Part shown: positions 1 to 49,278 of the stretch, one piece after another
How the letters are laid out: the number at the start of each line of letters is the position of its first letter
How positions within the stretch are numbered: the stretch's first letter is position 1
IMG/VR virus record: IMGVR_UViG_3300045988_165978
DNA from: a virus
DNA: 49,278 nt
Strand: one strand, 5' to 3'
Position numbers and translations under genes: made by a program
The notes under the pieces: model-generated
Told to the model about the DNA's origin: nothing
Database searches by the model: none
The model's input: only the letters and a program-made list of their open reading frames with translations

Positions 1-55
1 TTGGTGGACAATAGCGGAGTCGTTACGAACAGACTGAGGTTTTACCCGTATTATT
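1..55. repeat. 55-bp terminal direct repeat, identical to 49224-49278 (assembly overlap of a circular contig)
   Basis: Exact identity of 1-55 with 49224-49278. The repeat lies inside the 3' coding region of the recombinase gene. 55 nt is a typical assembler k-mer size, so this is an inference of circularity. Confidence 0.9.
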
Positions 56-90
56 TTGAAGAAACTTTTATTTTTACACAAGCAAGCTAA
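56..90 (+). CDS. C-terminal 11 codons plus stop of the large serine recombinase, if the contig is circular (continuation of 47745..49278)
   Basis: Reading frame of the ORF at 47745 continues t(49278)+tt(56-57)=TTT then GAA GAA ACT TTT ATT TTT ACA CAA GCA AGC TAA (stop 88-90). Confidence 0.5.
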
Positions 91-92
91 TA

Positions 93-122
93 AAAAATAG
101 ATAGGCAAAAGCCTATCTATTT
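93..122. terminator. bidirectional rho-independent terminator hairpin
   Basis: aaaaatagataggc-aaaa-gcctatctattttt perfect stem flanked by A/T runs. It sits between the recombinase stop and the 3' end of the minus-strand gene 124..582. Confidence 0.65.
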
Positions 123-123
123 T

Positions 124-582
124 TTATTTATCTTCTCTTTTCATCTGAGCAAGCCAGATATCAAATACCTTTCCTTCCGGAGCATCAGGATCATGCATAT
201 AAGCCTTTGCCATTTTTACATAGGTACTTGCTTCACTGCCCAGAACATCAGAGAAATCACTGTAAAGCATATTCATAGTATAATAAAAGTCAGCTTTCTC
301 CTTTATACCATTCTGTTCTGCCAAAGGATTGGTTTTTTCCATTGACCAATGCTCACCAGTTGTCCCGTCTACATTACGCATTGCAGAAACGGCTTTTTTC
401 GCCAGTTCTTCATCAAAATGCGGACCATAGGCCAGGCAGTGTACCTTATACATAGCACAGTAAAATTCTTCCGGGCAATGTCTACGAATTTTCTCCATTG
501 TTTCGCTTACTATATTTTTCAGCTCTTTTTCCTTCGTTTCATTCCCGACGATTTTTTCAAAGTATTCCAGATACTTATGCAT
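124..582 (-). CDS. hypothetical protein (152 aa), cargo region
   Basis: Long ORF with no competing frame. Function not recognised. Confidence 0.6.
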   Translation of the reverse strand: MHKYLEYFEKIVGNETKEKELKNIVSETMEKIRRHCPEEFYCAMYKVHCLAYGPHFDEELAKKAVSAMRNVDGTTGEHWSMEKTNPLAEQNGIKEKADFYYTMNMLYSDFSDVLGSEASTYVKMAKAYMHDPDAPEGKVFDIWLAQMKREDK

Positions 583-595
583 AGTCTTTCACCGC

Positions 596-1027
596 CTACG
601 CCACTTTTATGATCGTAATGCTGGCATTATTTACTGTCGCTGCCGCACTTGATTGAACCTGCAGTACGGTAGTATTATCTATTGCATAGCAGGAAGGGAG
701 TTCTTTAACTAACGTGCTAAAACTGATATTATAAATATCTGCCGCCGCACCTGTAATAGTAGCCTCAGCACCCGGAACAGCAGTGCCGTTGCTAATTAAC
801 TGCAAGGTTATATCTCCTGCCGCTGCAGGTGTTACATTGCCATTGAATGTTACTAGATATAATCCATCAGAAGCAAGCGTTATGCTGTTGCTGCCAGCAA
901 CATGAACTACAGAACATCCGTTTCGTACACTATTGGTATTAAAATCTAAAAAGCCTTCTGCTACTACTGTTTGATCTGCTACTGTTACCGCGGTCAGCGC
1001 AGGCCTTTGATTGCAATTACATGCCAT
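596..1027 (-). CDS. BclA C-terminal domain-like (exosporium glycoprotein / C1q-TNF jelly-roll-like) protein, 143 aa, no collagen repeats
   Basis: C-terminus ...NASITIIKVA and the beta-rich Thr/Val/Gly pattern resemble the BclA C-terminal domain (which ends ...SIIIEKVA) from memory. N-terminus is MACNCNQRP. Confidence 0.5.
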   Translation of the reverse strand: MACNCNQRPALTAVTVADQTVVAEGFLDFNTNSVRNGCSVVHVAGSNSITLASDGLYLVTFNGNVTPAAAGDITLQLISNGTAVPGAEATITGAAADIYNISFSTLVKELPSCYAIDNTTVLQVQSSAAATVNNASITIIKVA

Positions 1028-1109
1028 TTTTATCAGTTCCTTTCATCAATATAATCAAAGAGGACGGTTTGCACCGCCCTCTTTCTTTGGTGCAATTAAT
1101 GCACTTTAC

Positions 1110-1754
1110 TTAGCAGCCACAGCCGCAGTTATTGGCTGCAGTATAAGGGCTGCAGGTGATGTAAGCAGGTTGGGGAAACGGACGTAAAGTGCTGATAATA
1201 TTAGCACTTTGAGCTTGCTGGCTCAGTTGGAAGTTTGCAGTTTGCAAATCTCTATCTCTGTCAGCCAGTTTATCCCGCAAATCCTGCATAGTGTTTGCAT
1301 TGATCAGTGCGCGGGTAGCTTCGCCCTCTGCATGAATAGCATTGGTAATCTCGCAGGTATTACGATAATTTTCTGCACGTACTGCATCAATATTGCGATT
1401 AGTTTCACAGCAACATTGCTGTGCAGCAAAACGGTTTTCTGCAATAGCTGCACCGATAGTGCTAAAGCCATTAAGCATAGTCGTGTTCTGAGCATAGAAC
1501 CCGTCACACAAACCGTTTTGAACACCACGGATACCATTCTTGATATCCTGGGCATCAAAGCCATTAGCCAGATCGGAACGTGTCAACGCACTTTCCAGTC
1601 CATTGTTACGATTATTACCCCATCCGCCCATCAAGGCAAACAGTACGATGATCCACATAAACCATGCGCCACCGCCATAACCAAAACCGTCACCGTAATT
1701 ATTACGGTTTAAATCCATTACAGGTACTACGCCTGCTCCACCTTCCATAGTCAT
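1110..1754 (-). CDS. Gly-rich membrane protein with YjcZ-like (sporulation) N-terminal segment and Cys-rich C-terminus (214 aa)
   Basis: N-terminus GYGGGAWFMWIIVLFALMGGWG resembles YjcZ-family sporulation peptides. CCC and CGCGC motifs at the C-terminus. Confidence 0.5.
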   Translation of the reverse strand: MTMEGGAGVVPVMDLNRNNYGDGFGYGGGAWFMWIIVLFALMGGWGNNRNNGLESALTRSDLANGFDAQDIKNGIRGVQNGLCDGFYAQNTTMLNGFSTIGAAIAENRFAAQQCCCETNRNIDAVRAENYRNTCEITNAIHAEGEATRALINANTMQDLRDKLADRDRDLQTANFQLSQQAQSANIISTLRPFPQPAYITCSPYTAANNCGCGC

Positions 1755-1802
1755 AATTGATTCACCTCATAAAATTTTATTTTAAAAATCTGACGCGCGC
1801 TA

Positions 1803-2036
1803 TCAGATTCTTAGACCAAATTGGGAAAGAAGTTGATTCAGCTGTTGATCATCCATGCCTCTTTGTCTGGCCAGATTCCGTACGGTTTCCTGTAGCTGTT
1901 GCGGGTTTTTACCGCGCCCCATCTGCATGGCTCTTTGCATCAGCGGATCATTACCAAACATTTGCTGGAAGATTGCCATTGGGTTCGGACTGTTTTGTAT
2001 TTGCCCGATCATCTGTATTAATTGCATTGGATTCAT
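1803..2036 (-). CDS. hypothetical Gln/Met-rich small protein (77 aa; true start may be internal)
   Basis: ORF overlaps the 3' end of 1951..2454 by 86 nt in another frame, so the start is uncertain. Confidence 0.4.
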   Translation of the reverse strand: MNPMQLIQMIGQIQNSPNPMAIFQQMFGNDPLMQRAMQMGRGKNPQQLQETVRNLARQRGMDDQQLNQLLSQFGLRI

Positions 2037-2454
2037 TATCTTTCTCCCCCTTCAAGTATCTTTCCAAAGATTCTACTTTCTGCTGCAGGGTTTCAACAGT
2101 ATCCGCATCAGCATATCTTTTCGGAACATCCGGATTTTCTTTTGAAAGTCGATATGTCTGAACAATGGGCAGACCATTCATATTTATTGCTTTTGCATAA
2201 ATACAATTATCTGCAGGACAGATAAAATACGTAAATGTTCCGTCTAAATCTATTTGAGCGGCTTTTACTTCATCAAAGCTCCCTACTGTCCGCCCTTTTA
2301 ATACTGCAGGCATGGCTGGTGTGTTATACTGTGACTGCATCATATTTTGCTGCTGATAGTTTGGCATCGGCTGCATTGGTTGAGGATATTGCACCTGTCG
2401 TTGCTGTTGGCTGGGAAACATATTAACTCCCGGTACATAGAGATTATTAAACAT
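1951..2454 (-). CDS. hypothetical Pro/Gln-rich protein (167 aa)
   Basis: ORF preceded on the minus strand by GGGGGAG ribosome-binding site and a TATATAATA -10 like element (about 2490-2500). Confidence 0.55.
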   Translation of the reverse strand: MFNNLYVPGVNMFPSQQQRQVQYPQPMQPMPNYQQQNMMQSQYNTPAMPAVLKGRTVGSFDEVKAAQIDLDGTFTYFICPADNCIYAKAINMNGLPIVQTYRLSKENPDVPKRYADADTVETLQQKVESLERYLKGEKDNESNAINTDDRANTKQSEPNGNLPANVW

Positions 2455-2574
2455 CTTTTACTCCCCCGTTCTCTTTGATTTACTGTATTATATATAAATT
2501 TTTCTCTCTAAAAAGGACTATAAAAGGACATAAAACAGACAATAAAAAACAGCCCGTTTGGGCTGTCATAAACA

Positions 2575-2742
2575 AAAGCAGTTATCAAGTAATCCTTGAT
2601 AACTGCTTAAATTTTTTATTAATGCCTAACGCCAGGCTTGCAAAATCCATGTCCATATGGTTTTGATTTGATTGAGGAATTCTCACGAACTTGTCTGAGC
2701 GATATATTTAAACTTCGAGGGTCTACTCCACCGGCGTTAGGC
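2575..2742 (-). ncRNA. candidate structured ncRNA (unit 0): minus-strand promoter, 16-bp closing stem ATTAATGCCTAACGCC/GGCGTTAGGCATTAAT, tandem terminators
   Basis: Minus-strand -35 TTGAAA (2778-2773), 18-nt spacer, -10 TAAAAT (2754-2749). Perfect 16-nt inverted repeat at 2616-2631 and 2726-2741. Two hairpin+T-run terminators at 2560-2620. Confidence 0.45.
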
Positions 2743-2833
2743 ATTAATATTTTAGCACATCAATATTTTTATTTTCAATAAACTATGAAAAAAATCTTTA
2801 ACTCAAACACAAGATTTTCTATAAAATTTTCTC

Positions 2834-2990
2834 CTTTTTTTAATTGACTTTTTCTATAAACCAATAGTATAATATCCACCGGGACGACGGTATTGCTGCG
2901 CCGTACTCCTACAATTTTATGTGAGCGTAAGAGAAGTGAACCCCTTTGGTTAGATAATTCTAACGAAAGGGGTTTACTTCTTGAAGAATT
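2834..2990 (+). ncRNA. plus-strand unit U1: consensus promoter (TTGACT-18-TATAAT, 2834-2863) -> about 100-nt transcript -> hairpin CCCCTTTGGTTAGATAATTCTAACGAAAGGGG + T-rich tail
   Basis: Promoter motifs read directly. Hairpin with palindromic loop at 2940-2975. No ORF. Confidence 0.45.
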
Positions 2991-3120
2991 TGACTTTTTC
3001 AATGAACCAATAGTATAATAACTATAAAGAGATAGTCGGTATTGGATCACCGGCTCTCCCCGTAATTAAAAAATTTGACGGAAGGCCGTGTAACCGCAGG
3101 TTATGCGGTTTTTCTCATTT
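2990..3120 (+). ncRNA. plus-strand unit U2: consensus promoter (TTGACT-18-TATAAT, 2990-3019) -> about 90-nt transcript -> terminator ACCGCAGGTTATGCGGTTTTTCTCATTTT
   Basis: Near-identical promoter to U1 (ttgactttttc.a..aaccaatagtataat). GC hairpin + U-run at about 3088-3118. Shares CGGTATTG...CCG...CTCC with U1. Confidence 0.45.
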
Positions 3121-3326
3121 TATTTTCGAAATGAGAGAATGACTACTATAAGAGTTGCAAAACCTATCATTAAAGATAAGGTTTCATAAACAGTCATAGC
3201 ATCACCCCCTACTCTTTTGGAGTAGGAAAACCGATTACCGACTATCTCGAAAATTATTATAGCATAACTAAACATATTTTTAAATAACAGGGAATATACC
3301 CCGGTTATTTCTTTATGATAAGCAAA

Positions 3327-3534
3327 AAGCCCTCTCTGCTTAACAGAAGGGCCTTTTGTATAACGGATGGTGAAAGGATGAAGTACCTAACGCCAGCCAG
3401 CAAAAGAAAACGAGTCGGAGTTGGAGGTTATTGCATGTTGTCAACCGAACAAGAGAAACTATATCTGCTTTCCTAAAAAAGTCAAACTGTTTCTTTAACT
3501 AAACCTGCACCTTTACTAAACTGTCGTTAGGTTC
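3327..3534 (-). ncRNA. candidate structured ncRNA (unit 1): minus-strand promoter TTGAAA-17-TAATAT (3569-3541), closing stem CCUAACGACAG/CUGGCGUUAGG, terminator at 3327-3362
   Basis: Promoter lies in the conserved 70-bp repeat 3533-3605. 5' and 3' arms (3521-3531 and 3386-3398) are complementary 10/11. Hairpin + T-run on the minus strand at 3327-3362. Confidence 0.45.
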
Positions 3535-3653
3535 AAATATATATTAGCACCACTTTTTTAGGTTTTCAATATCCTAAAGCAATACTATTTTTTTATAAAC
3601 TAAAATGAATATCAAAACTAACGACTTTATTTATAACACTCTTATCAATACCA

Positions 3654-3828
3654 AAATCCCTCGTTGCATACGCAACGAGGGATTTTGGTACTTTTGGGCA
3701 AGGATTAAGATTTTGTGCCTAACGTCAGCCTGTAAGGTAAATGAGTGGAGAGTTAGATTTGGGATAACACTATTGCCCGTTGTGGTAGGACATCAATCAT
3801 ACACCTTTACTGAACTGACGCTAGATAC
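3654..3828 (-). ncRNA. candidate structured ncRNA (unit 2): minus-strand promoter TTGAAA-17-TAATAT (3863-3835), closing stem CUAGCGUCAG/CUGACGUUAGG, terminator at 3654-3690
   Basis: Paralogous to unit 1; the 70-bp repeat at 3828-3900 is near-identical to 3533-3605. Arms at 3815-3824 and 3718-3728 pair with one G-U. Perfect 13-bp hairpin AATCCCTCGTTGC-ATA-GCAACGAGGGATT + T-run. Confidence 0.45.
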
Positions 3829-3897
3829 AAATATATATTAGCACCACTTTTTTAGGTTTTCAATATTCTAAAGCAATATTATTTTTTCATAAATTAA

Positions 3898-3935
3898 AGG
3901 AAGCCACTAAAATCAGTGACTTCCTTTTTCATATA
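3898..3935. terminator. bidirectional terminator hairpin (AGGAAGCCACT...AGTGACTTCCT + T-run)
   Basis: Stem with one mismatch, T-runs on both strands. Just downstream of the minus-strand gene 3954..4220. Confidence 0.5.
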
Positions 3936-3953
3936 ATAAGATCAGCAACCTTA

Positions 3954-4220
3954 TTATTTTTGTAATGCTTTTTCACAGTTTTGTTTATTCAGTATTTCGT
4001 GGATCATCCGGTAACTTTTTCGCAGATCCCGTACTACAGTTTTTTCAGATAGCCCGAGACGGTCAGCTATTTCATAATTAAGCAAGTGCCGTATAAACCG
4101 CAGTTCCAGTATTTCCAGCTGGCGCGGGGTCAGCTTTACTTTCTCTATTACTTCCTGAAATTCTTCTTTGGTCGGTATATCGTCCAGTATATGACGAACT
4201 TTCAAGTTTGTACGGTTCAT
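3954..4220 (-). CDS. small sigma-70 region-4-like DNA-binding protein (88 aa), putative late-gene/transcription activator
   Basis: LTPRQLEILELRFIRHLLNYEIADRLGLSEKTVVRDLRKSYRMI matches the sigma-70 region 4 / ECF-type HTH pattern. There is no region 2. Confidence 0.6.
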   Translation of the reverse strand: MNRTNLKVRHILDDIPTKEEFQEVIEKVKLTPRQLEILELRFIRHLLNYEIADRLGLSEKTVVRDLRKSYRMIHEILNKQNCEKALQK

Positions 4221-4224
4221 CGTT

Positions 4225-4686
4225 TCACCTGCTCGCTATTATTGCTCCTGCTACTGCTCCTCCGACAATTCCCCAGCCAAGCTTTTGGATCTGTTTTAGC
4301 CTACTTTTCTTTTGCTCCTGTTTTATTTGAGAGCTCAATGTCTCTAAGGATTTGTTTTGCTCTGCTATTGTCTTGTTGGAGTTCTTTAACAATTCCTGAA
4401 CCTGTGTCAGCTCGTTCTTGCCCTTCTGATAGGATACGTTCTGCTCTTTGATTAGCTTCTGCAGCTCGTTCGAGTTCCTTTTCTGCTGCTCCAATATGTC
4501 CGACAGCTTTATCAAGCGACTTTCCGAGTTCTCGGTTATCTCCCATAACTCCATGAACTGTTCCCTGGACATCGTTATTGTTTCCGGTAGATCCTCCCGA
4601 TTCGCCGCCGAACATATACCAGGCAATAACAGCAATAACAAGGACAGCAAAAATAATACTATACCGGTGATCATATATTTTCTCAT
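4225..4686 (-). CDS. alternative-frame secreted/membrane coiled-coil protein (153 aa; N-terminal signal-like helix, C-terminal Gly-zipper TM)
   Basis: ATG at 4686 with the same AGGAGG 11 nt upstream. N-terminus MRKYMITGIVLFLLSLLLLLLPGICSAAN. C-terminus LGWGIVGGAVAGAIIASR. Cannot tell from sequence which frame, or both, is expressed. Confidence 0.4.
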   Translation of the reverse strand: MRKYMITGIVLFLLSLLLLLLPGICSAANREDLPETITMSREQFMELWEITENSESRLIKLSDILEQQKRNSNELQKLIKEQNVSYQKGKNELTQVQELLKNSNKTIAEQNKSLETLSSQIKQEQKKSRLKQIQKLGWGIVGGAVAGAIIASR

Positions 4687-4690
4687 ACAC
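4301..4690 (-). CDS. membrane-anchored coiled-coil protein (129 aa, GTG start; N-terminal TM, Gly/Ala/Glu-rich), i-spanin-like topology
   Basis: AGGAGG 7 nt upstream of GTG at 4690. N-terminal hydrophobic helix SIIFAVLVIAVIAWYMF. Fully overlaps 4225..4686 in a different frame. Confidence 0.4.
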   Translation of the reverse strand: MYEKIYDHRYSIIFAVLVIAVIAWYMFGGESGGSTGNNNDVQGTVHGVMGDNRELGKSLDKAVGHIGAAEKELERAAEANQRAERILSEGQERADTGSGIVKELQQDNSRAKQILRDIELSNKTGAKEK

Positions 4691-4729
4691 GGTTAAACCT
4701 CCTGTTCCGTCTGCAGTTAATAATATAGT

Positions 4730-4924
4730 TTAAGAAAAAACCGCCTGCAAAACAAGAAGCGCCACAGCTCCAACTACGATTCCAAAAATACACGCTTTCC
4801 CGCATTGTTTATTACGGTATTTTTCAATACGGTTCTGAACGTTTACAGTGAAATCCTCAATATCTTCCGAAGCACTGCTGAGAAAATTTGTTAATCTGCC
4901 GATTTGTTCTAATAGCCATTCCAT
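4730..4924 (-). CDS. small tail-anchored membrane protein (64 aa), lysis-cassette associated
   Basis: C-terminal TM CIFGIVVGAVALLVLQAVFS. Position between the endolysin candidate and the dual-frame pair. Confidence 0.5.
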   Translation of the reverse strand: MEWLLEQIGRLTNFLSSASEDIEDFTVNVQNRIEKYRNKQCGKACIFGIVVGAVALLVLQAVFS

Positions 4925-4938
4925 GATAAAACTCCTCC

Positions 4939-5346
4939 TTAATCAACAACTTCTAATAACATACTGTTTCCGTTATCCAGTATCCATCTTGATACTTCTT
5001 CACCGTCTGCGTTTTGCATCCTCAGGCATCCATATGTGGGAACCCAGCCCTGATACGGAGCAAACGGGTCAGCAAGGCCGCTGCCGCCACCATGTATATC
5101 ACGATATCTGGAATCACCGGTATGGATATAAAAAGTTCCATATGCTGCACCCTGTTCTGCCGCTAAATCCATCCCCGGGTAATCTGCGCTTACCGTATAG
5201 TTTCCATTAGGCAGGGATTCTCTCTCCTGCCCAGCACCATTATAGCCAGGAACAATAGCGCTGCGGCATTCATAATCTTTTATTACCTGGCCTAAATCAT
5301 CCATTGTGTATAGTCTCTGTTTTGATCTTATGTACTGTAATTGCAT
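4939..5346 (-). CDS. L,D-transpeptidase (YkuD) catalytic-domain protein, candidate endolysin / peptidoglycan-remodelling enzyme (135 aa)
   Basis: Motif ...IHGGGS...YGCLRM matches the YkuD catalytic His and Cys (HG[TS]...GC[IL]RM). Sits in the lysis cassette flanked by membrane proteins. No other lysozyme/amidase in the window. Confidence 0.6.
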   Translation of the reverse strand: MQLQYIRSKQRLYTMDDLGQVIKDYECRSAIVPGYNGAGQERESLPNGNYTVSADYPGMDLAAEQGAAYGTFYIHTGDSRYRDIHGGGSGLADPFAPYQGWVPTYGCLRMQNADGEEVSRWILDNGNSMLLEVVD

Positions 5347-5542
5347 TTTCTTCTACCTCCATTCTTTCTATAGCCATTTTCAGCGCTTCATCCTTGCGCC
5401 AATCACCGCCAAATTTTATTCGTAAAGGGTCTAAACAGTTACGCATAGCCTTTAATACCTGAACTGCTTCATCTACCGTTAAAATCATTATGCGGTCTTC
5501 TTTCGGGTTGTTTTTCGTCTTCGTCAGATATGCCATTCCCAT
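5297..5542 (-). CDS. hypothetical small protein (81 aa, start uncertain)
   Basis: ORF overlapping both neighbours; may be spurious. Confidence 0.3.
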   Translation of the reverse strand: MGMAYLTKTKNNPKEDRIMILTVDEAVQVLKAMRNCLDPLRIKFGGDWRKDEALKMAIERMEVEENAITVHKIKTETIHNG

Positions 5543-5807
5543 TACGGTCTATAAGCCTACGGCTTAATGCCAGCAGGCTTCCCAGAAGTGGAGCTCCGCA
5601 TATAACCAGTATTATATCCTTTAGCTCCGGCAGCCCTGCCTTATTCAGCCAGAATGTGAAATATACCCAGGTTCCAATGTATAGCAATATCGTTCCGAAA
5701 AGCAGATACAGCGCTGCATAGATTGGCCACATATTACCGCTGGATATCGCTATATCCGGCAATTTTGACATACCTTTTTCCAGCCAGCCTTTTATTTTTA
5801 CGAACAC
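5469..5807 (-). CDS. holin-like membrane protein (112 aa, about 3 TM helices, charged C-terminus)
   Basis: Three hydrophobic segments followed by a highly charged C-terminal tail. Immediately upstream of the endolysin candidate. Confidence 0.55.
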   Translation of the reverse strand: MFVKIKGWLEKGMSKLPDIAISSGNMWPIYAALYLLFGTILLYIGTWVYFTFWLNKAGLPELKDIILVICGAPLLGSLLALSRRLIDRNGNGISDEDEKQPERRPHNDFNGR

Positions 5808-6160
5808 TTATTGCACCCCCTGTTTTCCACGTCCGGAGGATTCTGAGGTAACTGCAGGACCTTGTTGTAAATTTCGGTAATTGCGCCATTACCGCCAAGA
5901 GCTTTATAACTCCTATACATGTCCATTATGTTTTCCATATTGTAGATAGGTATAAATCTTTTCTCCTCTGATTTATGATAGATACTTATGATCTCAGTTC
6001 GGAGCAAACTTCTTATAGCATCGTCTCGTGCTACTTCCTGCTTGTTCCTTTCCTCGATATCTGCCCGGTATTTAGCATACATTTTCCATAAAATACCCAG
6101 TAATCCGCTCTGCAGCAGCAGGCTTACTGTTGTACCTATATGAGTTTGTATATACTCCAA
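5798..6160 (-). CDS. membrane protein with N-terminal TM (120 aa), possible second holin/antiholin
   Basis: N-terminal helix TTVSLLLQSGLLGILW, then a charged region. First gene after a terminator/promoter gap. Confidence 0.45.
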   Translation of the reverse strand: MEYIQTHIGTTVSLLLQSGLLGILWKMYAKYRADIEERNKQEVARDDAIRSLLRTEIISIYHKSEEKRFIPIYNMENIMDMYRSYKALGGNGAITEIYNKVLQLPQNPPDVENRGCNKCS

Positions 6161-6185
6161 GATGCTCCACCCTTTCTGAATTAAT

Positions 6186-6285
6186 TTGACTTTTGTAAAC
6201 TTTGCGGTACAATGTTGGCGAACTACGAAAGCTAAATTTCTTCCCCTACACTAATACAATGTAGGGGTTATTTTTATGCTCCCAA
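6186..6285 (+). ncRNA. plus-strand unit U3: promoter TTGACT-17-TACAAT (6186-6214) -> about 60-nt transcript -> terminator CCCCTACACTAATACAATGTAGGGG + TTATTTTT
   Basis: Motifs read directly. The hairpin also serves as terminator for the minus-strand gene 6290..6730. Confidence 0.4.
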
Positions 6286-6289
6286 ACTT

Positions 6290-6730
6290 TTAGTAATCTG
6301 TAACATTCGGTGTTTTTTGATTAATTGATTGAGAATAAGAAATCTTTAAATACCCTCCATCCAAATTATATTCTGCGCCTACGTCTAACGATAATTTATA
6401 AGTTTTGTTTGGTGTTACTCCGACATACCATTGATCATAGAAACTAAAACTCTCTGATCTATAACGCCACTCTTTTTGATTAGAAAGGTTTTTTATTTCT
6501 ACAGTAACGTAATCATCATAACCCTCGCTAGATTCTGCATGACTGGAAATACATAATACAGTAACTCCATCAGGAATAGTTATTGATACTTCCTCATACA
6601 AGATGTCATTTGCTTCAATATTTTTGTTGATCAAGAAAGTTTCTTCTGTAGGCACAATAACTTCTAATTCTGCACCGATACTTACATTACCAGTTACTAT
6701 TACATTCATTGGGTTACTTGTTAAATCCAT
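6290..6730 (-). CDS. tail fibre-associated protein, paralog A (146 aa)
   Basis: GGAGGAAT ribosome-binding site. N-terminal motif DLTSNPMNVIVTGNVSIGAEL is shared with 6779..7333. Confidence 0.6.
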   Translation of the reverse strand: MDLTSNPMNVIVTGNVSIGAELEVIVPTEETFLINKNIEANDILYEEVSITIPDGVTVLCISSHAESSEGYDDYVTVEIKNLSNQKEWRYRSESFSFYDQWYVGVTPNKTYKLSLDVGAEYNLDGGYLKISYSQSINQKTPNVTDY

Positions 6731-6778
6731 TTTATATTCCTCCGTTTCTTCACAGAGAAATATTACATTTTTGCAGTT

Positions 6779-7333
6779 TTATTGAATAATTACAGGTATC
6801 GTTTTCCCTACTTGTGATTGCATCCACAATATTAGCGAAGAATCATTCGTTGGAAGTTCAATATAATAATATGTATTCCCTTCTACTGGGTTCAGTGTAT
6901 AAGTAGAATTATTAATAGTAAGTTTTATTGTAGATTGACTTAATCCAATAGAAAATGATATCCATAATATATGTAGTAATATCATTTGACTACTAGGATC
7001 TACACTCTGACCAACAGCTAACGATGTAATCTTACTGCCTTTAAATATATTTGGCTCAATACTTCCATATACTTTGCCATCAGCAAATTCAGCACTACTA
7101 TATCCATATTCCCATTGATTTCCACCGTAAGTATATTCACCAATCGTCAAACCTATTCCATCCAACTCTGCACTAACCGTAATATCCCCCGTGACTATTA
7201 CTTTAATAGGGTTTTGAGTCAGATCAATTTCAGAATAAGTCTGTAAAGGCGAGCGTTGATGTCCCCCCCCAGCAACACATTGGTTTTCACTATCTCCAAC
7301 GCTATTCACTGCAATAATATCTTTGTTTTCCAT
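6779..7333 (-). CDS. tail fibre-associated protein, paralog B (184 aa from ATG 7333; the ORF track extends to 7435)
   Basis: GGAGGG 6 nt upstream of ATG at 7333. Motif NPIKVIVTGDITVSAEL. The track's 5' extension overlaps the upstream gene. Confidence 0.6.
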   Translation of the reverse strand: MENKDIIAVNSVGDSENQCVAGGGHQRSPLQTYSEIDLTQNPIKVIVTGDITVSAELDGIGLTIGEYTYGGNQWEYGYSSAEFADGKVYGSIEPNIFKGSKITSLAVGQSVDPSSQMILLHILWISFSIGLSQSTIKLTINNSTYTLNPVEGNTYYYIELPTNDSSLILWMQSQVGKTIPVIIQ

Positions 7334-7335
7334 TT

Positions 7336-7611
7336 TTAACCCTCCTGACAATAAATCTTTTCCAGTTTTTCTTCGCCTTTGTAACCGGTAATCAGTAAAG
7401 AAGTGCCTTTCTTCACTAAAATTGCATAAGGACATTGGCCATTCACACTAAAGTTATATTCCCCGGAATCAGGAAATGTTACTTTAGCATATTCTGCCAT
7501 AGTCATTTTTAATGAATCGTTCTCGTTTTTAAGCGAATCGTTCTCGTTTTCCAGCATTTCGTACTTGCTTTTAGGTACGCCGCCAAGTAATTTTATCAAC
7601 CAGTTAATCAT
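7336..7611 (-). CDS. hypothetical protein with tandem LKNENDS repeat (91 aa)
   Basis: ORF abuts its neighbours. Contains direct nucleotide repeat aatcgttctcgtttt x2 (about 7506-7550). Confidence 0.45.
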   Translation of the reverse strand: MINWLIKLLGGVPKSKYEMLENENDSLKNENDSLKMTMAEYAKVTFPDSGEYNFSVNGQCPYAILVKKGTSLLITGYKGEEKLEKIYCQEG

Positions 7612-8296
7612 TTTCTTCCTCCATTATCACGCCGATTTTTGCGTCACTCTCGAATACAGCTGCCATTCTGCCGTCCTCGGCCGTATACATTGAATAAGTA
7701 CCCGTGATTTGCCATTGCGTAAATTTATATCCGCTGTTTGGCGTACACAGTAAAGTAATAGCTGCTCCATAATTGAATGTAAACGTTGTACCGCCATTTC
7801 CGTTTATCGTTATCACGCCATGAGCAGGCTGAACTACTGTAACCTTGAAGGTCTTTATAGTCGCCGCCGTAGCACTCACCGTAATATTGCCAGTCAACGT
7901 CCCGCCTGTAGTCGATAACGTGCCGGCATTGTAACCGGTATCCGCAGCAATAGAAACTGTATATTCCGTACCATAGGGCAAAGTGACCGAACTGGTATAT
8001 TTATTTCCGTTCGCCGTTACCGTTATCGTTTGGTGGGCGGATTGTACGATACTTATTGTCAGATAACCGCTTATGGCAATAGCGTAAGTCTTACCGTCGG
8101 ATTTCCTGTATATCCTTCCTGCAGTAGTACCGGCAGCGCCAACGGTACGCAAAGCAACAAAACATGTATTACCATCAACTTTCAGCTTTAGGTTAGGGCT
8201 TCCCGCTTCGGCTTCCGTTGAATAAATATCACATGAAACTGCCGCTTCTCCATTTTTCTTTATGTACAGCTTTTTGCTTAAAGTCGCCATGTTCAC
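7604..8296 (-). CDS. tail fibre / receptor-binding protein candidate (230 aa, Thr/Gly/Ala-rich beta protein)
   Basis: Composition and position in the distal tail module. Confidence 0.55.
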   Translation of the reverse strand: MNMATLSKKLYIKKNGEAAVSCDIYSTEAEAGSPNLKLKVDGNTCFVALRTVGAAGTTAGRIYRKSDGKTYAIAISGYLTISIVQSAHQTITVTANGNKYTSSVTLPYGTEYTVSIAADTGYNAGTLSTTGGTLTGNITVSATAATIKTFKVTVVQPAHGVITINGNGGTTFTFNYGAAITLLCTPNSGYKFTQWQITGTYSMYTAEDGRMAAVFESDAKIGVIMEEEND

Positions 8297-8299
8297 ACC

Positions 8300-8539
8300 T
8301 CACTCTACATAAAGCTCTGAACCGTCAGGAAATACTAAGTGCCCAGAAGAATTAAAAACACCTGCATTTATATAGCTCAGAGAGTTCCAGTCAGTAGCAC
8401 CATTGCCGAATTTCATTTTGAATGTATCTGTTTCTAACCCTATTTCACCTTTTGCTAAAGTCGGGTTTTTAGCTTGCCAATTTGCCGCCGTATCATTTCT
8501 GCATGACAAAGATTCGATATTCAATGTTACTTTAGCCAT
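8300..8539 (-). CDS. mini tail-fibre paralog (79 aa): N-terminal fibre domain joined directly to conserved C-terminal motif
   Basis: N-terminus is about 60% identical to 8550..9545 (L.IE.L..RNDTAANW..KNP.LAKGE.G.E.DT.K.KFG.G). C-terminus SGHLVFPDGSELYVE resembles the C-terminus of 10135..10605. Confidence 0.5.
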   Translation of the reverse strand: MAKVTLNIESLSCRNDTAANWQAKNPTLAKGEIGLETDTFKMKFGNGATDWNSLSYINAGVFNSSGHLVFPDGSELYVE

Positions 8540-8549
8540 TCTTCACACC

Positions 8550-9545
8550 TCATGCATTACCGCAGTTTAGTATAAACGTATCAGAATTCTTCACATAGGA
8601 TGCACCGTCAGACAAGCTTTCAACCTTAGTCTTTGCAATGTTGGTATTAAAGTTTGCCGTCGCCCGTTCATCTGTGTAATATAATTTGCTTCCCTCGGCG
8701 ATATCGCTCGTAGTAAGCGTTACCGCGCCTGTTTTTCCGTTGACAGATAATACTGCTGCTGTTGCGCCTCTTAACTGTATCCAGTTATCTAAGACACTTG
8801 CCGGAGACTGCTTTAAGATAAAGCTTCCAGCTCCGTCTGTTCTAACTGCGACATCACCCGTTTGGGCTTCAAGCGCCAGCATTTCTTCCTCATTGTCTAC
8901 TACATGCGGCTCAGTAATTGCAAGGGCAGGAAGAATAGATTCATCAAGTTTGCCGCTCTCATTCAGCATCGGCACATTACCTGCAGCTGAACCAACATTT
9001 TTAGTTGCCGCTGTGCCGATCCCGGTTATTTTACTCGTAGACAGATTCGGAATATCGCTTTCAGAAAGATTGGTTGCCGTTGTTACCCGTCCTTTGGCAT
9101 CAACCGTAACTTTGGTATATGTACCTGCAGTAACACCGCTGTTTCCCAAATTTGCCTGTATGGCAACGGCTGCACTGCCGTCAAAAGAAGCAGAACCGCT
9201 AACATCACCGGAAAGCGTTATACTTCTGGCCGTTTTCAACTTCGTTGCTGCAGTTACCTCACTTACTGACATCGTACCGTCAGAAGCAACAACGACTTTA
9301 TCTGTTCCGGCAGCCTGAGATTTTACGCCGCCTAAGGTACTTGTCGTAGCAGTAGGAAGATCATATTCATTACTGCTGGCGTAACTCAGCTCCTGCCACT
9401 TTGTTATACCATCACCAAACTTAAATTTTTTAGTGTCGATCTCTACGCCCATTTCACCTTTGGCTAATACTGGATTCTTACTGTTCCAATTTGCCGCCGT
9501 GTCATTTCTCATTTGCAGAGTTTCGACTTTTAATGTTTGCGCCAT
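8550..9545 (-). CDS. tail fibre protein (331 aa) with conserved N-terminal fibre domain
   Basis: N-terminal motif typical of Firmicute prophage tail-fibre N-domains. Ser/Thr/Gly/Ala-rich body. Confidence 0.7.
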   Translation of the reverse strand: MAQTLKVETLQMRNDTAANWNSKNPVLAKGEMGVEIDTKKFKFGDGITKWQELSYASSNEYDLPTATTSTLGGVKSQAAGTDKVVVASDGTMSVSEVTAATKLKTARSITLSGDVSGSASFDGSAAVAIQANLGNSGVTAGTYTKVTVDAKGRVTTATNLSESDIPNLSTSKITGIGTAATKNVGSAAGNVPMLNESGKLDESILPALAITEPHVVDNEEEMLALEAQTGDVAVRTDGAGSFILKQSPASVLDNWIQLRGATAAVLSVNGKTGAVTLTTSDIAEGSKLYYTDERATANFNTNIAKTKVESLSDGASYVKNSDTFILNCGNA

Positions 9546-9796
9546 TATGCTTCGCCTCCACTTATAATTTTTATTTCAGTGTAGTCTCTGCCTACACAAA
9601 AATACTTACTGTTTTCTTCGTCCCAGCGGTAACAGGCATTACTGTTTATGTCTATATACAGCGCTGAAACGCTGCCGCGGTTTGGAAACTCATATACAGA
9701 AGAATATTGCTTTATACTGCTTCCATCCCGGACAGAAGGTATACTTATTTTTCCCTTTGCAGAACTTGCCCCTTGTAAAGTACCCTGTAGATTCAT
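9545..9796 (-). CDS. hypothetical tail protein (83 aa)
   Basis: ORF in the tail-fibre module, start overlaps the upstream stop. Confidence 0.45.
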   Translation of the reverse strand: MNLQGTLQGASSAKGKISIPSVRDGSSIKQYSSVYEFPNRGSVSALYIDINSNACYRWDEENSKYFCVGRDYTEIKIISGGEA

Positions 9797-10122
9797 TAAA
9801 ACGTCACCTCTTCTTCAAGTCTGAATTCATGTGGTGTTATTATCGTATCTACATACCCGTCAGATTTTTTCAGCTGCACATCATATACATAATTCCCATA
9901 TTCCAGGTTTTCTGTATCTTCCGGCTGTATTTCAATTTTCCCTGAACTTGCATCCTTCTGTATCAGGATATCCCTCGTTTCGGTATTAGCCTTTACTGTA
10001 AAAGTGATCTCGTCACCTTCTGCCGGTGTATATTCATCACCATTGGCATCGGTTATAGTCAAAGTAAAGATCGCGCTGTCTCCTCGTGTTAGAAAAATTT
10101 TATTCTTAAATATCCTAAACAT
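9796..10122 (-). CDS. Ig-like/beta-sandwich tail accessory protein (108 aa)
   Basis: Acidic beta-rich sequence. Position downstream of the J-like protein. Confidence 0.45.
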   Translation of the reverse strand: MFRIFKNKIFLTRGDSAIFTLTITDANGDEYTPAEGDEITFTVKANTETRDILIQKDASSGKIEIQPEDTENLEYGNYVYDVQLKKSDGYVDTIITPHEFRLEEEVTF

Positions 10123-10134
10123 AGCGGCTTCTCC

Positions 10135-10605
10135 TTACTCTATCCAAAATTCCGAACCGTCTTTTAAAACAACATGCCCGGCACTGTTATAGACGGGGGC
10201 CCAATCGGTAACAGCGGTTTTCATACTCGCAGGGGTTATATAAGTTTCAGTGCTCTCGCCTGCCTCAGCCTGTTCATTAGTCGCCGGGGCTATCACACTT
10301 TTTCGCATAACATAACTGGCGCTGCTGTCAGTTACAGAACTTCCATCTGTTCCCCAAGTCGGCTCACTCGTCCCTGTTTTCCCCGCCGTTACTACTACCG
10401 CTACAAGACCGGATTTCATAGACGGTGAATAAATTACCTGGCCTACTACCAGCTGTGTTTCCGGCTGCCAAAGCCTACTTACCAAAACCTGCATCAGCTG
10501 GTTCTGATTTTCAAGAAACGTCTGTATATCATCATCTGTAGTAGGGTTTTCATCTGATGGGTATCTGTTGTAATTAGAAAAATCCAAACACTTAGGTAAG
10601 CTCAT
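10135..10605 (-). CDS. tail fibre accessory protein (156 aa), C-terminal motif HVVLKDGSEFWIE
   Basis: Shares its C-terminal motif with 8300..8539. Confidence 0.5.
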   Translation of the reverse strand: MSLPKCLDFSNYNRYPSDENPTTDDDIQTFLENQNQLMQVLVSRLWQPETQLVVGQVIYSPSMKSGLVAVVVTAGKTGTSEPTWGTDGSSVTDSSASYVMRKSVIAPATNEQAEAGESTETYITPASMKTAVTDWAPVYNSAGHVVLKDGSEFWIE

Positions 10606-13600
10606 TTTTTTGTGCTCTCCTTTCCTCTGCAGTCTCTTTTATAAAGCCCTGCCATGTGATATCTGCGGTAGTTGCTACCGCTGCACCCGTACTGTCGATA
10701 ATTTTTATTACGCACGGCGTTTTTGATACGATCTGCGGGAAAATCCCCTTTCCATCCACAACCTGCACACTGTCTATCCTGACGCTAGTCGTGTAGTAAT
10801 TCGGCGTTTTTATCGGCAATGTCAAACCGTCTTCCGGAATAACAAGATTCTCAAAATGCTCCTGCTGGTCAGGAACATCTATTATTGCCAGCAACTTATA
10901 CAATACTGTTGCTGACCCGCTTTCCGGTGTTTCAAAGCGAATGTCTATTACATCCCCGCCTGAAACTTTTACTTTTGTCGAATACTGTTTGTACAGATTA
11001 TCTTTTCCCCTGATTTTGTACATTAAATTAGAATAGCCACGGATATCATACTTCAACCAAAAATTGCCGCTGGCTGGCGCCGTAAAGGATGTCGCAAGAT
11101 AGAATGACGAAAATGTTCCGTCCCAATGATTTACGTTTTTACCCTGCCAGAAATGATTTGTTTTACTTTTCCAATAGGCGCTGGTCTGATTAGAATGAAT
11201 CGTTCCGTCTTCTGCTATGCTGCCGTCAGTTTCTATCTCGCCCCAGTTATTTTCCGAAAAATCTTTGGTATAAAGAACGTTTTCTTCTAACGGCTCACCA
11301 AAATCTACAACGCAGGCAGCGTAATTTTTACTTTCCTGTCCGGCATTATCTACTGCCTTTATCATTATGGTATGTTCGCCCTGTCTTACTGTAGATGTTT
11401 CGTAAGGCTGAGTTACAACTAACCCTTCCTGGACTAAATAACCATTTTCCCAGTTCGGCGTAGTACCCTGAATGTACTTAAACTTAAATCCTGCAATATC
11501 GTTAGGCTCAGGATATTCAAAACTCCAATTATAACGCCTGGTCCCGTTGGCCAGTACCTCGGTATCTAGGCTGATTACATCCGGAGGCTTTTTATCTTCC
11601 ACTATCGGGATCGGACCGTAAATAACGCCGCTGGATTTTGTTATTCCCAGTACCGTAACAACTTTGAGCCAGTATTCGGTATTAGCTGTCATATCAGTTT
11701 CGATTTGTGAAGCACTGATTTGTGACTGTAAAACATTGTAGGTATTACCGCCATCAGAAGATATCAGCACCGTAAACCTGCCGCCGTTACTGGGTATGTT
11801 CCAAGAGGCATACAGCCTTGATACCCGCCGCCCGTCTTCTGTAACATACGTTATCTGCGAAGCATTCAGCCCTGTAACGTTTTGGGCTGTTTGGCTCGGT
11901 GTCGCATACTGGATAGGAGGGATCTCATAATCTTCGTTATAAAGATTCTCATTATACTCGATGCACTCTATCTTTCTTGTGAAATCCAGCTCTCTGGTTA
12001 TCGACTTAACGACAAACGGCTTACTTCCCACATTCGCCAGCGCAAGGTCAAAAATATCATCGACCTGAGGCGGATCATCTTCCGCAAACGGTGTCAGTAC
12101 ATACACCTGGCACCAGCCATTCTCATTTCTTTCGATCTCCACGGCACTTGAATAAAGGTTATCATTGACGGTTCGGTACATGATCCGATATGAACCTTCT
12201 GTACTATCGAGTTCTACCGGCAGTAACAGCGATCTTCCGCTTATCGCATAAATACGCCCGCTTTTCGCCCATTTTGGAACATCATGTGCGACCAGGATAA
12301 CGTCCCCCAGCGTACAGGCTATTGCGTCAACATTCGCCTGAAAGCTTATCGTCCTTAACTGATATTTATTGCAATAAAGCTGATATACACCTTCCCTGTA
12401 CGCCTGTTCGTAACTCGTTATTCCATCATAGGTGATTTGCGCCGCCTTTTCTTCTTCCTCCTTATCATACGTATCGCTGTAGATACAAACCGTCTGCCGG
12501 GAATAGTCGCTTGCCGCATCGGTATAGGTTACTTCTACAAGGTTAGCACGATCTGAGGTCTGCAAAAATTCTTCCTGAAAGCTGCCGCTTATAATATTGC
12601 CCATTCCAAACATCTGTACCGGCTGTTTTACGCAATCCCATACACACCCGTATCGGGTGCCAAAGCGCACTACCATGCCACGGCCGACATTTGCGATTTT
12701 CTGATTGATAACTTCCAGCATATCACCAGCCTGGTTGATTTCGATGTTGATTTTGAAGTTTTTGCTGTCGCAGAAATCAGCCCATTCCTTAAACTGGTCA
12801 TACAGCATGAGCTCTTTCTTTACGCCTCTTACCTCATATTCAAAAAGCAATGTATTCACGTTATAAAGCTGGCTTGCCATATGGATCATGTCATAACATG
12901 CCCACGCCGGATTATCAGAAGCTTTTTGTTCGTATATCTCGGTATACGGATTCCATACCAATACATACTCACGGGTTTTTAAGAAGCTTACCGTCGGACT
13001 GCCGCTGATCTGGTCAGTTGCCAGGGCTTTTATTCCGACAAGGGCTATATTGGGATAAGAAAAATCATCGTAGACTATGGATGTCACACTGCTCCAATAA
13101 CACCTTACGGAAGCACGGCTGTTCGTAACCTCATGGCTCCGAGCAATCACCTTCATTTTGACTTCATATTCACCGGAAGGCAGATTGTCTACCCGCCATT
13201 CTCGCCTGAGCGCCGAAGACTGGCTGCCGTTGACCCTTTCACCGATAAACTGCGTCCAGTCTGTTTCCCCTTTCTTTCTGTAAAGACCCTGCAGTTCTAC
13301 CCACGCATTACCCAACGAACCATTATCTTCTGCATAGTATAAACCGCTCGAAAACTCAACTTTTGCAATAATGCCTTCCGTAGCATTCCCCTGAGCGGAA
13401 TCAATTCGCTCTGTTTCCAAAAGTTGATAGCCGAGTGATTTTGTAAAGTAGGTATCGTTAAAGTTACTGATTATCGGCTGATTATTTACGCCCTCTCTGG
13501 TCTCTAAAGTCATTCCTTCGTAATACTCTACCGGATTATCATTTACTAAAACATTAGAGATAGTGAGCGGGCCTTCACCTGCAGCAATAAGCCAGTTAAG

Positions 13601-14179
13601 ATATTCCTTATCGCTTGCTATGCTCACAAATTTTGATATTGTCTGACCAGCACTTTTTACTGTGCCGTAGGTGATTGCTATGGCATTATTCTGCCCTTCC
13701 ATCGTTTGAACGTCGCTCCACGAATACGTCGGGTTATTTTCATAGCTGCCATATGCTCCCAGGTCAGAAGTACCATAAAAGGTTCTTCCTATAAGCGAAG
13801 AACCTATGAACATTACCGCTGCTGCTGACAAATAGCCGATTGTCGTCCAACCTGCAGTTGCCCCGAGAGCAGACCAACCAACACCACTTACTAATCCACC
13901 AACACCAAATGATACAACAGACAGGGCAACAGCAGCTATAACGCCTAAAACTTTACCGCCGCCTTTAGCTATTACAGGGAATAATACGACAAAATCACCA
14001 GAGCGAACTTTCGTTCTCCCCTTTACCATATAACCATTTATCGTTGCCTGCAGTTCCACACCTTCTATAGCGTACTGCTTTAAAAGCTCTTCTATAGAAG
14101 TACCTTCACATTCTATTAGCTTTACTATTCTGCCCTCTGCAGGAGCGAAAGGATTTTTAACGATTACCAGCCTTACCAT
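10592..14179 (-). CDS. host-specificity protein J-like central tail fibre/tip protein (1195 aa) with gpI-like N-terminal segment
   Basis: Size and position after M/L/K-like genes. N-terminal 100 aa (GGGK...hydrophobic) resemble tail assembly protein I, so an I-J fusion is inferred. Confidence 0.8.
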   Translation of the reverse strand: MVRLVIVKNPFAPAEGRIVKLIECEGTSIEELLKQYAIEGVELQATINGYMVKGRTKVRSGDFVVLFPVIAKGGGKVLGVIAAVALSVVSFGVGGLVSGVGWSALGATAGWTTIGYLSAAAVMFIGSSLIGRTFYGTSDLGAYGSYENNPTYSWSDVQTMEGQNNAIAITYGTVKSAGQTISKFVSIASDKEYLNWLIAAGEGPLTISNVLVNDNPVEYYEGMTLETREGVNNQPIISNFNDTYFTKSLGYQLLETERIDSAQGNATEGIIAKVEFSSGLYYAEDNGSLGNAWVELQGLYRKKGETDWTQFIGERVNGSQSSALRREWRVDNLPSGEYEVKMKVIARSHEVTNSRASVRCYWSSVTSIVYDDFSYPNIALVGIKALATDQISGSPTVSFLKTREYVLVWNPYTEIYEQKASDNPAWACYDMIHMASQLYNVNTLLFEYEVRGVKKELMLYDQFKEWADFCDSKNFKINIEINQAGDMLEVINQKIANVGRGMVVRFGTRYGCVWDCVKQPVQMFGMGNIISGSFQEEFLQTSDRANLVEVTYTDAASDYSRQTVCIYSDTYDKEEEEKAAQITYDGITSYEQAYREGVYQLYCNKYQLRTISFQANVDAIACTLGDVILVAHDVPKWAKSGRIYAISGRSLLLPVELDSTEGSYRIMYRTVNDNLYSSAVEIERNENGWCQVYVLTPFAEDDPPQVDDIFDLALANVGSKPFVVKSITRELDFTRKIECIEYNENLYNEDYEIPPIQYATPSQTAQNVTGLNASQITYVTEDGRRVSRLYASWNIPSNGGRFTVLISSDGGNTYNVLQSQISASQIETDMTANTEYWLKVVTVLGITKSSGVIYGPIPIVEDKKPPDVISLDTEVLANGTRRYNWSFEYPEPNDIAGFKFKYIQGTTPNWENGYLVQEGLVVTQPYETSTVRQGEHTIMIKAVDNAGQESKNYAACVVDFGEPLEENVLYTKDFSENNWGEIETDGSIAEDGTIHSNQTSAYWKSKTNHFWQGKNVNHWDGTFSSFYLATSFTAPASGNFWLKYDIRGYSNLMYKIRGKDNLYKQYSTKVKVSGGDVIDIRFETPESGSATVLYKLLAIIDVPDQQEHFENLVIPEDGLTLPIKTPNYYTTSVRIDSVQVVDGKGIFPQIVSKTPCVIKIIDSTGAAVATTADITWQGFIKETAEERRAQKNELT

Positions 14180-14600
14180 TACGATCTCCTATATATTCAT
14201 AAAACCCGACAATCACTTTACGCCATGCCGGAGATTCAATGTGATCTATACATACACCTATATTTTCCCTGATATGGATAAATTTGCCGTTACCGATATA
14301 ACATCCTGTATGATTGACGATTCCAGGCGGCGCGCCAAAACGAATAGCGATAACACAAGGAGCTGATATTTCACCTTTACTTACTTCACGCCATACGCTT
14401 GTTTTGACAGCCTCTGTACAAATTAAGGAATTTATTTTCTCCACGTCGTCAAAATCAGCCGTGAACTCTGGCAAGTCTATTCCGAACCGCCGATATACTT
14501 CCATTACCAAACCATAACAATCTACGCCGCTTGTTATGTCCCTGCCTCGATTTTTAAACTGTACCCCAATTAGATCGGCGTAATTTATTGTTTTATCCAT
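14157..14600 (-). CDS. tail assembly protein K-like NlpC/P60 peptidase (147 aa from ATG 14600)
   Basis: Cys...His NlpC/P60-like motifs (VDCYGLV; HTGCYIG...H). Synteny between the L-like and J-like genes. Confidence 0.6.
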   Translation of the reverse strand: MDKTINYADLIGVQFKNRGRDITSGVDCYGLVMEVYRRFGIDLPEFTADFDDVEKINSLICTEAVKTSVWREVSKGEISAPCVIAIRFGAPPGIVNHTGCYIGNGKFIHIRENIGVCIDHIESPAWRKVIVGFYEYIGDRNGKAGNR

Positions 14601-15201
14601 TGATGTACACCCCTTTCTGGTCAATACCCGGGAAGCCGCCAAAACGTTGGCTGTTGTTGCGCTCCCGGCAGTCCTGCAGAGTATGGTTACATGTTTTCAG
14701 TTCGCTTGTCGCTCCACAACGAAGCCCCTTATATTTAAAGGGACAGTTATTTTTCATATACCTGTTTAAAGGACGACGTGTTTTGGAACTGTAGCCGCTG
14801 CCTAATGTAAATGTTATGTACTGCTGATTGACAGTGCATTTCTGAACTACATAGTGTTCTTCTACTTCCGCTGTAGCCTCGTCCAATGCTTTACTGTTTA
14901 CCACGCGTACAATGACTTCCGTATTATTTCCGCCACCAGCTTCTTCGACATAATACTGCAAAGCCTGGGATACATTATCTACCTGAATCTCCAAGTTTGG
15001 ATCGCTGCCGGTACTGTCTTCGCCTACTTCACCTAACGAGAACGGAAAAGCCTGATACAAATTACCATTCCAAATTACGTCCTCGATGTTATAACAAATG
15101 CGTATCGGTTCTTCAAAGCAAATATCCAAAAGTATGATAAAGGCGCTGTCTGTAGACAGCTTATTTTTTTCTGCTTTAGCAATAGCTGACAAACTGAGCA
15201 T
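14593..15201 (-). CDS. minor tail protein L-like (202 aa)
   Basis: Conserved C-terminal Cys cluster NCPFKYKGLRCG...C as in lambda gpL. Synteny. Confidence 0.6.
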   Translation of the reverse strand: MLSLSAIAKAEKNKLSTDSAFIILLDICFEEPIRICYNIEDVIWNGNLYQAFPFSLGEVGEDSTGSDPNLEIQVDNVSQALQYYVEEAGGGNNTEVIVRVVNSKALDEATAEVEEHYVVQKCTVNQQYITFTLGSGYSSKTRRPLNRYMKNNCPFKYKGLRCGATSELKTCNHTLQDCRERNNSQRFGGFPGIDQKGVYING

Positions 15202-15202
15202 C

Positions 15203-15544
15203 TCACACCTCCGTCAGCTCTAAGGTTATGGTCCAATAATCTAAAGTGCTGAGTTCAACATTACTGACATTGGTTATCCGAACCTCTATTTCTTTATTCG
15301 TCGCAGGATTCGTCCAGGTAAAACTCTGCGCCGAATACTTGACTTTTTTCGTTATAAACTCATAAAGAATCTCATATTCATCTTGCGGCAGAGAATTCCA
15401 TTTCAAAGTATATTTTGCCCTGCTGCGTGTAAATTTGACCCGTGATTGCATACTGCCGTCTTCAAAATTACTACGCAGTGAATTATCCTCTACTTCCATA
15501 CCTATCGGATAACTCGGAGCCCGTATTTCCGGAAACGTGATCAC
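15203..15544 (-). CDS. minor tail protein M-like (113 aa)
   Basis: Size and position immediately after the tape measure (lambda M is 109 aa). Confidence 0.5.
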   Translation of the reverse strand: MITFPEIRAPSYPIGMEVEDNSLRSNFEDGSMQSRVKFTRSRAKYTLKWNSLPQDEYEILYEFITKKVKYSAQSFTWTNPATNKEIEVRITNVSNVELSTLDYWTITLELTEV

Positions 15545-18500
15545 GAATTAGCCACCCCCTTCAAGAGTGTTTTAATACCGCCTCTATTAGTGCTTATAGC
15601 TTTTATAAGTATGCCTATAACATAACTTTCGCCATCCCAAGTAGTTGATGTCTGCCGTGCTTCGAGTGGAGTACCACTTTCATTGATAAGTTCTACTTTG
15701 ATGTTGATATTATTGCTGTCGCTCCGGCTTTCGCCGCTGAACATTGCTTTTGTTTGCGCTGCGGTGTATACCCGCCCCGGCGTGCTAAAATCAACCACTT
15801 CCGGGCCTTCTTCTCCAACCAGATATAGTCCGGGAGAAGAATAACCGCCTTTAGCTCTTGTTCCTCCACCTATCTTTAAAGTGCTGGAAGGTACACTGGA
15901 AACTATGGTCCCGCCAAAATCCTGATATCTTATACCATTAGCAGCCGTTTTTATATTATTGGCGCCACCGATACCGAACATACTCATAATGGCATTCATA
16001 ACCAAACCCTGCATTATGACTTTCATCATCATATTGAGAATGTCGTTAGTAAGGTTTTTAAACAATTCTTTAGATGCCTCGGAGAAAGACTGCTGTTCGG
16101 TGATCATATTCTGACCAAAGCTTTCAAACTCTCCGATAATGCTGTCAAAGCCATCTACATAAGTTTGGTAAAAATCTGCCTGATAGTTTTTTACCACGTC
16201 CAAAGCATTTTCCCATGAAGCCGCCATATCTGAAGCTTGTGCCTCAACAAGATCCTGACTTGCCGCTGCATATTCCTGCTGGATACGAAGCATTTCTTCC
16301 TGCGTCAGCTTATCGCTTTCCAACATCTTCGCTAACTGCTGTTTATAGTTTTCCAGCTCTGCCATACGCATAGCGTCAATATTGCTGTAGTAATCTCCGT
16401 AACTGTCTTCCAACGCCTGCAGGCGTTCCATTTCCATGTTATGACTTTCAGTTACCCAGTCACGATTATTCTGAGCTTCTTTCAGTTCCCGATACTTATT
16501 TATCTTTTCCTGAACAGCACCTATTTCTGCAGCATCTACACCAGCTACTTTTGCCCGTTCAACAGTCGAATTCATTTCTTCGATCTGCGCTTCGAGTTTA
16601 GCTTGTGCTATTTCCAGTGGGGACTGCGTAAGCTCGGCTATATCGACATCCAGATCTTTAGTGAGTTCATCTATTTTAGTTTTCCACTTTGTAAGCTCTT
16701 TCAGTGCCTTGTCTGCCGCCGCTTTAGCCTTCTTATCTTCTTTCTCAGCGGATTTATCGCCAAAATCTTTCAGTGTTAATCTCTTGGCTTCTTCCATTGC
16801 TTCTTTTAATGCCGCATCGGGATCATAAGTCCATTTCGCCGCTTTTACGGCGTTTTCTGTCATAGCCCTCGGATTGAAATAAGGATTTTCTATTAAGTCC
16901 CAATCATCACTTTCACCCTGAGACAAATATTTATTATCTGCTGTGTTCGACAATGCGAGCTCGTATCTATGCAATACATCATCCAGAGATAAACCATTCA
17001 TCCCTGCATAAATACCAACCGTCCCGGCACCAACAGCCAACCCTGTACCTATAGCTGTACCACCAGCAGTACCCAATGTTGTAAGAAGCCCTGCTGCAGC
17101 TCCCATTTTTGCAACTTCTTTATATGCAGTGGACAACTTAGAAAGCCAGCCTATAAGCCCACCAATGGCACTTATTGCAATACCTACATTTATAGCTGTA
17201 TCTCCCATACTTTGTGCAAAATCGTTAGTATCATCCGTAAGCATTTGAACAGTAACACCTAGACCTGTCAATGCACTGCCAGCTCCTAACGCATAATTTT
17301 GCATCTTTTGCAGTTTTTTTCCATGCTCTAATGCTGCATTTGCTGCTAAAATATGTTTTTCCTGAGCATCAAGGGTTTGTCTTGCCAGATCCAGTTGCCC
17401 TTTAGCCGCTTGCCGCGCAGCCTGCAGTTGCAATTTCCCTGCTTCTTGTGCGGATACACCAAGTTTTTGATAATGTACAGCCGCAAGAGCAAGGTCATCT
17501 GCCAACTTCATATTATCTTTGCGCGCCGCCTTAACAACAGCATCACTGACTATTGCGCTTGTTTTTTGTGCTGTCTGTTTTTGGCGTTCAGCCTGTTCGA
17601 TTACCACCGCCGCATTTTTTGCCGCCTGTATCTCCTGCTGATACGCTCCCTGTGCCGCTATTTTATTTTGATTCCAGTAGCCGTTGACCTTCTGTACCGC
17701 CGTACCCAGCAAAGTCTGCGCCTGATATGCATTATTAGTCTGCGTAACTACATTCGCAATATCTAAAGCAACGTTACCAATTTTCCACGCCGCAAAAGCT
17801 ATGCCGACCTCTTTAGTATGATCCGCTAAAAAACCTGCGGCTGTACCGGCTTTTTCCAGAGCGGGAGTAACAATGGTACTAGCCGCACTACCCAGCTCAC
17901 CCATACCTTTTGCAGCGTTAACAACATGTTCGCTAAACGCCTTGATATTATCAACGGTTTCAGAATTCAACTCAAAAGTCTTCTGATTTAAGAACAGTTC
18001 GGCTATATCTTCCAGTATTTCCTTATAATAATCGTATAAGGGTTCCGTAGCTATTGCAGATGTTCTTGTGTAGCCTTCCTTGATTTGATCCGTCAAGCCA
18101 GCCATAGTTTTCGGCGTTTCCAAAGCTGCTGTTTTAAAACCTTCCATACGTTTCATAAGGAAGGCGTACAGACCTTCTGCACTGTTTTTAGCTTCTTTGA
18201 TATCGGCATCTGTAAGCCCCAAAGAGGTTGCCAGCGTACTGGATTGAGGACGGATACCGCCCTGCACCATATCACGTAATTCCTGGACGATCTGATTTCG
18301 GGGCAAACCTAATGATTTTACCGCGTTTACACCAACAGTTGTAAATTCTTTCAGCTGGTCTATCGTCATACCGGCTTCAAGACCTGGTCCCAGCAGGGCC
18401 CGGAATGCTTCAATTAAATCTTCACTGGTTGCAGCTGTTCTTAATGCGGCATCGTTTAAATCTTTTAGGATACCATTAGATATCCGCATTGCTGAATTCC

Positions 18501-18810
18501 ATTCCAGTGTTTTTCCATCCAGTTCAGTCATAGACTGTAATATACCGGATATACCGATTTGATTCGTTTCCATGTTTTTGGCAAACTCATAGGGAGCTTT
18601 TATAAGCTCACCTATAGCTCCGCCTGCAGTATACATACCAGTCAAAGCCGCAGTAACACCAGCCGCCTGCGCAGTAATACCACGAAAAATACTGGATGTA
18701 GAAGAAGCGGTTTTATTCAGATTAGATAAATTTTGTTGAGCTTTTAAAAGCCCTGGACTTAAAAGGTCCGTTAACGCTAACAAAATCCTTGTTTCTATAA
18801 CATTAGCCAC
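15541..18810 (-). CDS. tail tape measure protein (1089 aa)
   Basis: Very long Ala/Gln/Lys-rich coiled-coil protein between the chaperone genes and distal tail genes. Confidence 0.85.
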   Translation of the reverse strand: MANVIETRILLALTDLLSPGLLKAQQNLSNLNKTASSTSSIFRGITAQAAGVTAALTGMYTAGGAIGELIKAPYEFAKNMETNQIGISGILQSMTELDGKTLEWNSAMRISNGILKDLNDAALRTAATSEDLIEAFRALLGPGLEAGMTIDQLKEFTTVGVNAVKSLGLPRNQIVQELRDMVQGGIRPQSSTLATSLGLTDADIKEAKNSAEGLYAFLMKRMEGFKTAALETPKTMAGLTDQIKEGYTRTSAIATEPLYDYYKEILEDIAELFLNQKTFELNSETVDNIKAFSEHVVNAAKGMGELGSAASTIVTPALEKAGTAAGFLADHTKEVGIAFAAWKIGNVALDIANVVTQTNNAYQAQTLLGTAVQKVNGYWNQNKIAAQGAYQQEIQAAKNAAVVIEQAERQKQTAQKTSAIVSDAVVKAARKDNMKLADDLALAAVHYQKLGVSAQEAGKLQLQAARQAAKGQLDLARQTLDAQEKHILAANAALEHGKKLQKMQNYALGAGSALTGLGVTVQMLTDDTNDFAQSMGDTAINVGIAISAIGGLIGWLSKLSTAYKEVAKMGAAAGLLTTLGTAGGTAIGTGLAVGAGTVGIYAGMNGLSLDDVLHRYELALSNTADNKYLSQGESDDWDLIENPYFNPRAMTENAVKAAKWTYDPDAALKEAMEEAKRLTLKDFGDKSAEKEDKKAKAAADKALKELTKWKTKIDELTKDLDVDIAELTQSPLEIAQAKLEAQIEEMNSTVERAKVAGVDAAEIGAVQEKINKYRELKEAQNNRDWVTESHNMEMERLQALEDSYGDYYSNIDAMRMAELENYKQQLAKMLESDKLTQEEMLRIQQEYAAASQDLVEAQASDMAASWENALDVVKNYQADFYQTYVDGFDSIIGEFESFGQNMITEQQSFSEASKELFKNLTNDILNMMMKVIMQGLVMNAIMSMFGIGGANNIKTAANGIRYQDFGGTIVSSVPSSTLKIGGGTRAKGGYSSPGLYLVGEEGPEVVDFSTPGRVYTAAQTKAMFSGESRSDSNNINIKVELINESGTPLEARQTSTTWDGESYVIGILIKAISTNRGGIKTLLKGVANS

Positions 18811-19060
18811 TTCTTACTACTCCTTTCCTTACCGGATTTTCTTTCCTGGTCTTCTCAATAAACGCCTGTATTTCAATATCTTCCAACTTCTGTAATTTCT
18901 CCATCAGCAGTTCACTAACCCTGATTTTGTACCGATCAAAAATGTAGCTTGCACTCTGCCAGTCCACACCCTGCGGAACAGCACCGCCAATACCTATTGC
19001 ACAACGTTTACAATTCCTTATCAAATACCACGCCATCATTGCTTCCCTGTTTCCTTCCAT
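18803..19060 (-). CDS. hypothetical protein (85 aa), possible second tail-chaperone component
   Basis: Position between the chaperone-like gene and the tape measure. No obvious slippery sequence. Confidence 0.35.
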   Translation of the reverse strand: MEGNREAMMAWYLIRNCKRCAIGIGGAVPQGVDWQSASYIFDRYKIRVSELLMEKLQKLEDIEIQAFIEKTRKENPVRKGVVRSG

Positions 19061-19110
19061 AAGCTCCGGCGGTCGGTATTTGCAGGTTTCACAGTCAAGC
19101 GGCTGCTTTG

Positions 19111-19434
19111 TTATTTCCCGGAGACGTCGGCAGTCTTTACAATATTCGCCTCGCTCACGCTGCCATTTGTCGAGGTCTTCAAGTTTTTTATTTCGTCCGT
19201 ACGAATATTACTTGTCAGACTGACCGTAGTTGTATAAATAGCCATAAGCTCACCGGGAGAAAAACTATTTATATCTTTCACCCCGTACACATGTTCCATT
19301 ACCCACGGAACAATTTTGCTCAGATATTCTTTTCCGGATACTTTATTTTCTGCAAGGCTGTCCGAGAATTCGTTATATTCCACATTTTCTTCCCATGTCA
19401 TAGCTCTGCATTCCAACAATACTTTCTTAGCCAT
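19111..19434 (-). CDS. tail assembly chaperone (107 aa, acidic)
   Basis: Small acidic protein between the major tail gene and the tape measure. Confidence 0.45.
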   Translation of the reverse strand: MAKKVLLECRAMTWEENVEYNEFSDSLAENKVSGKEYLSKIVPWVMEHVYGVKDINSFSPGELMAIYTTTVSLTSNIRTDEIKNLKTSTNGSVSEANIVKTADVSGK

Positions 19435-19450
19435 TTTTCCTGCTCCTTCC

Positions 19451-20434
19451 TTACGCTTCTACTGTTTTAGTGTATTTTTCAGTCTTATTGATCAAAGTCA
19501 CAACTACGCTGCTGTTCTGTGCATTTTCTTTATAAAATGCGCTGTAATCCAGCGTTTGTTTGATTCCTGTAGGTCCGTCAATACTTGGCGTATTTCGAGA
19601 AATTTTCATTTCCGGATACAGGAAAGAAAGGCTAAAATCCCCTGTTTCAAAAAGAATTTCCGCACTGATAGTAGTACTTTCTTCCGCATATTTGATAAAC
19701 GTATCATCGGTGAAAAATGCGGTCATACTACCGGAAAGATTCAAGATACCTTCATTCAATGCTGCCCTGAACCCCTTGCCACCTATAGCGTAAGTATCAC
19801 CGTCAAGGTTCATATTCATTTCCATAGATACTTCGGTACAAATAGCGACAAGTTCTCCGTTGATCTTAAACGAAGCCATAAAGTTACTGAAACGGTCAAA
19901 ATTCAAGGTTCTCGGGGACGAGCTGATAGTAGCATCAAGAATAGTTTCATTGGCTCCCATCATGTCAATATTTGCCGTCAGTTCTCCGTCGCCGCCAACG
20001 GTAATACTCATAGTATTTACCTTGCAGCCGCTGTATTTTGCATAAACGCCAATATCAGGAAATGATTTTTCTATAATCAGCGAGGGCTGTCTCCGGGACG
20101 GCTTAAATACATGTTTGTATGTGCCGCCGGTATCTCCCGCAGTGGTAGTCGGTTCATCAAAAATAGCCATAAGCCAATAGCCAAAAGATGTTCCATCTAC
20201 CGGAGCTACAAGTTGTCCTGCTACGTCGATATTACCCATAATCGGTTCGACAGGGTCACGCCGCCCTGTAATGGTACTTGGATCTGTTTTATTTTGTGTT
20301 GCAGTCAGGGCATTAGAATTGAACGGTAAAGAAATTGCCCTTGTCGCTAAATCACTGGGATCTGTTTTATATGCATCCTCAAAAGCAATCAAGCTTTGCG
20401 TATATACGCCTTGTTGCTGTTCGCCATTTGCCAT
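19451..20434 (-). CDS. major tail (tube) protein (327 aa)
   Basis: Position upstream of chaperone/tape measure. No sheath gene present, hence siphovirus-type. Confidence 0.55.
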   Translation of the reverse strand: MANGEQQQGVYTQSLIAFEDAYKTDPSDLATRAISLPFNSNALTATQNKTDPSTITGRRDPVEPIMGNIDVAGQLVAPVDGTSFGYWLMAIFDEPTTTAGDTGGTYKHVFKPSRRQPSLIIEKSFPDIGVYAKYSGCKVNTMSITVGGDGELTANIDMMGANETILDATISSSPRTLNFDRFSNFMASFKINGELVAICTEVSMEMNMNLDGDTYAIGGKGFRAALNEGILNLSGSMTAFFTDDTFIKYAEESTTISAEILFETGDFSLSFLYPEMKISRNTPSIDGPTGIKQTLDYSAFYKENAQNSSVVVTLINKTEKYTKTVEA

Positions 20435-20467
20435 TTTATTTCACCTCTCATTTTTATTACTTGTCTG

Positions 20468-21223
20468 TTATTGAACTGTACCGCCTGAGCTGGCTAACAA
20501 ACGCTGAATTTCAGGCACAACAGAAGGGAAATACCTGAATGTGTCAACTTCCCTTTTTTTATTGTATTTACAGGTAGTGTGATACCATTGGCCATATTTT
20601 TCGGTTTTCAACCCATATTTATTAGCGATACGCCCAACCATACTGCCGCTAATTCCACATTGGGCGCCAACTTCTTCCGCACTTAATGTGTCCGCCATAC
20701 CGCCCAGCATTGGCATTATTTCTCTGCCTGCCAAAATATCTACAGCATTTTTATTGCAGATTTCTTTATAGTTATCACTTTTGGTATTTTCTGCACACTT
20801 TAAAATCAATGCCGCCATTCTTGCCCGGCTGTTATTAAGACGTGCTTTGCTGTTATTTAGCTTCGCTTCTACTTCTTTAGCTTTCATTTCTGATCCATAG
20901 CTGCCGGTTTTCCGAATCGCAGGAAGTACATCACTTGTTACCCAGCGTTTGAATTGTTTTGCGGCAGGCAACTTGCTAGATAGAATTAATGAGTATAATC
21001 CGCTTTCGTTGATAACTAACAGCTCTTGTTCTCCGCCATTAGTAAGGGTACGCTGTTTTAGCGTATCCTCTGTATCAACGTGTTTTCTAATAGCTTCTGC
21101 TGGTCGAACATAACCTAATATCTCCGCTACATCTTTGCCAACAAACCATGGCTCGTTATTTCTTTCAATTACTCTAACTTTGCCAAAAGCTTCATTTTCA
21201 AAAATTTTCAGTTCAGTTTTCAT
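20468..21223 (-). CDS. phage antirepressor, Bro-N + KilA-C domains (251 aa)
   Basis: N-terminus FENEAFGKVRVIERNNEPWFVGKDVAEILGY matches Bro-N. C-terminal KilAC/ORF6C-like region. Inserted inside the structural module. Confidence 0.7.
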   Translation of the reverse strand: MKTELKIFENEAFGKVRVIERNNEPWFVGKDVAEILGYVRPAEAIRKHVDTEDTLKQRTLTNGGEQELLVINESGLYSLILSSKLPAAKQFKRWVTSDVLPAIRKTGSYGSEMKAKEVEAKLNNSKARLNNSRARMAALILKCAENTKSDNYKEICNKNAVDILAGREIMPMLGGMADTLSAEEVGAQCGISGSMVGRIANKYGLKTEKYGQWYHTTCKYNKKREVDTFRYFPSVVPEIQRLLASSGGTVQ

Positions 21224-21255
21224 TGTTTCTACCTCACTTACTTTATCAACGGATT

Positions 21256-21765
21256 TTAAAAATCTGTCATACCTATCGGTCCCAAAATCTGCTCAAACTC
21301 CCATTCCAAATGTATTAAAGCCGTCCATAACCGCCCCGCCTGGTCCACTTCGCCAGTGAATACGACTTGAAATACCTTCGGAGGAAGCTTTTTATCCTTG
21401 TAGTTATTAAGCTCCTGCTGAATTATCTGTATGATGTCAGATGCCAGCTTATAACTTCTCAGGATGTAAACCTCACTGTCGGTAACAACGTAATTATCTT
21501 CGCCTGCTGCTTCACTTGATACACCAACAACAAGATCGCAGGAATATTCAGCCTGTTTTGCCAGCCCTTCGACTTTCCCCGCATTATAAAACATCAGATA
21601 CGGGACTGAATTTATATCCGGTACTTCGTTTGTATTGGCGTATTCTACAGCAACAGTTATTCCTTTGCCGAATTCCTGCTGGCAATAATCATCCAATGTT
21701 TGAGAGTTTTTCAGATATTCTGCCAGTTTCCGGCTCATTTCAACCATATTAATCTGCTGCAGCAT
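21256..21765 (-). CDS. hypothetical structural protein (169 aa), possibly tail terminator/completion
   Basis: Position between head-tail joining genes and the tail tube. Confidence 0.4.
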   Translation of the reverse strand: MLQQINMVEMSRKLAEYLKNSQTLDDYCQQEFGKGITVAVEYANTNEVPDINSVPYLMFYNAGKVEGLAKQAEYSCDLVVGVSSEAAGEDNYVVTDSEVYILRSYKLASDIIQIIQQELNNYKDKKLPPKVFQVVFTGEVDQAGRLWTALIHLEWEFEQILGPIGMTDF

Positions 21766-22339
21766 TTAAATTCTTATACACCGTATATTTACGGCCCTTT
21801 CCTTTCTTTTTATCAAAACCGCCATTTTCCATATACTCCTGCACTCGCTGCCTTACATAGCCTGGTATTGCCGGTGCGATCAACATATACGATTCTTCAA
21901 CGAACGGCCGTGCTGGCGTTGTCAGGGTCTCTGTCGTCGGCCTTAAATGAATGCCTTTCCTGTGGAAATCTCTCCGCATTCCCGGAGTTACCAGTTTCGT
22001 ATAACCGAACTCCTGCCTGTTTCCCTCATAAGCCGCTGTGCGGCTTGTCCAGCCAACACTTACGCTATTATTAGAGGCATTGTAGGCATAACCTAACGCA
22101 TTCCGCAGTTTCCCGTACCATTCTTCCGGTGCGGTTTTTACCAGTTTCTGACGTTCTGCGAGTGGCCAGCGTTCCTTCCAATTTTGGCCAGGGAAATCAC
22201 CGCGGATGTCTTTTTTCAGTTGCTTCTGGACCATATAGCCCGTACTTTTCAAAACGCTTCTTATAAACCTCGGATTATCCTGTAGCCAGCGTTTTATCTG
22301 CGGTGTTATATTATCTTCCAACGTGATTTTGAAATACAT
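21749..22339 (-). CDS. head-tail joining / virion morphogenesis protein candidate (196 aa)
   Basis: Position; basic protein. Confidence 0.4.
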   Translation of the reverse strand: MYFKITLEDNITPQIKRWLQDNPRFIRSVLKSTGYMVQKQLKKDIRGDFPGQNWKERWPLAERQKLVKTAPEEWYGKLRNALGYAYNASNNSVSVGWTSRTAAYEGNRQEFGYTKLVTPGMRRDFHRKGIHLRPTTETLTTPARPFVEESYMLIAPAIPGYVRQRVQEYMENGGFDKKKGKGRKYTVYKNLNAAAD

Positions 22340-22692
22340 TATTTCTCAAATCCTCTCGCAAAGCCCTTATTATTCTTAGAGCACGACAAAACTATGGTAT
22401 CGGCTATCGTGTCCCAAAGAGATAATTTATCAACCCGCCATTCACTGTTTTTGTGGATTATCTTATCTCCCGGTTTAAACCCCTGAATATCCTCAGCCAA
22501 GAAAGTAAATTCTGCTTCATCTCGAACCGCATCATTTACCGTAGTATTCCGAAAAAAGTTTTTTCGTACCGCTGCCGCCGATCCGATATTGACTATTGCA
22601 GGTACTTCTTTGCCGTTATATATCACAGGTTCGACTAATTCACTTTGCCATATTGATTCTCTGACCGCCTCTTTTATGCTCATATGATCCAC
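22339..22692 (-). CDS. head-tail connector candidate (117 aa)
   Basis: Position downstream of head genes. Confidence 0.4.
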   Translation of the reverse strand: MDHMSIKEAVRESIWQSELVEPVIYNGKEVPAIVNIGSAAAVRKNFFRNTTVNDAVRDEAEFTFLAEDIQGFKPGDKIIHKNSEWRVDKLSLWDTIADTIVLSCSKNNKGFARGFEK

Positions 22693-22727
22693 CTTAGAAA
22701 GAAGGCGGACTAAGCCGCCTTCCTGAT

Positions 22728-23096
22728 TTAGTTGATTTTTACAAAAACCTTACCGGCAGAAGAAGCCGCGTCTTCCCATACGATACCAGCCAGGACTTTA
22801 TCGTCTTCTGCTAACACTGCAGGTTCTTCTGCTTCGGATAATGCCGCTGCCGCCGCAGGTGCGGTTGCTGTAATTTTTTTAGTGGTTTTGTCGTAATAAA
22901 CTTTTTTGCCTTGTTTCAGTTCTTCTTCCCCTTTTGGAAGCGCAAATACACCTTCCATATAGACGGCGATCAAATCACCGGTAGACGCACTTGTCGCAGC
23001 AATACCGATAACGTCATTAATGACGATAATATCACCTCGTACAACGTCCTCAGTGCATACATAATCAAGATTCTCACCTTGTCGTCTAAACAACAT
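22728..23096 (-). CDS. DUF2190-family capsid-associated protein (putative decoration/cement protein, 122 aa)
   Basis: Motif GDIIVINDVIGIAATSASTGDLIAVYMEGVF.LPK is typical of DUF2190. Directly after the capsid gene. Confidence 0.5.
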   Translation of the reverse strand: MLFRRQGENLDYVCTEDVVRGDIIVINDVIGIAATSASTGDLIAVYMEGVFALPKGEEELKQGKKVYYDKTTKKITATAPAAAAALSEAEEPAVLAEDDKVLAGIVWEDAASSAGKVFVKIN

Positions 23097-23116
23097 TTTC
23101 TATCACTCCTTATAAC

Positions 23117-25096
23117 TTATTTACCCGGATTTTTTACCAGGCCACGAGTATCTAAAACATTGATTGCAAAATCGTGATACATACGGAATTTGATGCCCAA
23201 AGTGTTAAAGTCTGTACCAGTTTCAATGATCGGCGCAGAATTACCGTTCAGATAGCAGACTTCAATGGTATGGACCTGCCCTTTGGTTGCTACCAGATAA
23301 TAAGCGGTTTCGCCGCTCAATTCGTCCAAAGTAGCATCTACGATCAGCTCTAAATTACTGCGGCTTCTGTTAGCCGGATTGCTTACACCGCTATTTTTAC
23401 CTTCCGGATCAGCGGTAGAGGTCAAAAGCTGTTCTGCTGTAGTTTCCAACGCCGCCGGAATGATCAGATATTTCGGCACGATGTTGAGTACCATTTTTTC
23501 GCCCAGCTTTTGTTTACGCATCAGTTTTTTAGCTTCGCCCAGGGATTTTACAGACAATGCCGCAGCAGTTCCCAGATTGCCCTTGTCATTGCTGTAGTTT
23601 TCTGCTTTCACCAATGCCTGATATGCAAGATAGTTCTTGTAGCGTTCCATAGAAGCGCGCATCAGACGAGGCACAGAAGTCAGAACACCCAAATCATCGT
23701 TGATCATCATTTCACGGCTGAAATTCGTAGCGTCGCCATAGGTTGCCAGTTGTACGCCAACAGAAGCATCCTGCAGTTCGCTGTAGCTGAATTCGCCGCC
23801 TTCCGGAATTTGTACCGGCGCCATAGCGTCATAAATAAGATAGCGTTTAGCTAGTTTGAAATCGCTGTTGCTGCCTGTTTGCGTCCATTCCTGATAAGTA
23901 GTTCCAACCTCAACATAACCGCTGGACATACTCTTGTGTGCGATATTATCTGCAATAGAAGCTAACGCACTGGTAGTGGTCAGCGCACGTTTTAAAAGTT
24001 CACGTTCAGTAAGAACGTTAATACCGCGCTCACCCGCATCTTCCAGTACCATACGAGCAATATCCACAAAACGACGATTGCGGAATTCATCCGCACCCGG
24101 AGCGGGTTTCTCCAATACGCCGCCATGTCTCAGGAACAGGCCGTCTACGATAGCCGCACGTTTTTTGTCCGCTTCGTCTTCGGTAACTTTACATTTCGGC
24201 GGGTCAGTTGGCTTATACCGTTCCTGCATAATAGCAAGGGCACGTTCATTAGCTTTCTCAATAGTGCAGGTCGCATCGTTCAGCATTTCATCCATATCTT
24301 TTTCCTCGATTTTCAAGTTACGACACAAAATACGGATGTTATTTTGGCGTTGAAATTCTTCTTTTTTAGCGGTTGCCTTAGCTTCACGCTCTAAGGCTTC
24401 TCTTTCTTCTGGTGTCATTTTTTCTCCATCTCCTTTTTTATCGTCTTGTTGTTCGCCGTCGTTTTTAGCGCGGGAACTTTCGGAAGCATTTTTATCTTCC
24501 GAGTTATCTCCGTCTTCCGGTTCAGGTTCTTTTCCTTCTCCCAGAGCGCGGAAATAATTGGGATCATATAACCTGCTTCGCCCCACTCCTACGGTGGCAT
24601 CTGCTGGTATAGATACAATACTGATTTCAAACGCTTCCCATTTGTCCCCAATCAATGCCGGTCCTTCGATACCGTCAGAACTGGTTTCGTCACGTTTGAG
24701 AATGCTGTAATCCATAATGTCATAGCCTACGGACACGCCTCGCAGGCTGCCGCTGGCAACTTTACGCATAATGTTTTCTGAAAAATCATCATCATCGAAG
24801 GTAATATCTGCATAAGCACGGCCGTTTTCGGTCCAGAGTTTGTCTACCCGGGCTATGACCTGGTTTTTGTTATGGTTGAACAAAACCGGCATAACTCCGG
24901 CTTTAAACCGTTCACTGCCCATAGCAGTGTCATTCACACGCAGTATTTCCTTACCGTACCAATAGTCTCTTACTGGTGTTTCAGAGGCAAAAGATAGCCT
25001 TGCACTCCTGTTTTCGGCGTTAAAATCAATCAGTGTCGCTCCCCTCATTCTTGGGGCTGTCGCCGCCTGTTCCGCCGTTATCTTCTTTTGTGGCAT
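23117..25096 (-). CDS. prohead protease (HK97/U35-like N-terminus) - acidic scaffold-like linker - major capsid protein fusion (659 aa)
   Basis: N-terminal protease-like region (..SLRGVSVGYDIMDY..). Central Glu/Lys/Asp-rich segment. C-terminal about 300 aa capsid-like. No separate major capsid gene elsewhere. Confidence 0.6.
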   Translation of the reverse strand: MPQKKITAEQAATAPRMRGATLIDFNAENRSARLSFASETPVRDYWYGKEILRVNDTAMGSERFKAGVMPVLFNHNKNQVIARVDKLWTENGRAYADITFDDDDFSENIMRKVASGSLRGVSVGYDIMDYSILKRDETSSDGIEGPALIGDKWEAFEISIVSIPADATVGVGRSRLYDPNYFRALGEGKEPEPEDGDNSEDKNASESSRAKNDGEQQDDKKGDGEKMTPEEREALEREAKATAKKEEFQRQNNIRILCRNLKIEEKDMDEMLNDATCTIEKANERALAIMQERYKPTDPPKCKVTEDEADKKRAAIVDGLFLRHGGVLEKPAPGADEFRNRRFVDIARMVLEDAGERGINVLTERELLKRALTTTSALASIADNIAHKSMSSGYVEVGTTYQEWTQTGSNSDFKLAKRYLIYDAMAPVQIPEGGEFSYSELQDASVGVQLATYGDATNFSREMMINDDLGVLTSVPRLMRASMERYKNYLAYQALVKAENYSNDKGNLGTAAALSVKSLGEAKKLMRKQKLGEKMVLNIVPKYLIIPAALETTAEQLLTSTADPEGKNSGVSNPANRSRSNLELIVDATLDELSGETAYYLVATKGQVHTIEVCYLNGNSAPIIETGTDFNTLGIKFRMYHDFAINVLDTRGLVKNPGK

Positions 25097-26621
25097 CTGT
25101 ATCAGCTCCTTTCGTTGTTTTCATTACCGGATATTCCAAGCCCAGTTCTTCCATCATCTGTTTTTCCGCAGCCAGCTGTTTCAGCTGCTCTTTCCAATCC
25201 TTACCCTCGCTCGCCGCAAGGTCTTTTCGGGTCAGCGTCATTGATTCTATGCCGATCTTTTTGGCATTGGCCTCTTTCTGCGGGTCAATCCACGGCATCC
25301 CCTGCGGAATAAACTCGTGTTCCAAATAGTCGTCAAGGTTAGTCCAAAAATCAGGATATTCCGATACCGGGATCAGCCCTGCCTGATACGAACTTTTTAT
25401 GACTTCTTCATACATCTTGCTTAAAACATGTTCTATCAGCGACATTTGTATATCCAGATAGGTTTTTTCATCTTCTAACAGGTTTTGACGGGCCGAAGAA
25501 TAGTTGACCTCGCTTACATCACGGCTCGCGCTTTCATGGGATAATCCCTGACCTGCCGCAGCAAGCCGCTGTTGAGTAGTGGTAAATTCTTTGGTTTCAG
25601 CTGCAGCGCCGGTAGGAATAACGCTGGTTGCATCCTGCCCGGGCTCCAGATAAAGGATATCCCCACCGCCAAAGCCCTGTATTTTCTTTTCCGGGGGCAT
25701 TGGTGTGCCAAATTTGTCTAGAAAGGTCTGCAGACTCCTTCCCATACCGCCAACTATTCCATCAGGAAACTTCTGTGTGATCACCAGCGCCAAGCTTGCC
25801 GCTATTTTGTGAGCGAAACTTACTGTTTCCAGGTAGTCGTCAGTATCCCTGATTCGGGGCAGGCTTCTTGCCAGACTGGATATCTCCCGGTATTCACTGG
25901 GTCTTTGCCGCTGCCAAAAGAACAATACCCTTTCTGCTTCCACACGCTCTATCTCGTAGTTTGTGAAGCCATTAGGATCAGTCTTTTTCAGATAATAAGC
26001 CGTTGGTCTGTTATATTTATCAAGCTCAATACCATTGACTACCACATTGCCATTATCTGCCTGTATACGCCCCAGACCGTCGATATCGTCAACTTCTCGG
26101 ATTTGTATTTTGAACGGATATTTAGCGTCTTTGACATAGGTTTTGATTATCAGGATACCGCCGTCTACTTTATAACGCTGAACTATCATATTCAGCATTT
26201 CCCGCAAAGACTGCTGGCCTGTAAGGTCACAATTTTCCGGTTTAGACCAGCGCCGCCAAAGCTTCTCCGCCAGCTCATTGAACGCCTCGTTTTTTGTCCG
26301 TGACTGTAAATTAAAGCCACGACCTACGATATTCCGCCGATACGCAAGCAAAATGCCATTAGCAATATCGCTGTTCCGTTCTGCATCCCGGGCTCTCGCC
26401 CTCATTCTGTCCCTTGAAATTTTATTTATACTTTCTCCGGTGCCGATAATCGGGGTCCAGTTTGCTCTGCTTGCGCTTTGTCCGCCAGCTTTATGTCCGT
26501 TATTCAACGCATTCCTGAACCGCATTCGCTCATAGGCTATTTGTGGGCTGAATATTGCTATCGCCCTGTCTAAAAAGTTAAGATTTGATTCTGTAGTTGG
26601 ATTTCTCACATTATTTGACAT
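25026..26621 (-). CDS. portal protein (531 aa, lambda gpB-like)
   Basis: Size and position between TerL/gpW-like and the protease-capsid gene. Confidence 0.7.
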   Translation of the reverse strand: MSNNVRNPTTESNLNFLDRAIAIFSPQIAYERMRFRNALNNGHKAGGQSASRANWTPIIGTGESINKISRDRMRARARDAERNSDIANGILLAYRRNIVGRGFNLQSRTKNEAFNELAEKLWRRWSKPENCDLTGQQSLREMLNMIVQRYKVDGGILIIKTYVKDAKYPFKIQIREVDDIDGLGRIQADNGNVVVNGIELDKYNRPTAYYLKKTDPNGFTNYEIERVEAERVLFFWQRQRPSEYREISSLARSLPRIRDTDDYLETVSFAHKIAASLALVITQKFPDGIVGGMGRSLQTFLDKFGTPMPPEKKIQGFGGGDILYLEPGQDATSVIPTGAAAETKEFTTTQQRLAAAGQGLSHESASRDVSEVNYSSARQNLLEDEKTYLDIQMSLIEHVLSKMYEEVIKSSYQAGLIPVSEYPDFWTNLDDYLEHEFIPQGMPWIDPQKEANAKKIGIESMTLTRKDLAASEGKDWKEQLKQLAAEKQMMEELGLEYPVMKTTKGADTDATKEDNGGTGGDSPKNEGSDTD

Positions 26622-26632
26622 TTTTTATCTTC

Positions 26633-26860
26633 CTATCCACAAAAAAATCCCTTGACCATCCTGTCATTACTGCTTCCGGTCCCTTCCTCCTGTGCTAATT
26701 GCTGTTCCAGGTAAAGGCGTTCTTCTCTCAAAACTGCCAAACTGGCATTTTCGACCTCAGAGGTCGGTGTTTTTATCCTCTGCCCTGCTGTCAATACCCG
26801 ATTTATCGCCGCATCGACATTTTTAAGCCTTTCTTTTATTCTTTCTGCTTTTGTAGACAC
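26633..26860 (-). CDS. gpW-like head-tail joining protein (75 aa)
   Basis: Small gene between TerL and portal, as in lambda (A-W-B). Confidence 0.45.
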   Translation of the reverse strand: MSTKAERIKERLKNVDAAINRVLTAGQRIKTPTSEVENASLAVLREERLYLEQQLAQEEGTGSSNDRMVKGFFCG

Positions 26861-26863
26861 CGT

Positions 26864-28675
26864 TTATTCCCCTCCTTCTTCCGGTAAATCATCTAAAAGG
26901 GATACATGCACGAGATCTGCCGCCAAAAATGCGTATACTTCGCAGTCCCACCAGTGATTTTGCTTCGCCGATGTCTTTTTCTCCCACATCTCTACCTGTC
27001 TGCCGCCTTTAGTACGGATAACTCTGTGTTCCGCAGTCAAATGCTCTGCGTATACGAGCTCCGTATCCCGATTCAGCATCCAGGCTCCCACTCCAATGGG
27101 TCTATGCAGTCGTGATACGATAACATTTTTGTACTGGTCAGTATCGACGATATACAAAAGCGACGGCCTTACGCCTTTTATTTTCGGCTCTACATTCGCA
27201 GGACGGTACTTTCCTACCATCGGCGAACTTGAACCTTTACACGGTATCGCTACCCCGTGATGATTATTGCAGTATTCGTATACTTCGTCCGTTCTATAGC
27301 CGGAATCCACACAGTATGCCTGAACCTGCCAGCGCAGCTCCCCTTCTTCGTCTGGCCAGAATTTGTCCATAATGCTTTCCAGTTCTTCCCAGCTCCGGGC
27401 CATACCATAAGCAATATTCTGACTTGTAAGTTTTGCGCCCCATGCACGTATCGTCCAGTAAAAATAATCTTTTTGAACGTCCACGCCTGCAGTAAGGAGC
27501 TGTGCCCACCGGGGAACAACGTGTTCTGGTACTTCCGTGCGTGAATCCATAACGCTGCCAATGTCCATATTGGCAGACAAGTTTTCCCACGGTTCACCTA
27601 ACCATGAATTGATAAAATTCATAAGGTCTGCCGGATCATTCTTACTGCGCTGAAATTCTGCCGCCACCTGTCCGAAGGTGATCCACGGGCTATAGATAGA
27701 ATTTATCGCAAAACCAATCTTTTTCGGTCTGCCCTTACATTCATTTTCCGGAATCCATTTACCATGCCTGAGCATTTCCGGTTTATGATGGTCCTTGATA
27801 ACGCCATGACATTCGCAGCATTCGTAATGAGTAGCATATTCGACTACCGTTGCGGGTTCTTTGCTGTCAAATTTCACATTTTCCCACAAAAATGGCTGCA
27901 TATGCCCACAATGCGGACACGGTACGTGATACCTGAATCTGATATCGGATTCCATGTAGGCTTTATAAATATTGCCCTCTTTCAGCGTCGGTGTGGAAAT
28001 AAGCACCAGCTTATTCATTCCTGGCCAGTTTTTAGAACGTTCTCTGGCCAATTTTATAGGATTTGCTTCCCGTCCAGACCAGCGCGGATATTTATCTATC
28101 TCGTCCATGATGATATACGGTATAGATAAACTCGCCAGTTTACTAGGAGAATTGGCCGTTGTCAGCTTACAAAAACCGCCACGGAATTTTAAGAAGCCAT
28201 CACGGCTTGCATTTTCATCAAACTTGCCCTTGAAGCAGTCACAGGAAGTAAGCATTACCTGCAGGCGTTCTTCTGAAAACTCTCTATAGGTGTCTTCGTC
28301 CGGCATTACGTATAGAAGACGATGCGGCTTTTGATCTATGGTATATCCCAGCATATTCAGCGCACTTTCTGTTCCGCTGGTCTGAGATGCCTTGATAAAA
28401 GCAATTTCCTCAATGCTTTCATCTGCAAATGCGTCCATTATGGCACGCATATACGGTACAAAATCTGTGGACCATAAACCTGGTCTTGATGTAGATCCAA
28501 CCGGCAGGACCCTATTTCGGTCTGCCCATTCGGATACCGTCATTCTTTCAGGCGGTCTGAACTGTTCAAAGGCCCTTTTGCTGATTTCTTTTAACGCGCT
28601 CTGCCATTTTTTGATCTGCAGCTCACTTATCCAGCTTAAACTCTGCAAGCCTTTGGAGTGCGTTTTCGATCTCAT
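26864..28675 (-). CDS. terminase large subunit, GpA-like (603 aa)
   Basis: Size, Cys-rich zinc-finger-like segment (CPHCGHM...CCECHG) characteristic of the GpA family. Position next to TerS. Confidence 0.8.
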   Translation of the reverse strand: MRSKTHSKGLQSLSWISELQIKKWQSALKEISKRAFEQFRPPERMTVSEWADRNRVLPVGSTSRPGLWSTDFVPYMRAIMDAFADESIEEIAFIKASQTSGTESALNMLGYTIDQKPHRLLYVMPDEDTYREFSEERLQVMLTSCDCFKGKFDENASRDGFLKFRGGFCKLTTANSPSKLASLSIPYIIMDEIDKYPRWSGREANPIKLARERSKNWPGMNKLVLISTPTLKEGNIYKAYMESDIRFRYHVPCPHCGHMQPFLWENVKFDSKEPATVVEYATHYECCECHGVIKDHHKPEMLRHGKWIPENECKGRPKKIGFAINSIYSPWITFGQVAAEFQRSKNDPADLMNFINSWLGEPWENLSANMDIGSVMDSRTEVPEHVVPRWAQLLTAGVDVQKDYFYWTIRAWGAKLTSQNIAYGMARSWEELESIMDKFWPDEEGELRWQVQAYCVDSGYRTDEVYEYCNNHHGVAIPCKGSSSPMVGKYRPANVEPKIKGVRPSLLYIVDTDQYKNVIVSRLHRPIGVGAWMLNRDTELVYAEHLTAEHRVIRTKGGRQVEMWEKKTSAKQNHWWDCEVYAFLAADLVHVSLLDDLPEEGGE

Positions 28676-29333
28676 AGTTTATGATTCTCCTGACATCGTT
28701 CGTTATTTCCGGATATTGTGAATACAGCTCCGTAAAAACCTTTTCTCCTATGCGGAGCATGGCCGACCTGGCATTTGCAAAACAGCTTGAAAGTTCTTCT
28801 TCCACAAGTTCTACCGGAATAAACCTTTCCAGCATCCTTTCAAGTCGCATTTCCTCAATGTCAGCCTTTACCTCTTTCAGCCGGGCATCTGCGTTAAGCC
28901 TTTTTGCTTCGTTTGTAGTACCGCCGTCTTCTTCTCCCAGCCCCGCCTCTTTGATTCGCCAATCAATAAGTGCCGCCAAGTCCCACCAGCCACGTTTGTA
29001 TTGCGGAGCACCGCGGGCAGTCCACGTTGAAAGCGTCCTGTCGCTAATGTCGAACAGCTTACAGACCTGGCTGCTACGAAGGAAAAGCCGATCATCGGTA
29101 GATATTTGTAAATACTGCGGAATAACACGTCGTAATCTGACCGTTTTTTCGCTTCCCGAATTCCGAAGTTTAGGGGGGTCCCTTACTTCGGAATTTTGCC
29201 CCTTTTTTTGCACCTTTTTTGAGGTGCTTTTTTTCGGGCTATTAGATGTTAAGTTTTTTTCTGATTTTTCATTTTTCTTATCCATATCAATTCCGAAGTT
29301 CCGAAGTAAAAATTTTGTACTTTTCAGAGGCAC
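28623..29333 (-). CDS. terminase small subunit (HTH KLFDISDRTLSTWTARG). The 5' 75 codons are low-complexity and contain palindromic repeats, so the true start is uncertain
   Basis: HTH motif and position upstream of TerL. GTG at 29333 and ATG at 29286 both lack a good ribosome-binding site. Confidence 0.5.
   Translation of the reverse strand: MPLKSTKFLLRNFGIDMDKKNEKSEKNLTSNSPKKSTSKKVQKKGQNSEVRDPPKLRNSGSEKTVRLRRVIPQYLQISTDDRLFLRSSQVCKLFDISDRTLSTWTARGAPQYKRGWWDLAALIDWRIKEAGLGEEDGGTTNEAKRLNADARLKEVKADIEEMRLERMLERFIPVELVEEELSSCFANARSAMLRIGEKVFTELYSQYPEITNDVRRIINYEIENALQRLAEFKLDK
29158..29198. repeat. perfect 11-bp inverted repeat AATTCCGAAGT-N16-ACTTCGGAATT, with further TTCCGAAGT copies at 29289-29306
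   Basis: Read directly. Lies in the 5' region of terS. Candidate TerS binding / packaging site. Confidence 0.6.
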
Positions 29334-29562
29334 CCGGCGCGCGCTCGCCGACCTTCGGCGGCGACGGTATTTAAGAAGTACCTTTTTTATGCTGTAGAAA
29401 TACTAAATTCTGTTTTAAATTTGCATATTCTTAAACTATTTAAATGGTTATATCAAACTTTCGTCTTGTTCTACGCTACTTTTAAATCAACTTAATATAT
29501 GATATATAAATTTTTGAGTACGCGGTACCCCCCAAAAGTCTACAAATTGTCTACGAAAAAAT

Positions 29563-29635
29563 AAAAAGCAGAAGCTTTTTAGCTTCTGCTTTAGATATAA
29601 AAAGGCGCTTGTATCAATACAAGCGCCTTTTTTAA
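29563..29635. terminator. two adjacent bidirectional terminator hairpins
   Basis: aaaaagcagaagcttTTTagcttctgcttt and aaaaaggcgcttgtatcaatacaagcgcctttttt. Confidence 0.7.
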
Positions 29636-29646
29636 GTGTTATTCTG

Positions 29647-29916
29647 TTATGCTATTTGCTTATCATCGTCAGAAAGCTTCCCCGCTTCCCATAATTCGTT
29701 ACAGCTTAAATCAATATTTTCATTCCAGCTAATACCATAACCGCCCGGATCTACTTTGACAAGCTTGTATAAACCTTGAATGTCTCGTAGTGCTTGAAAA
29801 GCTGGCCATGTGTCAAACAGCGGCTTTACATCGTATATTTTTATAACGTCGTTTACAAAATAAACCTTTAATTTGTAATCTGGCAACGCTTTTACTTCTT
29901 TTACCTTATAGAACAT
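29647..29916 (-). CDS. DUF2442 domain protein (89 aa)
   Basis: Sequence pattern (KALPDYKLKVYF.NG....D..P.......F..L.D) typical of DUF2442. Paired with DUF4160 as commonly seen. Confidence 0.65.
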   Translation of the reverse strand: MFYKVKEVKALPDYKLKVYFVNDVIKIYDVKPLFDTWPAFQALRDIQGLYKLVKVDPGGYGISWNENIDLSCNELWEAGKLSDDDKQIA

Positions 29917-29929
29917 TTTTAAACCTCCC

Positions 29930-30202
29930 TTATTCCAACGGAGAAATTTTTATAAACTCTTGTGTATCCCAAATTTTTTGCAGTTCTTCTTTGTGGAGTT
30001 CCCCCCATTCTTTTATTAATTCCATAGCTTTAGGCGGTAAGTCTCCTTCAATTTGCTTTAGTGTTTTTATTTCAATTTCGCCTGTATATTCTCCGTAAAT
30101 TGCGTGAAAGTGTGGCGGGTTGTGTTCTTTTCTCTGAAAATACATTTTTATATAAATCCCATAAAAATATGATAATGTAGGCATTTTTATTCTCCTCTGC
30201 AT
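29930..30202 (-). CDS. DUF4160 domain protein (90 aa)
   Basis: MPTLSYFYGIYIKMYF..EHNPPHFHAIYGEY is the hallmark of DUF4160. Confidence 0.7.
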   Translation of the reverse strand: MQRRIKMPTLSYFYGIYIKMYFQRKEHNPPHFHAIYGEYTGEIEIKTLKQIEGDLPPKAMELIKEWGELHKEELQKIWDTQEFIKISPLE

Positions 30203-30336
30203 TTTTTAACATTTTCTTTTTCCGCTGGTATATGTTCGCTAATAAGTTCCCTGAATAACTCTTTTGTTGATCCTGTAAAACGTTTGCCCTCTCCGTTTTC
30301 TAGTTCTTTTATAGCTTCTATAGTTTCTTGGTTCAT
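30187..30336 (-). CDS. RelB/DinJ-like antitoxin-type small protein (49 aa)
   Basis: Not in the ORF track (<60 aa). MNQETIEAIKELENGEGKRF.GSTKELFRELI resembles the RelB/DinJ-family motif. AAAGAGGGA ribosome-binding site. Confidence 0.45.
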   Translation of the reverse strand: MNQETIEAIKELENGEGKRFTGSTKELFRELISEHIPAEKENVKKCRGE

Positions 30337-30340
30337 TTTA

Positions 30341-30580
30341 TTATCCCTCTTTGTTAATTTTTGGAAAGGCTATCACAGCCTTTCCTTGCTCATCAACAAA
30401 CGCCAATCTATAGCCGCAAGCATCTGCTATTTTTATCAAATCTATCCCGCTGAAACTATCTCTTGAATATTTGTTACTAAGTGCTTGTGGACTTATGTTT
30501 AAAGCTTCTGCTAAAATTTTTCTGTCTGCATTTTTTATATTTGCCGCTGCTTTTACTATATTTCCTATCATTTTTTTCAT
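30341..30580 (-). CDS. HTH DNA-binding protein (79 aa), first gene of the TA-like operon, divergent from ardA
   Basis: LAEALNISPQALSNK helix-turn-helix. Confidence 0.55.
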   Translation of the reverse strand: MKKMIGNIVKAAANIKNADRKILAEALNISPQALSNKYSRDSFSGIDLIKIADACGYRLAFVDEQGKAVIAFPKINKEG

Positions 30581-30652
30581 CTCCTTTCATATCTTTATTA
30601 TACCGTTTTTGATTATTTTTGCAAGAAAAAAAAGAAAAAAATAATCAAATTG

Positions 30653-30681
30653 CTATTGACACCGTTAATCAATTAGGTTAT
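30653..30681 (+). promoter_or_regulatory. consensus sigma70-type promoter TTGACA-17-TATAAT driving the ardA operon
   Basis: ttgacaccgttaatcaattaggttataat read directly. AAGGAG ribosome-binding site before ATG 30731. Confidence 0.7.
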
Positions 30682-30730
30682 AATAAACACATAAACGAAA
30701 TATAAAACACATTTTAAGGAGATATTTTAA

Positions 30731-31234
30731 ATGTTAAAAATCTATATTGCAAACTTAGGAAAATACAACGAGGGAGAATTGGTGGGTAAATGGGTTGAAT
30801 TGCCCTGCGAAGACTTAGACGAAGTTTTAAAAGAAATTGAAGTTGTAGACGGTACAGCTTACGAAGAATACGCCATACACGATTATGAAAGCGATATTGA
30901 AGGTTTAAATATTGGTGAGTATGATAATATATTCTCACTTAATGAGATAGCCGAAAAATTAAACGAGTTATCAGACTATGATAAAAATTGGTTAGAGGCT
31001 TATTTGGATGCCTCGGGCGAAGACTTGTTAACAGCTTTAGAACAATTCGAGGATAATTCTTATTTCTACAAAGATATGACCTTAGAAGACGTTGCAGAAG
31101 AATTAGTTTCAGAAGGCTGTTTTGGTTATATTCCAGATTCTATAGCAATTTATATTGATTATGCTGCCATTGCAAGAGATTTAGAATGTGATTCTTATTT
31201 TGAAACAAAACAAGGTGTTATTTATCTTTGTTAG
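30731..31234 (+). CDS. ardA: antirestriction protein ArdA (167 aa)
   Basis: N-terminus MLKIYIANLGKYNEGELVGKWVELPC...DYESDIEGLNIGEYDNIFSLNEIAEKLNEL matches the ArdA family closely. Highly acidic. Confidence 0.85.
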   Translation: MLKIYIANLGKYNEGELVGKWVELPCEDLDEVLKEIEVVDGTAYEEYAIHDYESDIEGLNIGEYDNIFSLNEIAEKLNELSDYDKNWLEAYLDASGEDLLTALEQFEDNSYFYKDMTLEDVAEELVSEGCFGYIPDSIAIYIDYAAIARDLECDSYFETKQGVIYLC

Positions 31235-31315
31235 TCGAAACGCTTGCAGTCTGCAAGCGTCAGCCGTGGGATAGCCTCCCGGCTCTGATGATGACAGGCT
31301 AGAAAGGAGATAAAA

Positions 31316-31579
31316 ATGAAAAAACAAACATTTCTTATTTGTTTTGAAAATATTGACGGTATAGCCGTCAATTTTGAGCGCTGGACATTCAAAAGTGTTA
31401 AGACTTGTATAAAAAAAACTATTGAACTTTACAAGTCTTATCCTGATATTTACGCTGATACTTTGAATAAAACTGTAAAAGTTATTGCTTATTCTACTCC
31501 TAACGGTTATACCCGACAACAGGCAGTCTGGACAGCAACCATTGACGAATTTAAAATGCTTATAAACAATTTTTATTGA
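31316..31579 (+). CDS. hypothetical protein (87 aa)
   Basis: AAAGGAG ribosome-binding site. In operon with ardA. Confidence 0.55.
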   Translation: MKKQTFLICFENIDGIAVNFERWTFKSVKTCIKKTIELYKSYPDIYADTLNKTVKVIAYSTPNGYTRQQAVWTATIDEFKMLINNFY

Positions 31580-31636
31580 CATTTATATTTTAATGACGTT
31601 TAATTGACTTAAAGAAAATGCTTTGGAGGTAAAACC

Positions 31637-31921
31637 ATGAAGAAAAACCGCTTTAATTTTGATAAAAAAATTCTTGAAATGCTTGATAATTTAGACCTTA
31701 TCCCGAAAACTCAAACAGACCCTTTGCCGGGTGTAGGGGGCAGGCTTTTTATTATAACTAAGTCACAGCAAAATTATTTTAAACAAATTTGTGATACTTT
31801 AGCCCTAGTACCAGAAGAAGAAGTAAATACCTATTCAAAAAAAGAGAAATTATTTTGGTCTTGGATCTGGAACAATGCCGAAAGAGTTCTTTCTAATTGC
31901 GTTGTTTATGAACGAAAGTAA
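31637..31921 (+). CDS. hypothetical protein (94 aa)
   Basis: GGAGG ribosome-binding site. In operon with ardA. Confidence 0.55.
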   Translation: MKKNRFNFDKKILEMLDNLDLIPKTQTDPLPGVGGRLFIITKSQQNYFKQICDTLALVPEEEVNTYSKKEKLFWSWIWNNAERVLSNCVVYERK

Positions 31922-32021
31922 GCATACTATAAAAAGCGCTGAGTAAAACCAGCGTTTTTTATTTTTATCGTTGTACGTATTTTATACGTGTGTTATGATG
32001 TATTTGAGATCTAAGCTAAGG

Positions 32022-32323
32022 AGCGTTATATATGCATAAAAAACAAGACTGTTATATTTACCCCGCCGTTATAGAAAAAATGCTAATAATTACAGCGTAT
32101 TCTTACCCGATCTACCCGGCTGCGTCGCTTCTGGTAATAACTTCACGAAGCAATATTATACGCAAAAGAAGCGTTAGGATTCCATTTGTGGGGAATGGAG
32201 CAGGACAATGAATTTATTCCGTCTCCTAGCTCCCCTGAAAATATCCAGCTAGGTAAAAACGATACTCTTTGCTATCTTGATATAAATATGTTCTCTATTC
32301 GTTCTAAAATGAAAAACTTGTAA
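32022..32323 (+). pseudogene. hicB: hicB-family antitoxin pseudogene (UPF0150-like) with two frameshifts
   Basis: AAGGAG ribosome-binding site + ATG. Frame 1 gives MHKKQDCYIYPAVIEK. Frame 3 gives NNYSVFLPDLPGCVASGNNFTKQYYTQKKR*. Frame 2 gives EALGFHLWGMEQDNEFIPSPSSPENIQLGKNDTLCYLDINM... Both shifts fall at A-runs (gaaaaaatg; caaaag). No hicA nearby. Confidence 0.55.
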
Positions 32324-32352
32324 GCACGGTTAGACCGTGCTTTTTATTTTTA
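32323..32352. terminator. terminator hairpin AGCACGGT-TAGA-CCGTGCT + TTTTTATTTTTAT
   Basis: Read directly. Confidence 0.6.
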
Positions 32353-32356
32353 TCGC

Positions 32357-32516
32357 CAAAAGTCCGTGCAATCAAAATCGCGTGCAACCAAAAGTCCGTG
32401 CAACGATAAAAGTCCATGCAACCAAAACCGTATGCAATGCCAAAAGTCCGTGCAACCAAAATCATATACAACACCAAAAGTCTGTGCAACCAAAATCACA
32501 TGTAACTATGAAAGTC
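32357..32516. repeat. iteron array: about 10 contiguous 16-17-bp repeats (consensus CAAAAGTCCGTGCAAC / CAAAATCRCRTGCAAC), candidate replication origin
   Basis: Direct repeats with helical-turn periodicity and no spacers. Located immediately downstream of the ArpU-like/RusA/Rep genes. Confidence 0.7.
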
Positions 32517-32913
32517 CTAATCTATCAGCCAGCATTTTACAGATCAAGTCGAGATCTTTATAGAATTTTGCACGACTAACATTTAGACGTGCAATTATCG
32601 TTTTATCCTGCAAGCTTGGTCTATTCAAAAATTTCTCGTTAAATAACAGTAATAGATCCTCGTTCAACGCCGCACGTAAATCATCTATAGCTGCTATTGC
32701 TCTTTCTAAATATTCCTGTCGTAAAAATAACCTTTGCAGTTCCCGGTTTGTTAATTCTGCTTTTCCTGAACACCTAAGATTTTTTATTTGTTCTTGAATA
32801 CGAATTATTTCCATACAGTTTTCTTTATAGTCAGCCAATTCCTGTAGGACAAATTTTTTAGTGCTGTGTTTCATTATCATCCAGCTCCTTTTTATATGCA
32901 ACGACAACTTCAA
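32506..32913 (-). CDS. ArpU-family / sigma-70 region-4-like phage transcriptional regulator (135 aa)
   Basis: C-terminus LNVSRAKFYKDLDLICKMLADRLGL is a sigma-r4-type HTH. Length and architecture resemble the ArpU family. Confidence 0.5.
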   Translation of the reverse strand: MKLSLHIKRSWMIMKHSTKKFVLQELADYKENCMEIIRIQEQIKNLRCSGKAELTNRELQRLFLRQEYLERAIAAIDDLRAALNEDLLLLFNEKFLNRPSLQDKTIIARLNVSRAKFYKDLDLICKMLADRLGLS

Positions 32914-33250
32914 TACGAGGACGTTTTTTGTCTAAGGAGAAATCCATATCACGAATAAGGACGTTTCTATCATTTTCATAGAGGATGTTTTCAAGTGCAT
33001 CAGGCAGGAGCTTATGGAGATTTCCCATATCGTGAGGACGATTATCGGGCCAAAAAGCCCATAGCAGGATAACTATTTTTTCATCTTTTGCAGGATAAAC
33101 CCACCCCTGTTTCCTTTTTGCCTGAGTTGCTTCATATCCAGCAATAAGTTTCCAGTTTTTCGCTGCCTCTGTAAGTCTGCGGCCTTTTCTCGGTACATTT
33201 ACATAACAATGGTTAACACTGGGCGGGATGTCTAATATTATTTTTAACAT
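32858..33250 (-). CDS. rusA: Holliday junction resolvase RusA-like (130 aa)
   Basis: N-terminus PPSVNHCYV.VPRKGRR and C-terminus HDMGNLHKLLPDALENILYENDRNVL match the RusA pattern (D..N..K..DAL...DD). Confidence 0.7.
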   Translation of the reverse strand: MLKIILDIPPSVNHCYVNVPRKGRRLTEAAKNWKLIAGYEATQAKRKQGWVYPAKDEKIVILLWAFWPDNRPHDMGNLHKLLPDALENILYENDRNVLIRDMDFSLDKKRPRIEVVVAYKKELDDNETQH

Positions 33251-33998
33251 ACCTCTTTTTCTCCTTCTGTTTTTTATCAGGTATCTTGATCATTCTGTAA
33301 TACTGATATGGATAGCCAGTGATCTCGCTTACTCCATATTCAATGCTATCAGGAATGATCATATAGCCTTTGGGCGCTTTCGGATACTCCCGCCAGCTGT
33401 CAGCTTTGACTATATTGGTCTCTACTTCCGGTTCTTTTAAGTTTCTCGATGAACACCATCTTTTTTTGAATACAGCTTTTTCAGGATCATTATATGTTTT
33501 TCTAGTTTGTTTTATGAGATAATCAGCAAGTTTTATATAGTCTCCCGAATCATCTAAAACTCTAAGACCTACTCTGCCATGTCCCCATATTTTATTTATT
33601 TCTTCTGGTAGAACTCCACCATTGACTACCATATGAAAATGCATGGATACTTTCCCATACTCAGCAACCGCTATATACTTTAATTCTTTCTCTAACTTTT
33701 TATAGTGCCTTCTCATTCTATCTAAAAACCTTTTCAGGTCATTTCTTGCATCTTCTGGATTAAGTGCTCTTTCTTCCGGTCTATAGGTTAGGATCAAATG
33801 ATAATCACCTGCTGTGAAATTAGCATTGATCTTTCGACGTAAATTTTTAGCAGCGTTACGTTCATTTACTTTTTTCATATTTTCCGGAGTACGGTTTATA
33901 TTAGCCGACCTGGTTATCTTTTTACTGTTAAATTTAGTCGTGTGATATTTTTCTACATCTACTGTCAATCCAGCAAAATATTTCTTTTGTAAATACAT
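33213..33998 (-). CDS. HUH-type rolling-circle replication initiator (Rep), about 261 aa from ATG 33998 (the ORF track extends to 34121)
   Basis: HUH motif MHFHMVVNG. Tyr motif GDYIKLADYLIKQ. The track's first 41 codons look like read-through of non-coding DNA. Confidence 0.55.
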   Translation of the reverse strand: MYLQKKYFAGLTVDVEKYHTTKFNSKKITRSANINRTPENMKKVNERNAAKNLRRKINANFTAGDYHLILTYRPEERALNPEDARNDLKRFLDRMRRHYKKLEKELKYIAVAEYGKVSMHFHMVVNGGVLPEEINKIWGHGRVGLRVLDDSGDYIKLADYLIKQTRKTYNDPEKAVFKKRWCSSRNLKEPEVETNIVKADSWREYPKAPKGYMIIPDSIEYGVSEITGYPYQYYRMIKIPDKKQKEKKRYVKNNIRHPAQC

Positions 33999-34141
33999 GA
34001 TAAAATCCGCCTTAAAATAATAGATTAAATCAAGTCTAAAGGGACCTGGTCCCACAATCAAAAAAACGTATATATAATGGAAGGAATTTTTCAAAGCATT
34101 TAGGCGCATGTCAAAAGACATACGCCATTTACTTATTTTAC

Positions 34142-34477
34142 TTATTGTTTATATCTTGATACATACGCATATAAAGCATTTATACTTACTCCTATTTCTT
34201 TAGCAATTCTATACCTGGTATAACCAGCTTCAAACATCTCGAATATTTGTTCGTGGTATTGCTCCCATTGAATGGCTTTTTTCGACGCACATTTATCTGT
34301 AGGTTTAAAATCAGGGATTTTACTCTTATCTTTAATTTCATTTATATTGGAAGTATTTTCTAATTCGACATAATGCCGACCCCTGATACATTCTTCCAGT
34401 CCAATAAAAGGACAAAAAATAATATTGTCATACTTATGTATCCGGTAGCATTTTAAACAATTTACTGCTTCTTTCAT
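34142..34477 (-). CDS. DNA-binding protein with N-terminal Cys cluster and C-terminal HTH (111 aa)
   Basis: C-terminus AGYTRYRIAKEIGVSINALYAYVSRYK is HTH-like. Confidence 0.5.
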   Translation of the reverse strand: MKEAVNCLKCYRIHKYDNIIFCPFIGLEECIRGRHYVELENTSNINEIKDKSKIPDFKPTDKCASKKAIQWEQYHEQIFEMFEAGYTRYRIAKEIGVSINALYAYVSRYKQ

Positions 34478-34479
34478 TA

Positions 34480-34692
34480 TTAATCACCGTCCGCAGCACT
34501 AATATCAAACATATCGCCTAAATTTCTGACTACTCCCGCCAAAACCATACACATATTTCTCAGAGCTTCTGGCGAAAAATCATAAATTGCTCTTTTTTGT
34601 TCAAATTCCGTCATATCAGTAAAGCAAATGTTTTCGTACTTTCCATTCCGCTTTACTCTGAAATAAATACCGCAAAGTTCACGTTTTTTCAT
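34480..34692 (-). CDS. hypothetical protein (70 aa)
   Basis: ORF in an operon of tightly packed minus-strand genes. Confidence 0.45.
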   Translation of the reverse strand: MKKRELCGIYFRVKRNGKYENICFTDMTEFEQKRAIYDFSPEALRNMCMVLAGVVRNLGDMFDISAADGD

Positions 34693-34746
34693 TCTTCACT
34701 CACTAAATCCTTAATGTTTTTCTGATCCCTCATAAGTCCTATAGCA

Positions 34747-35094
34747 TTAGTTTAAAATTTGTTCCCTTTTTTCTAATGCTTCTTTCGGAATTTCCTTAAT
34801 CTCTATGCCTTCTTTTTTTGCAACTTCTATCAATATCGGTAATAAAAGCATAGTTAAATTTAGATCTGTTCGTTTAGCCATATGGGTTAAATAGCTAATA
34901 ATCAAAACAAAAACCTTTGCAATGTGATCTTGAATGTTCTCATTATCTGTTTTTCCTTCCTCGTCCACCATTGACGTACATATAAAACTATCAGTAATAA
35001 CGATTACGCTTTCGTTTGTTGATTTCATTTTTTCTAAAGATTTAATACATTCAGTTAACGTTTCTACCCGCTGTTTTAGTTTTGTTTTTTTCAT
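34747..35094 (-). CDS. hypothetical protein (115 aa)
   Basis: ORF preceded by a ribosome-binding site. Confidence 0.5.
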   Translation of the reverse strand: MKKTKLKQRVETLTECIKSLEKMKSTNESVIVITDSFICTSMVDEEGKTDNENIQDHIAKVFVLIISYLTHMAKRTDLNLTMLLLPILIEVAKKEGIEIKEIPKEALEKREQILN

Positions 35095-35109
35095 TTTTCT
35101 TAACCTTTC

Positions 35110-35253
35110 TCAATCTTCTACGATACAAATTTTATTCGTATATTCGTCAAACACTACATCACTTGCCCAAAAACCACGCCCATCACCGGAACAAGTGATA
35201 ACTGCATCGTCCGGATATTCTTCTATCAACTCTATCAGTTCTTTCTTTGTCAT
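35110..35253 (-). CDS. hypothetical acidic small protein (47 aa)
   Basis: Not in the ORF track (<60 aa). ATG with AACGAGGT ribosome-binding site. Fills the gap between neighbouring genes. Confidence 0.3.
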   Translation of the reverse strand: MTKKELIELIEEYPDDAVITCSGDGRGFWASDVVFDEYTNKICIVED

Positions 35254-35510
35254 TTATTCATACCTCGTTTATAACGCAAAACAGCAGCTTTTATATTTCT
35301 GTTGCAACGTGTACATTCATATACCGTTGATTTTTCGTAATAATTCATAGAGTCGGCATAAGCTCCCGCCTCAAATTTACCGTTTTCGTCATAATGTTCT
35401 GTATAGTGGCCGTGCACAGGAATTACTTCCCTCCAGCCCGTTATATTCTTGCAGTGAGGGCAAATAAAACTTTCTTTCATTTTTTCACCTCGTTCCAATC
35501 TTTCGCACAC
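35250..35510 (-). CDS. zinc-ribbon protein (86 aa; CPHC...CTRC)
   Basis: Two CxxC pairs. Confidence 0.5.
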   Translation of the reverse strand: MCERLERGEKMKESFICPHCKNITGWREVIPVHGHYTEHYDENGKFEAGAYADSMNYYEKSTVYECTRCNRNIKAAVLRYKRGMNK

Positions 35511-35830
35511 TCGTCACATAGTACCTCTACTTCGTCTAAAACTGTTGCTGTACCATTACGAACAACTTTCCCGCAGTTTGTGCAATTCAGCTCCCAGCCA
35601 TTACTTAAAAATTCTTTTGCTGGTATTATTTTGCTGGCTCCATATTTATCAGCCCACGGAACACGATAAACCCGCATTTCTGTAAATTCTCTATCATGTT
35701 CGGAAGCAAGTAACGCTTTAGCTTTTCCCGGTGTAGCCGCCCAAACTACATGACTTTCGTCGTAATCTTCGTCATCCCATCCATAAGCTTTTAATTTCAT
35801 TTTTCTACACCGTCCATAATAGCCCCACAT
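35477..35830 (-). CDS. hypothetical protein with C-terminal CxxC pairs (117 aa)
   Basis: CTNCG...CDEC. Confidence 0.5.
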   Translation of the reverse strand: MWGYYGRCRKMKLKAYGWDDEDYDESHVVWAATPGKAKALLASEHDREFTEMRVYRVPWADKYGASKIIPAKEFLSNGWELNCTNCGKVVRNGTATVLDEVEVLCDECAKDWNEVKK

Positions 35831-36069
35831 TCAGGGCAATATAGTGTTTCAACTTCTTGTGGATTTTTACCCAAGCTGCATATACTTACATCATCGAATT
35901 CTAAATCTATCCAATGCCCCTGCTTACGTTCTTCTACTGTAGGGGCTTTGTCTATTAAACCTTGAAAAACGTTTAACGCATGAGCAAAACGAAAATCAGC
36001 CTTTGCATAAGCGTTTAACACTTCATTCATTAGTTCCATGCTTAAAGCGTCTTTATCTATTAATTTCAT
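35797..36069 (-). CDS. hypothetical zinc-ribbon protein (90 aa)
   Basis: C-terminus CPECG. Confidence 0.45.
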   Translation of the reverse strand: MKLIDKDALSMELMNEVLNAYAKADFRFAHALNVFQGLIDKAPTVEERKQGHWIDLEFDDVSICSLGKNPQEVETLYCPECGAIMDGVEK

Positions 36070-36076
36070 AAGCTAT

Positions 36077-36532
36077 TCACCACCCAGTACTGCCAAAACC
36101 GCCAGTGCCTCTTTTTGTTTCAGAAAGTTCTGCAACCGGTACTAGCGTTGTATCTTCGTTACGCTCGATCAGCATTTGAGCAATACGCTCACCTGCTTTA
36201 ATACTGTGATAGCCTTTTTTTACAACGATCTCTTTTTCATCAACATACATTTTAGCTTCATACATAACTTTTACTTCGCCTCTGTAATCGCTGTCGATTA
36301 TCCCGCAAGAATTCGGCTGGCGTAATAATGTTTTCAAGCCTGTACTACTGCGTGGAAAGATTTTGGCATGATACCCCGGTGGAATCTCAATAGCAAATCC
36401 CAACCCAATTAGTACAGGTTCTGTACCTACAGTTATATCTTCTCTTGCGTAGCAATCATAACCGGCTGCACCGATCGTTCCTTTTGTCGGCATTTTACCG
36501 CCAGTCAATAATTTTATCTTAATTTCCATCAT
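36077..36532 (-). CDS. dut: dUTP diphosphatase (151 aa)
   Basis: Motifs AAGYD, RSS, GIIDSDYRGE, and the C-terminus GGFGSTG. Confidence 0.85.
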   Translation of the reverse strand: MMEIKIKLLTGGKMPTKGTIGAAGYDCYAREDITVGTEPVLIGLGFAIEIPPGYHAKIFPRSSTGLKTLLRQPNSCGIIDSDYRGEVKVMYEAKMYVDEKEIVVKKGYHSIKAGERIAQMLIERNEDTTLVPVAELSETKRGTGGFGSTGW

Positions 36533-36861
36533 TACTCACATTCCTTCCATTTCAACCTTTGCCCACAATGATAACAGCATCTTGTTTTTGCGTAATTTGC
36601 CATTGCGTTAAAACCAACAATTCCACTACAATTAGGGCATATTATGTCGTCACATTCATTAGGTCCAACTTGCATAGGCTCTGTCGGAGTATCTTTTTTT
36701 CTATATCTCGCTACCTTACCGCCAAGTTGGCTATTTTTTCGGCGCAGCTGTTTGATCTCCATCAAAGCTTGTAAAAATACTAACTTTAATACCCGTATAT
36801 ATTGATCATCCGGTTCTTTTTCGATTAACGCCATCATATTTTTTATATTTATTGGTCTCAC
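36532..36861 (-). CDS. hypothetical protein with C-terminal zinc ribbon (109 aa)
   Basis: CPNC...CYHCG. Confidence 0.5.
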   Translation of the reverse strand: MRPINIKNMMALIEKEPDDQYIRVLKLVFLQALMEIKQLRRKNSQLGGKVARYRKKDTPTEPMQVGPNECDDIICPNCSGIVGFNAMANYAKTRCCYHCGQRLKWKECE

Positions 36862-36880
36862 TATTTACAACTCCTTATAT

Positions 36881-37261
36881 TTAAAATGGGATTTCTTCAT
36901 CAAAAGGCGCTCCTGTATATTCGTTACCGCCAGGTCCGCCGAAGTCTTCTTTCTTTTCAATGAATTCAATATGGCTGCCGATAACTTCTGTTACCCAACG
37001 TTTAGAACCGTCATTTGCTTCGAACGTTCTAACTTGTAACCGCCCTTCGACAAGCAACCGTTGTCCTTTATGAACATAATTACCAACAGTTTCTGCTACT
37101 TTCCCCCATAAAACTACGGGCACAAAGTCTGCCTGCTGTTCTCCATCTTTCGTAGTTGGTCTATTGACCGCCAAAGTAAAAGTCGTTACGCATTTTCCTG
37201 TCTGGGTATATTTAGTATTGCAATCTTTAGTCAATCTTCCTAATAAAATTACCTTATTCAT
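36881..37261 (-). CDS. ssb: single-stranded DNA-binding protein (126 aa)
   Basis: OB-fold pattern (VILLGRLTKD...RLQ.R.F...DG). Acidic tail ending DEEIPF. Confidence 0.85.
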   Translation of the reverse strand: MNKVILLGRLTKDCNTKYTQTGKCVTTFTLAVNRPTTKDGEQQADFVPVVLWGKVAETVGNYVHKGQRLLVEGRLQVRTFEANDGSKRWVTEVIGSHIEFIEKKEDFGGPGGNEYTGAPFDEEIPF

Positions 37262-37263
37262 AG

Positions 37264-38178
37264 TTAACCTCTCCTATGATCATATTCTTCAAACATTTTT
37301 ATCGTCCTAAATATCTGCTTATTGTTTACCCAACGCTGCAAATATTTTGTTTTTTCAGGAGCATTCAATTTATCAAAAATCATAATGTACGGATCATAGC
37401 CTATGTCTCTCAATGTATATACCCGATACAAATCTTCTTCATGCGTGCTGTTAAAATTAGTTAATACGTAAACACTAAGGTTTCTGCGACTACCTTTCCA
37501 CGCAGCTCTGTATTCCTTTAATTTTTCTAGTGTTCCCATATCATTAGGATCGTCCCACGCAAAATGTATCATACTGTACTTAACCTTATTTATAGCACAG
37601 GCTTTTTCATCCGTCATAAGCCTAATATCCAAACCCTGAGTAAAATCTACATAGGCTCTACTCTCAGCCAGCTGTCCAAGTAAATTTTCCCAATCAGGAC
37701 AAGCCAGCAAATTAGGATCAAGCAGCTTTATGTGCTTCTGACCACGCCAAAACTGCGATAAATCAGCAACTTTATACGCCTGTACACCTTCCTTTTGACC
37801 TACTATGCAGAATGGACACTGACGAGGACAACCTCTAGTTAAGTAACCATATGCTTTATTTTTGATAGCATATAAATCATAGTCAGGATAGCTACATTCA
37901 ATATTTTGTGGCAACTTCCCCATTAAGTCGTAACCAGTTCCACCTTTAACGATTTCGTCAGCTTGATACGCTTGGATATCATCCGGCGTAAAGGAAAAAA
38001 CTTTTGCCATATACACAATATCATAGCGCTCTAAACTTCCAGCCCAATGAACAATATCACCGTGTTTTTTATGCCATGCTGATATTTTCATCAAAGCTAA
38101 ATTAGGAAAGTTATGTCCATCAACATCAACAAGTCCTATTTTCATGTTTATCTCCTCTATAGTTTTATATAGGCCCAT
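37264..38178 (-). CDS. radical SAM domain protein (304 aa)
   Basis: CPRQCPFC = Cx3Cx2C cluster. Function within the phage DNA-metabolism module unknown. Confidence 0.6.
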   Translation of the reverse strand: MGLYKTIEEINMKIGLVDVDGHNFPNLALMKISAWHKKHGDIVHWAGSLERYDIVYMAKVFSFTPDDIQAYQADEIVKGGTGYDLMGKLPQNIECSYPDYDLYAIKNKAYGYLTRGCPRQCPFCIVGQKEGVQAYKVADLSQFWRGQKHIKLLDPNLLACPDWENLLGQLAESRAYVDFTQGLDIRLMTDEKACAINKVKYSMIHFAWDDPNDMGTLEKLKEYRAAWKGSRRNLSVYVLTNFNSTHEEDLYRVYTLRDIGYDPYIMIFDKLNAPEKTKYLQRWVNNKQIFRTIKMFEEYDHRRG

Positions 38179-38384
38179 TTACGAATATCTTTTAGATCAA
38201 ATTCGCGTCCATAGTCAGACCAACTACGGAAAGTTAATGTACCATCATCTGAAACTAATTGGGCTATTTCATAAAAATATTTATCTTCTTTAGACTGAAT
38301 TAGTACCAATGCATCAAGAACAGGCAGACAATTTTTTGTTTTCTGCCATCCAACAATTTTATTCGTAGGGATCTTCATCCTCAA
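38157..38384 (-). CDS. hypothetical protein (75 aa)
   Basis: ORF between the methyltransferase and radical-SAM genes. Confidence 0.45.
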   Translation of the reverse strand: MRMKIPTNKIVGWQKTKNCLPVLDALVLIQSKEDKYFYEIAQLVSDDGTLTFRSWSDYGREFDLKDIRKWAYIKL

Positions 38385-39414
38385 TCTCCTTTAAAATTAC
38401 ACCTATTGCCAAAATAACATTTACTGTAACAGAATTTCCTGCTTGTTGGTAAAGTCTACTGTTACTTATTCCTGCCGCCAAAGCTCTATCAAAGGCCCAA
38501 TCAGGAAATCCCTGTAACCGCCAGCACTCCCTCGGTGTAAGCTTCCTAATCCTGCACCGAATTTTCCTGCGTGTTTTTTGTATACAGAGAATTCCATTGC
38601 AATTATCTTCTGAAAGCCCTTTATAATATCGAGCTGATAAGCAAGATGCTGTTTGAGCACCTACATTTTTTATTTTCATATTGTTTACAGGCGTACCAGA
38701 CTTTTTAGAAATTTTTACAGGAACTAAAAAAAGACCTGTCTTTGCTCCTAATCCCCCGCCTTCTGCTTTCAAAGTCCTAGCAAGTCCTCTGCTATCATAT
38801 ATCCGAAAAGCATCTGCCACACCTTTGGTTAATTCTTGCTGTTTGCAAGGATTTTCGCCGTTTGTTGGTCTGATAGGAAATACTTTTCGTCTACTTCCTT
38901 CTCCAAGATGTCCAATAATGAACACCCTTTCCCTGTTTTGCGGAATTCCAAAGTCTTTACTGTTGAGCACTTGCCATTCGCACTCGTACCCGACTTCTCC
39001 CAGCGAACAGAGCAATCTGGCAAAGTCAAAACCTCGTCCAATAGACAATAGATTTTTAACATTTTCAATGAGCAGCCATTCGGGTCTATCTTCTTTATTT
39101 CTCCCTTCAAGCAACCGTATAATTTCCCAGAAAAGCCCTGAACGTCCCCCCCGAATTCCCTTTTGTTTTCCTGCAATGGAGATGTCTTGGCAGGGAAATC
39201 CGAAACACCAAAGAGGGACGGTTGGTATATCGTATGGTTTAACTGTTCTGATATCATATGCTTCCCATTCTCCTTCTGTCTCATATATTGCTTTATAAGC
39301 CGTTCTAGCGAACTTATCGAATTCACAAAAACCAGCACATTTATGTCCGGCCATTTCCAACCCTAGACGTATTCCCCCTATGCCGGAAAACAGGTCAATA
39401 AATTTCACCGCCAC
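38359..39414 (-). CDS. dcm: DNA (cytosine-5)-methyltransferase (351 aa)
   Basis: Motif I DLFSGIGG. Motif IV GFPCQDIS. ENV motif. C-terminal QAGNSV. Confidence 0.9.
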   Translation of the reverse strand: MAVKFIDLFSGIGGIRLGLEMAGHKCAGFCEFDKFARTAYKAIYETEGEWEAYDIRTVKPYDIPTVPLWCFGFPCQDISIAGKQKGIRGGRSGLFWEIIRLLEGRNKEDRPEWLLIENVKNLLSIGRGFDFARLLCSLGEVGYECEWQVLNSKDFGIPQNRERVFIIGHLGEGSRRKVFPIRPTNGENPCKQQELTKGVADAFRIYDSRGLARTLKAEGGGLGAKTGLFLVPVKISKKSGTPVNNMKIKNVGAQTASCLSARYYKGLSEDNCNGILCIQKTRRKIRCRIRKLTPRECWRLQGFPDWAFDRALAAGISNSRLYQQAGNSVTVNVILAIGVILKEIEDEDPYE

Positions 39415-39442
39415 TCCTCCCTACTTATGATCAACTTGAATT

Positions 39443-39655
39443 TTATCTTTCCGGCCTAGCCTTGATTCTTTTAAGCCCTTCAAAAAATTCCAGCTTAGTA
39501 TCATCATCAACAGAATTAAGAATAGAATAGAAAGCACTTTGTGCATTCTTTGCCATATCACTATCTGGTCCCCAAACTGTAGAAGCTACTGTTGCAAGAT
39601 TCCAAGCGTCAAAGATTTTTTCAAAAACTTTACTGTCCATCATTGTCGGAATCAT
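39443..39655 (-). CDS. hypothetical protein (70 aa)
   Basis: ORF. Confidence 0.45.
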   Translation of the reverse strand: MIPTMMDSKVFEKIFDAWNLATVASTVWGPDSDMAKNAQSAFYSILNSVDDDTKLEFFEGLKRIKARPER

Positions 39656-40112
39656 CAGTCGGCTTACGATTTTTAGAAGCCCACGGATTAGGCGGTGGAG
39701 GTAGCGCCGCCGTTCCTTCCTCTAATTGTTTAGTGTCTTCAACGATTATTACCTCTGCATCCACTTCTTCGCCCTTAAAACTGTTGTAATATCCTTGTTC
39801 TACTGGTCTCTCAAGCTCCATTAATATCTCAACAGGTACATTAATTTTCTTGATTGACAAAATAACGTACTGATCTGAGATAATAGTGTCTTTCTTTAAT
39901 TCTGGCCACAGACTTTCTTCATTATTACTGCCAAAAACATTTGTTATTTTTACTACGCATTGGCGCCCGGTATATTCACCGTCAAAATATTCCTGCAGTA
40001 ATAAAATATCATCTTCCTGATAGTTACGATCATTCTTCCTCAATTCAAATCTCTTTTTCCCCTTCTCTACCAATGGGAAAAATTCTGGTAATATTTTTAA
40101 TTTATGGATCAT
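39630..40112 (-). CDS. ASCH-like / DUF3850 domain protein (160 aa)
   Basis: N-terminus MIHKLKILPEFFPLVEKGKKRFELRKNDRNYQ..D.LLL.EY matches DUF3850 (ASCH-like). Confidence 0.55.
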   Translation of the reverse strand: MIHKLKILPEFFPLVEKGKKRFELRKNDRNYQEDDILLLQEYFDGEYTGRQCVVKITNVFGSNNEESLWPELKKDTIISDQYVILSIKKINVPVEILMELERPVEQGYYNSFKGEEVDAEVIIVEDTKQLEEGTAALPPPPNPWASKNRKPTDDSDNDGQ

Positions 40113-40330
40113 CTTTTCCGCCCTCCACTTCTTAACCCTATCCTGGCTTCTTTTACTAAAGGATCAGTGCTGTACATTAAGCAGTTTGGACAAATTAGAT
40201 ATTCCCTGTGCCCAAAAGGATGTATATAACAATATCCATTTTCTGTATGCTTTTCACATATGCTGCAGTATCCTTTAGTCTTTGATTCTTTTTCTTGGGT
40301 ATCACGATGCATACTATCGCTTCCTTTCAC
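40109..40330 (-). CDS. zinc-finger small protein (73 aa)
   Basis: CSICE...CPNC. Confidence 0.45.
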   Translation of the reverse strand: MKGSDSMHRDTQEKESKTKGYCSICEKHTENGYCYIHPFGHREYLICPNCLMYSTDPLVKEARIGLRSGGRKR

Positions 40331-40553
40331 TTGCCTTTTTCATACAGGAATAGGAACAGTAAAATTCCCTTCTCGGCCGCCCTGATTTATAGCCGGACCG
40401 CCTTTGATAAACATAATTAGTTAAATCAGTACCCCACGGCAGGCATTTCTTTTTCCCACATTCGGCACACGTAATTTCCGGTAGCAGTGTATTAAGATTC
40501 AAATAGTGATTGTTACAGATATTTCTAACTACTCTTTTTTTACTTTTGCCCAT
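40314..40553 (-). CDS. zinc-finger small protein (79 aa)
   Basis: CAECG...CSYSC. Confidence 0.45.
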   Translation of the reverse strand: MGKSKKRVVRNICNNHYLNLNTLLPEITCAECGKKKCLPWGTDLTNYVYQRRSGYKSGRPRREFYCSYSCMKKASERKR

Positions 40554-40554
40554 A

Positions 40555-40788
40555 TCAACGACCTCTATAATCTTTGATCATTCTATTGGCAAGCGGACCA
40601 GACAGCAGCGTTCCTTTTGTTTGTACGATACAGTTTTTATCATCACGACAAACTTTCACGGCCCGCATGAGCGACGGATCATAAAGAAGTTTCCAGTCCC
40701 CAGCTCTAAGCCGCTTCCCGCACCGAAAGCACTTAGAATTACTCATGCTTGGCACCTCCATTACCTTGTCCTTCGCCATTGCTTTCAA
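40555..40788 (-). CDS. zinc-finger small protein (77 aa)
   Basis: CFRCG...C..D.NC. Confidence 0.45.
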   Translation of the reverse strand: MKAMAKDKVMEVPSMSNSKCFRCGKRLRAGDWKLLYDPSLMRAVKVCRDDKNCIVQTKGTLLSGPLANRMIKDYRGR

Positions 40789-41305
40789 TTATATTTTTGA
40801 CAACCTTTTCTAAATCATTCCTGATATTCTTTAACGGTTCTAATATTGTTTTTAAAGCATCTTCAACATCGGCATAATCATTAGGATTAAATTCTATCTT
40901 TGCGGCCCCTTTACTCAAAAATTCCATCAGCTTTTGCTGTTGTTTAGATTGTTGTATTACCGCTTCATCATCGGTATAACCGAACCTATCCCATAGATAG
41001 GATTCAATACAGGCAATGCAAAAAAGCAGCTGATCTTCCACTTCTTTAATGACTGTAGCGGGAATGAACTCAAAGTGGCTTGAAATTTCTCCTACGGGAC
41101 GATGTATCTCTATGGCTTTACTGTTATAACTCTCTTTCGTTTTGTATGAAATATTTATGGTAATGCTTGAAACCTGGTCTGTTACTTCGTTTTTTATCTC
41201 TCTGAGCTTTTCTAATTTCTCTTTATAGTAGTCCCTCGTTTTTACATAAAAGCTCAATTCTTTTAGGCTTTCCTTGTTTAAATAGCGGATTTCCATCGTG
41301 ATCAT
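40739..41305 (-). CDS. hypothetical protein (188 aa), first gene of a leftward operon
   Basis: Long ORF. Start adjacent to the regulatory region 41306-41660. Confidence 0.55.
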   Translation of the reverse strand: MITMEIRYLNKESLKELSFYVKTRDYYKEKLEKLREIKNEVTDQVSSITINISYKTKESYNSKAIEIHRPVGEISSHFEFIPATVIKEVEDQLLFCIACIESYLWDRFGYTDDEAVIQQSKQQQKLMEFLSKGAAKIEFNPNDYADVEDALKTILEPLKNIRNDLEKVVKNIIESNGEGQGNGGAKHE

Positions 41306-41322
41306 CCTTTCTGATTTTATGG

Positions 41323-41455
41323 TTGAAAATTTTTCAAATTCTGCTATAATATCTTTTGCACGAAGGCGTGCAAGGTTCTCCTATATTTGGTGGGTTTTTA
41401 TTTTTGTTGTGATTTCCCCCATTCGCGGTTAGGTTATTCTAACCGCATCTTTTTT
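41323..41455 (+). ncRNA. plus-strand unit U4: promoter TTGAAA-16-TATAAT (41323-41350; -35 embedded in palindrome TTGAAAATTTTTCAA) -> about 95-nt transcript -> terminator GCGGTTAGGTTATTCTAACCGC + T7
   Basis: Read directly. Hairpin loop GGTTAGGTTATTCTAACC is nearly identical to the hairpin of U1 at 2950-2970 (GGTTAGATAATTCTAAC). Confidence 0.45.
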
Positions 41456-41532
41456 TATATATGGAATTGTTTTTATAGGATCTTTTATAAATAGCATTGG
41501 AGAAATACCAATCAAAATTTTTAAAATCCATA

Positions 41533-41662
41533 TTGAAAATTTTTCAGCTTATGCTATAATAACTTTCGTACGGTCAGTACTCTCGTTTTCTAAATTTTTT
41601 CTCACAATTTTATCCATTCCCTTATGCTGTTAACACACCAACGTTAACAGCTTCTTTTTTTA
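41533..41662 (+). ncRNA. plus-strand unit U5: promoter TTGAAA-16-TATAAT (41533-41560, same palindromic -35) -> about 95-nt transcript -> terminator CTGTTAACACACCAACGTTAACAG + T-run
   Basis: Near-identical promoter to U4. The terminator also ends the minus-strand HTH gene 41660..41839. Confidence 0.45.
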
Positions 41663-41839
41663 TTCAAATAAATCTTTGACTTCTACTTTCAGTACCTTAG
41701 CAATTCTCTCTAAAGTACTAAGTCGAACGTCCCCACCATTTTCAAGGCTTGTTAAAGAATTGAATGATATTCCAGTTTCCTTACATAGCCGATATTTACT
41801 TACCTTTTTTTCTAGTCTGACTTTTTGAACATTCAACAT
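41660..41839 (-). CDS. XRE-family HTH protein (59 aa)
   Basis: Not in the ORF track (<60 aa). GAGGGAG ribosome-binding site + ATG. MLNVQKVRLEKKVSKYRLCKETGISFNSLTSLENGGDVRLSTLERIAKVLKVEVKDLFE is a classic Cro/C1-type HTH. Confidence 0.55.
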   Translation of the reverse strand: MLNVQKVRLEKKVSKYRLCKETGISFNSLTSLENGGDVRLSTLERIAKVLKVEVKDLFE

Positions 41840-41931
41840 TTGACCAAAGCTCCCTCATTATGTTATTATTTGTATGCAGAATAAATAACTTATTCATAAT
41901 GATGTTTCGATATTGGATTGGAGGTTTATTT

Positions 41932-42135
41932 ATGAATGCTTTTGTAAAATTAAAAAGTAATGATTCTTTAACTATCAAAAATCTTTCATCTATCAAAACA
42001 AATTTAACCGACCAACAAAAAGACGTTGATATAAACAACTTTTTCTTGGACGAGATTCCGTATTTATTCATAGGAGATGAAAAACTATCTGTACACGGAA
42101 TTGATATCGAATATATACTTCTAACAAAGAACTAA
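41932..42135 (+). CDS. hypothetical protein (67 aa), divergent from the small HTH gene
   Basis: GGAGG ribosome-binding site 11 nt before ATG 41932. Followed by a perfect terminator at 42145-42180. Confidence 0.5.
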   Translation: MNAFVKLKSNDSLTIKNLSSIKTNLTDQQKDVDINNFFLDEIPYLFIGDEKLSVHGIDIEYILLTKN

Positions 42136-42144
42136 ATCAAATTT

Positions 42145-42185
42145 CTTACATAGAGGATACACGTACAGTTGTATCCTCTTTTTAT
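42145..42185. terminator. rho-independent terminator AGAGGATACACGTACAGTTGTATCCTCT + TTTTATTT
   Basis: Read directly. Confidence 0.7.
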
Positions 42186-42311
42186 TTCTGAAATTTTTTT
42201 AATGATTGTTTCTAATTTCTCGATAGTTGTTGGACCTTCGACGTTAATTTTAACTACGAGCTCACCGCTACGATTTCCCATTTTTACCCCTTCTTTCTAA
42301 AACTTCTGACT

Positions 42312-42473
42312 TTACAGCCCCATTACCCGACCTTCTGCTACACCGCAGGTATAAATTAGAATTGCAGTCAGAATTGCTGCCGTTACGGTGAATACCCACA
42401 TAGCAGGATAATGTGCTATACTATCTAATCCATCTACGATAATATCTATTGCCGCTAAATAAAGCCCTTTCAT
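42312..42473 (-). CDS. small membrane protein (53 aa)
   Basis: Not in the ORF track. GGAGGCAG ribosome-binding site + ATG. MKGLYLAAIDIIVDGLDSIAHYPAMWVFTVTAAILTAILIYTCGVAEGRVMGL. Confidence 0.45.
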   Translation of the reverse strand: MKGLYLAAIDIIVDGLDSIAHYPAMWVFTVTAAILTAILIYTCGVAEGRVMGL

Positions 42474-42490
42474 TTTTCTGCCTCCTACTT

Positions 42491-42796
42491 TTAGTTACTA
42501 AAAAAAATCAATTTCACGATAAATAGACAAACTATACACATAAAAATTTTTCCATATAAAGCAACTCTTTTTAATTCTTCTACATCGTCCACCAGGTGAT
42601 TTTCAGCATCATTCCATTTGATAGACTTATCAAGATCATTTGCCATACTAATTAAAAGACGATGTTTTTCTTTATCACTCATATGGCGTTCATCCATGAT
42701 TTTTTTTATTTTTGTTTTTATTCCCGGAGGAAAAGGACTAGGTACTTCTATTATCTTAAACTCGTCTTTTCCCCCGATACTCAATGTTTCTTTCAT
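42491..42796 (-). CDS. hypothetical protein with C-terminal TM (101 aa)
   Basis: ORF. Confidence 0.5.
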   Translation of the reverse strand: MKETLSIGGKDEFKIIEVPSPFPPGIKTKIKKIMDERHMSDKEKHRLLISMANDLDKSIKWNDAENHLVDDVEELKRVALYGKIFMCIVCLFIVKLIFFSN

Positions 42797-42813
42797 TTTT
42801 CTGCCTCCTGTTC

Positions 42814-43101
42814 TTACAGTGTTGCAAAACGTGCCTCTAACTGCCGTGCCCGCAGATCAATTCCAGCAAAATATAATCCCTTCCTCGTTAGCTCAAATCT
42901 CATAGTGTCTCCAAGCCGTACATCATAAGCCATAATATTTAGGAAATACCAACTTGTAACGAGATTATTCTTTACCTTTATAGGTTTATCAAGAGTTACT
43001 TTATGCCCAGATGCATATTGAGTAATCTTTACAACTTTTCTTCTAATGTATTTATCTTCCAAAGTATTTTTCAAAGTCTCAAACGCATTTTGTTCTTTCA
43101 T
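42814..43101 (-). CDS. hypothetical protein (95 aa)
   Basis: ORF. Confidence 0.5.
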   Translation of the reverse strand: MKEQNAFETLKNTLEDKYIRRKVVKITQYASGHKVTLDKPIKVKNNLVTSWYFLNIMAYDVRLGDTMRFELTRKGLYFAGIDLRARQLEARFATL

Positions 43102-43122
43102 ATATTTCGCTCCTAACTTTTG

Positions 43123-43332
43123 TTATTTTATTTTTGTCTGTATAAAATGCGGCATAAGAATGTGCGTTCCCGGTAAGGGAACTAAATATACTTTCGTGTT
43201 ACTTGGCATATCTTCTTTGACCGCCAATCCCCTGTCTGTATAACATACACTGCAGCCATATATCAGGAAACTTAATACCAGTGTTATCACTAAAACTTTC
43301 ACGATACCGCCGCCTCTCTGTTTTTTAACCAA
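43123..43332 (-). CDS. small secreted/lipoprotein-like protein (69 aa)
   Basis: Signal-like N-terminus ...VLVITLVLSFLIYGCS. Confidence 0.45.
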   Translation of the reverse strand: MVKKQRGGGIVKVLVITLVLSFLIYGCSVCYTDRGLAVKEDMPSNTKVYLVPLPGTHILMPHFIQTKIK

Positions 43333-43487
43333 ACTTCAAATTCAGCTTGTAGTTTTTTATCCTTGAACTTTCCATCAGGAAGCAGCATACTTTGAAGGCG
43401 TTCAACAACGTATTCTCCTAATGATCTAGCAGCATAATTATCTAATATGCCTTCCGATTCAACTTCTACAACTCTGAACTCCTGCAT
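43299..43487 (-). CDS. hypothetical protein (62 aa)
   Basis: ORF. Confidence 0.4.
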   Translation of the reverse strand: MQEFRVVEVESEGILDNYAARSLGEYVVERLQSMLLPDGKFKDKKLQAEFEVWLKNREAAVS

Positions 43488-43490
43488 ATA

Positions 43491-43880
43491 TCATTGCTCT
43501 CCTTTCCTCGTTGAACGCCTAAAAATATAATCTGTACCAGTAATACGATACCTAACTAAATCCAATACGATTTCCAATTCTTCTTCTGTAAATTTATGAA
43601 GTATAAGTATCTTTAAAATCTCGTTAACAACACTGTCTATTTGAAGACTTAATTTCCTACTTCCAGCAGGTGTATATCTATCAAAATCAACTTCATCAAG
43701 CAGAGATTGAACTTCTCTTAATATGTCTTCATCTTTTTTTAAGCCGACTCTCTTATTAGACGTCTCGCACACAGCCTTATGGTCTGAATGGATCATTAAG
43801 CGCCTATTCTTGCCCTGCCTGCCAGCAGGGCTTTTTCCTTTTCTTTTTCGGGATTTCTTTTTTATTGAATCAAACATCAC
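43491..43880 (-). CDS. hypothetical basic protein (129 aa)
   Basis: AAGGGAGCGG ribosome-binding site. Lys/Arg-rich N-terminus. Follows an RHH gene (possible regulator/effector pair). Confidence 0.55.
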   Translation of the reverse strand: MMFDSIKKKSRKRKGKSPAGRQGKNRRLMIHSDHKAVCETSNKRVGLKKDEDILREVQSLLDEVDFDRYTPAGSRKLSLQIDSVVNEILKILILHKFTEEELEIVLDLVRYRITGTDYIFRRSTRKGEQ

Positions 43881-44110
43881 TATCTTCCGCTCCCTTCTTG
43901 CCTGTGTTTTTCGTCTAGATATCTTTCTGCAAATTCTTCCTCTGTCGTTGTCGCCACTATCCCTGTAAATCGCTTTAGTGCTTCCTGTTGTAGATATACT
44001 CTGAGTGCCTGATTTAGCAAACCATTAAAGCTTATTCCAATTTCCTTTGCTAAAATAACTGCCGCTTCATACGTTTCTTCCGGCACTCTAAACAATATTT
44101 GTTTTCTCAT
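43880..44110 (-). CDS. ribbon-helix-helix (Arc/CopG-type) DNA-binding protein (76 aa)
   Basis: ILFRVPEETYEAAVILAKEIGISFNGLLNQALRVYL is a canonical RHH pattern. Confidence 0.65.
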   Translation of the reverse strand: MRKQILFRVPEETYEAAVILAKEIGISFNGLLNQALRVYLQQEALKRFTGIVATTTEEEFAERYLDEKHRQEGSGR

Positions 44111-44119
44111 AAGTCCACT

Positions 44120-44240
44120 TCCTTTTGATATTCATTTTCTTTCATATTGATATCCTAGCACTGTGTTGATATTCTGTCAATTCTTTTTGATATCCAAAGG
44201 AATGTTTTTGTTTTTTGTGTCCTTATGATATAATATTGAT
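44120..44240. promoter_or_regulatory. divergent promoter/operator region with six TTGATAT(T/C)C direct repeats and a TGATATAAT extended -10 for the plus-strand RHH gene
   Basis: Repeats at about 44125, 44150, 44170, 44190, 44229, 44238, read directly. Likely RHH operator sites. Confidence 0.55.
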
Positions 44241-44260
44241 ATCGTTAAGGAGGTGTTTAT

Positions 44261-44419
44261 ATGGTTGAAAACCGTCCTAATCCCTATTCACTTAGAATAG
44301 ATCCCGAAGTTATGGATAAAATAAAGCAATTAGCACAAGAAAACTCTCGTTCCGTCAATAAAGAGATTGAGTATGCTTTACGACAATATATTCGTCAGAT
44401 TGAATCAAAACAAGAATAA
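44261..44419 (+). CDS. ribbon-helix-helix protein (52 aa)
   Basis: Not in the ORF track. AAGGAGGTG ribosome-binding site + ATG. MVENRPNPYSLRIDPEVMDKIKQLAQENSRSVNKEIEYALRQYIRQIESKQE. Confidence 0.5.
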   Translation: MVENRPNPYSLRIDPEVMDKIKQLAQENSRSVNKEIEYALRQYIRQIESKQE

Positions 44420-44513
44420 GCTCATTCAAGGTAATGCCTCGCCGCTTCGCTTCCTGTTTTAACTGCTCATGTAGTTTTACAGGTAGGCGGAGCGTTATTT
44501 GTTTTATCTCCAT
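44355..44513 (-). CDS. ribbon-helix-helix protein (52 aa from ATG 44513; the ORF track starts at 44546)
   Basis: AAGGGGAG ribosome-binding site before MEIKQITLRLPVKLHEQLKQEAKRRGITLNELI. The 3' end overlaps the convergent plus-strand RHH gene by 65 nt. Confidence 0.5.
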   Translation of the reverse strand: MEIKQITLRLPVKLHEQLKQEAKRRGITLNELILVLIQSDEYIVVKHTQSLY

Positions 44514-44517
44514 AACT

Positions 44518-44688
44518 TTACTCCCCTTCCTGCCTGTGTTTTTCATCTAAATAAGCCTTAGCTAATTCGTCTTCTGGCAAACTAGCATATTTTTTTATAA
44601 ATTCTTCCTCCGGCATACTTTTGACAATCTTAATAAGCGTAAGTAATGCTTTAATTTGTTCAGCAGTTAACGGTTTATTTTTATCCAC
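44518..44688 (-). CDS. small protein (56 aa, GTG start) whose C-terminus ...AKAYLDEKHRQEGE is paralogous to the C-terminus of RHH 43880..44110
   Basis: Not in the ORF track. AAAGAGGGA ribosome-binding site. Duplicated junction gaYgaaaaacacaggcaRgaag also present at 43900-43925. Confidence 0.4.
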   Translation of the reverse strand: MDKNKPLTAEQIKALLTLIKIVKSMPEEEFIKKYASLPEDELAKAYLDEKHRQEGE

Positions 44689-44720
44689 GGCATATCCCTC
44701 TTTCTAAGTTGATATACCAA

Positions 44721-44815
44721 CCGAAACTGTGATATAATGTTCTCGTCAGCTTCGGCTGGCTCCAAGAAACACTCGCTAAACTTTTCCAGGGTTCCGGCGG
44801 GTGTTTCTTTTTTAT
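44721..44815 (+). ncRNA. plus-strand unit U6: promoter TTGATA-18-TATAAT (44721-44750) -> about 65-nt transcript -> terminator AGAAACACTCGC...GCGGGTGTTTCT + T-run
   Basis: Read directly. Sits between a minus-strand small gene and the cro-like gene. Confidence 0.4.
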
Positions 44816-44827
44816 TCTTTGTTGTTT

Positions 44828-45025
44828 TTAAACAACATCTTTTTCAAAAAAAATTGTCTCTATTTCGCAATTAAGCGCATCAGCAATTTTCCTAGCGACT
44901 AAAATACTAGGTATTGCTTTACCATTTTCAATTTGTGTTAAATGCACTCTACTTATACCAGCTTTATCTGCCAAACTCTTTTGAGATAGCTTCTTTTTTT
45001 GTCTTATATTTTTTAAATTATTCAT
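44828..45025 (-). CDS. Cro-like XRE-family HTH repressor (66 aa from ATG 45025)
   Basis: LSQKSLADKAGISRVHLTQIENGK is a classic HTH. Divergent from the CI-like gene. Confidence 0.65.
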   Translation of the reverse strand: MNNLKNIRQKKKLSQKSLADKAGISRVHLTQIENGKAIPSILVARKIADALNCEIETIFFEKDVV

Positions 45026-45161
45026 TGTCTCACCGCCTGTCGTTGTTTTTACTTTACACGTCAATTATAAATAGCTTATCATATTTTGTCAAGCAAAAAC
45101 AACAGTTTTTTATTTCCTTTTTGTTTAGTATAGTTTACAATATTCTGAGGAGGTGTAAACT

Positions 45162-45551
45162 ATGCCTAACGAATTTTCTGAGTTTATACGAGCAAAACGT
45201 GGGAATATGTCTTTACGCGAATTTGCTAAATTATGTGGTAATCTTAGCCATACTCAAATCGACAGTATAGAAAAAGGTTTTGACCCAAGAACATCTAAAC
45301 CAGTTAGCCCAACTATAGACACATTAAATAAAATAGCAAAAGGAATAGGTGTATCTGTTTCTTATCTGGCTGCATTGGCAGTTAATGAGCCATATTCAGA
45401 TCCATTACGTTTAACACTATTGGAAAAAAAACGTATAACAAAGTGTCGCCAACTTAGCCCCGATGATGTAGAAGACATCGACGAAATGATTGATTTTAAA
45501 TTAGAGAAAGCTTTAAGAAAAGAAAGAGCTATACAAAACGCGGTAATATAA
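45162..45551 (+). CDS. CI-like XRE-family repressor (129 aa)
   Basis: GAGGAGG ribosome-binding site. HTH MSLREFAKLCGNLSHTQIDSIEKG. Same strand as integrase, divergent from cro-like. Confidence 0.65.
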   Translation: MPNEFSEFIRAKRGNMSLREFAKLCGNLSHTQIDSIEKGFDPRTSKPVSPTIDTLNKIAKGIGVSVSYLAALAVNEPYSDPLRLTLLEKKRITKCRQLSPDDVEDIDEMIDFKLEKALRKERAIQNAVI

Positions 45552-45607
45552 TATTTCCAAATTTCTGGCATAAACATAAATAAAATTTATCTTAATAACA
45601 TTATATA

Positions 45608-45662
45608 AATTTAACCGTGTCGAATTCGAGACGGTTAAATTCGCGCCCGAATTTTTTATTTA
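45608..45662 (+). terminator. terminator after the CI-like gene
   Basis: TTAACCGTGTC-GAATTC-GAGACGGTTAA then TTCGCGCCCGAATTTTTT. Confidence 0.55.
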
Positions 45663-45700
45663 CATCAAAAAGATTATCACTAATACAGGAGGTCCTCTAA

Positions 45701-46147
45701 ATGAAAAAGATAATTTTGATTCTATCACTTTGTTTAAGTCTATTAGGATTATCATCTATAACTTATGCTGCCGAGTGGAATTGGATAGCCTCAAACGATA
45801 GTACTACCATTTCTTTTGATAAAGACAGTATACGTAAATCAGAAGATGATAAATATTTTGCATGGATAAAATACGAACATACAGAATCAGAAGGGGCTAA
45901 AATATCAGACGATTTAAAACTTGCTGAACCTATTTCTTATCAATTACATAGGTTGGAATTTGATTATAAAAATGAATCTATCAAAACACAGTCAGTAGTT
46001 ATTTATGATAAAAATGGTACTACTTTAGCAAGTTATACCGATAAATATTCCCTTGAACGATTTGAACCTATTATTCCTGGTTCTATCGGTGAAAAAATTT
46101 TTTATGCAACTTTTGCGGAATATCAGAATAAATATGGGAAAGTTTAG
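45701..46147 (+). CDS. secreted protein with signal peptide (148 aa)
   Basis: MKKIILILSLCLSLLGLSSITYA signal peptide. CAGGAGG ribosome-binding site. Confidence 0.65.
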   Translation: MKKIILILSLCLSLLGLSSITYAAEWNWIASNDSTTISFDKDSIRKSEDDKYFAWIKYEHTESEGAKISDDLKLAEPISYQLHRLEFDYKNESIKTQSVVIYDKNGTTLASYTDKYSLERFEPIIPGSIGEKIFYATFAEYQNKYGKV

Positions 46148-46284
46148 GAAACATCATTCTGATAAAATAAAAAGCCCGCTATCTATGAAGACAGCAGGAT
46201 AGTGACCAATCGCCAACGATTGTAGTCCTTTCATCTGATAATTCTATCATATCTATCTTACTTTTTAAAAGGAGTCATACATAA

Positions 46285-47292
46285 ATGATTAACAGTATTC
46301 AATATACACAAGATACTCAAGAAGATTTATACAACTTACTTAAAATTTTAAAGTTACCAGTACGAATACTTAATAATAACATGAATTATTGGTTTGTGCG
46401 GACAGAATCTGGCAAATATTATAAAGATTTTTTGTTTAATAGTTATATTGCTGTTGGTTGGAACTATATTAATATTTTATCCAAAGATAACGATGACGAA
46501 AAAACAATAAAACTCATTAAAGAAAAATACCCCGATGCTATACCAGGAAGAGTTCTGAATCCTATTAAACGTTTTTGTCAAGAAATGCAACCCGGTGATT
46601 TAGTTATAATACCAAGTACATCTTCTGCAACTTTTGCTTTTGGTATTATAAAATCTGATCCATATATAGAAACTATAAAAGAACAATATGTTAGTGATGA
46701 TCTTTCAGTATCATGTCCATATATTAAAAGAAGAACCGTTAAATGGTTAAGTTCATTAGAAAGGCATCGGTTAGACCCAAATTTATTTCAATTTTTCCGA
46801 GCACATCAAACCATTTCTAACGCTACCAGATATGCAGATTATATAGACAGAACTTTAAATACATTATACATAAAAAATGATATTGCTCATATAATTTTAG
46901 ACGTATGTACTCAAAAGAATATTCCAGCTAATAAATTGATTAAATTTATTTCAGGATTACTGAACTATTTGAACAAAGTAACAGACGACCCTACCGCTTC
47001 AAATGATATAGATATAAAGCTAAACGTACAATCTCCTGGCATATTAGAATTCATTGGTTCACCTATAAAAATCGCTATTATAGCTCTAATATTTCTTTTC
47101 ATTGTCGGTGGAGAGGCCAAATTTAGTAAGCAGGGATATGATATTGAATTCAGCCTCAAAACTCAGGGCTTAATTGAAAAAGGAATACAATACTATGAAC
47201 GAGTATTAAAAGAAAATATAGATCCTTCTGAACTAAAAGATGAAATTGAACAATTAAAAATAAAAGACCCAACAGGTATACCGCGGGTCTAA
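46285..47292 (+). CDS. AT-rich membrane-anchored protein (335 aa): large cytoplasmic N-domain (NYWFVRTESGKYY...IAVGWNYI...GDLVIIP) + single TM at about 262-280 + short C-tail. Candidate superinfection-exclusion / abortive-infection protein
   Basis: AAAAGGAG ribosome-binding site. Markedly lower GC than neighbours. Located between repressor and integrase on the lysogeny strand. Confidence 0.65.
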   Translation: MINSIQYTQDTQEDLYNLLKILKLPVRILNNNMNYWFVRTESGKYYKDFLFNSYIAVGWNYINILSKDNDDEKTIKLIKEKYPDAIPGRVLNPIKRFCQEMQPGDLVIIPSTSSATFAFGIIKSDPYIETIKEQYVSDDLSVSCPYIKRRTVKWLSSLERHRLDPNLFQFFRAHQTISNATRYADYIDRTLNTLYIKNDIAHIILDVCTQKNIPANKLIKFISGLLNYLNKVTDDPTASNDIDIKLNVQSPGILEFIGSPIKIAIIALIFLFIVGGEAKFSKQGYDIEFSLKTQGLIEKGIQYYERVLKENIDPSELKDEIEQLKIKDPTGIPRV

Positions 47293-47293
47293 A

Positions 47294-47482
47294 CTAATTG
47301 ATTATTATATTTTTTCTTATTATCAAAAATACAACAATTATAAAACTTACATACCATCGTACTTTTTTAAATTCATTAATATAATCATTCACTCCATAAT
47401 ACACTATCAAACTTAAAACAAGATTTAAAAGTGATATCAGCAAGGCTAAAACACTAATATATGAAATTATTTCTATAATCAT
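47294..47482 (-). CDS. small 2-TM membrane protein (62 aa), AT-rich
   Basis: Hydrophobic ORF convergent on the 335-aa gene. May be spurious given AT richness. Confidence 0.3.
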   Translation of the reverse strand: MIIEIISYISVLALLISLLNLVLSLIVYYGVNDYINEFKKVRWYVSFIIVVFLIIRKNIIIN

Positions 47483-47611
47483 AGTGTTATCCCCCTTCTG
47501 AAATGACTATGTATTTTCCCACTTCACCTAATTTATTCAATTTTATTTTATCATACTAAAAAAAAAAATCCAACCCAAATCACTTCTCCATCAATACTAA
47601 GAATCATAAAA

Positions 47612-47672
47612 AATGGCCCCGCTGTCATATAGACAACGGGGCACCGACCGACCACGTATGGTAACGGTCCAT
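47612..47672. other. candidate attP core: imperfect inverted repeats GGCCCCGCTGTC-ATATA-GACAACGGGGCACC and GACCGACCACGTATGGTAACGGTCC
   Basis: Only GC-rich imperfect palindromes in the AT-rich leader directly upstream of the serine integrase gene. Confidence 0.25.
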
Positions 47673-47744
47673 ACATCTGATTATATTTTATCGTACTTAT
47701 CACTAAAAATCAATACGTCAAACAAATAGTTAGGAGTTGTTTTT

Positions 47745-49278
47745 ATGTCAAATGCCGTTATATACGCCCGCTATTCTTCCGGGCATCAGCGTGAAGAAAG
47801 TATTGAGGGACAGATTAGAGAATGCACAAATTTTGCAAAACGTAATGGCCTAACTATTGTCGAACACTATATAGACAGAGCAATTAGCGCCAAAACCGAT
47901 GATCGTCCGTCATTTCAACAAATGGTAGCTGACAGCAGCAAAAAAACATTTGATACAATCATAGTCTACACATTAGACCGCTTTGCTCGTAATCGCTATG
48001 ACAGTGCTGTTTACAAAGCGAAGTTAAAAAGAAACGGCGTTCGAGTATTATCTGCTAAGGAAAATATCACCAGCGATCCTTCTGGAATTATTCTTGAAAG
48101 CGTTTTGGAAGGTATGGCAGAGTATTATTCGGTAGAGCTTGCACAAAAAGTAAAGCGCGGTATGACAGAAAATGCGTTAGCCTGCCGCTGGGCTTCCGGT
48201 AGAATACCTTTCGGTTACACCATTGATGCCGATAAACATCTTCATCCGGACCCCGCGTTAGTACCTATCGTTCAAGAAGCTTTTGAAATGTACGCCGCCG
48301 GGGCTAAAATAGTCGATATCGCAAGAAAAATCAACAGTTATCATGTCGTCACTGGTATGGGTAATAAATTCGGTCGTTCCAGCTTTGACCGGATGATAAG
48401 ATCAGAAACTTATATCGGTGTATTTAAGTGGAACGATATCAGAAAAGAAAATGCTATACCGCCAATTATCACGCCAGAACTTTTTTATAAATGCCAGGCT
48501 AGATATAATGCCCGCAACAGAAAAAATGTGGCTCGCCCCTCGGCTATTTACCTTTTGTCAGGAAAACTACGCTGTGGATGCTGCGGTGGAAGCATGTGTG
48601 GCATGAGTGGCAAAAGCAGAAACGGTACTATGCATTATTATTATTCTTGTTATTCAACTCGCCGCCGGACTTCCCATTGTGATATAGGAAATATACGTCG
48701 TGATGAAATTGAACATATTATTGCAGCACACGCCGCTTCCATTTTGAAAAAACCAATAAATTTAGACATTATTGCTAATCAAGCTTTAAAAACTAATAAC
48801 AGCGTAAAAAACTATCGTTTAGAAAGCCTGATTCAACAAGAAAAAGACCTTACCCAGAAACTAGAAAACTGCATGAAGGCTATTGATCAAGGTTTGGTAT
48901 CTATTACTTTAATGGATCGGATCAAACAATATGAAGCTGACTTACAATCAGTCAAAAATGATATCTCTCTTGAAAAAATAAAATCTAATCCAATCCAAGT
49001 TACCAAAGAACATATTATTTTCTTTTTAGAAAAATTTGCACTCCTAGAAGGTGAAAAATTTAAGGATCGTATCATTTCCACAATGGTAAGAGATATCGTA
49101 ATAAAAAAAGAAAAAGACGGCAACTATTTAGTCACCGTCCAATATAATTATGCGAATTCCAAAGAACTTCCTAACGAAGAAAGCTATTCTGTTCCTGAAT
49201 CTATTGGTTCGCAAGATGTTGAGTTGGTGGACAATAGCGGAGTCGTTACGAACAGACTGAGGTTTTACCCGTATTATT
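47745..49278 (+). CDS. large serine recombinase (integrase), 511 codons in window, continues across the circular junction to stop at 88-90
   Basis: N-terminus MSNAVIYARYSSGHQREESIEGQ (catalytic Ser in YARYSS), resolvase domain, recombinase domain, Cys-rich zinc ribbon (CGCCGGSMCG...C..C), coiled-coil C-terminus. GGAG ribosome-binding site. Confidence 0.85.
   Translation, partial: MSNAVIYARYSSGHQREESIEGQIRECTNFAKRNGLTIVEHYIDRAISAKTDDRPSFQQMVADSSKKTFDTIIVYTLDRFARNRYDSAVYKAKLKRNGVRVLSAKENITSDPSGIILESVLEGMAEYYSVELAQKVKRGMTENALACRWASGRIPFGYTIDADKHLHPDPALVPIVQEAFEMYAAGAKIVDIARKINSYHVVTGMGNKFGRSSFDRMIRSETYIGVFKWNDIRKENAIPPIITPELFYKCQARYNARNRKNVARPSAIYLLSGKLRCGCCGGSMCGMSGKSRNGTMHYYYSCYSTRRRTSHCDIGNIRRDEIEHIIAAHAASILKKPINLDIIANQALKTNNSVKNYRLESLIQQEKDLTQKLENCMKAIDQGLVSITLMDRIKQYEADLQSVKNDISLEKIKSNPIQVTKEHIIFFLEKFALLEGEKFKDRIISTMVRDIVIKKEKDGNYLVTVQYNYANSKELPNEESYSVPESIGSQDVELVDNSGVVTNRLRFYPYY
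49224..49278. repeat. terminal direct repeat, identical to 1-55
   Basis: See feature 1..55. Confidence 0.9.

Follow-up and report, generated by a model that had tools for sequence, protein, structure and literature searches.

To our knowledge, regulatory RNAs of phages are well studied in enterobacteria and hardly in gut anaerobes such as Negativicutes. AgvB/AsxR, DicF and IsrK are prophage-encoded accessory sRNAs. RsaE/RoxS-type RNAs are the C-rich-seed sRNAs of Gram-positive bacteria. The bsrG/SR4 and txpA/RatA loci of Bacillus prophages are type I toxin-antitoxin loci in which the two genes overlap at their 3' ends. A literature search found nothing about sRNAs of Phascolarctobacterium phages. 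Pas sRNAs of pathogenic E. coli are prophage-encoded accessory sRNAs (bioRxiv 10.64898/2026.05.13.724894).

The locus described here belongs to a temperate phage of Phascolarctobacterium, a Negativicute of the human gut, and lies in a window (the whole stretch of DNA analysed) of 49,278 nt. Three minus-strand units are present, as the preliminary description had proposed, at 3863-3640 (unit 2), 3569-3288 (unit 1) and 2778-2545 (unit 0). They are tentatively read as three paralogous small non-coding RNA genes, each with its own transcription, standing beside a type I toxin-antitoxin module and predicted to be base-pairing regulators. They are probably genuine structured sRNA genes; granted this, a role as base-pairing regulators is somewhat favoured. 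They are best read as accessory ("moron") sRNAs that would pair through C/U-rich single-stranded stretches, a new, fairly ordinary case of phage-borne regulatory RNAs. In 1.4 kb the phage accommodates no fewer than five predicted sRNA genes together with a type I toxin. The units form a defined, testable family (predicted ends, helix, seed) for RNA regulation by temperate phages of the human gut, of the phage itself or of the host.

Like Pas-type moron sRNAs, the units are small, self-contained RNA genes that run from promoter to terminator and sit in a temperate phage's accessory region, with paralogous copies, variable in copy number and sequence. Unlike them, they reside in a Negativicute phage, have no sequence or Rfam relationship, carry a long 5'/3' closing helix of conserved sequence, and are known here from sequence alone. 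Unpaired C/U-rich motifs (CCUCC, CUCC, AUCCUU) able to mask a Shine-Dalgarno sequence, followed by a terminator, are shared with RsaE/RoxS; the architecture differs and there is no Rfam match, the likeness being functional only and not one of membership. What resembles bsrG/SR4, txpA/RatA and Listeria rli28 is the neighbouring module at 3284-3026 (Hol_Tox peptide and convergent sRNA) and not the units, which carry no toxin gene and showed no antisense match to one in the genome outside 2500-3900. Like integron attC sites, the units are imperfect inverted repeats, RYYYAAC...GTTRRRY, around a variable centre of 60-140 nt, and the R''/R' cores can be fitted by eye (GCCTAAC/GTTAGGC, ACCTAAC/GTTAGGT etc.) in six of seven variants, lineage A unit 2 having ATCTAGC. 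Unlike attC, they have a continuous helix without extrahelical bases, a promoter at the 5' arm, a terminator past the 3' arm and G.U pairs specific to one RNA strand. In the covariance-model (Rfam) check that had been suggested, units 0-2 reach no family's gathering threshold: a scan of the whole window with Rfam 15 at gathering thresholds gave Hammerhead_II at 31233-31303 as the sole match, and scans by E-value (2400-4000; 4270-5740 of lineage B genome L073) gave only sub-threshold matches over the units, mostly to terminator hairpins.

Each unit begins with an extended -10 promoter of sigma70 type. At the predicted start is a 5' arm, CYUARCGNCRG; an interior of 82-129 nt separates it from the complementary 3' arm, CUGRCGUUAGG, and the unit closes with a linker and one terminator or two. 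The sigma70-like promoters of the preliminary description are found at 3863-3835, 3569-3541 and 2778-2749 (TTGAAA-17/18-TAATAT or TAAAAT), each with a TG upstream of the -10 element, and the rho-independent terminators likewise, a hairpin following every unit. As expected of free-standing sRNA genes, the units have promoters and intrinsic terminators of their own, and in relatives the promoters are conserved and the terminators kept or replaced. The arm pattern occurs three times, against 0.00 expected in shuffles; the motif of the 3' arm occurs five times, confined to unit arms, against 0.68 expected. Units 1 and 2 do share a promoter block, which had been given as near-identical over about 70 bp; it measures 104 nt at 88% identity (3501-3604 and 3795-3898) and extends about 30 nt into the RNA. 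Fold z scores of the three full units are -7.0, -2.7 and -8.6. This stability comes from the closing helix, since interiors trimmed by 15 nt on each side fold no better than shuffles. Conserved stretches include UUCAUCCUUUCACCAUCC, UAAUCCUUGCCCAA, CCAAAUCUAACUCUCC and AAAACCAUAUGGACAU. Conserved protein-coding potential is not apparent: no genes are called across the interval in lineage B loci, small ORFs within the units have no in-frame conservation, and those of units 0 and 2 differ in frame and length between lineages.

Unit 2 has its promoter at 3835-3863 on the minus strand (TTGAAA-17-TAATAT, TG-extended -10), with a predicted start near 3828; in lineage B the hexamers and the TG are identical and the spacer is different. 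The helix domain (3718-3825) consists of the 5' arm at 3825-3815 (UCUAGCGUCAG), the interior, and the 3' arm at 3728-3718 (CUGACGUUAGG). The arms are complementary as described earlier, with G.U pairs among the base pairs. A C-rich run of 17 nt, CCAAAUCUAACUCUCCA, at 3762-3746 is identical between lineages. The linker (3717-3691) contains UAAUCCUUGCCCAA and leads to a perfect terminator hairpin of 19 bp at 3690-3649, linker and terminator together occupying 3640-3717.

Unit 1 has its promoter at 3541-3569 on the minus strand (TTGAAA-17-TAATAT, TG-extended), conserved in lineage B, with a predicted start near 3534. The helix domain (3386-3531) consists of the 5' arm at 3531-3521 (CCUAACGACAG), an interior of 124 nt with apical hairpins, and the 3' arm at 3396-3386 (CUGGCGUUAGG). 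The reported pairing of the arms stands at 10 of the 11 pairs and fails at the N position, an A.G mismatch. The linker (3385-3357) holds an invariant stretch of 21 nt, UUCAUCCUUUCACCAUCCGUU, at 3382-3362. A terminator at 3356-3322 and a second terminator-like hairpin at 3303-3288 complete the part from 3288 to 3385.

Unit 0 has its promoter at 2749-2778 on the minus strand (TTGAAA-18-TAAAAT, TG-extended), 97% identical between lineages A and B and present also in lineage C, with a predicted start near 2744. The helix domain (2621-2745) consists of the 5' arm at 2745-2731, a weakly structured interior of 95 nt, and the 3' arm at 2635-2621; a conserved stretch, AAAUCAAAACCAUAUGGACAU, lies at 2669-2649. 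The inverted repeat, described as a perfect stem of 16 bp, is perfect and is 17 nt long (2617-2633 / 2733-2749), its outer bases overlapping the -10/discriminator region. Lineages A, B and C all retain the closing helix of 15 bp, with A-U, G.U or G-C as its first pair. The interior has indels among relatives, no strand asymmetry and no structure. Linker and tandem terminators (2608-2576 and 2567-2548) occupy 2545-2620. In lineages B and C a different, single terminator stands at the same place; the terminator has thus been replaced and termination kept.

The interval is not gene-free over 1.5 kb, as had been assumed: a toxin sORF of the Hol_Tox family and two plus-strand sRNA genes lie inside it. 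The toxin gene (3120-3284, minus strand), which is outside the unit family, comprises a promoter at 3284-3256, a 5' UTR and the sORF at 3197-3120 (MTVYETLSLMIGFATLIVVILSFRK), between units 1 and 0. The 25-aa peptide matches Pfam Hol_Tox PF16935 (E=1.9e-9) and is conserved in lineages B and C; matches of the region to Rfam rli28/BsrG are weak and sub-threshold. The toxin transcript region has a perfect 5'/3' complementarity of 13 nt (3029-3041 / 3236-3248). The two antitoxin-like sRNA genes (2844-3124, plus strand) have near-consensus promoters at 2844-2873 and 2990-3019 and terminator hairpins at 2932-2981 and 3080-3114; relatives carry one to three copies. Between the terminators of unit 0 and the downstream gene 2454-1951 (167 aa) is an invariant block of 42 nt that has a -10-like element and a ribosome-binding site of its own. 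More distant relatives have protein-coding accessory genes in the slot between the gene for a sigma-like regulator (start at 4220) and the homolog of the 167-aa gene, which makes the location of the units a cargo slot.

The comparison set holds 18 distinct unit cores from about 27 contigs of related Phascolarctobacterium phages, in lineages A, B and C. The -35, TG and -10 elements do not vary among the seven lineage/unit combinations; the spacers do. Arm identity between lineages A and B is 75-100% (3' arms 92-100%, 5' arms 75-87%) and interior identity 66-76%; four-fold degenerate sites in the flanking genes give 77%. By this measure the interiors drift at a roughly neutral rate while promoter hexamers, arms and terminators are kept. 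Arms without complementarity, named in the preliminary description as counter-evidence, are seen in no relative; the arms persist and stay complementary, which supports its main reading of promoter-to-terminator structured ncRNA genes with a 5'/3' closing stem. What the comparison among relatives shows is a gene-like layout in which promoter, helix and terminator are conserved, helices that are specific to one strand, and no conserved ORFs. Production of the RNAs, their action by base pairing and the identity of their targets are what we infer.

The covariation argued earlier from the three paralogs is present at essentially one position (C-G, U-A, A.G) and is weak as an argument in that form. 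The real covariation evidence is in the orthologs of related phages. At the N position of the unit 2 arms, relatives have a compensatory change from U-A to C-G, and the A-U, G.U, G-C series at the first pair of unit 0 is compensatory as well. In the ortholog alignment of unit 2, 30 pairs include three compensatory and five changed on one side only, with one broken cell; three compensatory pairs are found in its terminator. The alignment of unit 1 has 54 pairs, two of them compensatory, about 10 one-sided changes (to or from G.U) and three broken cells. In units 1 and 2 together, five compensatory pairs lie in the helix domains, spread over two to three lineages and few independent events. Cells are paired in 99.7% (unit 2, against 31-48% in slid controls) and 99.4% (unit 1, the controls for both units ranging over 31-55%), these controls ignoring relatedness. 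Structures predicted for a single lineage were also scored on the sequences of another, against relocated substitutions, with P of about 0.001-0.002 for unit 1, 0.004 and 0.05 for unit 0, and 0.016 and 0.52 for unit 2, in which the inner pairs shift register between lineages (direction A to B, P=0.52). The minus-strand RNA folds better than its complement by 9-16 kcal/mol (minimum free energy) in unit 1 and about 9 in unit 2, this strand specificity being due to G.U pairs.

Each unit would be transcribed from its own extended -10 promoter on the minus strand, transcription stopping at one intrinsic terminator or two, and the RNA would be about 185-215 nt long. The first 11-22 nt would pair with a segment 80-130 nt downstream to form a closing helix that starts only a few bases from the 5' end, with a presumed role in protecting that end and organising the RNA. 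Arm sequence is conserved across the paralogs beyond the need of simple 5'-end protection, a hint of a sequence-specific partner. The conserved unpaired C/U-rich stretches probably do the work, namely the linkers that separate helix from terminator in units 1 and 2 (AUCCUUUCACC, AAUCCUUGCCC) and the apical CCAAAUCUAACUCUCC. These may pair with Shine-Dalgarno/start-codon regions of target mRNAs, so that translation would be repressed.

The adjacent gene for the sigma-like regulator is a candidate target, host targets being equally possible. The unit 1 linker is complementary, with one mismatch, to GGUGAAACGAUGAA at 4229-4216, which covers the ribosome-binding site and start codon of that gene. 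Among 216 candidate sites, it comes first when the full linker is used and second with the 21-nt seed; 1 of 2000 seed shuffles matches it equally well, and the pairing is conserved in lineage B. Site 36069 scores slightly above it, and the seed is a generic anti-ribosome-binding-site sequence. That the sigma-like gene is the true target of unit 1 is, on this pairing evidence, doubtful; were it so, unit 1 would belong to the circuit by which the phage controls its own gene expression. The conserved stretches of units 2 and 0 gave no phage targets. Perfect antisense matches of 12-16 nt occur in the rest of the genome about as often as chance predicts, and outside 2500-3900 the genome has no complementary match of at least 14 nt to the units. 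A complementarity of 8-9 nt between unit 0 and the second plus-strand sRNA was dropped, as it is not conserved in lineage B, and full-length RNA-RNA duplex predictions among the RNAs of the island are too permissive for interpretation.

The RNAs might be made and act through a protein, the closing helix (GCCUAACGYCRG / CYGRCGUUAGGC) being a handle or processing site for an RNA-binding protein or RNase III and the interior a payload (decoy, sponge or guide). This is unlikely. In its favour, it is arm sequence, and not pairing alone, that is conserved across three paralogs with otherwise unalignable interiors; the interiors are near the neutral rate with helix and promoter held, and the stability signal is wholly in the helix. 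However, no neighbouring protein has an RNA-binding, nuclease or defence-family match linked to the units, the neighbouring genes persist without units in distant relatives, and the conserved single-stranded C/U-rich stretches suit a base-pairing seed at least equally well. Distinctly unlikely is an extended form, a new kind of phage RNA in which the conserved helix would be the protein handle and the interior, at or above neutral divergence and swapped between copies, would serve as guide, decoy or sponge in phage-host or phage-phage conflict; together with the toxin-antitoxin module and the variation in antitoxin copies, the locus would then be an RNA-only accessory island.

It is very unlikely that the units act in cis, as leaders, attenuators or insulators tuning transcription into the downstream toxin gene or 167-aa gene. 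Unit 0 does precede 2454-1951 in an order (promoter, structured leader, terminator, gene) that resembles attenuators and type III toxin-antitoxin loci, and tandem terminators would insulate neighbours; yet what follows units 2 and 1 is a further promoter and no ORF, and the invariant 42-nt block would give the 167-aa gene initiation signals of its own. Homologs of that gene occur without unit 0 in distant relatives, and its product has no PADLOC, Pfam or PDB match, ToxN-like, defence-related or to a solved structure. A type III (ToxIN-like) assignment was rejected on these two points and on the lack of a tandem repeat in unit 0.

Base-pairing sRNAs are also preferred over relics or members of type I toxin-antitoxin loci, whether decayed toxin mRNAs or antitoxins to toxins elsewhere, a highly improbable reading. 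Toxin mRNAs of type I loci also use 5'-3' pairing, and the toxin transcript region adjoining the units is of the same design; the units themselves have no hydrophobic or conserved sORF, and a search of the genome outside 2500-3900 gave no extended complementarity to a toxin mRNA or to anything else. The Hol_Tox module has its own plus-strand sRNAs, and one distant relative has the module without units. A type I antitoxin or toxin mRNA was rejected as an identity for the units on the sORF content and this search.

There is equally little to suggest that the units are non-functional, that is, duplicated DNA or promoter-bearing repeats with fortuitous hairpins. The near-neutral drift of the interiors and the confinement of the family to one phage lineage would fit; promoter hexamers, arms, linker and terminator pairing are nevertheless kept against about 23% neutral divergence, compensatory changes are present, and terminators are replaced and not lost.

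Scarcely credible, finally, is a DNA-level role, as recombination sites of invertible segments (the alternative of the preliminary description), attC-like sites or ends of miniature transposable elements, which has the attC-like cores and the variable copy number among relatives in its favour (unit 2 is absent from L001/L086/L102-type genomes), but was rejected because the interiors are colinear and none inverted in about 60 unit instances on about 27 contigs (assemblies giving the majority orientation), the junctions of gains and losses fall inside the promoter repeat of 104 nt, a matter of homologous recombination, or else at an arbitrary deletion (L088/L089), and not at the arms, the helices have neither the bulged bases nor the unpaired spacer of attC, and the conserved G.U pairs, A.C mismatches on the other strand, are irrelevant to double-stranded DNA sites.

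The scan took in 33 proteins, among them those encoded on either side of the units and all ORFs of at least 250 aa except the presumed tape-measure gene at 15541-18810; no reverse transcriptase, integron integrase or other recognisable recombinase was among them. A retron msr-msd was rejected in spite of the inverted repeats, there being no reverse transcriptase in this set. A diversity-generating retroelement was rejected too: an Mtd_N domain is present in 8550-9545, with no reverse transcriptase and no template/variable repeat pair. The units have no match in INPHARED phage genomes in near and distant search modes. Scans of IMG/VR by arm pattern, 5' motif and neighbouring protein gave two near-identical contigs only, plus chance matches. 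The pattern scan of 185,579 GTDB species genomes gave eight chance matches in unrelated genomes (0.48-0.69 GC), none in Phascolarctobacterium. Elsewhere in the window, two further candidate sRNA genes lie at 41.3-41.7 kb, and the hammerhead ribozyme is located after ardA.

The three units lie on the minus strand (unit 2 at 3863-3640, unit 1 at 3569-3288, unit 0 at 2778-2545) and have one layout: promoter-like site, 5′ arm, interior, 3′ arm, linker and terminator hairpins. Promoter-like sites (minus strand; 3863-3835 in unit 2, 3569-3541 in unit 1, 2778-2749 in unit 0) follow the pattern TTGAAA-17/18-TAATAT or TAAAAT, with TG just upstream. The 5′ arm of each unit begins a few bases past the expected transcription start; interiors are 86, 124 or 95 nt long. 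The 3′ arm has the sequence CUGRCGUUAGG. This motif occurs five times in 49 kb (0.68 expected), always inside unit arms, and the two-arm pattern has three matches in the window and none in 100 shuffles. Sequence reading, motif counts and shuffles bear out the preliminary description of three promoter-to-terminator units with complementary arms. The stem of unit 0 is perfect as described, but the inverted repeat is 17 nt, not 16 bp. The arms differ between copies and keep their pairing, but with one A·G mismatch in unit 1 and G·U pairs in unit 2. The promoter repeat of units 1 and 2, first seen as a near-identical 70-bp block, extends to 104 nt at 88% identity and takes in the promoter together with the RNA's first 30 nt.

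Computational support for the units as real small-RNA (sRNA) genes is good. They match no Rfam family and belong to no described family. Among known kinds they come closest to the accessory sRNAs of prophages, e.g. the Pas sRNAs of pathogenic E. coli, which are diverging paralogs of variable copy number (bioRxiv 10.64898/2026.05.13.724894). The units are likewise diverging paralogs with varying copy number.

No relatives were found among curated phage genomes; IMG/VR gave two near-identical contigs, and GTDB, searched at one genome per species, gave chance matches only. Relatives were collected via contigs encoding the neighbouring sigma-like protein and by a metagenome pattern scan, and comprise about 27 contigs of related Phascolarctobacterium phages with 18 distinct unit cores in total. 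Lineage B is about 75% identical to the window-like lineage A across the interval; a third lineage, C, is known for unit 0. Between A and B, unit interiors are 66-76% identical, against 77% at four-fold degenerate sites of five flanking genes (the neutral yardstick), and are thus roughly neutral. Identity is 75-100% in the arms and 83-97% in full promoter windows, with the -35, TG and -10 elements invariant in 7/7 lineage/unit combinations. The longest identical runs of the interval include the unit 1 3′ arm with a 21-nt linker stretch, a 21-nt stretch of unit 0, a 20-nt apical hairpin of unit 1 and a 17-nt C-rich stretch of unit 2. Terminators diverge in sequence and keep their pairing, with three compensatory pairs in unit 2; that of unit 0 has been exchanged for another one altogether in lineages B and C. 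No gene calls fall in the interval of lineage B loci, and small ORFs inside the units do not keep frame between relatives. One related contig (L087, 3247-6246) carries sulfatase-type genes directly after the sigma-like gene, a layout that could reflect a prophage boundary, a deletion or chimeric assembly.

Consensus folding of orthologs gives closing helices of 22 pairs (unit 1), 17 pairs (unit 2) and 15 pairs (unit 0). The unit 2 helix domain has three compensatory pairs (one of them a U-A to C-G change at the variable position of the arm), five one-sided changes and one broken cell. Unit 1 has two compensatory pairs, about ten one-sided changes, all to or from G·U, and three broken cells. 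The first pair of unit 0 is A-U, G·U or G-C across relatives. Over 99% of cells hold a pair, compared with 31-55% once partners are slid. Across the only two or three lineages, the compensatory and G·U changes favour the covarying closing stems proposed earlier, and related phages keep the arms paired. Consensus folding favours high paired and compensatory counts; hence a second, cross-lineage test took the structure from one lineage alone and compared the pairs broken by the other lineage's substitutions with those broken by the same substitutions randomly relocated. P was about 0.001-0.002 in both directions for unit 1, 0.004 and 0.05 for unit 0, and 0.016 and 0.52 for unit 2, the last because inner pairs shift register. 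Minus-strand RNA of units 1 and 2 folds 9-16 kcal/mol better than the complement because of G·U pairs, and this modelled strand specificity points to RNA from the minus strand, not double-stranded DNA sites. Unit 0 has no strand asymmetry in folding. Once 15 nt are cut from both ends, none of the unit interiors is more stable than shuffles; what is secure in the structure is thus the closing helix, together with some apical hairpins of unit 1.

The units are positioned past the tail and lysis genes, with the gene of a small sigma-like protein (P0006, 4220-3954) on one side and a conserved four-gene block (2454-124) on the other. In the more distant Phascolarctobacterium prophages L128 and L134 (1342-4000), protein-coding accessory genes (Bro-N/ANT, others) fill the slot bounded by the sigma-like gene and the homolog of a 167-aa gene, which in this phage is found downstream of unit 0. 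The slot is thus variable cargo space, and the RNA genes are the cargo in this lineage. The only content of the slot in L130 (3537-4000) is a Hol_Tox toxin-antitoxin module, which follows a 2166-aa MuF_C/ART-PolyVal protein. No match to ToxN-like or defence proteins was found for the 167-aa gene, which comes with a conserved promoter-like block of its own and is present without unit 0 in distant relatives; in one distant relative the Hol_Tox module is present but no unit is.

Each unit resembles an insulated transcription unit with tandem terminators, and its RNA would be protected and organised by the helix closing from the 5′ end. A live alternative is that the arms are a handle for a protein, rather than end protection only: arm sequence is conserved across paralogs, which end protection does not explain. 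The conserved unpaired C/U-rich stretches would be seeds masking ribosome-binding sites. The invariant unit 1 linker 5′-UUCAUCCUUUCACC is complementary, with one mismatch, to GGUGAAACGAUGAA at 4229-4216, where the neighbouring sigma-like gene has its Shine-Dalgarno and start codon. Among 216 candidate sites this one ranks first for the full linker and second for the 21-nt seed, another site being slightly better. Shuffled seeds do as well there in 1/2000 cases, and the pairing is kept in lineage B. Because this anti-ribosome-binding-site seed is generic and scores slightly better at another site, the sigma-like gene as target of unit 1 is a lead only. Other conserved stretches have no targets found in the phage genome.

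The arms resemble integron attC cores (GCCTAAC...GTTAGGC), but the unit helices run without interruption, and the proteins scanned include no recognisable integron integrase or other recombinase. Where unit 2 is missing in relatives, the breakpoint falls within the promoter repeat or at an arbitrary deletion rather than at the arms. Invertible segments between the repeats, offered earlier as the other reading of these inverted repeats, find no support: about 60 unit instances are all colinear and none has an inverted interior. No reverse transcriptase was found among the proteins scanned, so the units are neither a retron nor a diversity-generating retroelement. The gene at 8550-9545 (-) encodes a tail protein that carries an Mtd_N (major tropism determinant) domain; no template/variable repeat pair was found for it, and no diversity-generating retroelement is evident.

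The 1.5 kb first called gene-free contains, between units 1 and 0, a Hol_Tox ORF and two plus-strand promoter/terminator genes. The toxin-gene promoter (3284-3256, minus) drives a 25-codon ORF (3197-3120, minus) with the peptide MTVYETLSLMIGFATLIVVILSFRK (Pfam Hol_Tox, E=1.9e-9), conserved in lineages B and C and in one distant relative. Near-consensus plus-strand promoters (TTGACT-18-TATAAT) are present at 2844 and 2990, with terminator hairpins at 2932-2981 and 3080-3114. The Hol_Tox gene and the plus-strand sRNA genes make up a type I toxin-antitoxin module that includes one extra antitoxin-like sRNA. The module extends over 3026-3284 on both strands, with the convergent plus-strand sRNA at about 3026-3124. 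A 13-nt perfect complementarity within it (3029-3041 / 3236-3248) would pair the 5′ UTR of the toxin transcript with its own distal 3′ region. The antitoxin-like sRNA has a paralog in the plus-strand sRNA gene at 2844-2985; a 48-nt promoter block is duplicated here, and no toxin lies opposite this gene. Relatives (L002 and L076 included) have 1, 2 or 3 antitoxin-like sRNA modules, with junctions inside the promoter repeat. A second candidate small-RNA island of two units, without Rfam match, occupies a 350-bp gap between early genes (41306-41660, +). Its near-consensus promoter, TTGAAAATTTTTCA..TGCTATAAT, is duplicated (41323 and 41533), and downstream of both copies come a C/U-rich stretch and a strong terminator, with hairpins close to 41424-41447 and 41625-41650.

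Positions 1-55 and 49224-49278 are identical (55 nt), which makes the window a complete phage genome of 49,223 bp, either circular or terminally redundant, without host flanks. Relatives of P0006 all come from human-gut assemblies, and one close relative (93% identical) is named 'ECF-type sigma factor [Phascolarctobacterium faecium]' at NCBI; the host is therefore a Negativicute of the human gut. Lambda-like features are a gpA-type terminase and a gpJ-type tail tip; a combined head-protease protein and a portal are also encoded. No integrase was recognised in this genome among the proteins scanned; distant relatives, by contrast, have a tyrosine integrase after the DUF7841 gene. Five iteron-like repeats spaced 34 nt apart (32357-32517), about 0.7 kb from a Rep-like gene (33213-34121), are probably the replication origin; the stretch from the repeats to the Rep-like gene contains a RusA gene (32858-33250) and an uncharacterised ORF (32506-32913), the latter of which overlaps the end of the repeats. 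A 335-aa protein (46285-47292, +) has no Pfam match and matches the PADLOC candidate defence family PDC-S02 (E=3e-24) and phrog_10226. Right after an ArdA antirestriction gene (30731-31234, +; Pfam E=6.5e-35) comes a type II hammerhead ribozyme (31233-31303, +), whose 46.4 bits exceed the gathering score, and this region (30731-31303) is AT-rich with reversed GC skew.

Follow-up and report, generated by a model that had tools for sequence, protein, structure and literature searches.

Background

In a temperate phage genome whose long operons lie on the minus strand, strong plus-strand promoters that run almost at once into a hairpin and U-run raise the question of what they serve to transcribe. 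The initial annotation of the genome studied here listed six such units (U1 to U6), two of them (U1 and U2) in tandem, as one recurring family, and took them for small-RNA genes or deliberate transcriptional insulators or decoys rather than chance. [quoted passage not shown]

Phage genome and its distribution

The window, i.e. the whole stretch of 49,278 nt that was analysed, represents a temperate siphovirus-type genome with long minus-strand operons, encoding terminase, portal and tail genes as well as the following two:

44828–45064, minus strand: cro-like gene
45162–45551, plus strand: cI-like gene

Comparison of positions 2500–3500 with 50,697 phage records (blastn, distant mode) gave no match, the sole match of positions 30000–49278 to phage records (megablast) covered 2 %, and no close cultured relative is apparent from these searches. 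Public assemblies, however, contain the exact terminase protein of the window in 5,624 indexed blocks, some with contigs of more than 1 Mb, and the phage is therefore regarded as a very common human-gut prophage.

All six units are located on the plus strand between minus-strand genes, as originally described. Promoters matching at least 11 of 12 consensus positions number six on the plus strand and one on the minus strand of the window; shuffled sequences (n = 200) yielded 0.73 ± 0.84, with a maximum of 3.

The tandem units U1 and U2

The tandem pair comprises the following elements:

2844–2985, plus strand: unit U1, from promoter to terminal hairpin
2844–2873, plus strand: U1 promoter TTGACT-18-TATAAT, 11 of 12 consensus positions
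2880–2985, plus strand: U1 RNA, candidate orphan antitoxin-like sRNA (fold z = -7.0 against shuffles)
2990–3122, plus strand: unit U2, from promoter to terminator
2990–3019, plus strand: U2 (putative antitoxin) promoter TTGACT-18-TATAAT, 11 of 12 consensus positions
3027–3122, plus strand: U2 RNA, predicted antitoxin sRNA of ~95 nt with 5' hairpin (3029–3058), linker and terminator (fold z = -4.2 against shuffles)
3080–3114, both strands: predicted bidirectional terminator common to U2 and the toxin mRNA

The two promoters are indeed near-identical (27 of 30 nt), and the 30-nt pattern they have in common occurs nowhere in the window but at these two sites; 100 shuffles did not contain it. The shared internal motif is present in exactly two copies, at 2888 and 3037, and is to be read as CGGTATTG-N5-CCG-N2/3-CTCC, the last spacer having 2–3 nt instead of the single one first given. 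Neither unit contains an ORF with a ribosome-binding site, which agrees with their description as devoid of ORFs; this description, however, overlooked a 25-aa toxin ORF on the opposite strand (3120–3197). Termination by a GC hairpin and U-run holds for U2, where a 16-bp hairpin (3080–3114) is followed by a T-run. The 23-bp terminal hairpin of U1 (2931–2982), with but a weak U-tail (TACTTCTT), is not accepted by the simple terminator rule of a strict promoter-plus-terminator scan. Further upstream, U1 displays a 5' hairpin (2881–2910; GGGA..ACGGU / GCCGU..UCCU) and a CU-rich ACUCCUAC stretch. The stem at 3080–3114 is followed by AAUUUUUU on the minus strand, and the U-run of the U2 terminator overlaps the stop codon of the toxin gene.

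Scanning metagenomes with the promoter pattern retrieved near-identical phages and unrelated promoter matches only, the latter located 5' of tRNA genes (two) or of a protein gene (one). Two matches in genome contigs belong to unrelated MAGs and were taken as chance; the one that was checked has nothing in common with the window past the promoter pattern.

A convergent gene for a predicted 25-aa toxin

Directly to the right of the U2 terminator, and convergent with U2, lies a small gene with its own promoter and leader:

3120–3197, minus strand: toxin gene MTVYETLSLMIGFATLIVVILSFRK, 25 aa plus stop codon, Pfam Hol_Tox (PF16935)
3198–3249, minus strand: toxin mRNA leader, beginning with GAGAUAGUCGGUA, identical to the start of U2
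3256–3284, minus strand: toxin promoter TTTAAA-17-TATAAT with TG extension, 10 of 12 consensus positions

The 25-aa ORF scores 37.7 bits against Hol_Tox (gathering cut-off 23.3) and is the only one of its kind in the window. The Hol_Tox family includes the type I toxins TxpA, BsrG, BsrE and BsrH. The peptide has the traits expected of a type I toxin, namely a length below 60 aa, hydrophobicity (mean hydropathy 1.39), a membrane-spanning helix and charges at the C-terminus, and its start codon is preceded by a Shine-Dalgarno (SD) sequence 5–13 nt upstream. In an alignment with BsrG and other phage Hol_Tox peptides, residues M1, L7, M10, F13 and L16 are invariant. At the RNA level, the minus strand of 3117–3271 matches, below the gathering scores, the Rfam families rli28 (RF01492; 39.8 bits, GA 45, E = 0.0033) and BsrG (RF01412; 21.2 bits, GA 55, E = 0.013), both of which are toxin mRNAs. 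In Listeria, RatA is convergent to rli28, which in turn overlaps a BsrH-like ORF (PMC9484302); together with the Rfam scores and the peptide alignment this supports the relation of the Hol_Tox peptide to BsrG/BsrH.

Within the leader, an anti-SD/SD hairpin (CCUACUC/GAGUAGG) is predicted ahead of the ribosome-binding site GGGGGUGA and the AUG, by which the ribosome-binding site is predicted to be partly sequestered; similar leader hairpins are predicted in the related loci L046, L052, L033, L078 and L048. In close relatives the toxin gene differs by a synonymous change only, while six toxin variants among the relatives have 44–76 % identity to the toxin of the window.

U2 as member of a family of candidate antitoxin RNAs

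The hairpin at 3080–3114 is provided with a U-run in both directions, so that the predicted U2 RNA (3027 to ~3122) and the predicted toxin mRNA (3249 to ~3067) would overlap by ~55 nt, stop codon included. Since the Hol_Tox gene is convergent and the terminator shared, U2 is predicted to be the antisense antitoxin of a type I TA module, transcribed from its own promoter and complementary to the toxin mRNA. Rfam offers no counterpart: RatA (RF01776) gave no match on either strand of 2400–3600 at E ≤ 10 and none at the gathering score in the whole window, U2 matched none of the other Rfam antitoxin families at E ≤ 10, and E-value scans of all unit regions revealed nothing credible for any plus-strand unit.

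The same locus was encountered in close relatives from human-gut metagenome and IMG/VR contigs. Their SNPs across the locus fall into loops, linker or bulge, and the few within U2 into the linker or a predicted bulge. A scan of IMG/VR with the Hol_Tox N-terminus revealed a diverged copy of the entire module (L033/L037). The U2-type signature TATAAT-N6-10-AGAGATAGT-N12-26-GCTCTC was found in 90 IMG/VR stretches with 22 distinct bodies. Across all loci examined, 98 of 102 signature copies are faced by a convergent 25-aa ORF of the Hol_Tox type and the remaining four run out of sequence, i.e. the toxin accompanies the signature at 98 of 98 informative loci. The distance between toxin stop codon and antitoxin -10 element amounts to 103–120 nt where the putative antitoxin has one module and to 163–165 nt where it has two.

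A covariance model (R1) built from the 5' domains of eight antitoxins from outside the window recovers U2 at 3027–3066 (41.3 bits, E = 1.8e-10) as its sole match in the window. Like its relatives, U2 consists of a 5' domain AGAGAUAGU-X-loop-X'-GCUCUC followed by the terminator it has in common with the Hol_Tox gene. In a ten-sequence alignment of the 5' hairpin, 96 % of the cells are paired, compared with 35–59 % when the partners are slid. Both partners vary in four of the pairs, and none of 500 shuffles reaches the covariation score. Frequent U.G pairs, which on the other strand would be A.C mismatches, argue for selection of the hairpin in the antitoxin (plus) sense. From the R1 match and the covariation of the hairpin, U2 thus belongs to a widespread structured family of putative antitoxin RNAs that is absent from Rfam.

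Shared 5' ends of antitoxin and toxin RNAs

One and the same element X is carried by the antitoxin 5' domain (AGAGAUAGU-X-loop-X'-GCUCUC(Y)C) and by the beginning of the cognate toxin mRNA (GAGAUAGU-X) of each module: CGGUA in the window, CAGUG in L046, UUGAUA in L052, UYGACGG in L033, UGAUG in L078 and UUAAC in L048/L049. Among six modules, cognate antitoxins and toxin leaders agree in 12–13 of their first 14 nt and non-cognate ones in 7–12; in the window, the 5' arm of U2 is identical to nt 1–13 of the toxin mRNA. The likeness sets in at the predicted transcription start, whereas the promoters upstream differ, which argues for a cause at the RNA level.

Two such causes could account for it. 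The 3' arm of the antitoxin hairpin could pair in trans with the 5' end of the toxin mRNA and thereby provide a second contact. Predicted pairing with the toxin 5' end amounts to -15.7 kcal/mol for U2 versus -7.5 kcal/mol for U1, and in only two of the six rows of the energy matrix is the cognate pair clearly ahead; unrestricted RNAduplex predictions for the U1 or U2 5' domain and the toxin leader were no better than shuffles. Alternatively, toxin transcripts that read through the terminator could fold back on their own 5' end, reminiscent of hok. The complement of the antitoxin hairpin, together with a U-run that derives from a conserved A-run before the antitoxin start, resembles a second terminator on the toxin strand, and in a toxin transcript reaching this second hairpin nt 1–13 would pair perfectly with the last 13 nt in six of six modules. 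Folding back demands read-through, however, and the terminator in the window looks efficient.

A third explanation holds that the identical 5' ends have no role at the RNA level and are inverted repeats left by gene conversion or a recent inverted duplication. The 5' ends of antitoxin and toxin do form an inverted repeat in the DNA, and identity is kept even at those positions which are U.G in the antitoxin hairpin and where pairing in trans would allow C as well; the latter slightly favours fold-back or gene conversion over trans pairing. Beginning of the likeness at the predicted transcription start, with unlike promoters upstream, and its persistence in six modules with diverged toxins, loops and terminators speak against a mere repeat, rendering this explanation rather unlikely.

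Two other forms of pairing were discarded. Anti-SD pairing in trans by the CU-rich tail as the main mechanism is convincing in L033 only (10 bp) and weak in the window, and pairing of the leader 5' end with its own anti-SD or a coding segment lacks conservation across the modules. In other Hol_Tox subfamilies (L025, L035, L045), a same-sense copy of the toxin leader was observed inside the antitoxin gene.

U1 as candidate orphan antitoxin

U1 follows the hairpin plan of U2, with an outer helix GGGA/UCCU in place of GAGA/UCUC (compensatory A-U to G-C change) and an inner helix ACGGU/GCCGU, and has a CGGUAUUG stretch in common with U2 and also with the toxin leader. Model R1 does not match it at E ≤ 10. 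It lacks the A-run, possesses a terminator of its own that is unrelated to that of U2 and has 0 matches in IMG/VR, and is not faced by a convergent toxin, the one Hol_Tox-like ORF of the window lying beside U2. Toxin leaders beginning with GGGACGACGGT, as the cognate of U1 should, had three matches in IMG/VR, all within coding sequence, so that this collection yielded no cognate leader. Among the relatives, U1 is present in L018, L020, L021 and L024, with SNPs located before the hairpin and in the terminator loop, and is cleanly absent from L001, L002 and L019. The junction left by its absence is inside the repeated promoter, which identifies U1 as a 146-bp insertion/deletion polymorphism between promoter copies.

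Antitoxin modules without a toxin of their own are common among the relatives: two-module antitoxins, the first module of which matches the toxin of other phages only, occur at 35 loci, and at six further ones a complete module is preceded by an orphan antitoxin unit. Given these toxin-less modules of relatives, its own lack of a toxin and its poor pairing, U1 is probably an orphan antitoxin-type sRNA and a diverged paralogue of U2, most likely either left over from a module that was lost or directed against the toxin of another element, e.g. of a competing phage. That U1 instead acts as second working antitoxin of the same toxin, for redundancy or dosage, its CU-rich ACUCCUAC stretch binding the ribosome-binding site in trans much as SprA1AS works via a domain outside the overlap, is unlikely. 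Such binding would be in keeping with possible pairing of U1 CUCCUAC and GUAGGGG of the toxin SD region (7 bp, one G.U) and with the CGGUAUUG element common to U1, U2 and toxin leader, and the weak U1 terminator could give rise to U1-U2 read-through RNAs resembling the two-module antitoxins of relatives. [quoted passage not shown] As a side observation, the minus strand by the U1 hairpin reads F-F-K-K-stop, similar to the ends of toxin genes of the family, although this likeness is weak and was noticed post hoc.

Units U3 to U6

The four other units are dispersed over the genome:

6186–6277, plus strand: U3, with promoter at 6186–6213 (10 of 12), RNA of ~60 nt and hairpin at 6243–6267 followed by a T-run
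41323–41455, plus strand: U4, with promoter at 41323–41350 (11 of 12, extended -10), RNA of ~100 nt and terminator at 41425–41446
41533–41662, plus strand: U5, with promoter at 41533–41560 (11 of 12, extended -10), RNA of ~95 nt and terminator at 41626–41651
44709–44813, plus strand: U6, with promoter at 44709–44738 (11 of 12), RNA of ~70 nt, 5' UUCG hairpin and long terminator hairpin

Each has a promoter, then a hairpin and a T-run, as had been reported for these loci, except that the -35 element of U6 is at 44709 and not at 44721; their predicted RNAs fold with z from -3.7 to -6.0 relative to shuffles. U3 is antisense in the gap immediately upstream of a gene (5798–6160), and this neighbourhood may be a lysis region, since the gene precedes one for a YkuD-domain protein. 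The U3 stem shows a compensatory C-G to T-A change in L002, and U3 is absent from L021. U4 and U5 are located between an HTH gene (41660–41839, minus strand), whose stop codon the 3' end of U5 abuts, and an early gene for 188 aa; a palindromic TTGAAAATTTTTCAA covers the -35 element of U4, and a palindrome is also found over that of U5. U4 is identical in L003/L004 and its module absent from L006. U6 occupies, in antisense orientation, the gap that separates the cro-like gene from the next early gene. In L006 its sequence is conserved (96 % identity) up to a mosaic breakpoint located exactly behind the T-run.

The designation as one family of six could not be maintained. In blastn comparisons of every unit with all loci and the window, cross-matches were limited to the promoters of U1/U2 and of U4/U5, and only U1 and U2 also have a 5' domain in common; R1 detects U2 alone and none of U3–U6. 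Because U3–U6 are unrelated to U1 and U2, the likeness of the six is one of architecture only. U3–U6 have no match in Rfam, and no small hydrophobic ORF preceded by an SD sequence is convergent with any of them. A predicted duplex of U4 and the 5' part of the toxin mRNA (z = -3.4) is devoid of a contiguous helix and was taken as a long-gapped-duplex artefact. U3–U6 are plausible as separate candidate cis-antisense sRNAs against intergenic stretches of the minus-strand operons, to which their good folds, the stem change of U3, the conservation of U6 up to its T-run and the palindromes of U4 and U5 lend limited support. The proposal that small-RNA genes rather than chance underlie the units is supported for U1 and U2, and plausible for U3–U6.

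Proposed function and alternatives

Taken together, it is likely that U2 and the 25-aa Hol_Tox toxin constitute a type I TA module, with U1 as orphan paralogue and U3–U6 as separate elements. The hydrophobic toxin would be synthesized from a minus-strand mRNA of ~180 nt with its own extended -10 promoter, while the stronger U2 promoter would drive a convergent sRNA of ~95 nt ending at the common two-way terminator. By analogy with txpA/RatA and bsrG/SR4, the toxin mRNA would be cleaved by RNase III and decay once both RNAs pair at their 3' ends, and it might also refold so that translation is blocked; the toxin would appear only upon loss of the unstable sRNA. The U2 5' hairpin may act as second specificity element, or, if toxin transcripts fold back, U2 would compete for the 5'-3' helix of the toxin mRNA.

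The alternative put forward by the initial annotation regards the six units as one family of deliberate insulators or decoys that block or soak up transcription between operons. With it accord the position of all six in gaps between, and opposite in orientation to, minus-strand genes, the strong enrichment of near-consensus promoters on the plus strand, and the coincidence of mosaic breakpoints with U3, U4/U5 and U6. It is nevertheless very unlikely: the six have no sequence in common, the convergent Hol_Tox gene accounts for U2, and the strict coupling of U2 to this gene (98 of 98 informative loci) as well as the compensatory changes in its 5' hairpin, a conserved structure that insulation would not require, indicate a base-pairing RNA rather than a mere terminator. 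Trans-acting Firmicute sRNAs directed at ribosome-binding sites typically likewise consist of a 5' hairpin, a CU-rich single strand and a terminator, and prophage-encoded sRNAs are common (bioRxiv 10.64898/2026.05.13.724894); U1 and U2 might accordingly be "moron" sRNAs which regulate host mRNAs or those of other phages in trans and adjoin the toxin gene by accident. Conservation of the convergent toxin and the common terminator in every relative with enough sequence, and the module-specific identity of antitoxin and toxin 5' ends, make this very unlikely, and the TA module remains the preferred interpretation.

What is new here is the putative, uncatalogued family of antitoxin RNAs with its candidate orphan paralogue, whereas the Hol_Tox/TxpA-BsrG type I module as such is known. 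With the U2-type family recognised, many gaps of gut-phage genomes that seem "empty" would be accounted for, and a strong promoter running into a terminator is reason to inspect the opposite strand for a very short hydrophobic ORF. The natural variants at hand (six specificities, two-module antitoxins and orphan antitoxins) could serve to study how RNA antitoxins discriminate toxins and whether orphan antitoxins are employed by phages against one another; of particular interest for further study are the arrays of orphan modules and the 5' ends that toxin and antitoxin RNAs have in common. On a tentative and still doubtful view, gut phages carry arrays of RNA-antitoxin "specificity modules", each with a 5' hairpin keyed to the first ~13 nt of one toxin mRNA, orphan modules disarm the toxins of competing prophages, and the shared 5' ends reflect a hok-like lock. 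If so, orphan modules (U1, module 1 of L048/L049 and the orphan unit of L058), matched to toxins foreign to their own phage, would be anti-addiction or cross-immunity devices, and the identical 5' ends would reflect a 5'-3' lock of the toxin mRNA which the antitoxin opens or competes with.

Relation to known systems

The layout of the locus equals that of txpA/RatA, bsrG/SR4 and bsrE/SR5, all of which are prophage-borne (PMC6562991), and that of the TxpA homologue EF3263 with its antisense RNA of ~110 nt (PMC2887945). RatA, SR4, SR5 and SR6 employ 3'-overlap mechanisms and are located in prophages (PMC6562991); SR4 promotes decay of its target and alters the fold of the leader (PMC3834814, PMC6562991). 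[quoted passage not shown] Unlike in this group, the toxin has only 25 aa and U2 does not match RatA, but displays a conserved 5' hairpin with a 5' arm that copies the 5' end of the toxin mRNA. Similarity to bsrG/SR4 and bsrE/SR5 of Bacillus subtilis extends to the BsrG-like N-terminus MTVYE.L..M, the 3'-3' overlap and the predicted sequestration of the ribosome-binding site; the overlap, however, is ~55 nt here as compared to 123 nt, and the antitoxins have no sequence relation. In yonT-yoyJ/SR6, a single antitoxin RNA recognises two toxins by separate regions, a precedent comparable to the two-module antitoxins of L048/L049 and the U1-U2 tandem; in the case of SR6 both toxins are adjacent, whereas the phages with extra modules described here lack a toxin for them.

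Convergent genes that end at one bidirectional terminator, and a second contact near the toxin 5' region and apart from the 3' overlap, as may also exist here, are known from par (fst RNA I/RNA II) of Enterococcus plasmid pAD1 and from sprA1/SprA1AS of S. aureus, the toxins of which are unrelated to the present one. The 5' repeats of par are direct in the DNA and its RNAs complementary, while those of the modules studied here are inverted, both RNAs having the same sequence. Folding back of a read-through toxin transcript would resemble the 5'-3' lock (fbi) of full-length hok mRNA, but differs from hok/Sok in requiring unproven terminator read-through, in an antitoxin that overlaps the 3' and not the 5' end, and in the absence of a mok-like leader ORF.

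U3–U6, but not the tandem pair, are reminiscent of lambda OOP RNA and P22 sar, i.e. short constitutive antisense RNAs with their own promoter and terminator inside an early or late operon. They differ from these in sequence and in covering intergenic stretches rather than coding 3' ends; U6, just downstream of the cro-like gene, occupies a position like that of lambda OOP.

Small transcription units flanking U1 and U2

The tandem plus-strand promoter-terminator units U1 (2844-2985) and U2 (2990-3122), the latter encoding a predicted antitoxin sRNA and the former a probable orphan antitoxin, share the gap at 2450-3950 with two small units on the opposite strand (promoter scores are matches to 12 consensus positions; TG, TG extension of the -10 element):

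2548-2778, minus strand: small transcription unit with promoter 2778-2749 (10/12, TG), RNA of ~130 nt and two terminators
3318-3485, minus strand: small transcription unit with promoter 3485-3458 (10/12), RNA of ~130 nt and a terminator at about 3352-3320

In the RNA of unit 2548-2778 (fold z -4.5), positions 2617-2633 pair perfectly with 2733-2749 to form a long-range closing stem of 17 bp, and both terminators (2608-2576 and 2567-2548) follow 3' of it. The unit is 96-100% conserved among close relatives, and its comparison with Rfam yielded no match. An 11-mer at 2625-2635 (plus-strand reading CCTAACGCCAG) recurs as CUGGCGUUAGG inside unit 3318-3485, which also contains a CCUCCAACUCC stretch. 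With unit 3318-3485 counted, the small transcription units clustered in this gap number at least five.

Directly before the U1 hairpin, the minus strand reads F-F-K-K-stop (2974-2988), and the genes of the family toxin, a 25-aa Hol_Tox peptide, have an identical ending just ahead of the common terminators. The stretch may be the relic of a deleted toxin gene, but it overlaps the U2 promoter and could have arisen by chance. Among related phages, loci L048 and L049 harbour antitoxin genes with two serial 5' hairpin modules (e.g., from 590 on the minus strand of L049). In L058, a complete toxin-antitoxin module is preceded by an orphan antitoxin unit that has two modules and a separate terminator. 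The toxins matched by these extra modules were detected only in other phages.

U4, U5 and neighbouring small genes

A near-perfect palindrome, TTGAAAATTTTTCAA, spans the -35 regions (41323-41337 and 41533-41547) of the plus-strand units U4 and U5, respectively, and could serve as the operator of a helix-turn-helix (HTH) protein, e.g., the product of the adjacent 59-aa XRE-type gene (41660-41839). The palindrome has no clear repeat in the rest of the window, where 7 loose matches compare with 2.7 expected. Transcribed divergently from the HTH gene is the following unit, whose ORF (41935-42135, plus strand) has the ribosome-binding site (SD) GGAGG:

41840-42179, plus strand: "moron"-like unit with promoter 41840-41869 (10/12, TG), 66-aa ORF and terminator 42152-42179

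In the early region lies a 53-aa hydrophobic ORF (MKGLYLAAIDIIVDGL..., 42315-42473, minus strand) with a strong SD (AGGAGG); its product is a predicted small membrane protein, and it adjoins none of the six units U1-U6.

Recombination breakpoints

Three mosaic breakpoints between related phages locate at or adjoining small units: 6197 (window vs L021) within the promoter of plus-strand unit U3; 41305 (window vs L006) immediately upstream of a 188-aa gene, removing U4, U5 and the HTH gene; and 44813 (window vs L006) exactly 3' of the T-run of plus-strand unit U6.

ArdA island

A plus-strand island (30656-31234), surrounded by minus-strand phage genome, is headed by the sole perfect (12/12) plus-strand promoter in the window (30656-30684), which drives the ArdA gene:

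within 30656-31234, plus strand: ArdA anti-restriction gene (PF07275, 121 bits)
31233-31303, plus strand: type II hammerhead ribozyme (Rfam RF02276, 46.4 bits vs gathering score 37)

The hammerhead starts at the ArdA stop codon and ends 12 nt upstream of the SD of the next plus-strand ORF (31316-31579); it looks like an intercistronic self-cleaving site.

Follow-up and report, generated by a model that had tools for sequence, protein, structure and literature searches.

Two almost completely overlapping genes, ORF-A and ORF-B, lie on one strand of a 49,278-nucleotide stretch of viral DNA (IMG/VR record IMGVR_UViG_3300045988_165978; hereafter the window, to which all coordinates refer unless a related locus is named), and both of their reading frames are conserved and under selection. 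The window is a prophage of a diderm gut Firmicute. The pair was conserved after the endolysin in every relative examined and is therefore probably the previously unrecognized tool with which this group of phages breaks the outer membrane. We infer, with moderate confidence, that ORF-A and ORF-B act as a spanin-like module for outer-membrane disruption that does not depend on lipoproteins and is produced by dual initiation.

ORF-B (4301..4690, minus strand) encodes 129 aa from a GTG at 4690..4688, and ORF-A (4225..4686, minus strand) encodes 153 aa from an ATG at 4686..4684, in the +1 frame relative to ORF-B. The two starts are 4 nt apart and share a Shine-Dalgarno (SD) sequence, AGGAGG (4698..4703, minus strand), which was read directly in the sequence and is spaced 7 nt from the GTG and 11 nt from the ATG. 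The frames overlap over 4301..4686, a distance of 386 nt that comprises 99% of ORF-B, and ORF-A continues for 25 codons past the ORF-B stop, its 3' end lying 76 nt beyond it. These coordinates agree with a preliminary description of the window, in which both starts were placed behind one AGGAGG with each frame open for more than 385 nt. Its term "embedded" does not apply, because ORF-A extends past the stop of ORF-B; in the terminology used for spanins the arrangement is "overlapped". In 11 of 12 lineage representatives, two starts 2–7 nt apart lie behind a purine-rich SD, and in every lineage each frame had its own start next to the SD and its own stop.

Related loci were searched for with an exact 15-mer scan; chance matches, which made up most of its output, were removed by tblastn. 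Neither frame was interrupted in any of the 61 related loci, which come from about a dozen lineages, including lineages whose A protein is ~22–35% identical to that of the window. Protein lengths at these loci ranged from 149 to 159 aa for A and from 126 to 137 aa for B. The third sense frame carried 10–22 stops across loci (18 in the window over the overlap). No antisense frame was consistently open among the loci checked, two of the antisense frames being low in stops (2–9). Two antisense ORFs of the window (4086..4451 and 4448..4696) were dismissed, as their open frames were not conserved in relatives.

Codon resampling was used to ask how often such an overlap would arise by chance. With the A amino acids and phage codon usage, ~11 stops were expected in B and the frame was open in 0 of 3000 trials (P < 1/3000); with the B amino acids, ~7 stops were expected in A (P = 0.0003). 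Permutation of A's own synonymous codons left B open at P = 0–0.027, and permutation of B's own codons left A open in 2–43% of trials. A substitution-history test used 29 unique sequences joined in a minimum spanning tree, with 368 substitutions in all. If A alone were coding, 22.1 stop-creating changes would be expected in B, and if B alone were coding, 21.8 would be expected in A; none was kept in either frame (P = 2.5e-10 and P = 3.5e-10, respectively).

These results bear on two explanations in which one frame is spurious. In the first, ORF-A is the only gene and ORF-B is an accidental open frame left by purine-rich, T-poor coiled-coil codons. Genes for coiled coils with many GAA, AAG, and CAG codons are low in stops in some alternative frames, as the two antisense frames also were, and ω for B was moderately below 1 (~0.7, range 0.66–0.75; likelihood-ratio P≈0.011–0.014). 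Codon choice in A nevertheless argues against an accident, as do the permutations of A's codons and the absence of stops across the 61 loci: T-ending A codons made up 9% of the overlap versus 31% phage-wide, and among the 44 A codons that stand before a codon starting with AA, AG, or GA, 0 ended in T where 13.7 were expected. The ORF-B transmembrane (TM) helix was more hydrophobic than the A sequence requires, with P = 0.0027 for the window and P≤0.008 for every one of nine lineages. ORF-B also has a start codon next to the shared SD in every lineage, contains a Cys and conserved motifs that are its own, and is the frame that the NCBI pipeline calls in place of A. An A-only arrangement is thus highly improbable. 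In the Leu-rich core of the A signal peptide, seven of nine Leu codons were TTR versus 42% phage-wide. Constraint on ORF-B at the amino-acid level is modest, and the case for it is carried mainly by stop avoidance and by its own conserved features.

The converse, that ORF-B is the only gene and ORF-A the accidental frame, would account for the annotation of B alone in RefSeq and for the trials in which permuted B codons left A open. We regard it as extremely improbable, because purifying selection is stronger on A than on B (ωA ~0.5, likelihood-ratio P≈1e-6; control frame ω at least 1), A keeps none of the expected stops, and resampling with phage codon usage gave P≤0.0003. The A family moreover comprises 249 clusters of fixed architecture that includes the 25 codons beyond the B stop, and its seven heptad Leu/Ile positions, five of them at least 90% conserved, belong to frame A.

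The preliminary description had also raised a programmed frameshift, by which the functional product would be a fusion of the B N-terminus with the A C-terminus or the reverse. Chimeric proteins of both kinds occur in public data (B-to-A: P0042, P0048-51, P0186, P0189, P0243, and P0303; A-to-B: P0282 and P0309), but they change frame at varied places, as indels or assembly errors would. No slippery X XXY YYZ heptamer was conserved across the close-clade alignment, and none occurs in the window; TTTAAAT was confined to one N-terminal module, and 4 of 33 sequences contained AAAAAAG. With a separate start and stop for each frame in every lineage, a frameshift is very unlikely. Dual coding is what the data support: both frames, and not one of them, are conserved and selected, and chance is rejected. 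The earlier judgment that an open alternative frame of this length was unlikely to arise by chance is borne out by the resampling, the substitution-history test, and the selection on the B TM helix.

The predicted ORF-B protein is i-spanin-like in shape. Its N-terminal hydrophobic core, IIFAVLVIAVIAWYMFG (residues 12–28), had a mean Kyte-Doolittle value of 2.63, and a TM helix was assigned to residues 10–28 (4607..4663, minus strand) from AlphaFold2 (AF2) and hydrophobicity, in bases that also encode the hydrophobic core of the ORF-A signal peptide. The basic residues K4 and R9, together with H8, lie ahead of the TM core; on this charge pattern alone, the protein would be a type II inner-membrane protein with N-in/C-out topology. 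AF2 modeled a helix at residues 6–27, a loop, and a single helix at 41–124 (pLDDT 57–86), in line with the hydrophobic helix and coiled coil described earlier. The long helix contains Ala/Ile heptads and ends in the family motif AKQIL(R/A)DIE.SN. The N-terminal TM helix was found in all lineages, and divergent lineages share this helix, a D..V motif after it, a periplasmic Cys, and ILADIE. A single periplasmic Cys at a conserved position was seen in 10 of 11 ORF-B lineage representatives; the window ORF-B has none. In i-spanins, periplasmic cysteines serve to form covalent homodimers.

ORF-A begins with a signal peptide (residues 1–27; 4606..4686, minus strand), which was identified from the sequence, the family alignment, and an AF2 helix at residues 2–28 followed by disordered residues 29–40. 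It consists of an MRKYM n-region, a Leu-rich core, and a PGICSA c-region, in which C-S-A is a cleavage-type site, and is probably a cleaved, Sec-type signal peptide. The mean Kyte-Doolittle value was 2.95 for the N-terminal hydrophobic core (MITGIVLFLLSLLLLLL) and 1.72 for a Gly/Ala-rich core at the C-terminus (LGWGIVGGAVAGAIIAS). The latter forms a C-terminal hydrophobic helix at residues 136–152 (4231..4281, minus strand), assigned from sequence, alignment, and hydrophobicity; it lies past the ORF-B stop and is the sole single-coded part of ORF-A. Directly before it is a basic collar, KKSRLKQIQK. Between the two hydrophobic segments, AF2 modeled a loop and then a single helix of 112 residues (41–152) in an all-alpha fold, with block-mean pLDDT of at least 90 across residues 41–130. 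Leu or Ile occupies seven consecutive heptad positions (79, 86, 93, 100, 107, 114, and 121), of which position 107 was invariant among close relatives and five were at least 90% conserved across the wide family. The N-terminal core, the modeled helix, and the Gly/Ala-rich core together agree with the hydrophobic helix, charged coiled coil, and C-terminal anchor that had been proposed for ORF-A.

Across the ORF-A family (clusters at 50% identity), a signal peptide, a coil, and a C-terminal anchor followed one another in constant order, and nearly all members are 140–170 aa. The signal peptide was seen in 115 of 118 representatives, and a basic cluster with an aromatic residue ahead of the C-terminal core in 108 of 118. 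The C-terminal core was 42% G+A+S+T, with a median of one residue after it. Neither product has a lipobox: the canonical [LVI][ASTVI][GAS]C was not found in the window ORF-A, which has LPGIC, and it was absent in the ORF-A relatives inspected, which have PAIC, SLNC, or PCGC or, in some cases, no Cys (SAGWAADTTT, FTVSADTTT). In 92 of 115 representatives the hydrophobic core has a Cys close to its end, at a variable position; the Cys is missing or displaced in ~20% of the representatives. A lipoprotein nature of ORF-A was ruled out on the basis of this non-canonical site and non-universal Cys. The enrichment of Cys is attributed to the dual coding of two hydrophobic segments, because T-starting codons in ORF-A give ORF-B a T at position 2. 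The window ORF-A has no periplasmic Cys.

Searches of Pfam, PHROGs, NCBIfam, and PADLOC with both window proteins returned only generic coiled-coil matches far under the cutoffs, and neither protein matched a spanin family. Distant ORF-B relatives matched "Rz-like spanin" PHROGs weakly (phrog_312, 2.7e-4; phrog_739, 5.7e-3; phrog_89, 9.6e-3), matches to which coiled-coil bias may contribute. The C-terminal half of some ORF-A family members weakly matched XhlA-type "hemolysin" PHROGs (phrog_937, 2.6–3.7e-4; phrog_1193, 1.4e-3), and the best score of the family against Pfam XhlA was 15.4 bits versus a cutoff of 34.7 (P0045; E 0.02); the window ORF-A had no match to that profile. Run against PDB sequences, the A-family profile matched only heptad repeats of SMC, tropomyosin, SNARE, and spike proteins, and a Foldseek search of the ORF-A model against viral structures returned nothing, a lone helix being uninformative. 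Neither blastn with 5 kb around the pair nor tblastn with ORF-A and an ORF-B relative matched any of 50,697 GenBank phage records, in searches where the low-complexity filter may mask coiled coils, and no viral contig was found for P0203. In the annotation of relatives, the RefSeq/NCBI pipeline reports frame B only, and other pipelines report frame A only or give the spurious names "EnvC" and "CwlO-like".

The genes around the pair form a lysis cassette, all on the minus strand. At its head is a 120-aa PHROG 4105 protein (5798..6160; phrog_4105, E = 7.6e-21), with a homologue in the related locus L133 (8.4e-24). It is followed by a 112-aa multi-TM protein (5469..5807), a holin candidate equated by position alone with a 121-aa TM protein of L133 (3019..3384 of that locus) that matches phrog_28789. 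A YkuD (L,D-transpeptidase fold) protein (4939..5346; Pfam PF03734, E = 1e-6, 29.8 bits versus a cutoff of 23.4) fills the slot that in relatives holds an Amidase_2, Peptidase_M15, or GH25 endolysin. Between it and the pair, a 64-aa protein (4730..4924) that is helical at its N-terminus and ends in a TM helix, a tail-anchored shape, is a possible further cassette component; it had no family match in Pfam/PHROGs-type profile searches. A comparable 63-aa protein was seen upstream of the pair in L008. Directly downstream of the pair, an 88-aa protein with a sigma-70 region-4 / LuxR-type HTH (3954..4220; Pfam Sigma70_r4, 7.8e-7) provides context only, and a gene of this type occupies the same place in L126 and L133.

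The adjoining lysis enzyme is always upstream of the pair and is drawn from four families, which agrees with the earlier placement of the pair in the lysis cassette. The pair is directly 3' of an Amidase_2 endolysin in L125, L129, and L138, of a Peptidase_M15 endolysin in L126-128, and of a GH25 endolysin in L133 and L135-137. Holin-like genes lie upstream, with separate holin candidates in every cassette. No strong terminator was found between the pair and the upstream genes in the window. In two lineages the starts of the pair overlap the endolysin stop (ATGA in L129, TAATG in L133), an arrangement that amounts to translational coupling.

The phages of Negativicutes derive from Gram-positive-type Firmicute phages but face an outer membrane with LPS. 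Named hosts were available for three lineages only, and all are Negativicutes: Phascolarctobacterium faecium, Acidaminococcaceae MAGs, and Allisonella/Dialister histaminiformans. A scan of genome contigs gave P. faecium DSM 14760 as its only match, and L126 is flanked by an Omp85/ShlB gene. That spanins would imply a diderm host, as had been argued from the sequence, is consistent with these hosts. Negativicutes have no lolA-E, and outer-membrane lipoproteins were not detected in Veillonella parvula (PMC5491611; PMC10665443). The textbook solution of an o-spanin or u-spanin therefore should not work in these hosts, and a spanin equivalent able to work without an outer-membrane lipoprotein fits them. 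In full-text literature searches no description of spanins from diderm Firmicutes came up, and a comparative analysis of 485 Negativicute prophages makes no mention of them (bioRxiv 10.1101/606087).

In the mechanism that we propose, ribosomes would initiate at either the GTG at 4690 or the ATG at 4686 behind a single ribosome-binding site (RBS) of one late mRNA, so that two unrelated proteins would be made from the same 386 bases. ORF-B would have a cytoplasmic N-terminus and an ~84-residue periplasmic helix with the conserved C-terminal ILADIE. ORF-A would be exported by Sec, its signal peptide probably cleaved, to present a leucine-zipper helix of ~90 residues, the basic collar, and the weakly hydrophobic C-terminal helix. 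The pair would be expressed with the holin and endolysin and would carry out a third step of lysis in a diderm Firmicute: once peptidoglycan has been cut, the two rods, presumably as an A–B complex, would bridge or attack the outer membrane. Two features of the topology as read count against this mechanism: both anchors are placed in the inner membrane, and the basic collar unusually sits on the periplasm-facing side of the C-terminal helix.

In Firmicute prophages, the interval from the endolysin to the end of the prophage also houses lysogenic-conversion genes. XhlA-type proteins (PF10779; PBSX XhlA, SPP1 gp24.1) are ~70–90 aa long, have no signal peptide, and work with holins at the cytoplasmic membrane of monoderms. 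Both proteins might thus be real without disrupting the outer membrane, as XhlA-like holin-associated timers or effectors at the cytoplasmic membrane or as superinfection-exclusion or lysogenic-conversion membrane proteins at the end of the prophage. An inner-membrane position is the simplest reading of both anchors, the C-terminal coil and anchor of ORF-A family members gave the weak phrog_937, phrog_1193, and Pfam XhlA matches, and in L127/128 and L135-137 no further phage gene separates the pair from host genes, a typical position for a moron. These readings appear rather unlikely to us. The signal peptide of ORF-A implies a periplasmic coil, unlike that of XhlA, and the Pfam score was less than half the cutoff. 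Separate holin candidates are already present upstream in each cassette, and the start/endolysin-stop overlaps of L129 and L133 argue for late co-expression and against a moron expressed from its own promoter. All named hosts, moreover, are diderm.

Returning to outer-membrane disruption, a fuller version is put forward only tentatively. The pair may be the outer-membrane-disruption system of diderm-Firmicute phages, a lipoprotein-independent spanin that originated in Firmicute-type phages for hosts without Lol. A and B would be made at a fixed ratio from one RBS through alternative initiation and form a periplasm-spanning stalk, the collar and C-terminal helix of A, similar in composition to a signal-anchor-release (SAR) domain, would engage or fuse with the outer membrane after peptidoglycan loss, and the dual coding would be ancient, extending across at least 249 clusters. 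If so, it would be an ancient dual-coding arrangement with two dual-coded membrane segments in a family of this size. A conserved candidate pair makes the question of Negativicute lysis testable in the genetically tractable V. parvula (PMC10665443). The overlap is also an extreme case of same-strand dual coding, with 99% of one gene and two hydrophobic membrane segments in the same bases, and its persistence at such low protein identity makes it useful for testing theories of overprinting as well as gene callers.

Among known systems, XhlA-type proteins resemble ORF-A as a short coiled coil with a C-terminal TM helix in Firmicute-type lysis modules, and the weak matches came from the C-terminal 60–75 residues of some ORF-A members. 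ORF-A differs in being twice as long, in its signal peptide and overlapping second gene, and in scoring far under the cutoff. The disruptin gp28 of phage phiKT, compared here by description, breaches the outer membrane as a cationic, membrane-active agent with no spanin complex, and the basic collar and hydrophobic C-terminal helix of ORF-A recall it; gp28 is, however, small and soluble, a cationic peptide that lacks a signal peptide, a coiled coil, and an overlapping partner (bioRxiv 10.1101/515445). The u-spanin gp11 of phage T1 and ORF-A both have an N-terminal export signal and a C-terminal TM segment and lie in a lysis cassette, and the window ORF-A is also like gp11 in having no periplasmic Cys. 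But gp11 has a lipobox that makes it an outer-membrane lipoprotein, is rich in beta strands, and acts alone (PMC6139136), whereas ORF-A has a signal-peptidase-I-type site, is predicted as a single alpha helix, and is always co-encoded with ORF-B.

The preliminary description had likened the pair to Rz/Rz1-type spanins, and this holds in part. Lipoboxes define the o- and u-spanins (PMC6139136), and ORF-A departs from Rz1 and LysC in this respect. Unlike them, it is no small, proline-rich lipoprotein of the outer membrane; at 153 aa it exceeds its 129-aa partner in length, and it forms one leucine-zipper helix with a hydrophobic C-terminal anchor, where an o-spanin has a short, largely unstructured periplasmic domain and no TMD. 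ORF-B is predicted without the two-helix-plus-linker pattern of Rz. The overlap is nearly total, the window proteins have no significant sequence similarity to two-component spanins, and o-spanins depend on the Lol pathway, which the ORF-A/ORF-B hosts lack. In lambda, Rz1 lies in the linker of Rz, whereas the starts of ORF-A and ORF-B share one RBS and their N-terminal hydrophobic segments are dual-coded. The i-spanin shape of ORF-B and the location in the lysis cassette stand. Like Rz, ORF-B has an N-terminal TMD, a helical coiled-coil periplasmic domain, and, in most relatives though not in the window, a periplasmic Cys (PMC6139136). Like Rz1 and LysC, ORF-A has an N-terminal export signal and occupies the +1 frame of the first partner and, like the second partner in P2, it extends beyond the first partner's stop (PMC6139136). 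One of the two genes of two-component spanins is routinely missed by gene callers, as here (PMC6139136), and the pair resembles both the embedded Rz/Rz1 of lambda and the overlapped LysB/LysC of P2 (Kongari et al. 2018, PMC6139136) in forming the last genes of a holin–endolysin cassette and in belonging to a phage whose host is diderm.

The window encodes two minus-strand open reading frames, ORF-A (4225..4686; 153 aa, ATG start) and ORF-B (4301..4690; 129 aa, GTG start), that have 386 nt in common. B is read one base upstream of A, placing A in the +1 frame relative to B, and A extends 76 nt beyond the stop of B. One AGGAGG Shine-Dalgarno (SD) sequence (4703..4698, minus strand) lies 7 nt before the GTG of B and 11 nt before the ATG of A. 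The preliminary description of two overlapping membrane-anchored ORFs was accurate in every detail. It had also considered a chance open frame of this length improbable, and resampling agreed. When the amino acids of A were fixed and codons redrawn from the phage's own usage, frame B was expected to contain ~11 stops and was open in none of 3000 trials; with B fixed instead, ~7 stops were expected in frame A (P = 0.0003). Repeating the codon resampling on six relatives gave the same outcome. In a conservative test that permuted A's own synonymous codons, B was open in only 0–2.7% of trials. The third sense frame of the window holds 18 stops over the overlap. T-ending A codons made up 9% of the overlap vs. 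31% phage-wide, and none of the 44 A codons preceding a codon that starts with AA, AG or GA ended in T (13.7 expected).

Conservation of both frames in related phages, the check proposed in that description, was assessed in 61 related loci with DNA (IMG/VR gut viral contigs, P. faecium DSM 14760 and Logan/ENA/NCBI contigs). Both frames were open in all 61, with A at 149–159 aa and B at 126–137 aa. The loci group into about a dozen lineages, and A is only ~22–35% identical to that of the window in loci L008, L129-132, L133/134, L135-137, L138-141 and L142-145. The third sense frame carries 10–22 stops in all lineages, and no antisense frame is consistently open across the related loci. On a minimum spanning tree of 29 unique sequences (central 285 nt, 368 substitutions), an A-only model predicted 22.1 substitutions creating stops in B (P = 2.5e-10) and a B-only model 21.8 creating stops in A (P = 3.5e-10); none was retained in either case. 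A conditional-likelihood analysis that left out stop-creating changes gave a per-frame selection ratio (ω) of about 0.5 for A (likelihood-ratio P about 1e-6) and about 0.7 for B (P = 0.011–0.014), while the control frame, with ω of 1 or more, was not significant once A and B were in the model (P = 0.19–0.36). A position 1 (B position 2) had the fewest substitutions and A position 3 (B position 1) the most, with A position 2 (B wobble) in between, a flattened pattern that dual coding predicts. A and B are both genes, and we hold dual coding to be nearly certain; that one frame is accidental is rejected, its probability being negligible for A and B alike.

The starts of A and B are separated by 2–7 nt behind one purine-rich SD sequence in 11 of 12 lineage representatives, as GTGnATG or ATGnATG where B is first and as [AG]TGTGG, with B two bases later, where A is first. 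In locus L133 the B start precedes the A start by 16 nt. Programmed ribosomal frameshifting joining the two frames, raised as an option in the preliminary description, is unsupported and highly improbable: the close-clade alignment shows no conserved slippery heptamer, none occurs in the window, and the public 'proteins' that change frame do so at differing points and so look like indels or assembly errors. The anatomy is explained by alternative initiation. The frame-switching entries (P0042, P0048-51, P0186, P0189, P0243, P0303, P0282 and P0309) most likely are such errors, and they show B-like sequence in lineages beyond the loci with DNA. Each frame retrieved its own public protein set (for A, 61 matches of 149–154 aa except one truncated at 109 aa and one frameshifted at 170 aa; for B, >133 matches, mostly 126–139 aa), indicating that gene callers differ in the frame chosen. 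RefSeq/GenBank relatives (WP_329758374.1, MBQ9257542.1) carry frame B alone as 'hypothetical protein', and other pipelines call frame A alone. The JGI names 'septal ring factor EnvC', 'CwlO-like' and 'nitrogen fixation-related' are coiled-coil artefacts.

Neither window protein matched curated families, and structure and PDB searches returned generic coiled coils only. AlphaFold2 models built with family alignments gave both proteins an N-terminal helix, a 12-residue loop and one long helix, spanning 41–152 in A (block-mean pLDDT 90 or more over 41–130) and 41–124 in B (pLDDT 57–86). Mean Kyte-Doolittle hydrophobicity is 2.95 for the Leu-rich hydrophobic stretch that opens A and 1.72 for LGWGIVGGAVAGAIIAS at its end. 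A is a member of a large family: a profile search over 1.84 billion cluster representatives recovered 249 clusters (50% identity, E ≤ 1e-3), 85 of them with E ≤ 1e-10, nearly uniform in length (140–170 aa). The same architecture recurs in 115 of the 118 full-length representatives. It comprises a hydrophobic signal at the N-terminus, the conserved motif (P)QTITMS..Q[YFW]..L, a leucine zipper of heptad repeats (window residues L79, L86, L93, L100, I107, L114 and I121), a basic collar [KR]RQR[DN].W, and a C-terminal core (42% G+A+S+T) followed by a median of one residue. A lipobox was sought in the A signal and rejected; the signal ends in a putative signal-peptidase-I-type small-x-small cleavage site (C-S-A, C-F-A, L-A-A or V-S-A), and about 20% of representatives lack the Cys or have it shifted. 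Cys enrichment there follows from codon geometry, as T-first A codons (F, L-TTR, S, C, W, Y) place T at B codon position 2 and yield hydrophobic B residues.

The N-terminus of B, IIFAVLVIAVIAWYMFG, has a mean Kyte-Doolittle of 2.63, and its TM helix is more hydrophobic than chance would give from the sequence of A (nine lineages, P ≤ 0.008 for each), partly owing to TTR leucine codons in A (7/9 vs. 42% phage-wide). The TM helix, a following D..V motif, a periplasmic Cys whose position is fixed in 10 of 11 lineage representatives (absent from window B) and a C-terminal ILADIE.(A/S)N motif common to most lineages are features of B not dictated by A.

The window is a prophage or phage on the minus strand, in which terminase, portal, tape measure and tail fibres precede a cassette at ~6160..4225. 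An endolysin invariably precedes the pair in relatives, and its enzyme varies by lineage: Amidase_2 (L125, L129, L138), Peptidase_M15 (L126-128) or GH25 (L133, L135-137). Holin-like genes lie upstream (Phage_holin_4_1, phrog_199, small TM proteins). This bears out the proposed lysis-cassette location, and a lysis-cassette role is very probable. The endolysin stop is overlapped by the A start in L129 (ATGA) and by the B start in L133 (TAATG), both being classical translational coupling; between the pair and the genes upstream of it, the window has no strong terminator. There, the endolysin slot holds a 135-aa YkuD (L,D-transpeptidase fold) protein (4939..5346, minus; Pfam 1e-6) with no sequence relative in PDB, which may be an unusual endolysin cleaving L,D bonds or releasing a tether. 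Directly upstream of the pair, a 64-aa protein (4730..4924, minus) with a helical N-terminus and C-terminal TM helix could be a further cassette component; it is tail-anchored and XhlA-like in shape, and L008 encodes a comparable 63-aa protein at the corresponding position (35..226). In several lineages, a small sigma-70 region-4/LuxR-type HTH protein follows the pair (window 3954..4220, minus; L126 2273..2515; L133 4450..4734), and public entry P0069 is B fused to it via deletion or frameshift.

Beyond the HTH gene, ~2500..3950 is AT-rich with few ORFs. It contains two terminators, a strong bidirectional one (2576..2608) and another at 2548..2567, and both of its strands carry several promoter-like sites close to consensus. 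A conserved block follows the cassette (window 124..2454, minus; L133 4807..6178; L126 4350..4796), encoding proteins of 167 aa (Q/P/M-rich, Q/N-rich), 77 aa and 214 aa (Cys-rich C-terminus; phrog_16490), together with a BclA_C-like domain protein (Pfam score just below gathering cutoff) and DUF7841; L133 is syntenic for the first three and DUF7841 recurs in L126. Among the tail genes, a fibre-like protein (8550..9545, minus) contains an Mtd_N (major tropism determinant) domain; an adjoining 79-aa ORF (8300..8539, minus) has, by eye, a similar N-terminus. The distant relative L129 carries a reverse-transcriptase-like ORF with a YMDD motif (1206..2516) near its lysis genes, and the phage group may carry diversity-generating retroelements.

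Named hosts, which cover branches other than the most distant ones, were Phascolarctobacterium faecium, 'Acidaminococcaceae bacterium' MAGs and Allisonella (Dialister) histaminiformans, which belong to two orders of Negativicutes. All of these hosts are diderm, as the preliminary description expected of spanin-bearing phages, and an Omp85/ShlB gene flanks L126. The genes lolA-E are missing from Negativicutes, and outer-membrane lipoproteins went undetected in V. parvula (PMC5491611, PMC10665443). We infer, with moderate confidence, that the pair disrupts the outer membrane. It would be the third component of lysis, equivalent to a spanin but lacking a lipoprotein, in which B would stand on the inner membrane and A would be exported by Sec, its basic collar and Gly/Ala-rich C-terminal helix providing a second membrane contact. 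A serious rival, which we judge rather unlikely, is a role away from the outer membrane, either as a holin accessory resembling XhlA or as a moron sited where the prophage ends. Some A proteins match XhlA-type PHROGs weakly (about 3e-4), with Pfam XhlA at 0.02, below cutoff; the signal peptide of A, the separate holins in the cassettes, the coupling to the endolysin and the exclusively diderm named hosts argue against such a role.

Full-text literature searches on spanins in Negativicutes, Veillonella or diderm Firmicutes turned up no account of such a pair, a Negativicute prophage survey does not mention spanins (bioRxiv 10.1101/606087), and tblastn against 50,697 GenBank phage records gave no match to the family. 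Two-component spanin genes are often embedded or overlapped, with the o-spanin in the +1 frame, and in u-spanins a lipobox occurs together with a C-terminal TMD (PMC6139136). The proposed Rz/Rz1-type pairing stands in part. The overlap, the +1 frame and B, which is alike to i-spanins in architecture and whose distant members match 'Rz-like spanin' PHROGs weakly (2.7e-4 to 1e-2), suggest an overlapped two-component spanin locus as a working likeness; A, however, lacks the lipobox that defines o-spanins and u-spanins. As the second partner, A is instead one long helix carrying an anchor at its C-terminus, and the overlap, which starts at a shared RBS, is almost complete. If its function is confirmed, the pair could count as a new kind of outer-membrane-disruption system.

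Follow-up and report, generated by a model that had tools for sequence, protein, structure and literature searches.

Tandem promoter-terminator units opposing the early lytic operon of a temperate gut phage are candidate antisense small RNA genes

Results

Genomic setting of the locus

The 49,278-nucleotide stretch of viral DNA analyzed here (the window) belongs to a temperate siphovirus-like phage or prophage, and the same phage is also found inside metagenomic contigs of 127-257 kb. Relatives of its terminase with 46-55% identity are encoded in Phascolarctobacterium metagenome-assembled genomes, and one homologue of the 188-aa protein encoded beside the region under study is annotated as originating from Phascolarctobacterium. 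Because of these two matches to the same genus, the host is probably Phascolarctobacterium. A divergent pair of genes coding for a CI-like and a Cro-like HTH protein marks the genetic switch (Table 1). Nearly all genes of the window, including all lytic genes, are oriented leftward.

The region under study contains two promoter-terminator units, termed U3 and U4, both on the plus strand and flanked in the lytic direction by a gene for a 53-aa membrane protein upstream and the 188-aa gene downstream. As the lytic genes run leftward from the CI/Cro-like pair, U3 and U4 occupy the strand of the lysogeny orientation and face the early lytic operon head-on. The 188-aa gene, whose ribosome-binding site and start-codon DNA lie under the U3 promoter, is followed by replication genes encoding a DUF3850/ASCH protein, a cytosine methylase and SSB. 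Its product falls into phrog_34679, a family of unknown function, and the AlphaFold model (pLDDT 57.7) was too poor for a fold search. Searches of an annotated phage collection with blastn and tblastn yielded no relatives of either the U3/U4 region or the 188-aa protein, and a search of the GTDB representative genomes with the 188-aa family alignment gave no confirmed locus.

An initial annotation of this DNA had placed the start of a leftward operon at position 41305. This position lies in the middle of an operon, as indicated by two relatives, L010 and L011, in which the 188-aa gene follows the preceding gene, that of the 53-aa protein, by 31 nt. Moreover, promoter and terminator prediction for the minus strand gave no hit between 41306 and 41950. 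Given this lack of minus-strand signals and the contiguity of the two genes in L010/L011, the lytic transcript would cross U3 and U4 in antisense orientation.

Table 1. Coordinates of the features discussed in the text.
Feature	Coordinates	Strand	Remarks
U1 and U2	2844-3120	+	U1 promoter 2844-2873; U2 promoter 2990-3019; U2 terminator 3080-3114
Hol-Tox peptide gene, 25 aa	3120-3197	-	MTVYETLSLMIGFATLIVVILSFRK; strong ribosome-binding site; convergent with U2
188-aa gene	40739-41305	-	phrog_34679; first gene downstream of U3/U4 in the lytic direction
Accessory island, 971 bp	41311-42281		blastn homology to L010/L011 interrupted between about 41310 and about 42282
U3 module, 150 bp	41311-41461	+	promoter, sRNA and terminator; homologues in L006/L007 and L012/L019
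U3 promoter	41323-41350	+	-35 TTGAAA 41323-41328, 16-nt spacer, extended -10 TGcTATAAT 41342-41350
Palindrome over the U3 -35	41323-41337		TTGAAAATTTTTCAA, perfect 7-1-7
Predicted U3 RNA, about 100 nt	41357-41456	+	fold z = -4.5 versus shuffles
U3 intrinsic terminator	41425-41456	+	GCGGTTAGGTTATTCTAACCGC, then T-run
U4 promoter	41533-41560	+	-35 TTGAAA 41533-41538, extended -10 TGcTATAAT 41552-41560
Predicted U4 RNA, about 95 nt	41567-41661	+	fold z = -5.0 versus shuffles
U4 intrinsic terminator	41626-41661	+	GCTGTTAACACACCAACGTTAACAGC, then T-run
59-aa XRE/Cro-type HTH gene	41660-41839	-	lytic strand; Pfam HTH_26, E=1.2e-12
Third sRNA-orientation unit	41840-42179	+	promoter TTGACC-18-TATTAT 41840-41869; terminator 42152-42179
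67-aa ORF of the third unit	41932-42135	+	orphan product
53-aa gene	42312-42473	-	membrane protein; upstream of the island in the lytic direction
Cro-like HTH gene, 78 aa	44828-45064	-	divergent switch pair
CI-like HTH gene, 129 aa	45162-45551	+	divergent switch pair

U3 and U4 are tandem promoter-terminator units that exceed chance expectation

In agreement with the initial annotation, two TTGAAA-16-TATAAT promoters are present on the plus strand, and an intrinsic terminator is located approximately 95 nt past each of them, which confirms the tandem arrangement described there. Each promoter matches the consensus at 11 of 12 hexamer positions and carries in addition the TG of an extended -10 element; the U3 hexamers are unchanged in every U3 homologue compared. 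The U3 stem-loop (41425-41446) reads GCGGTTAGG-TTAT-TCTAACCGC and is followed by ATCTTTTTTT, whereas that of U4 (41626-41651) consists of GCTGTTAAC-ACACCAAC-GTTAACAGC, followed by TTCTTTTTTT.

The window was scanned for units with a promoter score of at least 11 and a terminator ending 40-140 nt past the -10 element, with 100 dinucleotide shuffles as the null. Three units, U2, U3 and U4, were found in the 49-kb window, whereas 99 of the 100 shuffles contained none and the remaining one contained a single unit. Since the combination of promoter and terminator is nearly absent from shuffled sequence, U3 and U4 are real features, well above chance. Promoter-like hexamers alone are not enriched in the AT-rich U3/U4 region (9 found versus 8.0 expected).

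The two units repeat with a period of 205-210 bp. They are 85% identical over a promoter block of 40 bp and 89% identical over a terminator tail of 19 bp, while their transcribed cores are unrelated in sequence. A reading of the region as a replication origin with iterons was discarded, as the duplicated promoter and terminator blocks are the sole repeats. Likewise, the contig L018, which was matched by the promoter pattern, turned out to be an unrelated CRISPR leader.

Predicted structure of the U3 and U4 RNAs

Both predicted RNAs begin with a stable 5′-hairpin at the predicted transcription start. For U3, this hairpin (41357-41372) is followed by the single-stranded stretch UCUCCUAUAUUUGG, a weak C-rich hairpin in the middle and the terminator stem (41425-41446). 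In the U4 RNA, a short hairpin at the 5′-end (41568-41580) and the terminator stem (41626-41651) are predicted to enclose a long U-rich core without structure. The 3′-terminus of this RNA lies right next to the stop codon of the 59-aa HTH gene on the opposite strand. A consensus structure calculated over six U3 variants retains the 5′-hairpin and the terminator; these variants are close and contain almost no informative changes for covariation. U4 is nearly invariant across L015, L016 and L017.

On both strands of the U3/U4 region (41300-41670), no ORF of at least 20 aa with a ribosome-binding site was found. Readings as smaller ORFs were rejected for both strands, since they lack ribosome-binding sites and a 9-codon ORF on the lytic strand is not kept in L006. 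Searching the region against Rfam 15 gave no match at gathering level, and in a permissive search the best E-values belonged to implausible eukaryotic snoRNA models far under threshold. In addition, no CRISPR-DR match from Rfam is located inside the U3 or U4 transcript, which served as a check for RNA anti-CRISPRs. To judge from these predictions, U3 and U4 are most likely self-contained units giving rise to small non-coding transcripts.

U3 is attached to the 188-aa gene within a variable accessory island

The units reside in an inserted accessory island that separates the 53-aa gene from the 188-aa gene within the early lytic operon, which runs leftward. The island is absent from L010/L011, although their 188-aa protein is 96% identical to that of the window. 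As these two phages contain no unit at all, the antisense element is dispensable.

Homologues of the U3 module in L006/L007 and L012/L019 are 78-83% identical, and by blastn the homology stops right past the terminator; close variants are present in L015, L016 and L017. In every carrier U3 adjoins the 188-aa gene at its 5′-end, whereas the cargo found beyond U3 differs between phages. The insert of L012/L019 consists of U3 alone, and L006 carries different genes next to U3. The order in the window-type phages (L001-L005, L013, L014 and L016) is U3, U4, the 59-aa HTH gene, the 67-aa gene and a 49-aa ORF. L017 carries U4, the HTH gene, two other genes in sRNA orientation and an 84-aa ORF on the lytic strand, whereas in L015 U4 is followed by four lytic-strand ORFs, none with an HTH domain. 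U4 was found only together with U3. In one and the same comparison, U3 was 88% and the adjacent gene 82% identical.

The island harbors a third unit in sRNA orientation. As it comprises the 67-aa ORF between promoter and terminator, it reads as a protein-coding accessory gene, that is, a moron. For the 67-aa protein, only near-identical copies were retrieved, and searches of the island proteins with PHROGs and PADLOC returned only generic HTH matches. A position of the units at a site with a regulatory or accessory role in a temperate phage is supported.

Distant relatives carry an equivalent unit at the same junction

In a more distant group of phages (L008 and L025-L034), the homologue of the 188-aa protein is only 35-48% identical, and a gap of approximately 147-162 bp is present at the same junction. 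This gap contains a promoter on the strand opposite to the lytic genes (TTGTCC-17-TGcTAAAAT in most members, TTGTTC-17-TGtTAAAAT in L031). The predicted RNA of approximately 85-93 nt again combines a 5′-hairpin with a terminator, here of 13-14 bp, and the terminator stem displays compensatory changes between L025 and L031. No sequence similarity to U3 or U4 was detectable in this unit. Over its whole length it is 93-96% identical between L008 and L025/L032-L034, whereas the flanking genes are 77-81% identical. Given the equivalent unit at the same junction in distant relatives, a small antisense transcription unit at this position is a maintained feature of the phage group. That the junction is occupied by units unrelated in sequence is the most notable point of this analysis.

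The palindrome at the promoters is unlikely to be an operator for the neighboring HTH protein

The initial annotation had located both promoters inside a 15-bp near-palindrome, regarded it as a likely operator and considered control by the small XRE HTH gene nearby. The gene does exist; its 59-aa ORF matches HTH_26 (Table 1). The palindrome is partly borne out, in that the -35 element of U3 lies inside the perfect 7-1-7 palindrome TTGAAAATTTTTCAA and the -35 region of U4 (TTGAAAATTTTTCAG) matches it in 6 of 7 half-site positions, but its right half is not conserved. Among the homologues the right half reads TTTTCAA, TTTTCAG or TTTTAAA, and it thus varies at symmetry-critical positions; the sole invariant half is the left one, which is nothing other than the -35 hexamer. 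These observations do not support an operator.

A model that places both promoters under the control of the 59-aa XRE HTH protein, or of a ribbon-helix-helix protein, acting at TTGAAAATTTTTCAA could nevertheless draw on the placement of the palindrome over both -35 elements and on the HTH gene adjoining U4 in the window, L016 and L017. However, we consider it very unlikely. The regulator gene is absent from L015, where both U3 and U4 are present, as well as from L012/L019 with U3 alone and L006/L007 with U3 and other cargo, and control by the HTH protein is therefore not supported. Instead, in the window and L017 the HTH gene travels with divergent protein-coding genes of sRNA orientation. Furthermore, no copy of the palindrome with up to two mismatches was found upstream of the HTH gene (41840-41930) or in the CI/Cro switch (45064-45162). 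A palindrome made of A- and T-runs is also unremarkable in AT-rich DNA: with up to two mismatches, 7 matches were counted versus 2.7 expected, and 2 of 100 shuffles contained at least 7.

U1 and U2 belong to a Hol-Tox locus, and their paralogy with U3 and U4 is not supported

A second pair of promoter-terminator units, U1 and U2, is located 38 kb away, where U2 converges on the gene for a 25-aa peptide (MTVYETLSLMIGFATLIVVILSFRK). This gene matches Pfam PF16935 Hol_Tox with E=1.9e-9 (37.7 bits versus a cutoff of 23.3), and below the Rfam thresholds its strand matches rli28 (E=0.0028) and BsrG (E=0.011). Judged by these sequence features, U1 and U2 are part of a type I toxin locus of the Hol-Tox family, and for this pair type I antitoxin is the correct reading.

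According to the initial annotation, the hairpin of U1 recurs in U4 and the transcripts share the motif CTCCTAYA(A)TTT(TA)TGTG, so that the units would be paralogous. The hairpin element does recur, in U3 instead of U4: the hairpin with the GGTTAG motif (GGTTAGGTTATTCTAACC) belongs to the left unit, and its 17-nt top GGTTAGGTTATTCTAAC (41427-41443) matches GGTTAGATAATTCTAAC of U1 (2948-2964) at 15 of 17 positions; for U3 of L012, the match is 16/17. As to the motif, CTCCTAYA(A)TTT is present in U1 (CTCCTACAATTT) and U3 (CTCCTATATTT) and missing from U4, but TGTG is out of register, with GGTGGG in U3, and the U3 homologues have CTCT in place of CTCC. A local alignment of U1 with U3 as good as the observed one was obtained in 1 of 500 shuffles, a value that is uncorrected for six pairwise comparisons, and the match lies in a palindromic hairpin, the arms of which are not independent positions. 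The alignment of the U1 and U4 transcripts proposed as a check was not significant, nor was the transcript-wide similarity of U2 to U3 or U4 when compared with shuffles. The likeness between U1 and U3 is thus limited to the 17-nt hairpin top, and the claimed paralogy is not supported.

The resemblance of this hairpin top and the Hol-Tox type I toxin flanked by U1 and U2 might suggest that U3 and U4 are paralogous type I antitoxins, neutralizing either the Hol-Tox peptide or the 53-aa membrane protein. Consistent with the latter, L012 and the distant relatives have a small hydrophobic ORF, 53 or 41 aa long, in convergent orientation to the unit. Even so, we regard this possibility as extremely improbable. 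Apart from the missing transcript-wide similarity to U1 or U2, the interval 41300-41670 contains no toxin-like ORF, and the convergent gene is that of the HTH protein. The duplex energy with the Hol-Tox 5′-region was matched by 77 of 200 shuffles for U3 and by 142 of 200 for U4. In addition, L010/L011 keep the 53-aa gene without any sRNA unit, and in the window approximately 0.85 kb of cargo separates the U3 terminator from this gene.

A possible role as cis-antisense RNAs of the early lytic operon

We tentatively favor, at somewhat less than even probability, the view that the prophage expresses U3 and U4 as cis-antisense sRNAs, which would damp read-through of the early lytic transcript into the 188-aa gene and the replication genes. 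The strong constitutive sigma-A promoters of both units would fire in the lysogen, and the resulting RNAs would be perfectly complementary to the intergenic leader that precedes the 188-aa gene on the polycistronic lytic mRNA. The duplex might then be cut, for instance by an RNase III-type enzyme, and convergent transcription from the U3/U4 promoters could add interference. Either effect would damp leaky or incoming lytic transcription into the 188-aa and replication genes, and the outcome would be a tighter lysogeny or an obstacle to superinfecting phages with the same module. Direct blocking of translation is unlikely, as approximately 40 nt would separate the end of the duplex from the ribosome-binding site in front of the 188-aa gene. 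In all this, we infer the expression of U3/U4, the continuity of the lytic transcript and the antisense effect from the sequence.

Alternatively, the RNAs as such could be functionless, with convergent promoters and terminators acting at the level of DNA, either by interfering with lytic read-through or by insulating the accessory genes. Face-to-face promoter interference is established for coliphage 186. Conservation within the units is highest in the promoter hexamers and terminators, the cores of U3 and U4 are unrelated to each other, and the 188-aa gene has its ribosome-binding site and start codon directly under the U3 promoter, all of which would suit such a mechanism. However, the U3 core is conserved like its promoter and contains an invariant 5′-hairpin stem and CCCCAUU, and in the distant relatives identity extends over the whole unit and is not confined to the signals. 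We therefore judge a purely DNA-level role to be improbable.

A further possibility is that U3 and U4 are accessory (moron) sRNAs of the prophage that pair with mRNAs elsewhere, their antisense position being incidental. Among Firmicute sRNAs, RoxS/RsaE and LhrC are examples that pair through C-rich seeds. Likewise, U3 exposes UCUCCU and UUUCCCCCAU in single-stranded form, C-rich anti-Shine-Dalgarno-like stretches that are equally compatible with an action on host mRNAs, and U4 offers its long unstructured core. The location of the units in a variable island together with a gene of the same orientation is also in line with this idea. However, CUCC is not conserved, being CUCU in the U3 homologues, and complementarity elsewhere in the 49-kb window did not exceed chance, the best matches being A/T-rich 10-14-mers; pairing with the Hol-Tox 5′-region was no better than that of shuffles, as described above. 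The strict linkage of U3 and of the distant unit to one junction is likewise unexpected for a free-standing regulator. Action in trans thus appears unlikely, though less so than a purely DNA-level role. Over 26 nt, the U4 core also matches, exactly and in antisense, an ORF of the unrelated phage contig L037, which would speak for a target in trans. Yet it came from scanning a huge collection for this T-rich string, and the L037 phage has 29% GC and no proteins in common with the window; the match was judged to be probably due to chance.

Discussion

Antisense sRNAs acting on the early region of phages are already known, with OOP, sar, c4, P4 CI RNA and STnc6030 as examples, and U3 and U4 resemble none of the curated families. 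Among these, lambda OOP provides the closest comparison for a cis-antisense role. OOP is described, in references given in PMC5869508, as bringing about RNase III-dependent cleavage of the cII-O mRNA. At the level of the sequence, U3 and U4 possess the hallmarks of an OOP-like element, namely an own promoter opposite to the lytic operon and an intrinsic terminator. Like OOP, they are predicted to specify a short RNA from an own constitutive promoter, directed against the early operon and complementary to a polycistronic early mRNA. The location is similar as well, as both occupy a junction just upstream of replication genes; OOP (pO-oop-tO) lies between cII and O. In contrast to OOP, which overlaps 52 nt of the cII coding region, U3 and U4 cover non-coding spacer only and form two tandem units with a common promoter block. 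There is no homology in sequence or structure, and the phage is unrelated and presumably resides in a Negativicute; the mechanism is transferred by analogy. An element of the OOP kind is hence known as such, yet it is undescribed in these gut phages, a group without characterized regulation. The retention of an antisense unit at one junction across relatives beyond sequence recognition suggests that a control point of the OOP type recurs in phages other than the lambdoid ones.

With regard to superinfection, the antisense RNA STnc6030 of the Salmonella prophage BTP1 is expressed in the lysogen against lytic genes and excludes superinfecting phage (PMC7067206). U3 and U4 likewise are prophage-encoded, have their own promoters and are antisense to lytic genes; the high expression in the lysogen is a property of STnc6030. 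Moreover, STnc6030 exceeds 700 nt and is opposite to structural and injection genes, whereas U3 and U4 measure approximately 100 nt and are opposite to an intergenic leader of the early operon.

Small RNAs of phages that act on their own early transcripts to confer immunity include c4 of P1/P7, the CI RNA of P4 and sar of P22. In contrast to U3 and U4, these arise by processing of longer transcripts or exert their effect at defined target sites upstream, and no repeated target sites of the kind used by c4, CI RNA and sar were found for U3 or U4 in the window.

It is conceivable, though improbable, that the junction at the 188-aa gene determines immunity or exclusion through RNA and occurs as allelic types without mutual homology, namely U3, U3 with U4, and the type of the distant relatives. 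If this were true, the antisense RNA of each lysogen would block the transition from early to replication functions in incoming phages with a matching module, and the types would define RNA-specified immunity groups in phages of gut Negativicutes. The variable cargo would then exploit the terminator-flanked site as an insertion hot spot.

Phascolarctobacterium is an abundant and poorly tractable genus of the human gut, and to our knowledge the regulation of its phages is unstudied. If expressed, U3 and U4 would offer a simple and mutable handle on lysogeny control and superinfection immunity in Phascolarctobacterium prophages.

Finally, U3 and U4 share with the type I antitoxin RNAs of Firmicute prophages (RatA/txpA, SR4/bsrG and Hol-Tox) the combination of a promoter, an RNA of approximately 100 nt, a 5′-hairpin, a terminator and a convergent gene. 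In contrast to these antitoxins, they lack a partner toxin ORF and significant pairing with the 5′-region of the Hol-Tox mRNA. The class is nonetheless represented in the same window by U1/U2 and the Hol-Tox ORF. The two pairs of promoter-terminator units would thus differ in function, one serving a type I toxin locus and the other being antisense to the early lytic operon.

The Hol-Tox locus and a neighbouring minus-strand unit

The plus-strand promoter-terminator units U1 and U2 are part of a type I toxin-antitoxin-like locus at window 2844-3275, which comprises a gene for a short Hol-Tox peptide. In Rfam, this locus matched rli28 and BsrG, both below the threshold. Since the big hairpin of U1 is not followed by a U-tract, U1 transcription may read through into U2. 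Moreover, we observed a perfect inverted repeat around the Hol-Tox gene, and the same sequence is therefore present in the 5'-end of U2 and in the 5'-UTR of the toxin mRNA. The Hol-Tox mRNA could also fold back onto its own 3'-end, provided that the transcript reaches that far.

In addition to U1-U4, the window harbors a fifth unit of this kind, which is located on the minus strand and contains a further perfect inverted repeat as well as a 41-aa ORF that has no clear ribosome-binding site. An Rfam search of this unit gave no credible match. It may represent another structured RNA.

Coordinates of the features (window positions unless a locus is named)
Feature	Position	Strand	Remarks
Hol-Tox peptide gene, 25 aa	3120-3197	-	strong ribosome-binding site; convergent with U2
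Perfect inverted repeat, 13 bp	3029-3041 / 3236-3248		GAGATAGTCGGTA / TACCGACTATCTC; both sides of the Hol-Tox gene
Fifth promoter-terminator unit	2540-2778	-	promoter and two terminators
Promoter of this unit	2778-2749	-	TTGAAA-18-TGtTAAAAT
Terminators of this unit	2608-2576; 2567-2548	-	
Perfect inverted repeat in this unit, 16 bp	2618-2633 / 2733-2748		
Type II hammerhead ribozyme	31233-31303	+	Rfam RF02276
Cargo hot spot	41311-42311		also in L006, L012, L015, L017
49-aa ORF	42132-42281	-	contains the plus-strand terminator hairpin 42152-42179
335-aa gene	46285-47292	+	downstream of the CI-like repressor
Promoter-sRNA-terminator unit of distant relatives	L008 2852-3001; L025 2353-2501; L031 2339-2501	- (of the loci)	about 85 nt

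The junction upstream of the 188-aa gene

A hot spot for cargo lies between the gene for the 53-aa membrane protein and the 188-aa gene, and at least five distinct gene contents were found there in phages that are otherwise syntenic. Distant relatives have another promoter-sRNA-terminator unit at this junction, which is well conserved, with compensatory changes in the terminator stem in L031. Within the hot spot of the window, the stop codons of the 49-aa lytic-strand ORF and of the 67-aa plus-strand gene (41932-42179 region) overlap.

Matches outside the phage group

The unstructured core of U4, one of the predicted sRNA units antisense to the leftward lytic operon, showed a 26-nt exact match (window 41586-41611) to L037 (6771-6796), an unrelated IMG/VR phage contig with 29% GC, where it lies antisense to a 90-aa zinc-ribbon-like ORF. 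Although this match might conceivably reflect targeting of a competitor phage by the U4 core, it is probably due to chance, as the string is T-rich and the contig was found by scanning for that very string. Furthermore, the promoter pattern matched the leader of a CRISPR array that is unrelated (L018 2672-3100; repeat about GTTATTTAATTAATCCCCAATACGGGGACGGAAAC). This match was rejected as a chance hit to a generic strong promoter.

A hammerhead ribozyme and a candidate defence gene

The type II hammerhead ribozyme was matched over its full length with 46.4 bits, as compared to a gathering score of 37, and is flanked in the phage by a 167-aa ORF (+) on one side and a 133-aa ORF (-) on the other. 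Finally, the 335-aa protein gave a PADLOC match to PDC-S02 (E=3.2e-24), a candidate family of anti-phage defence, and its gene looks like a defence gene carried by the prophage.
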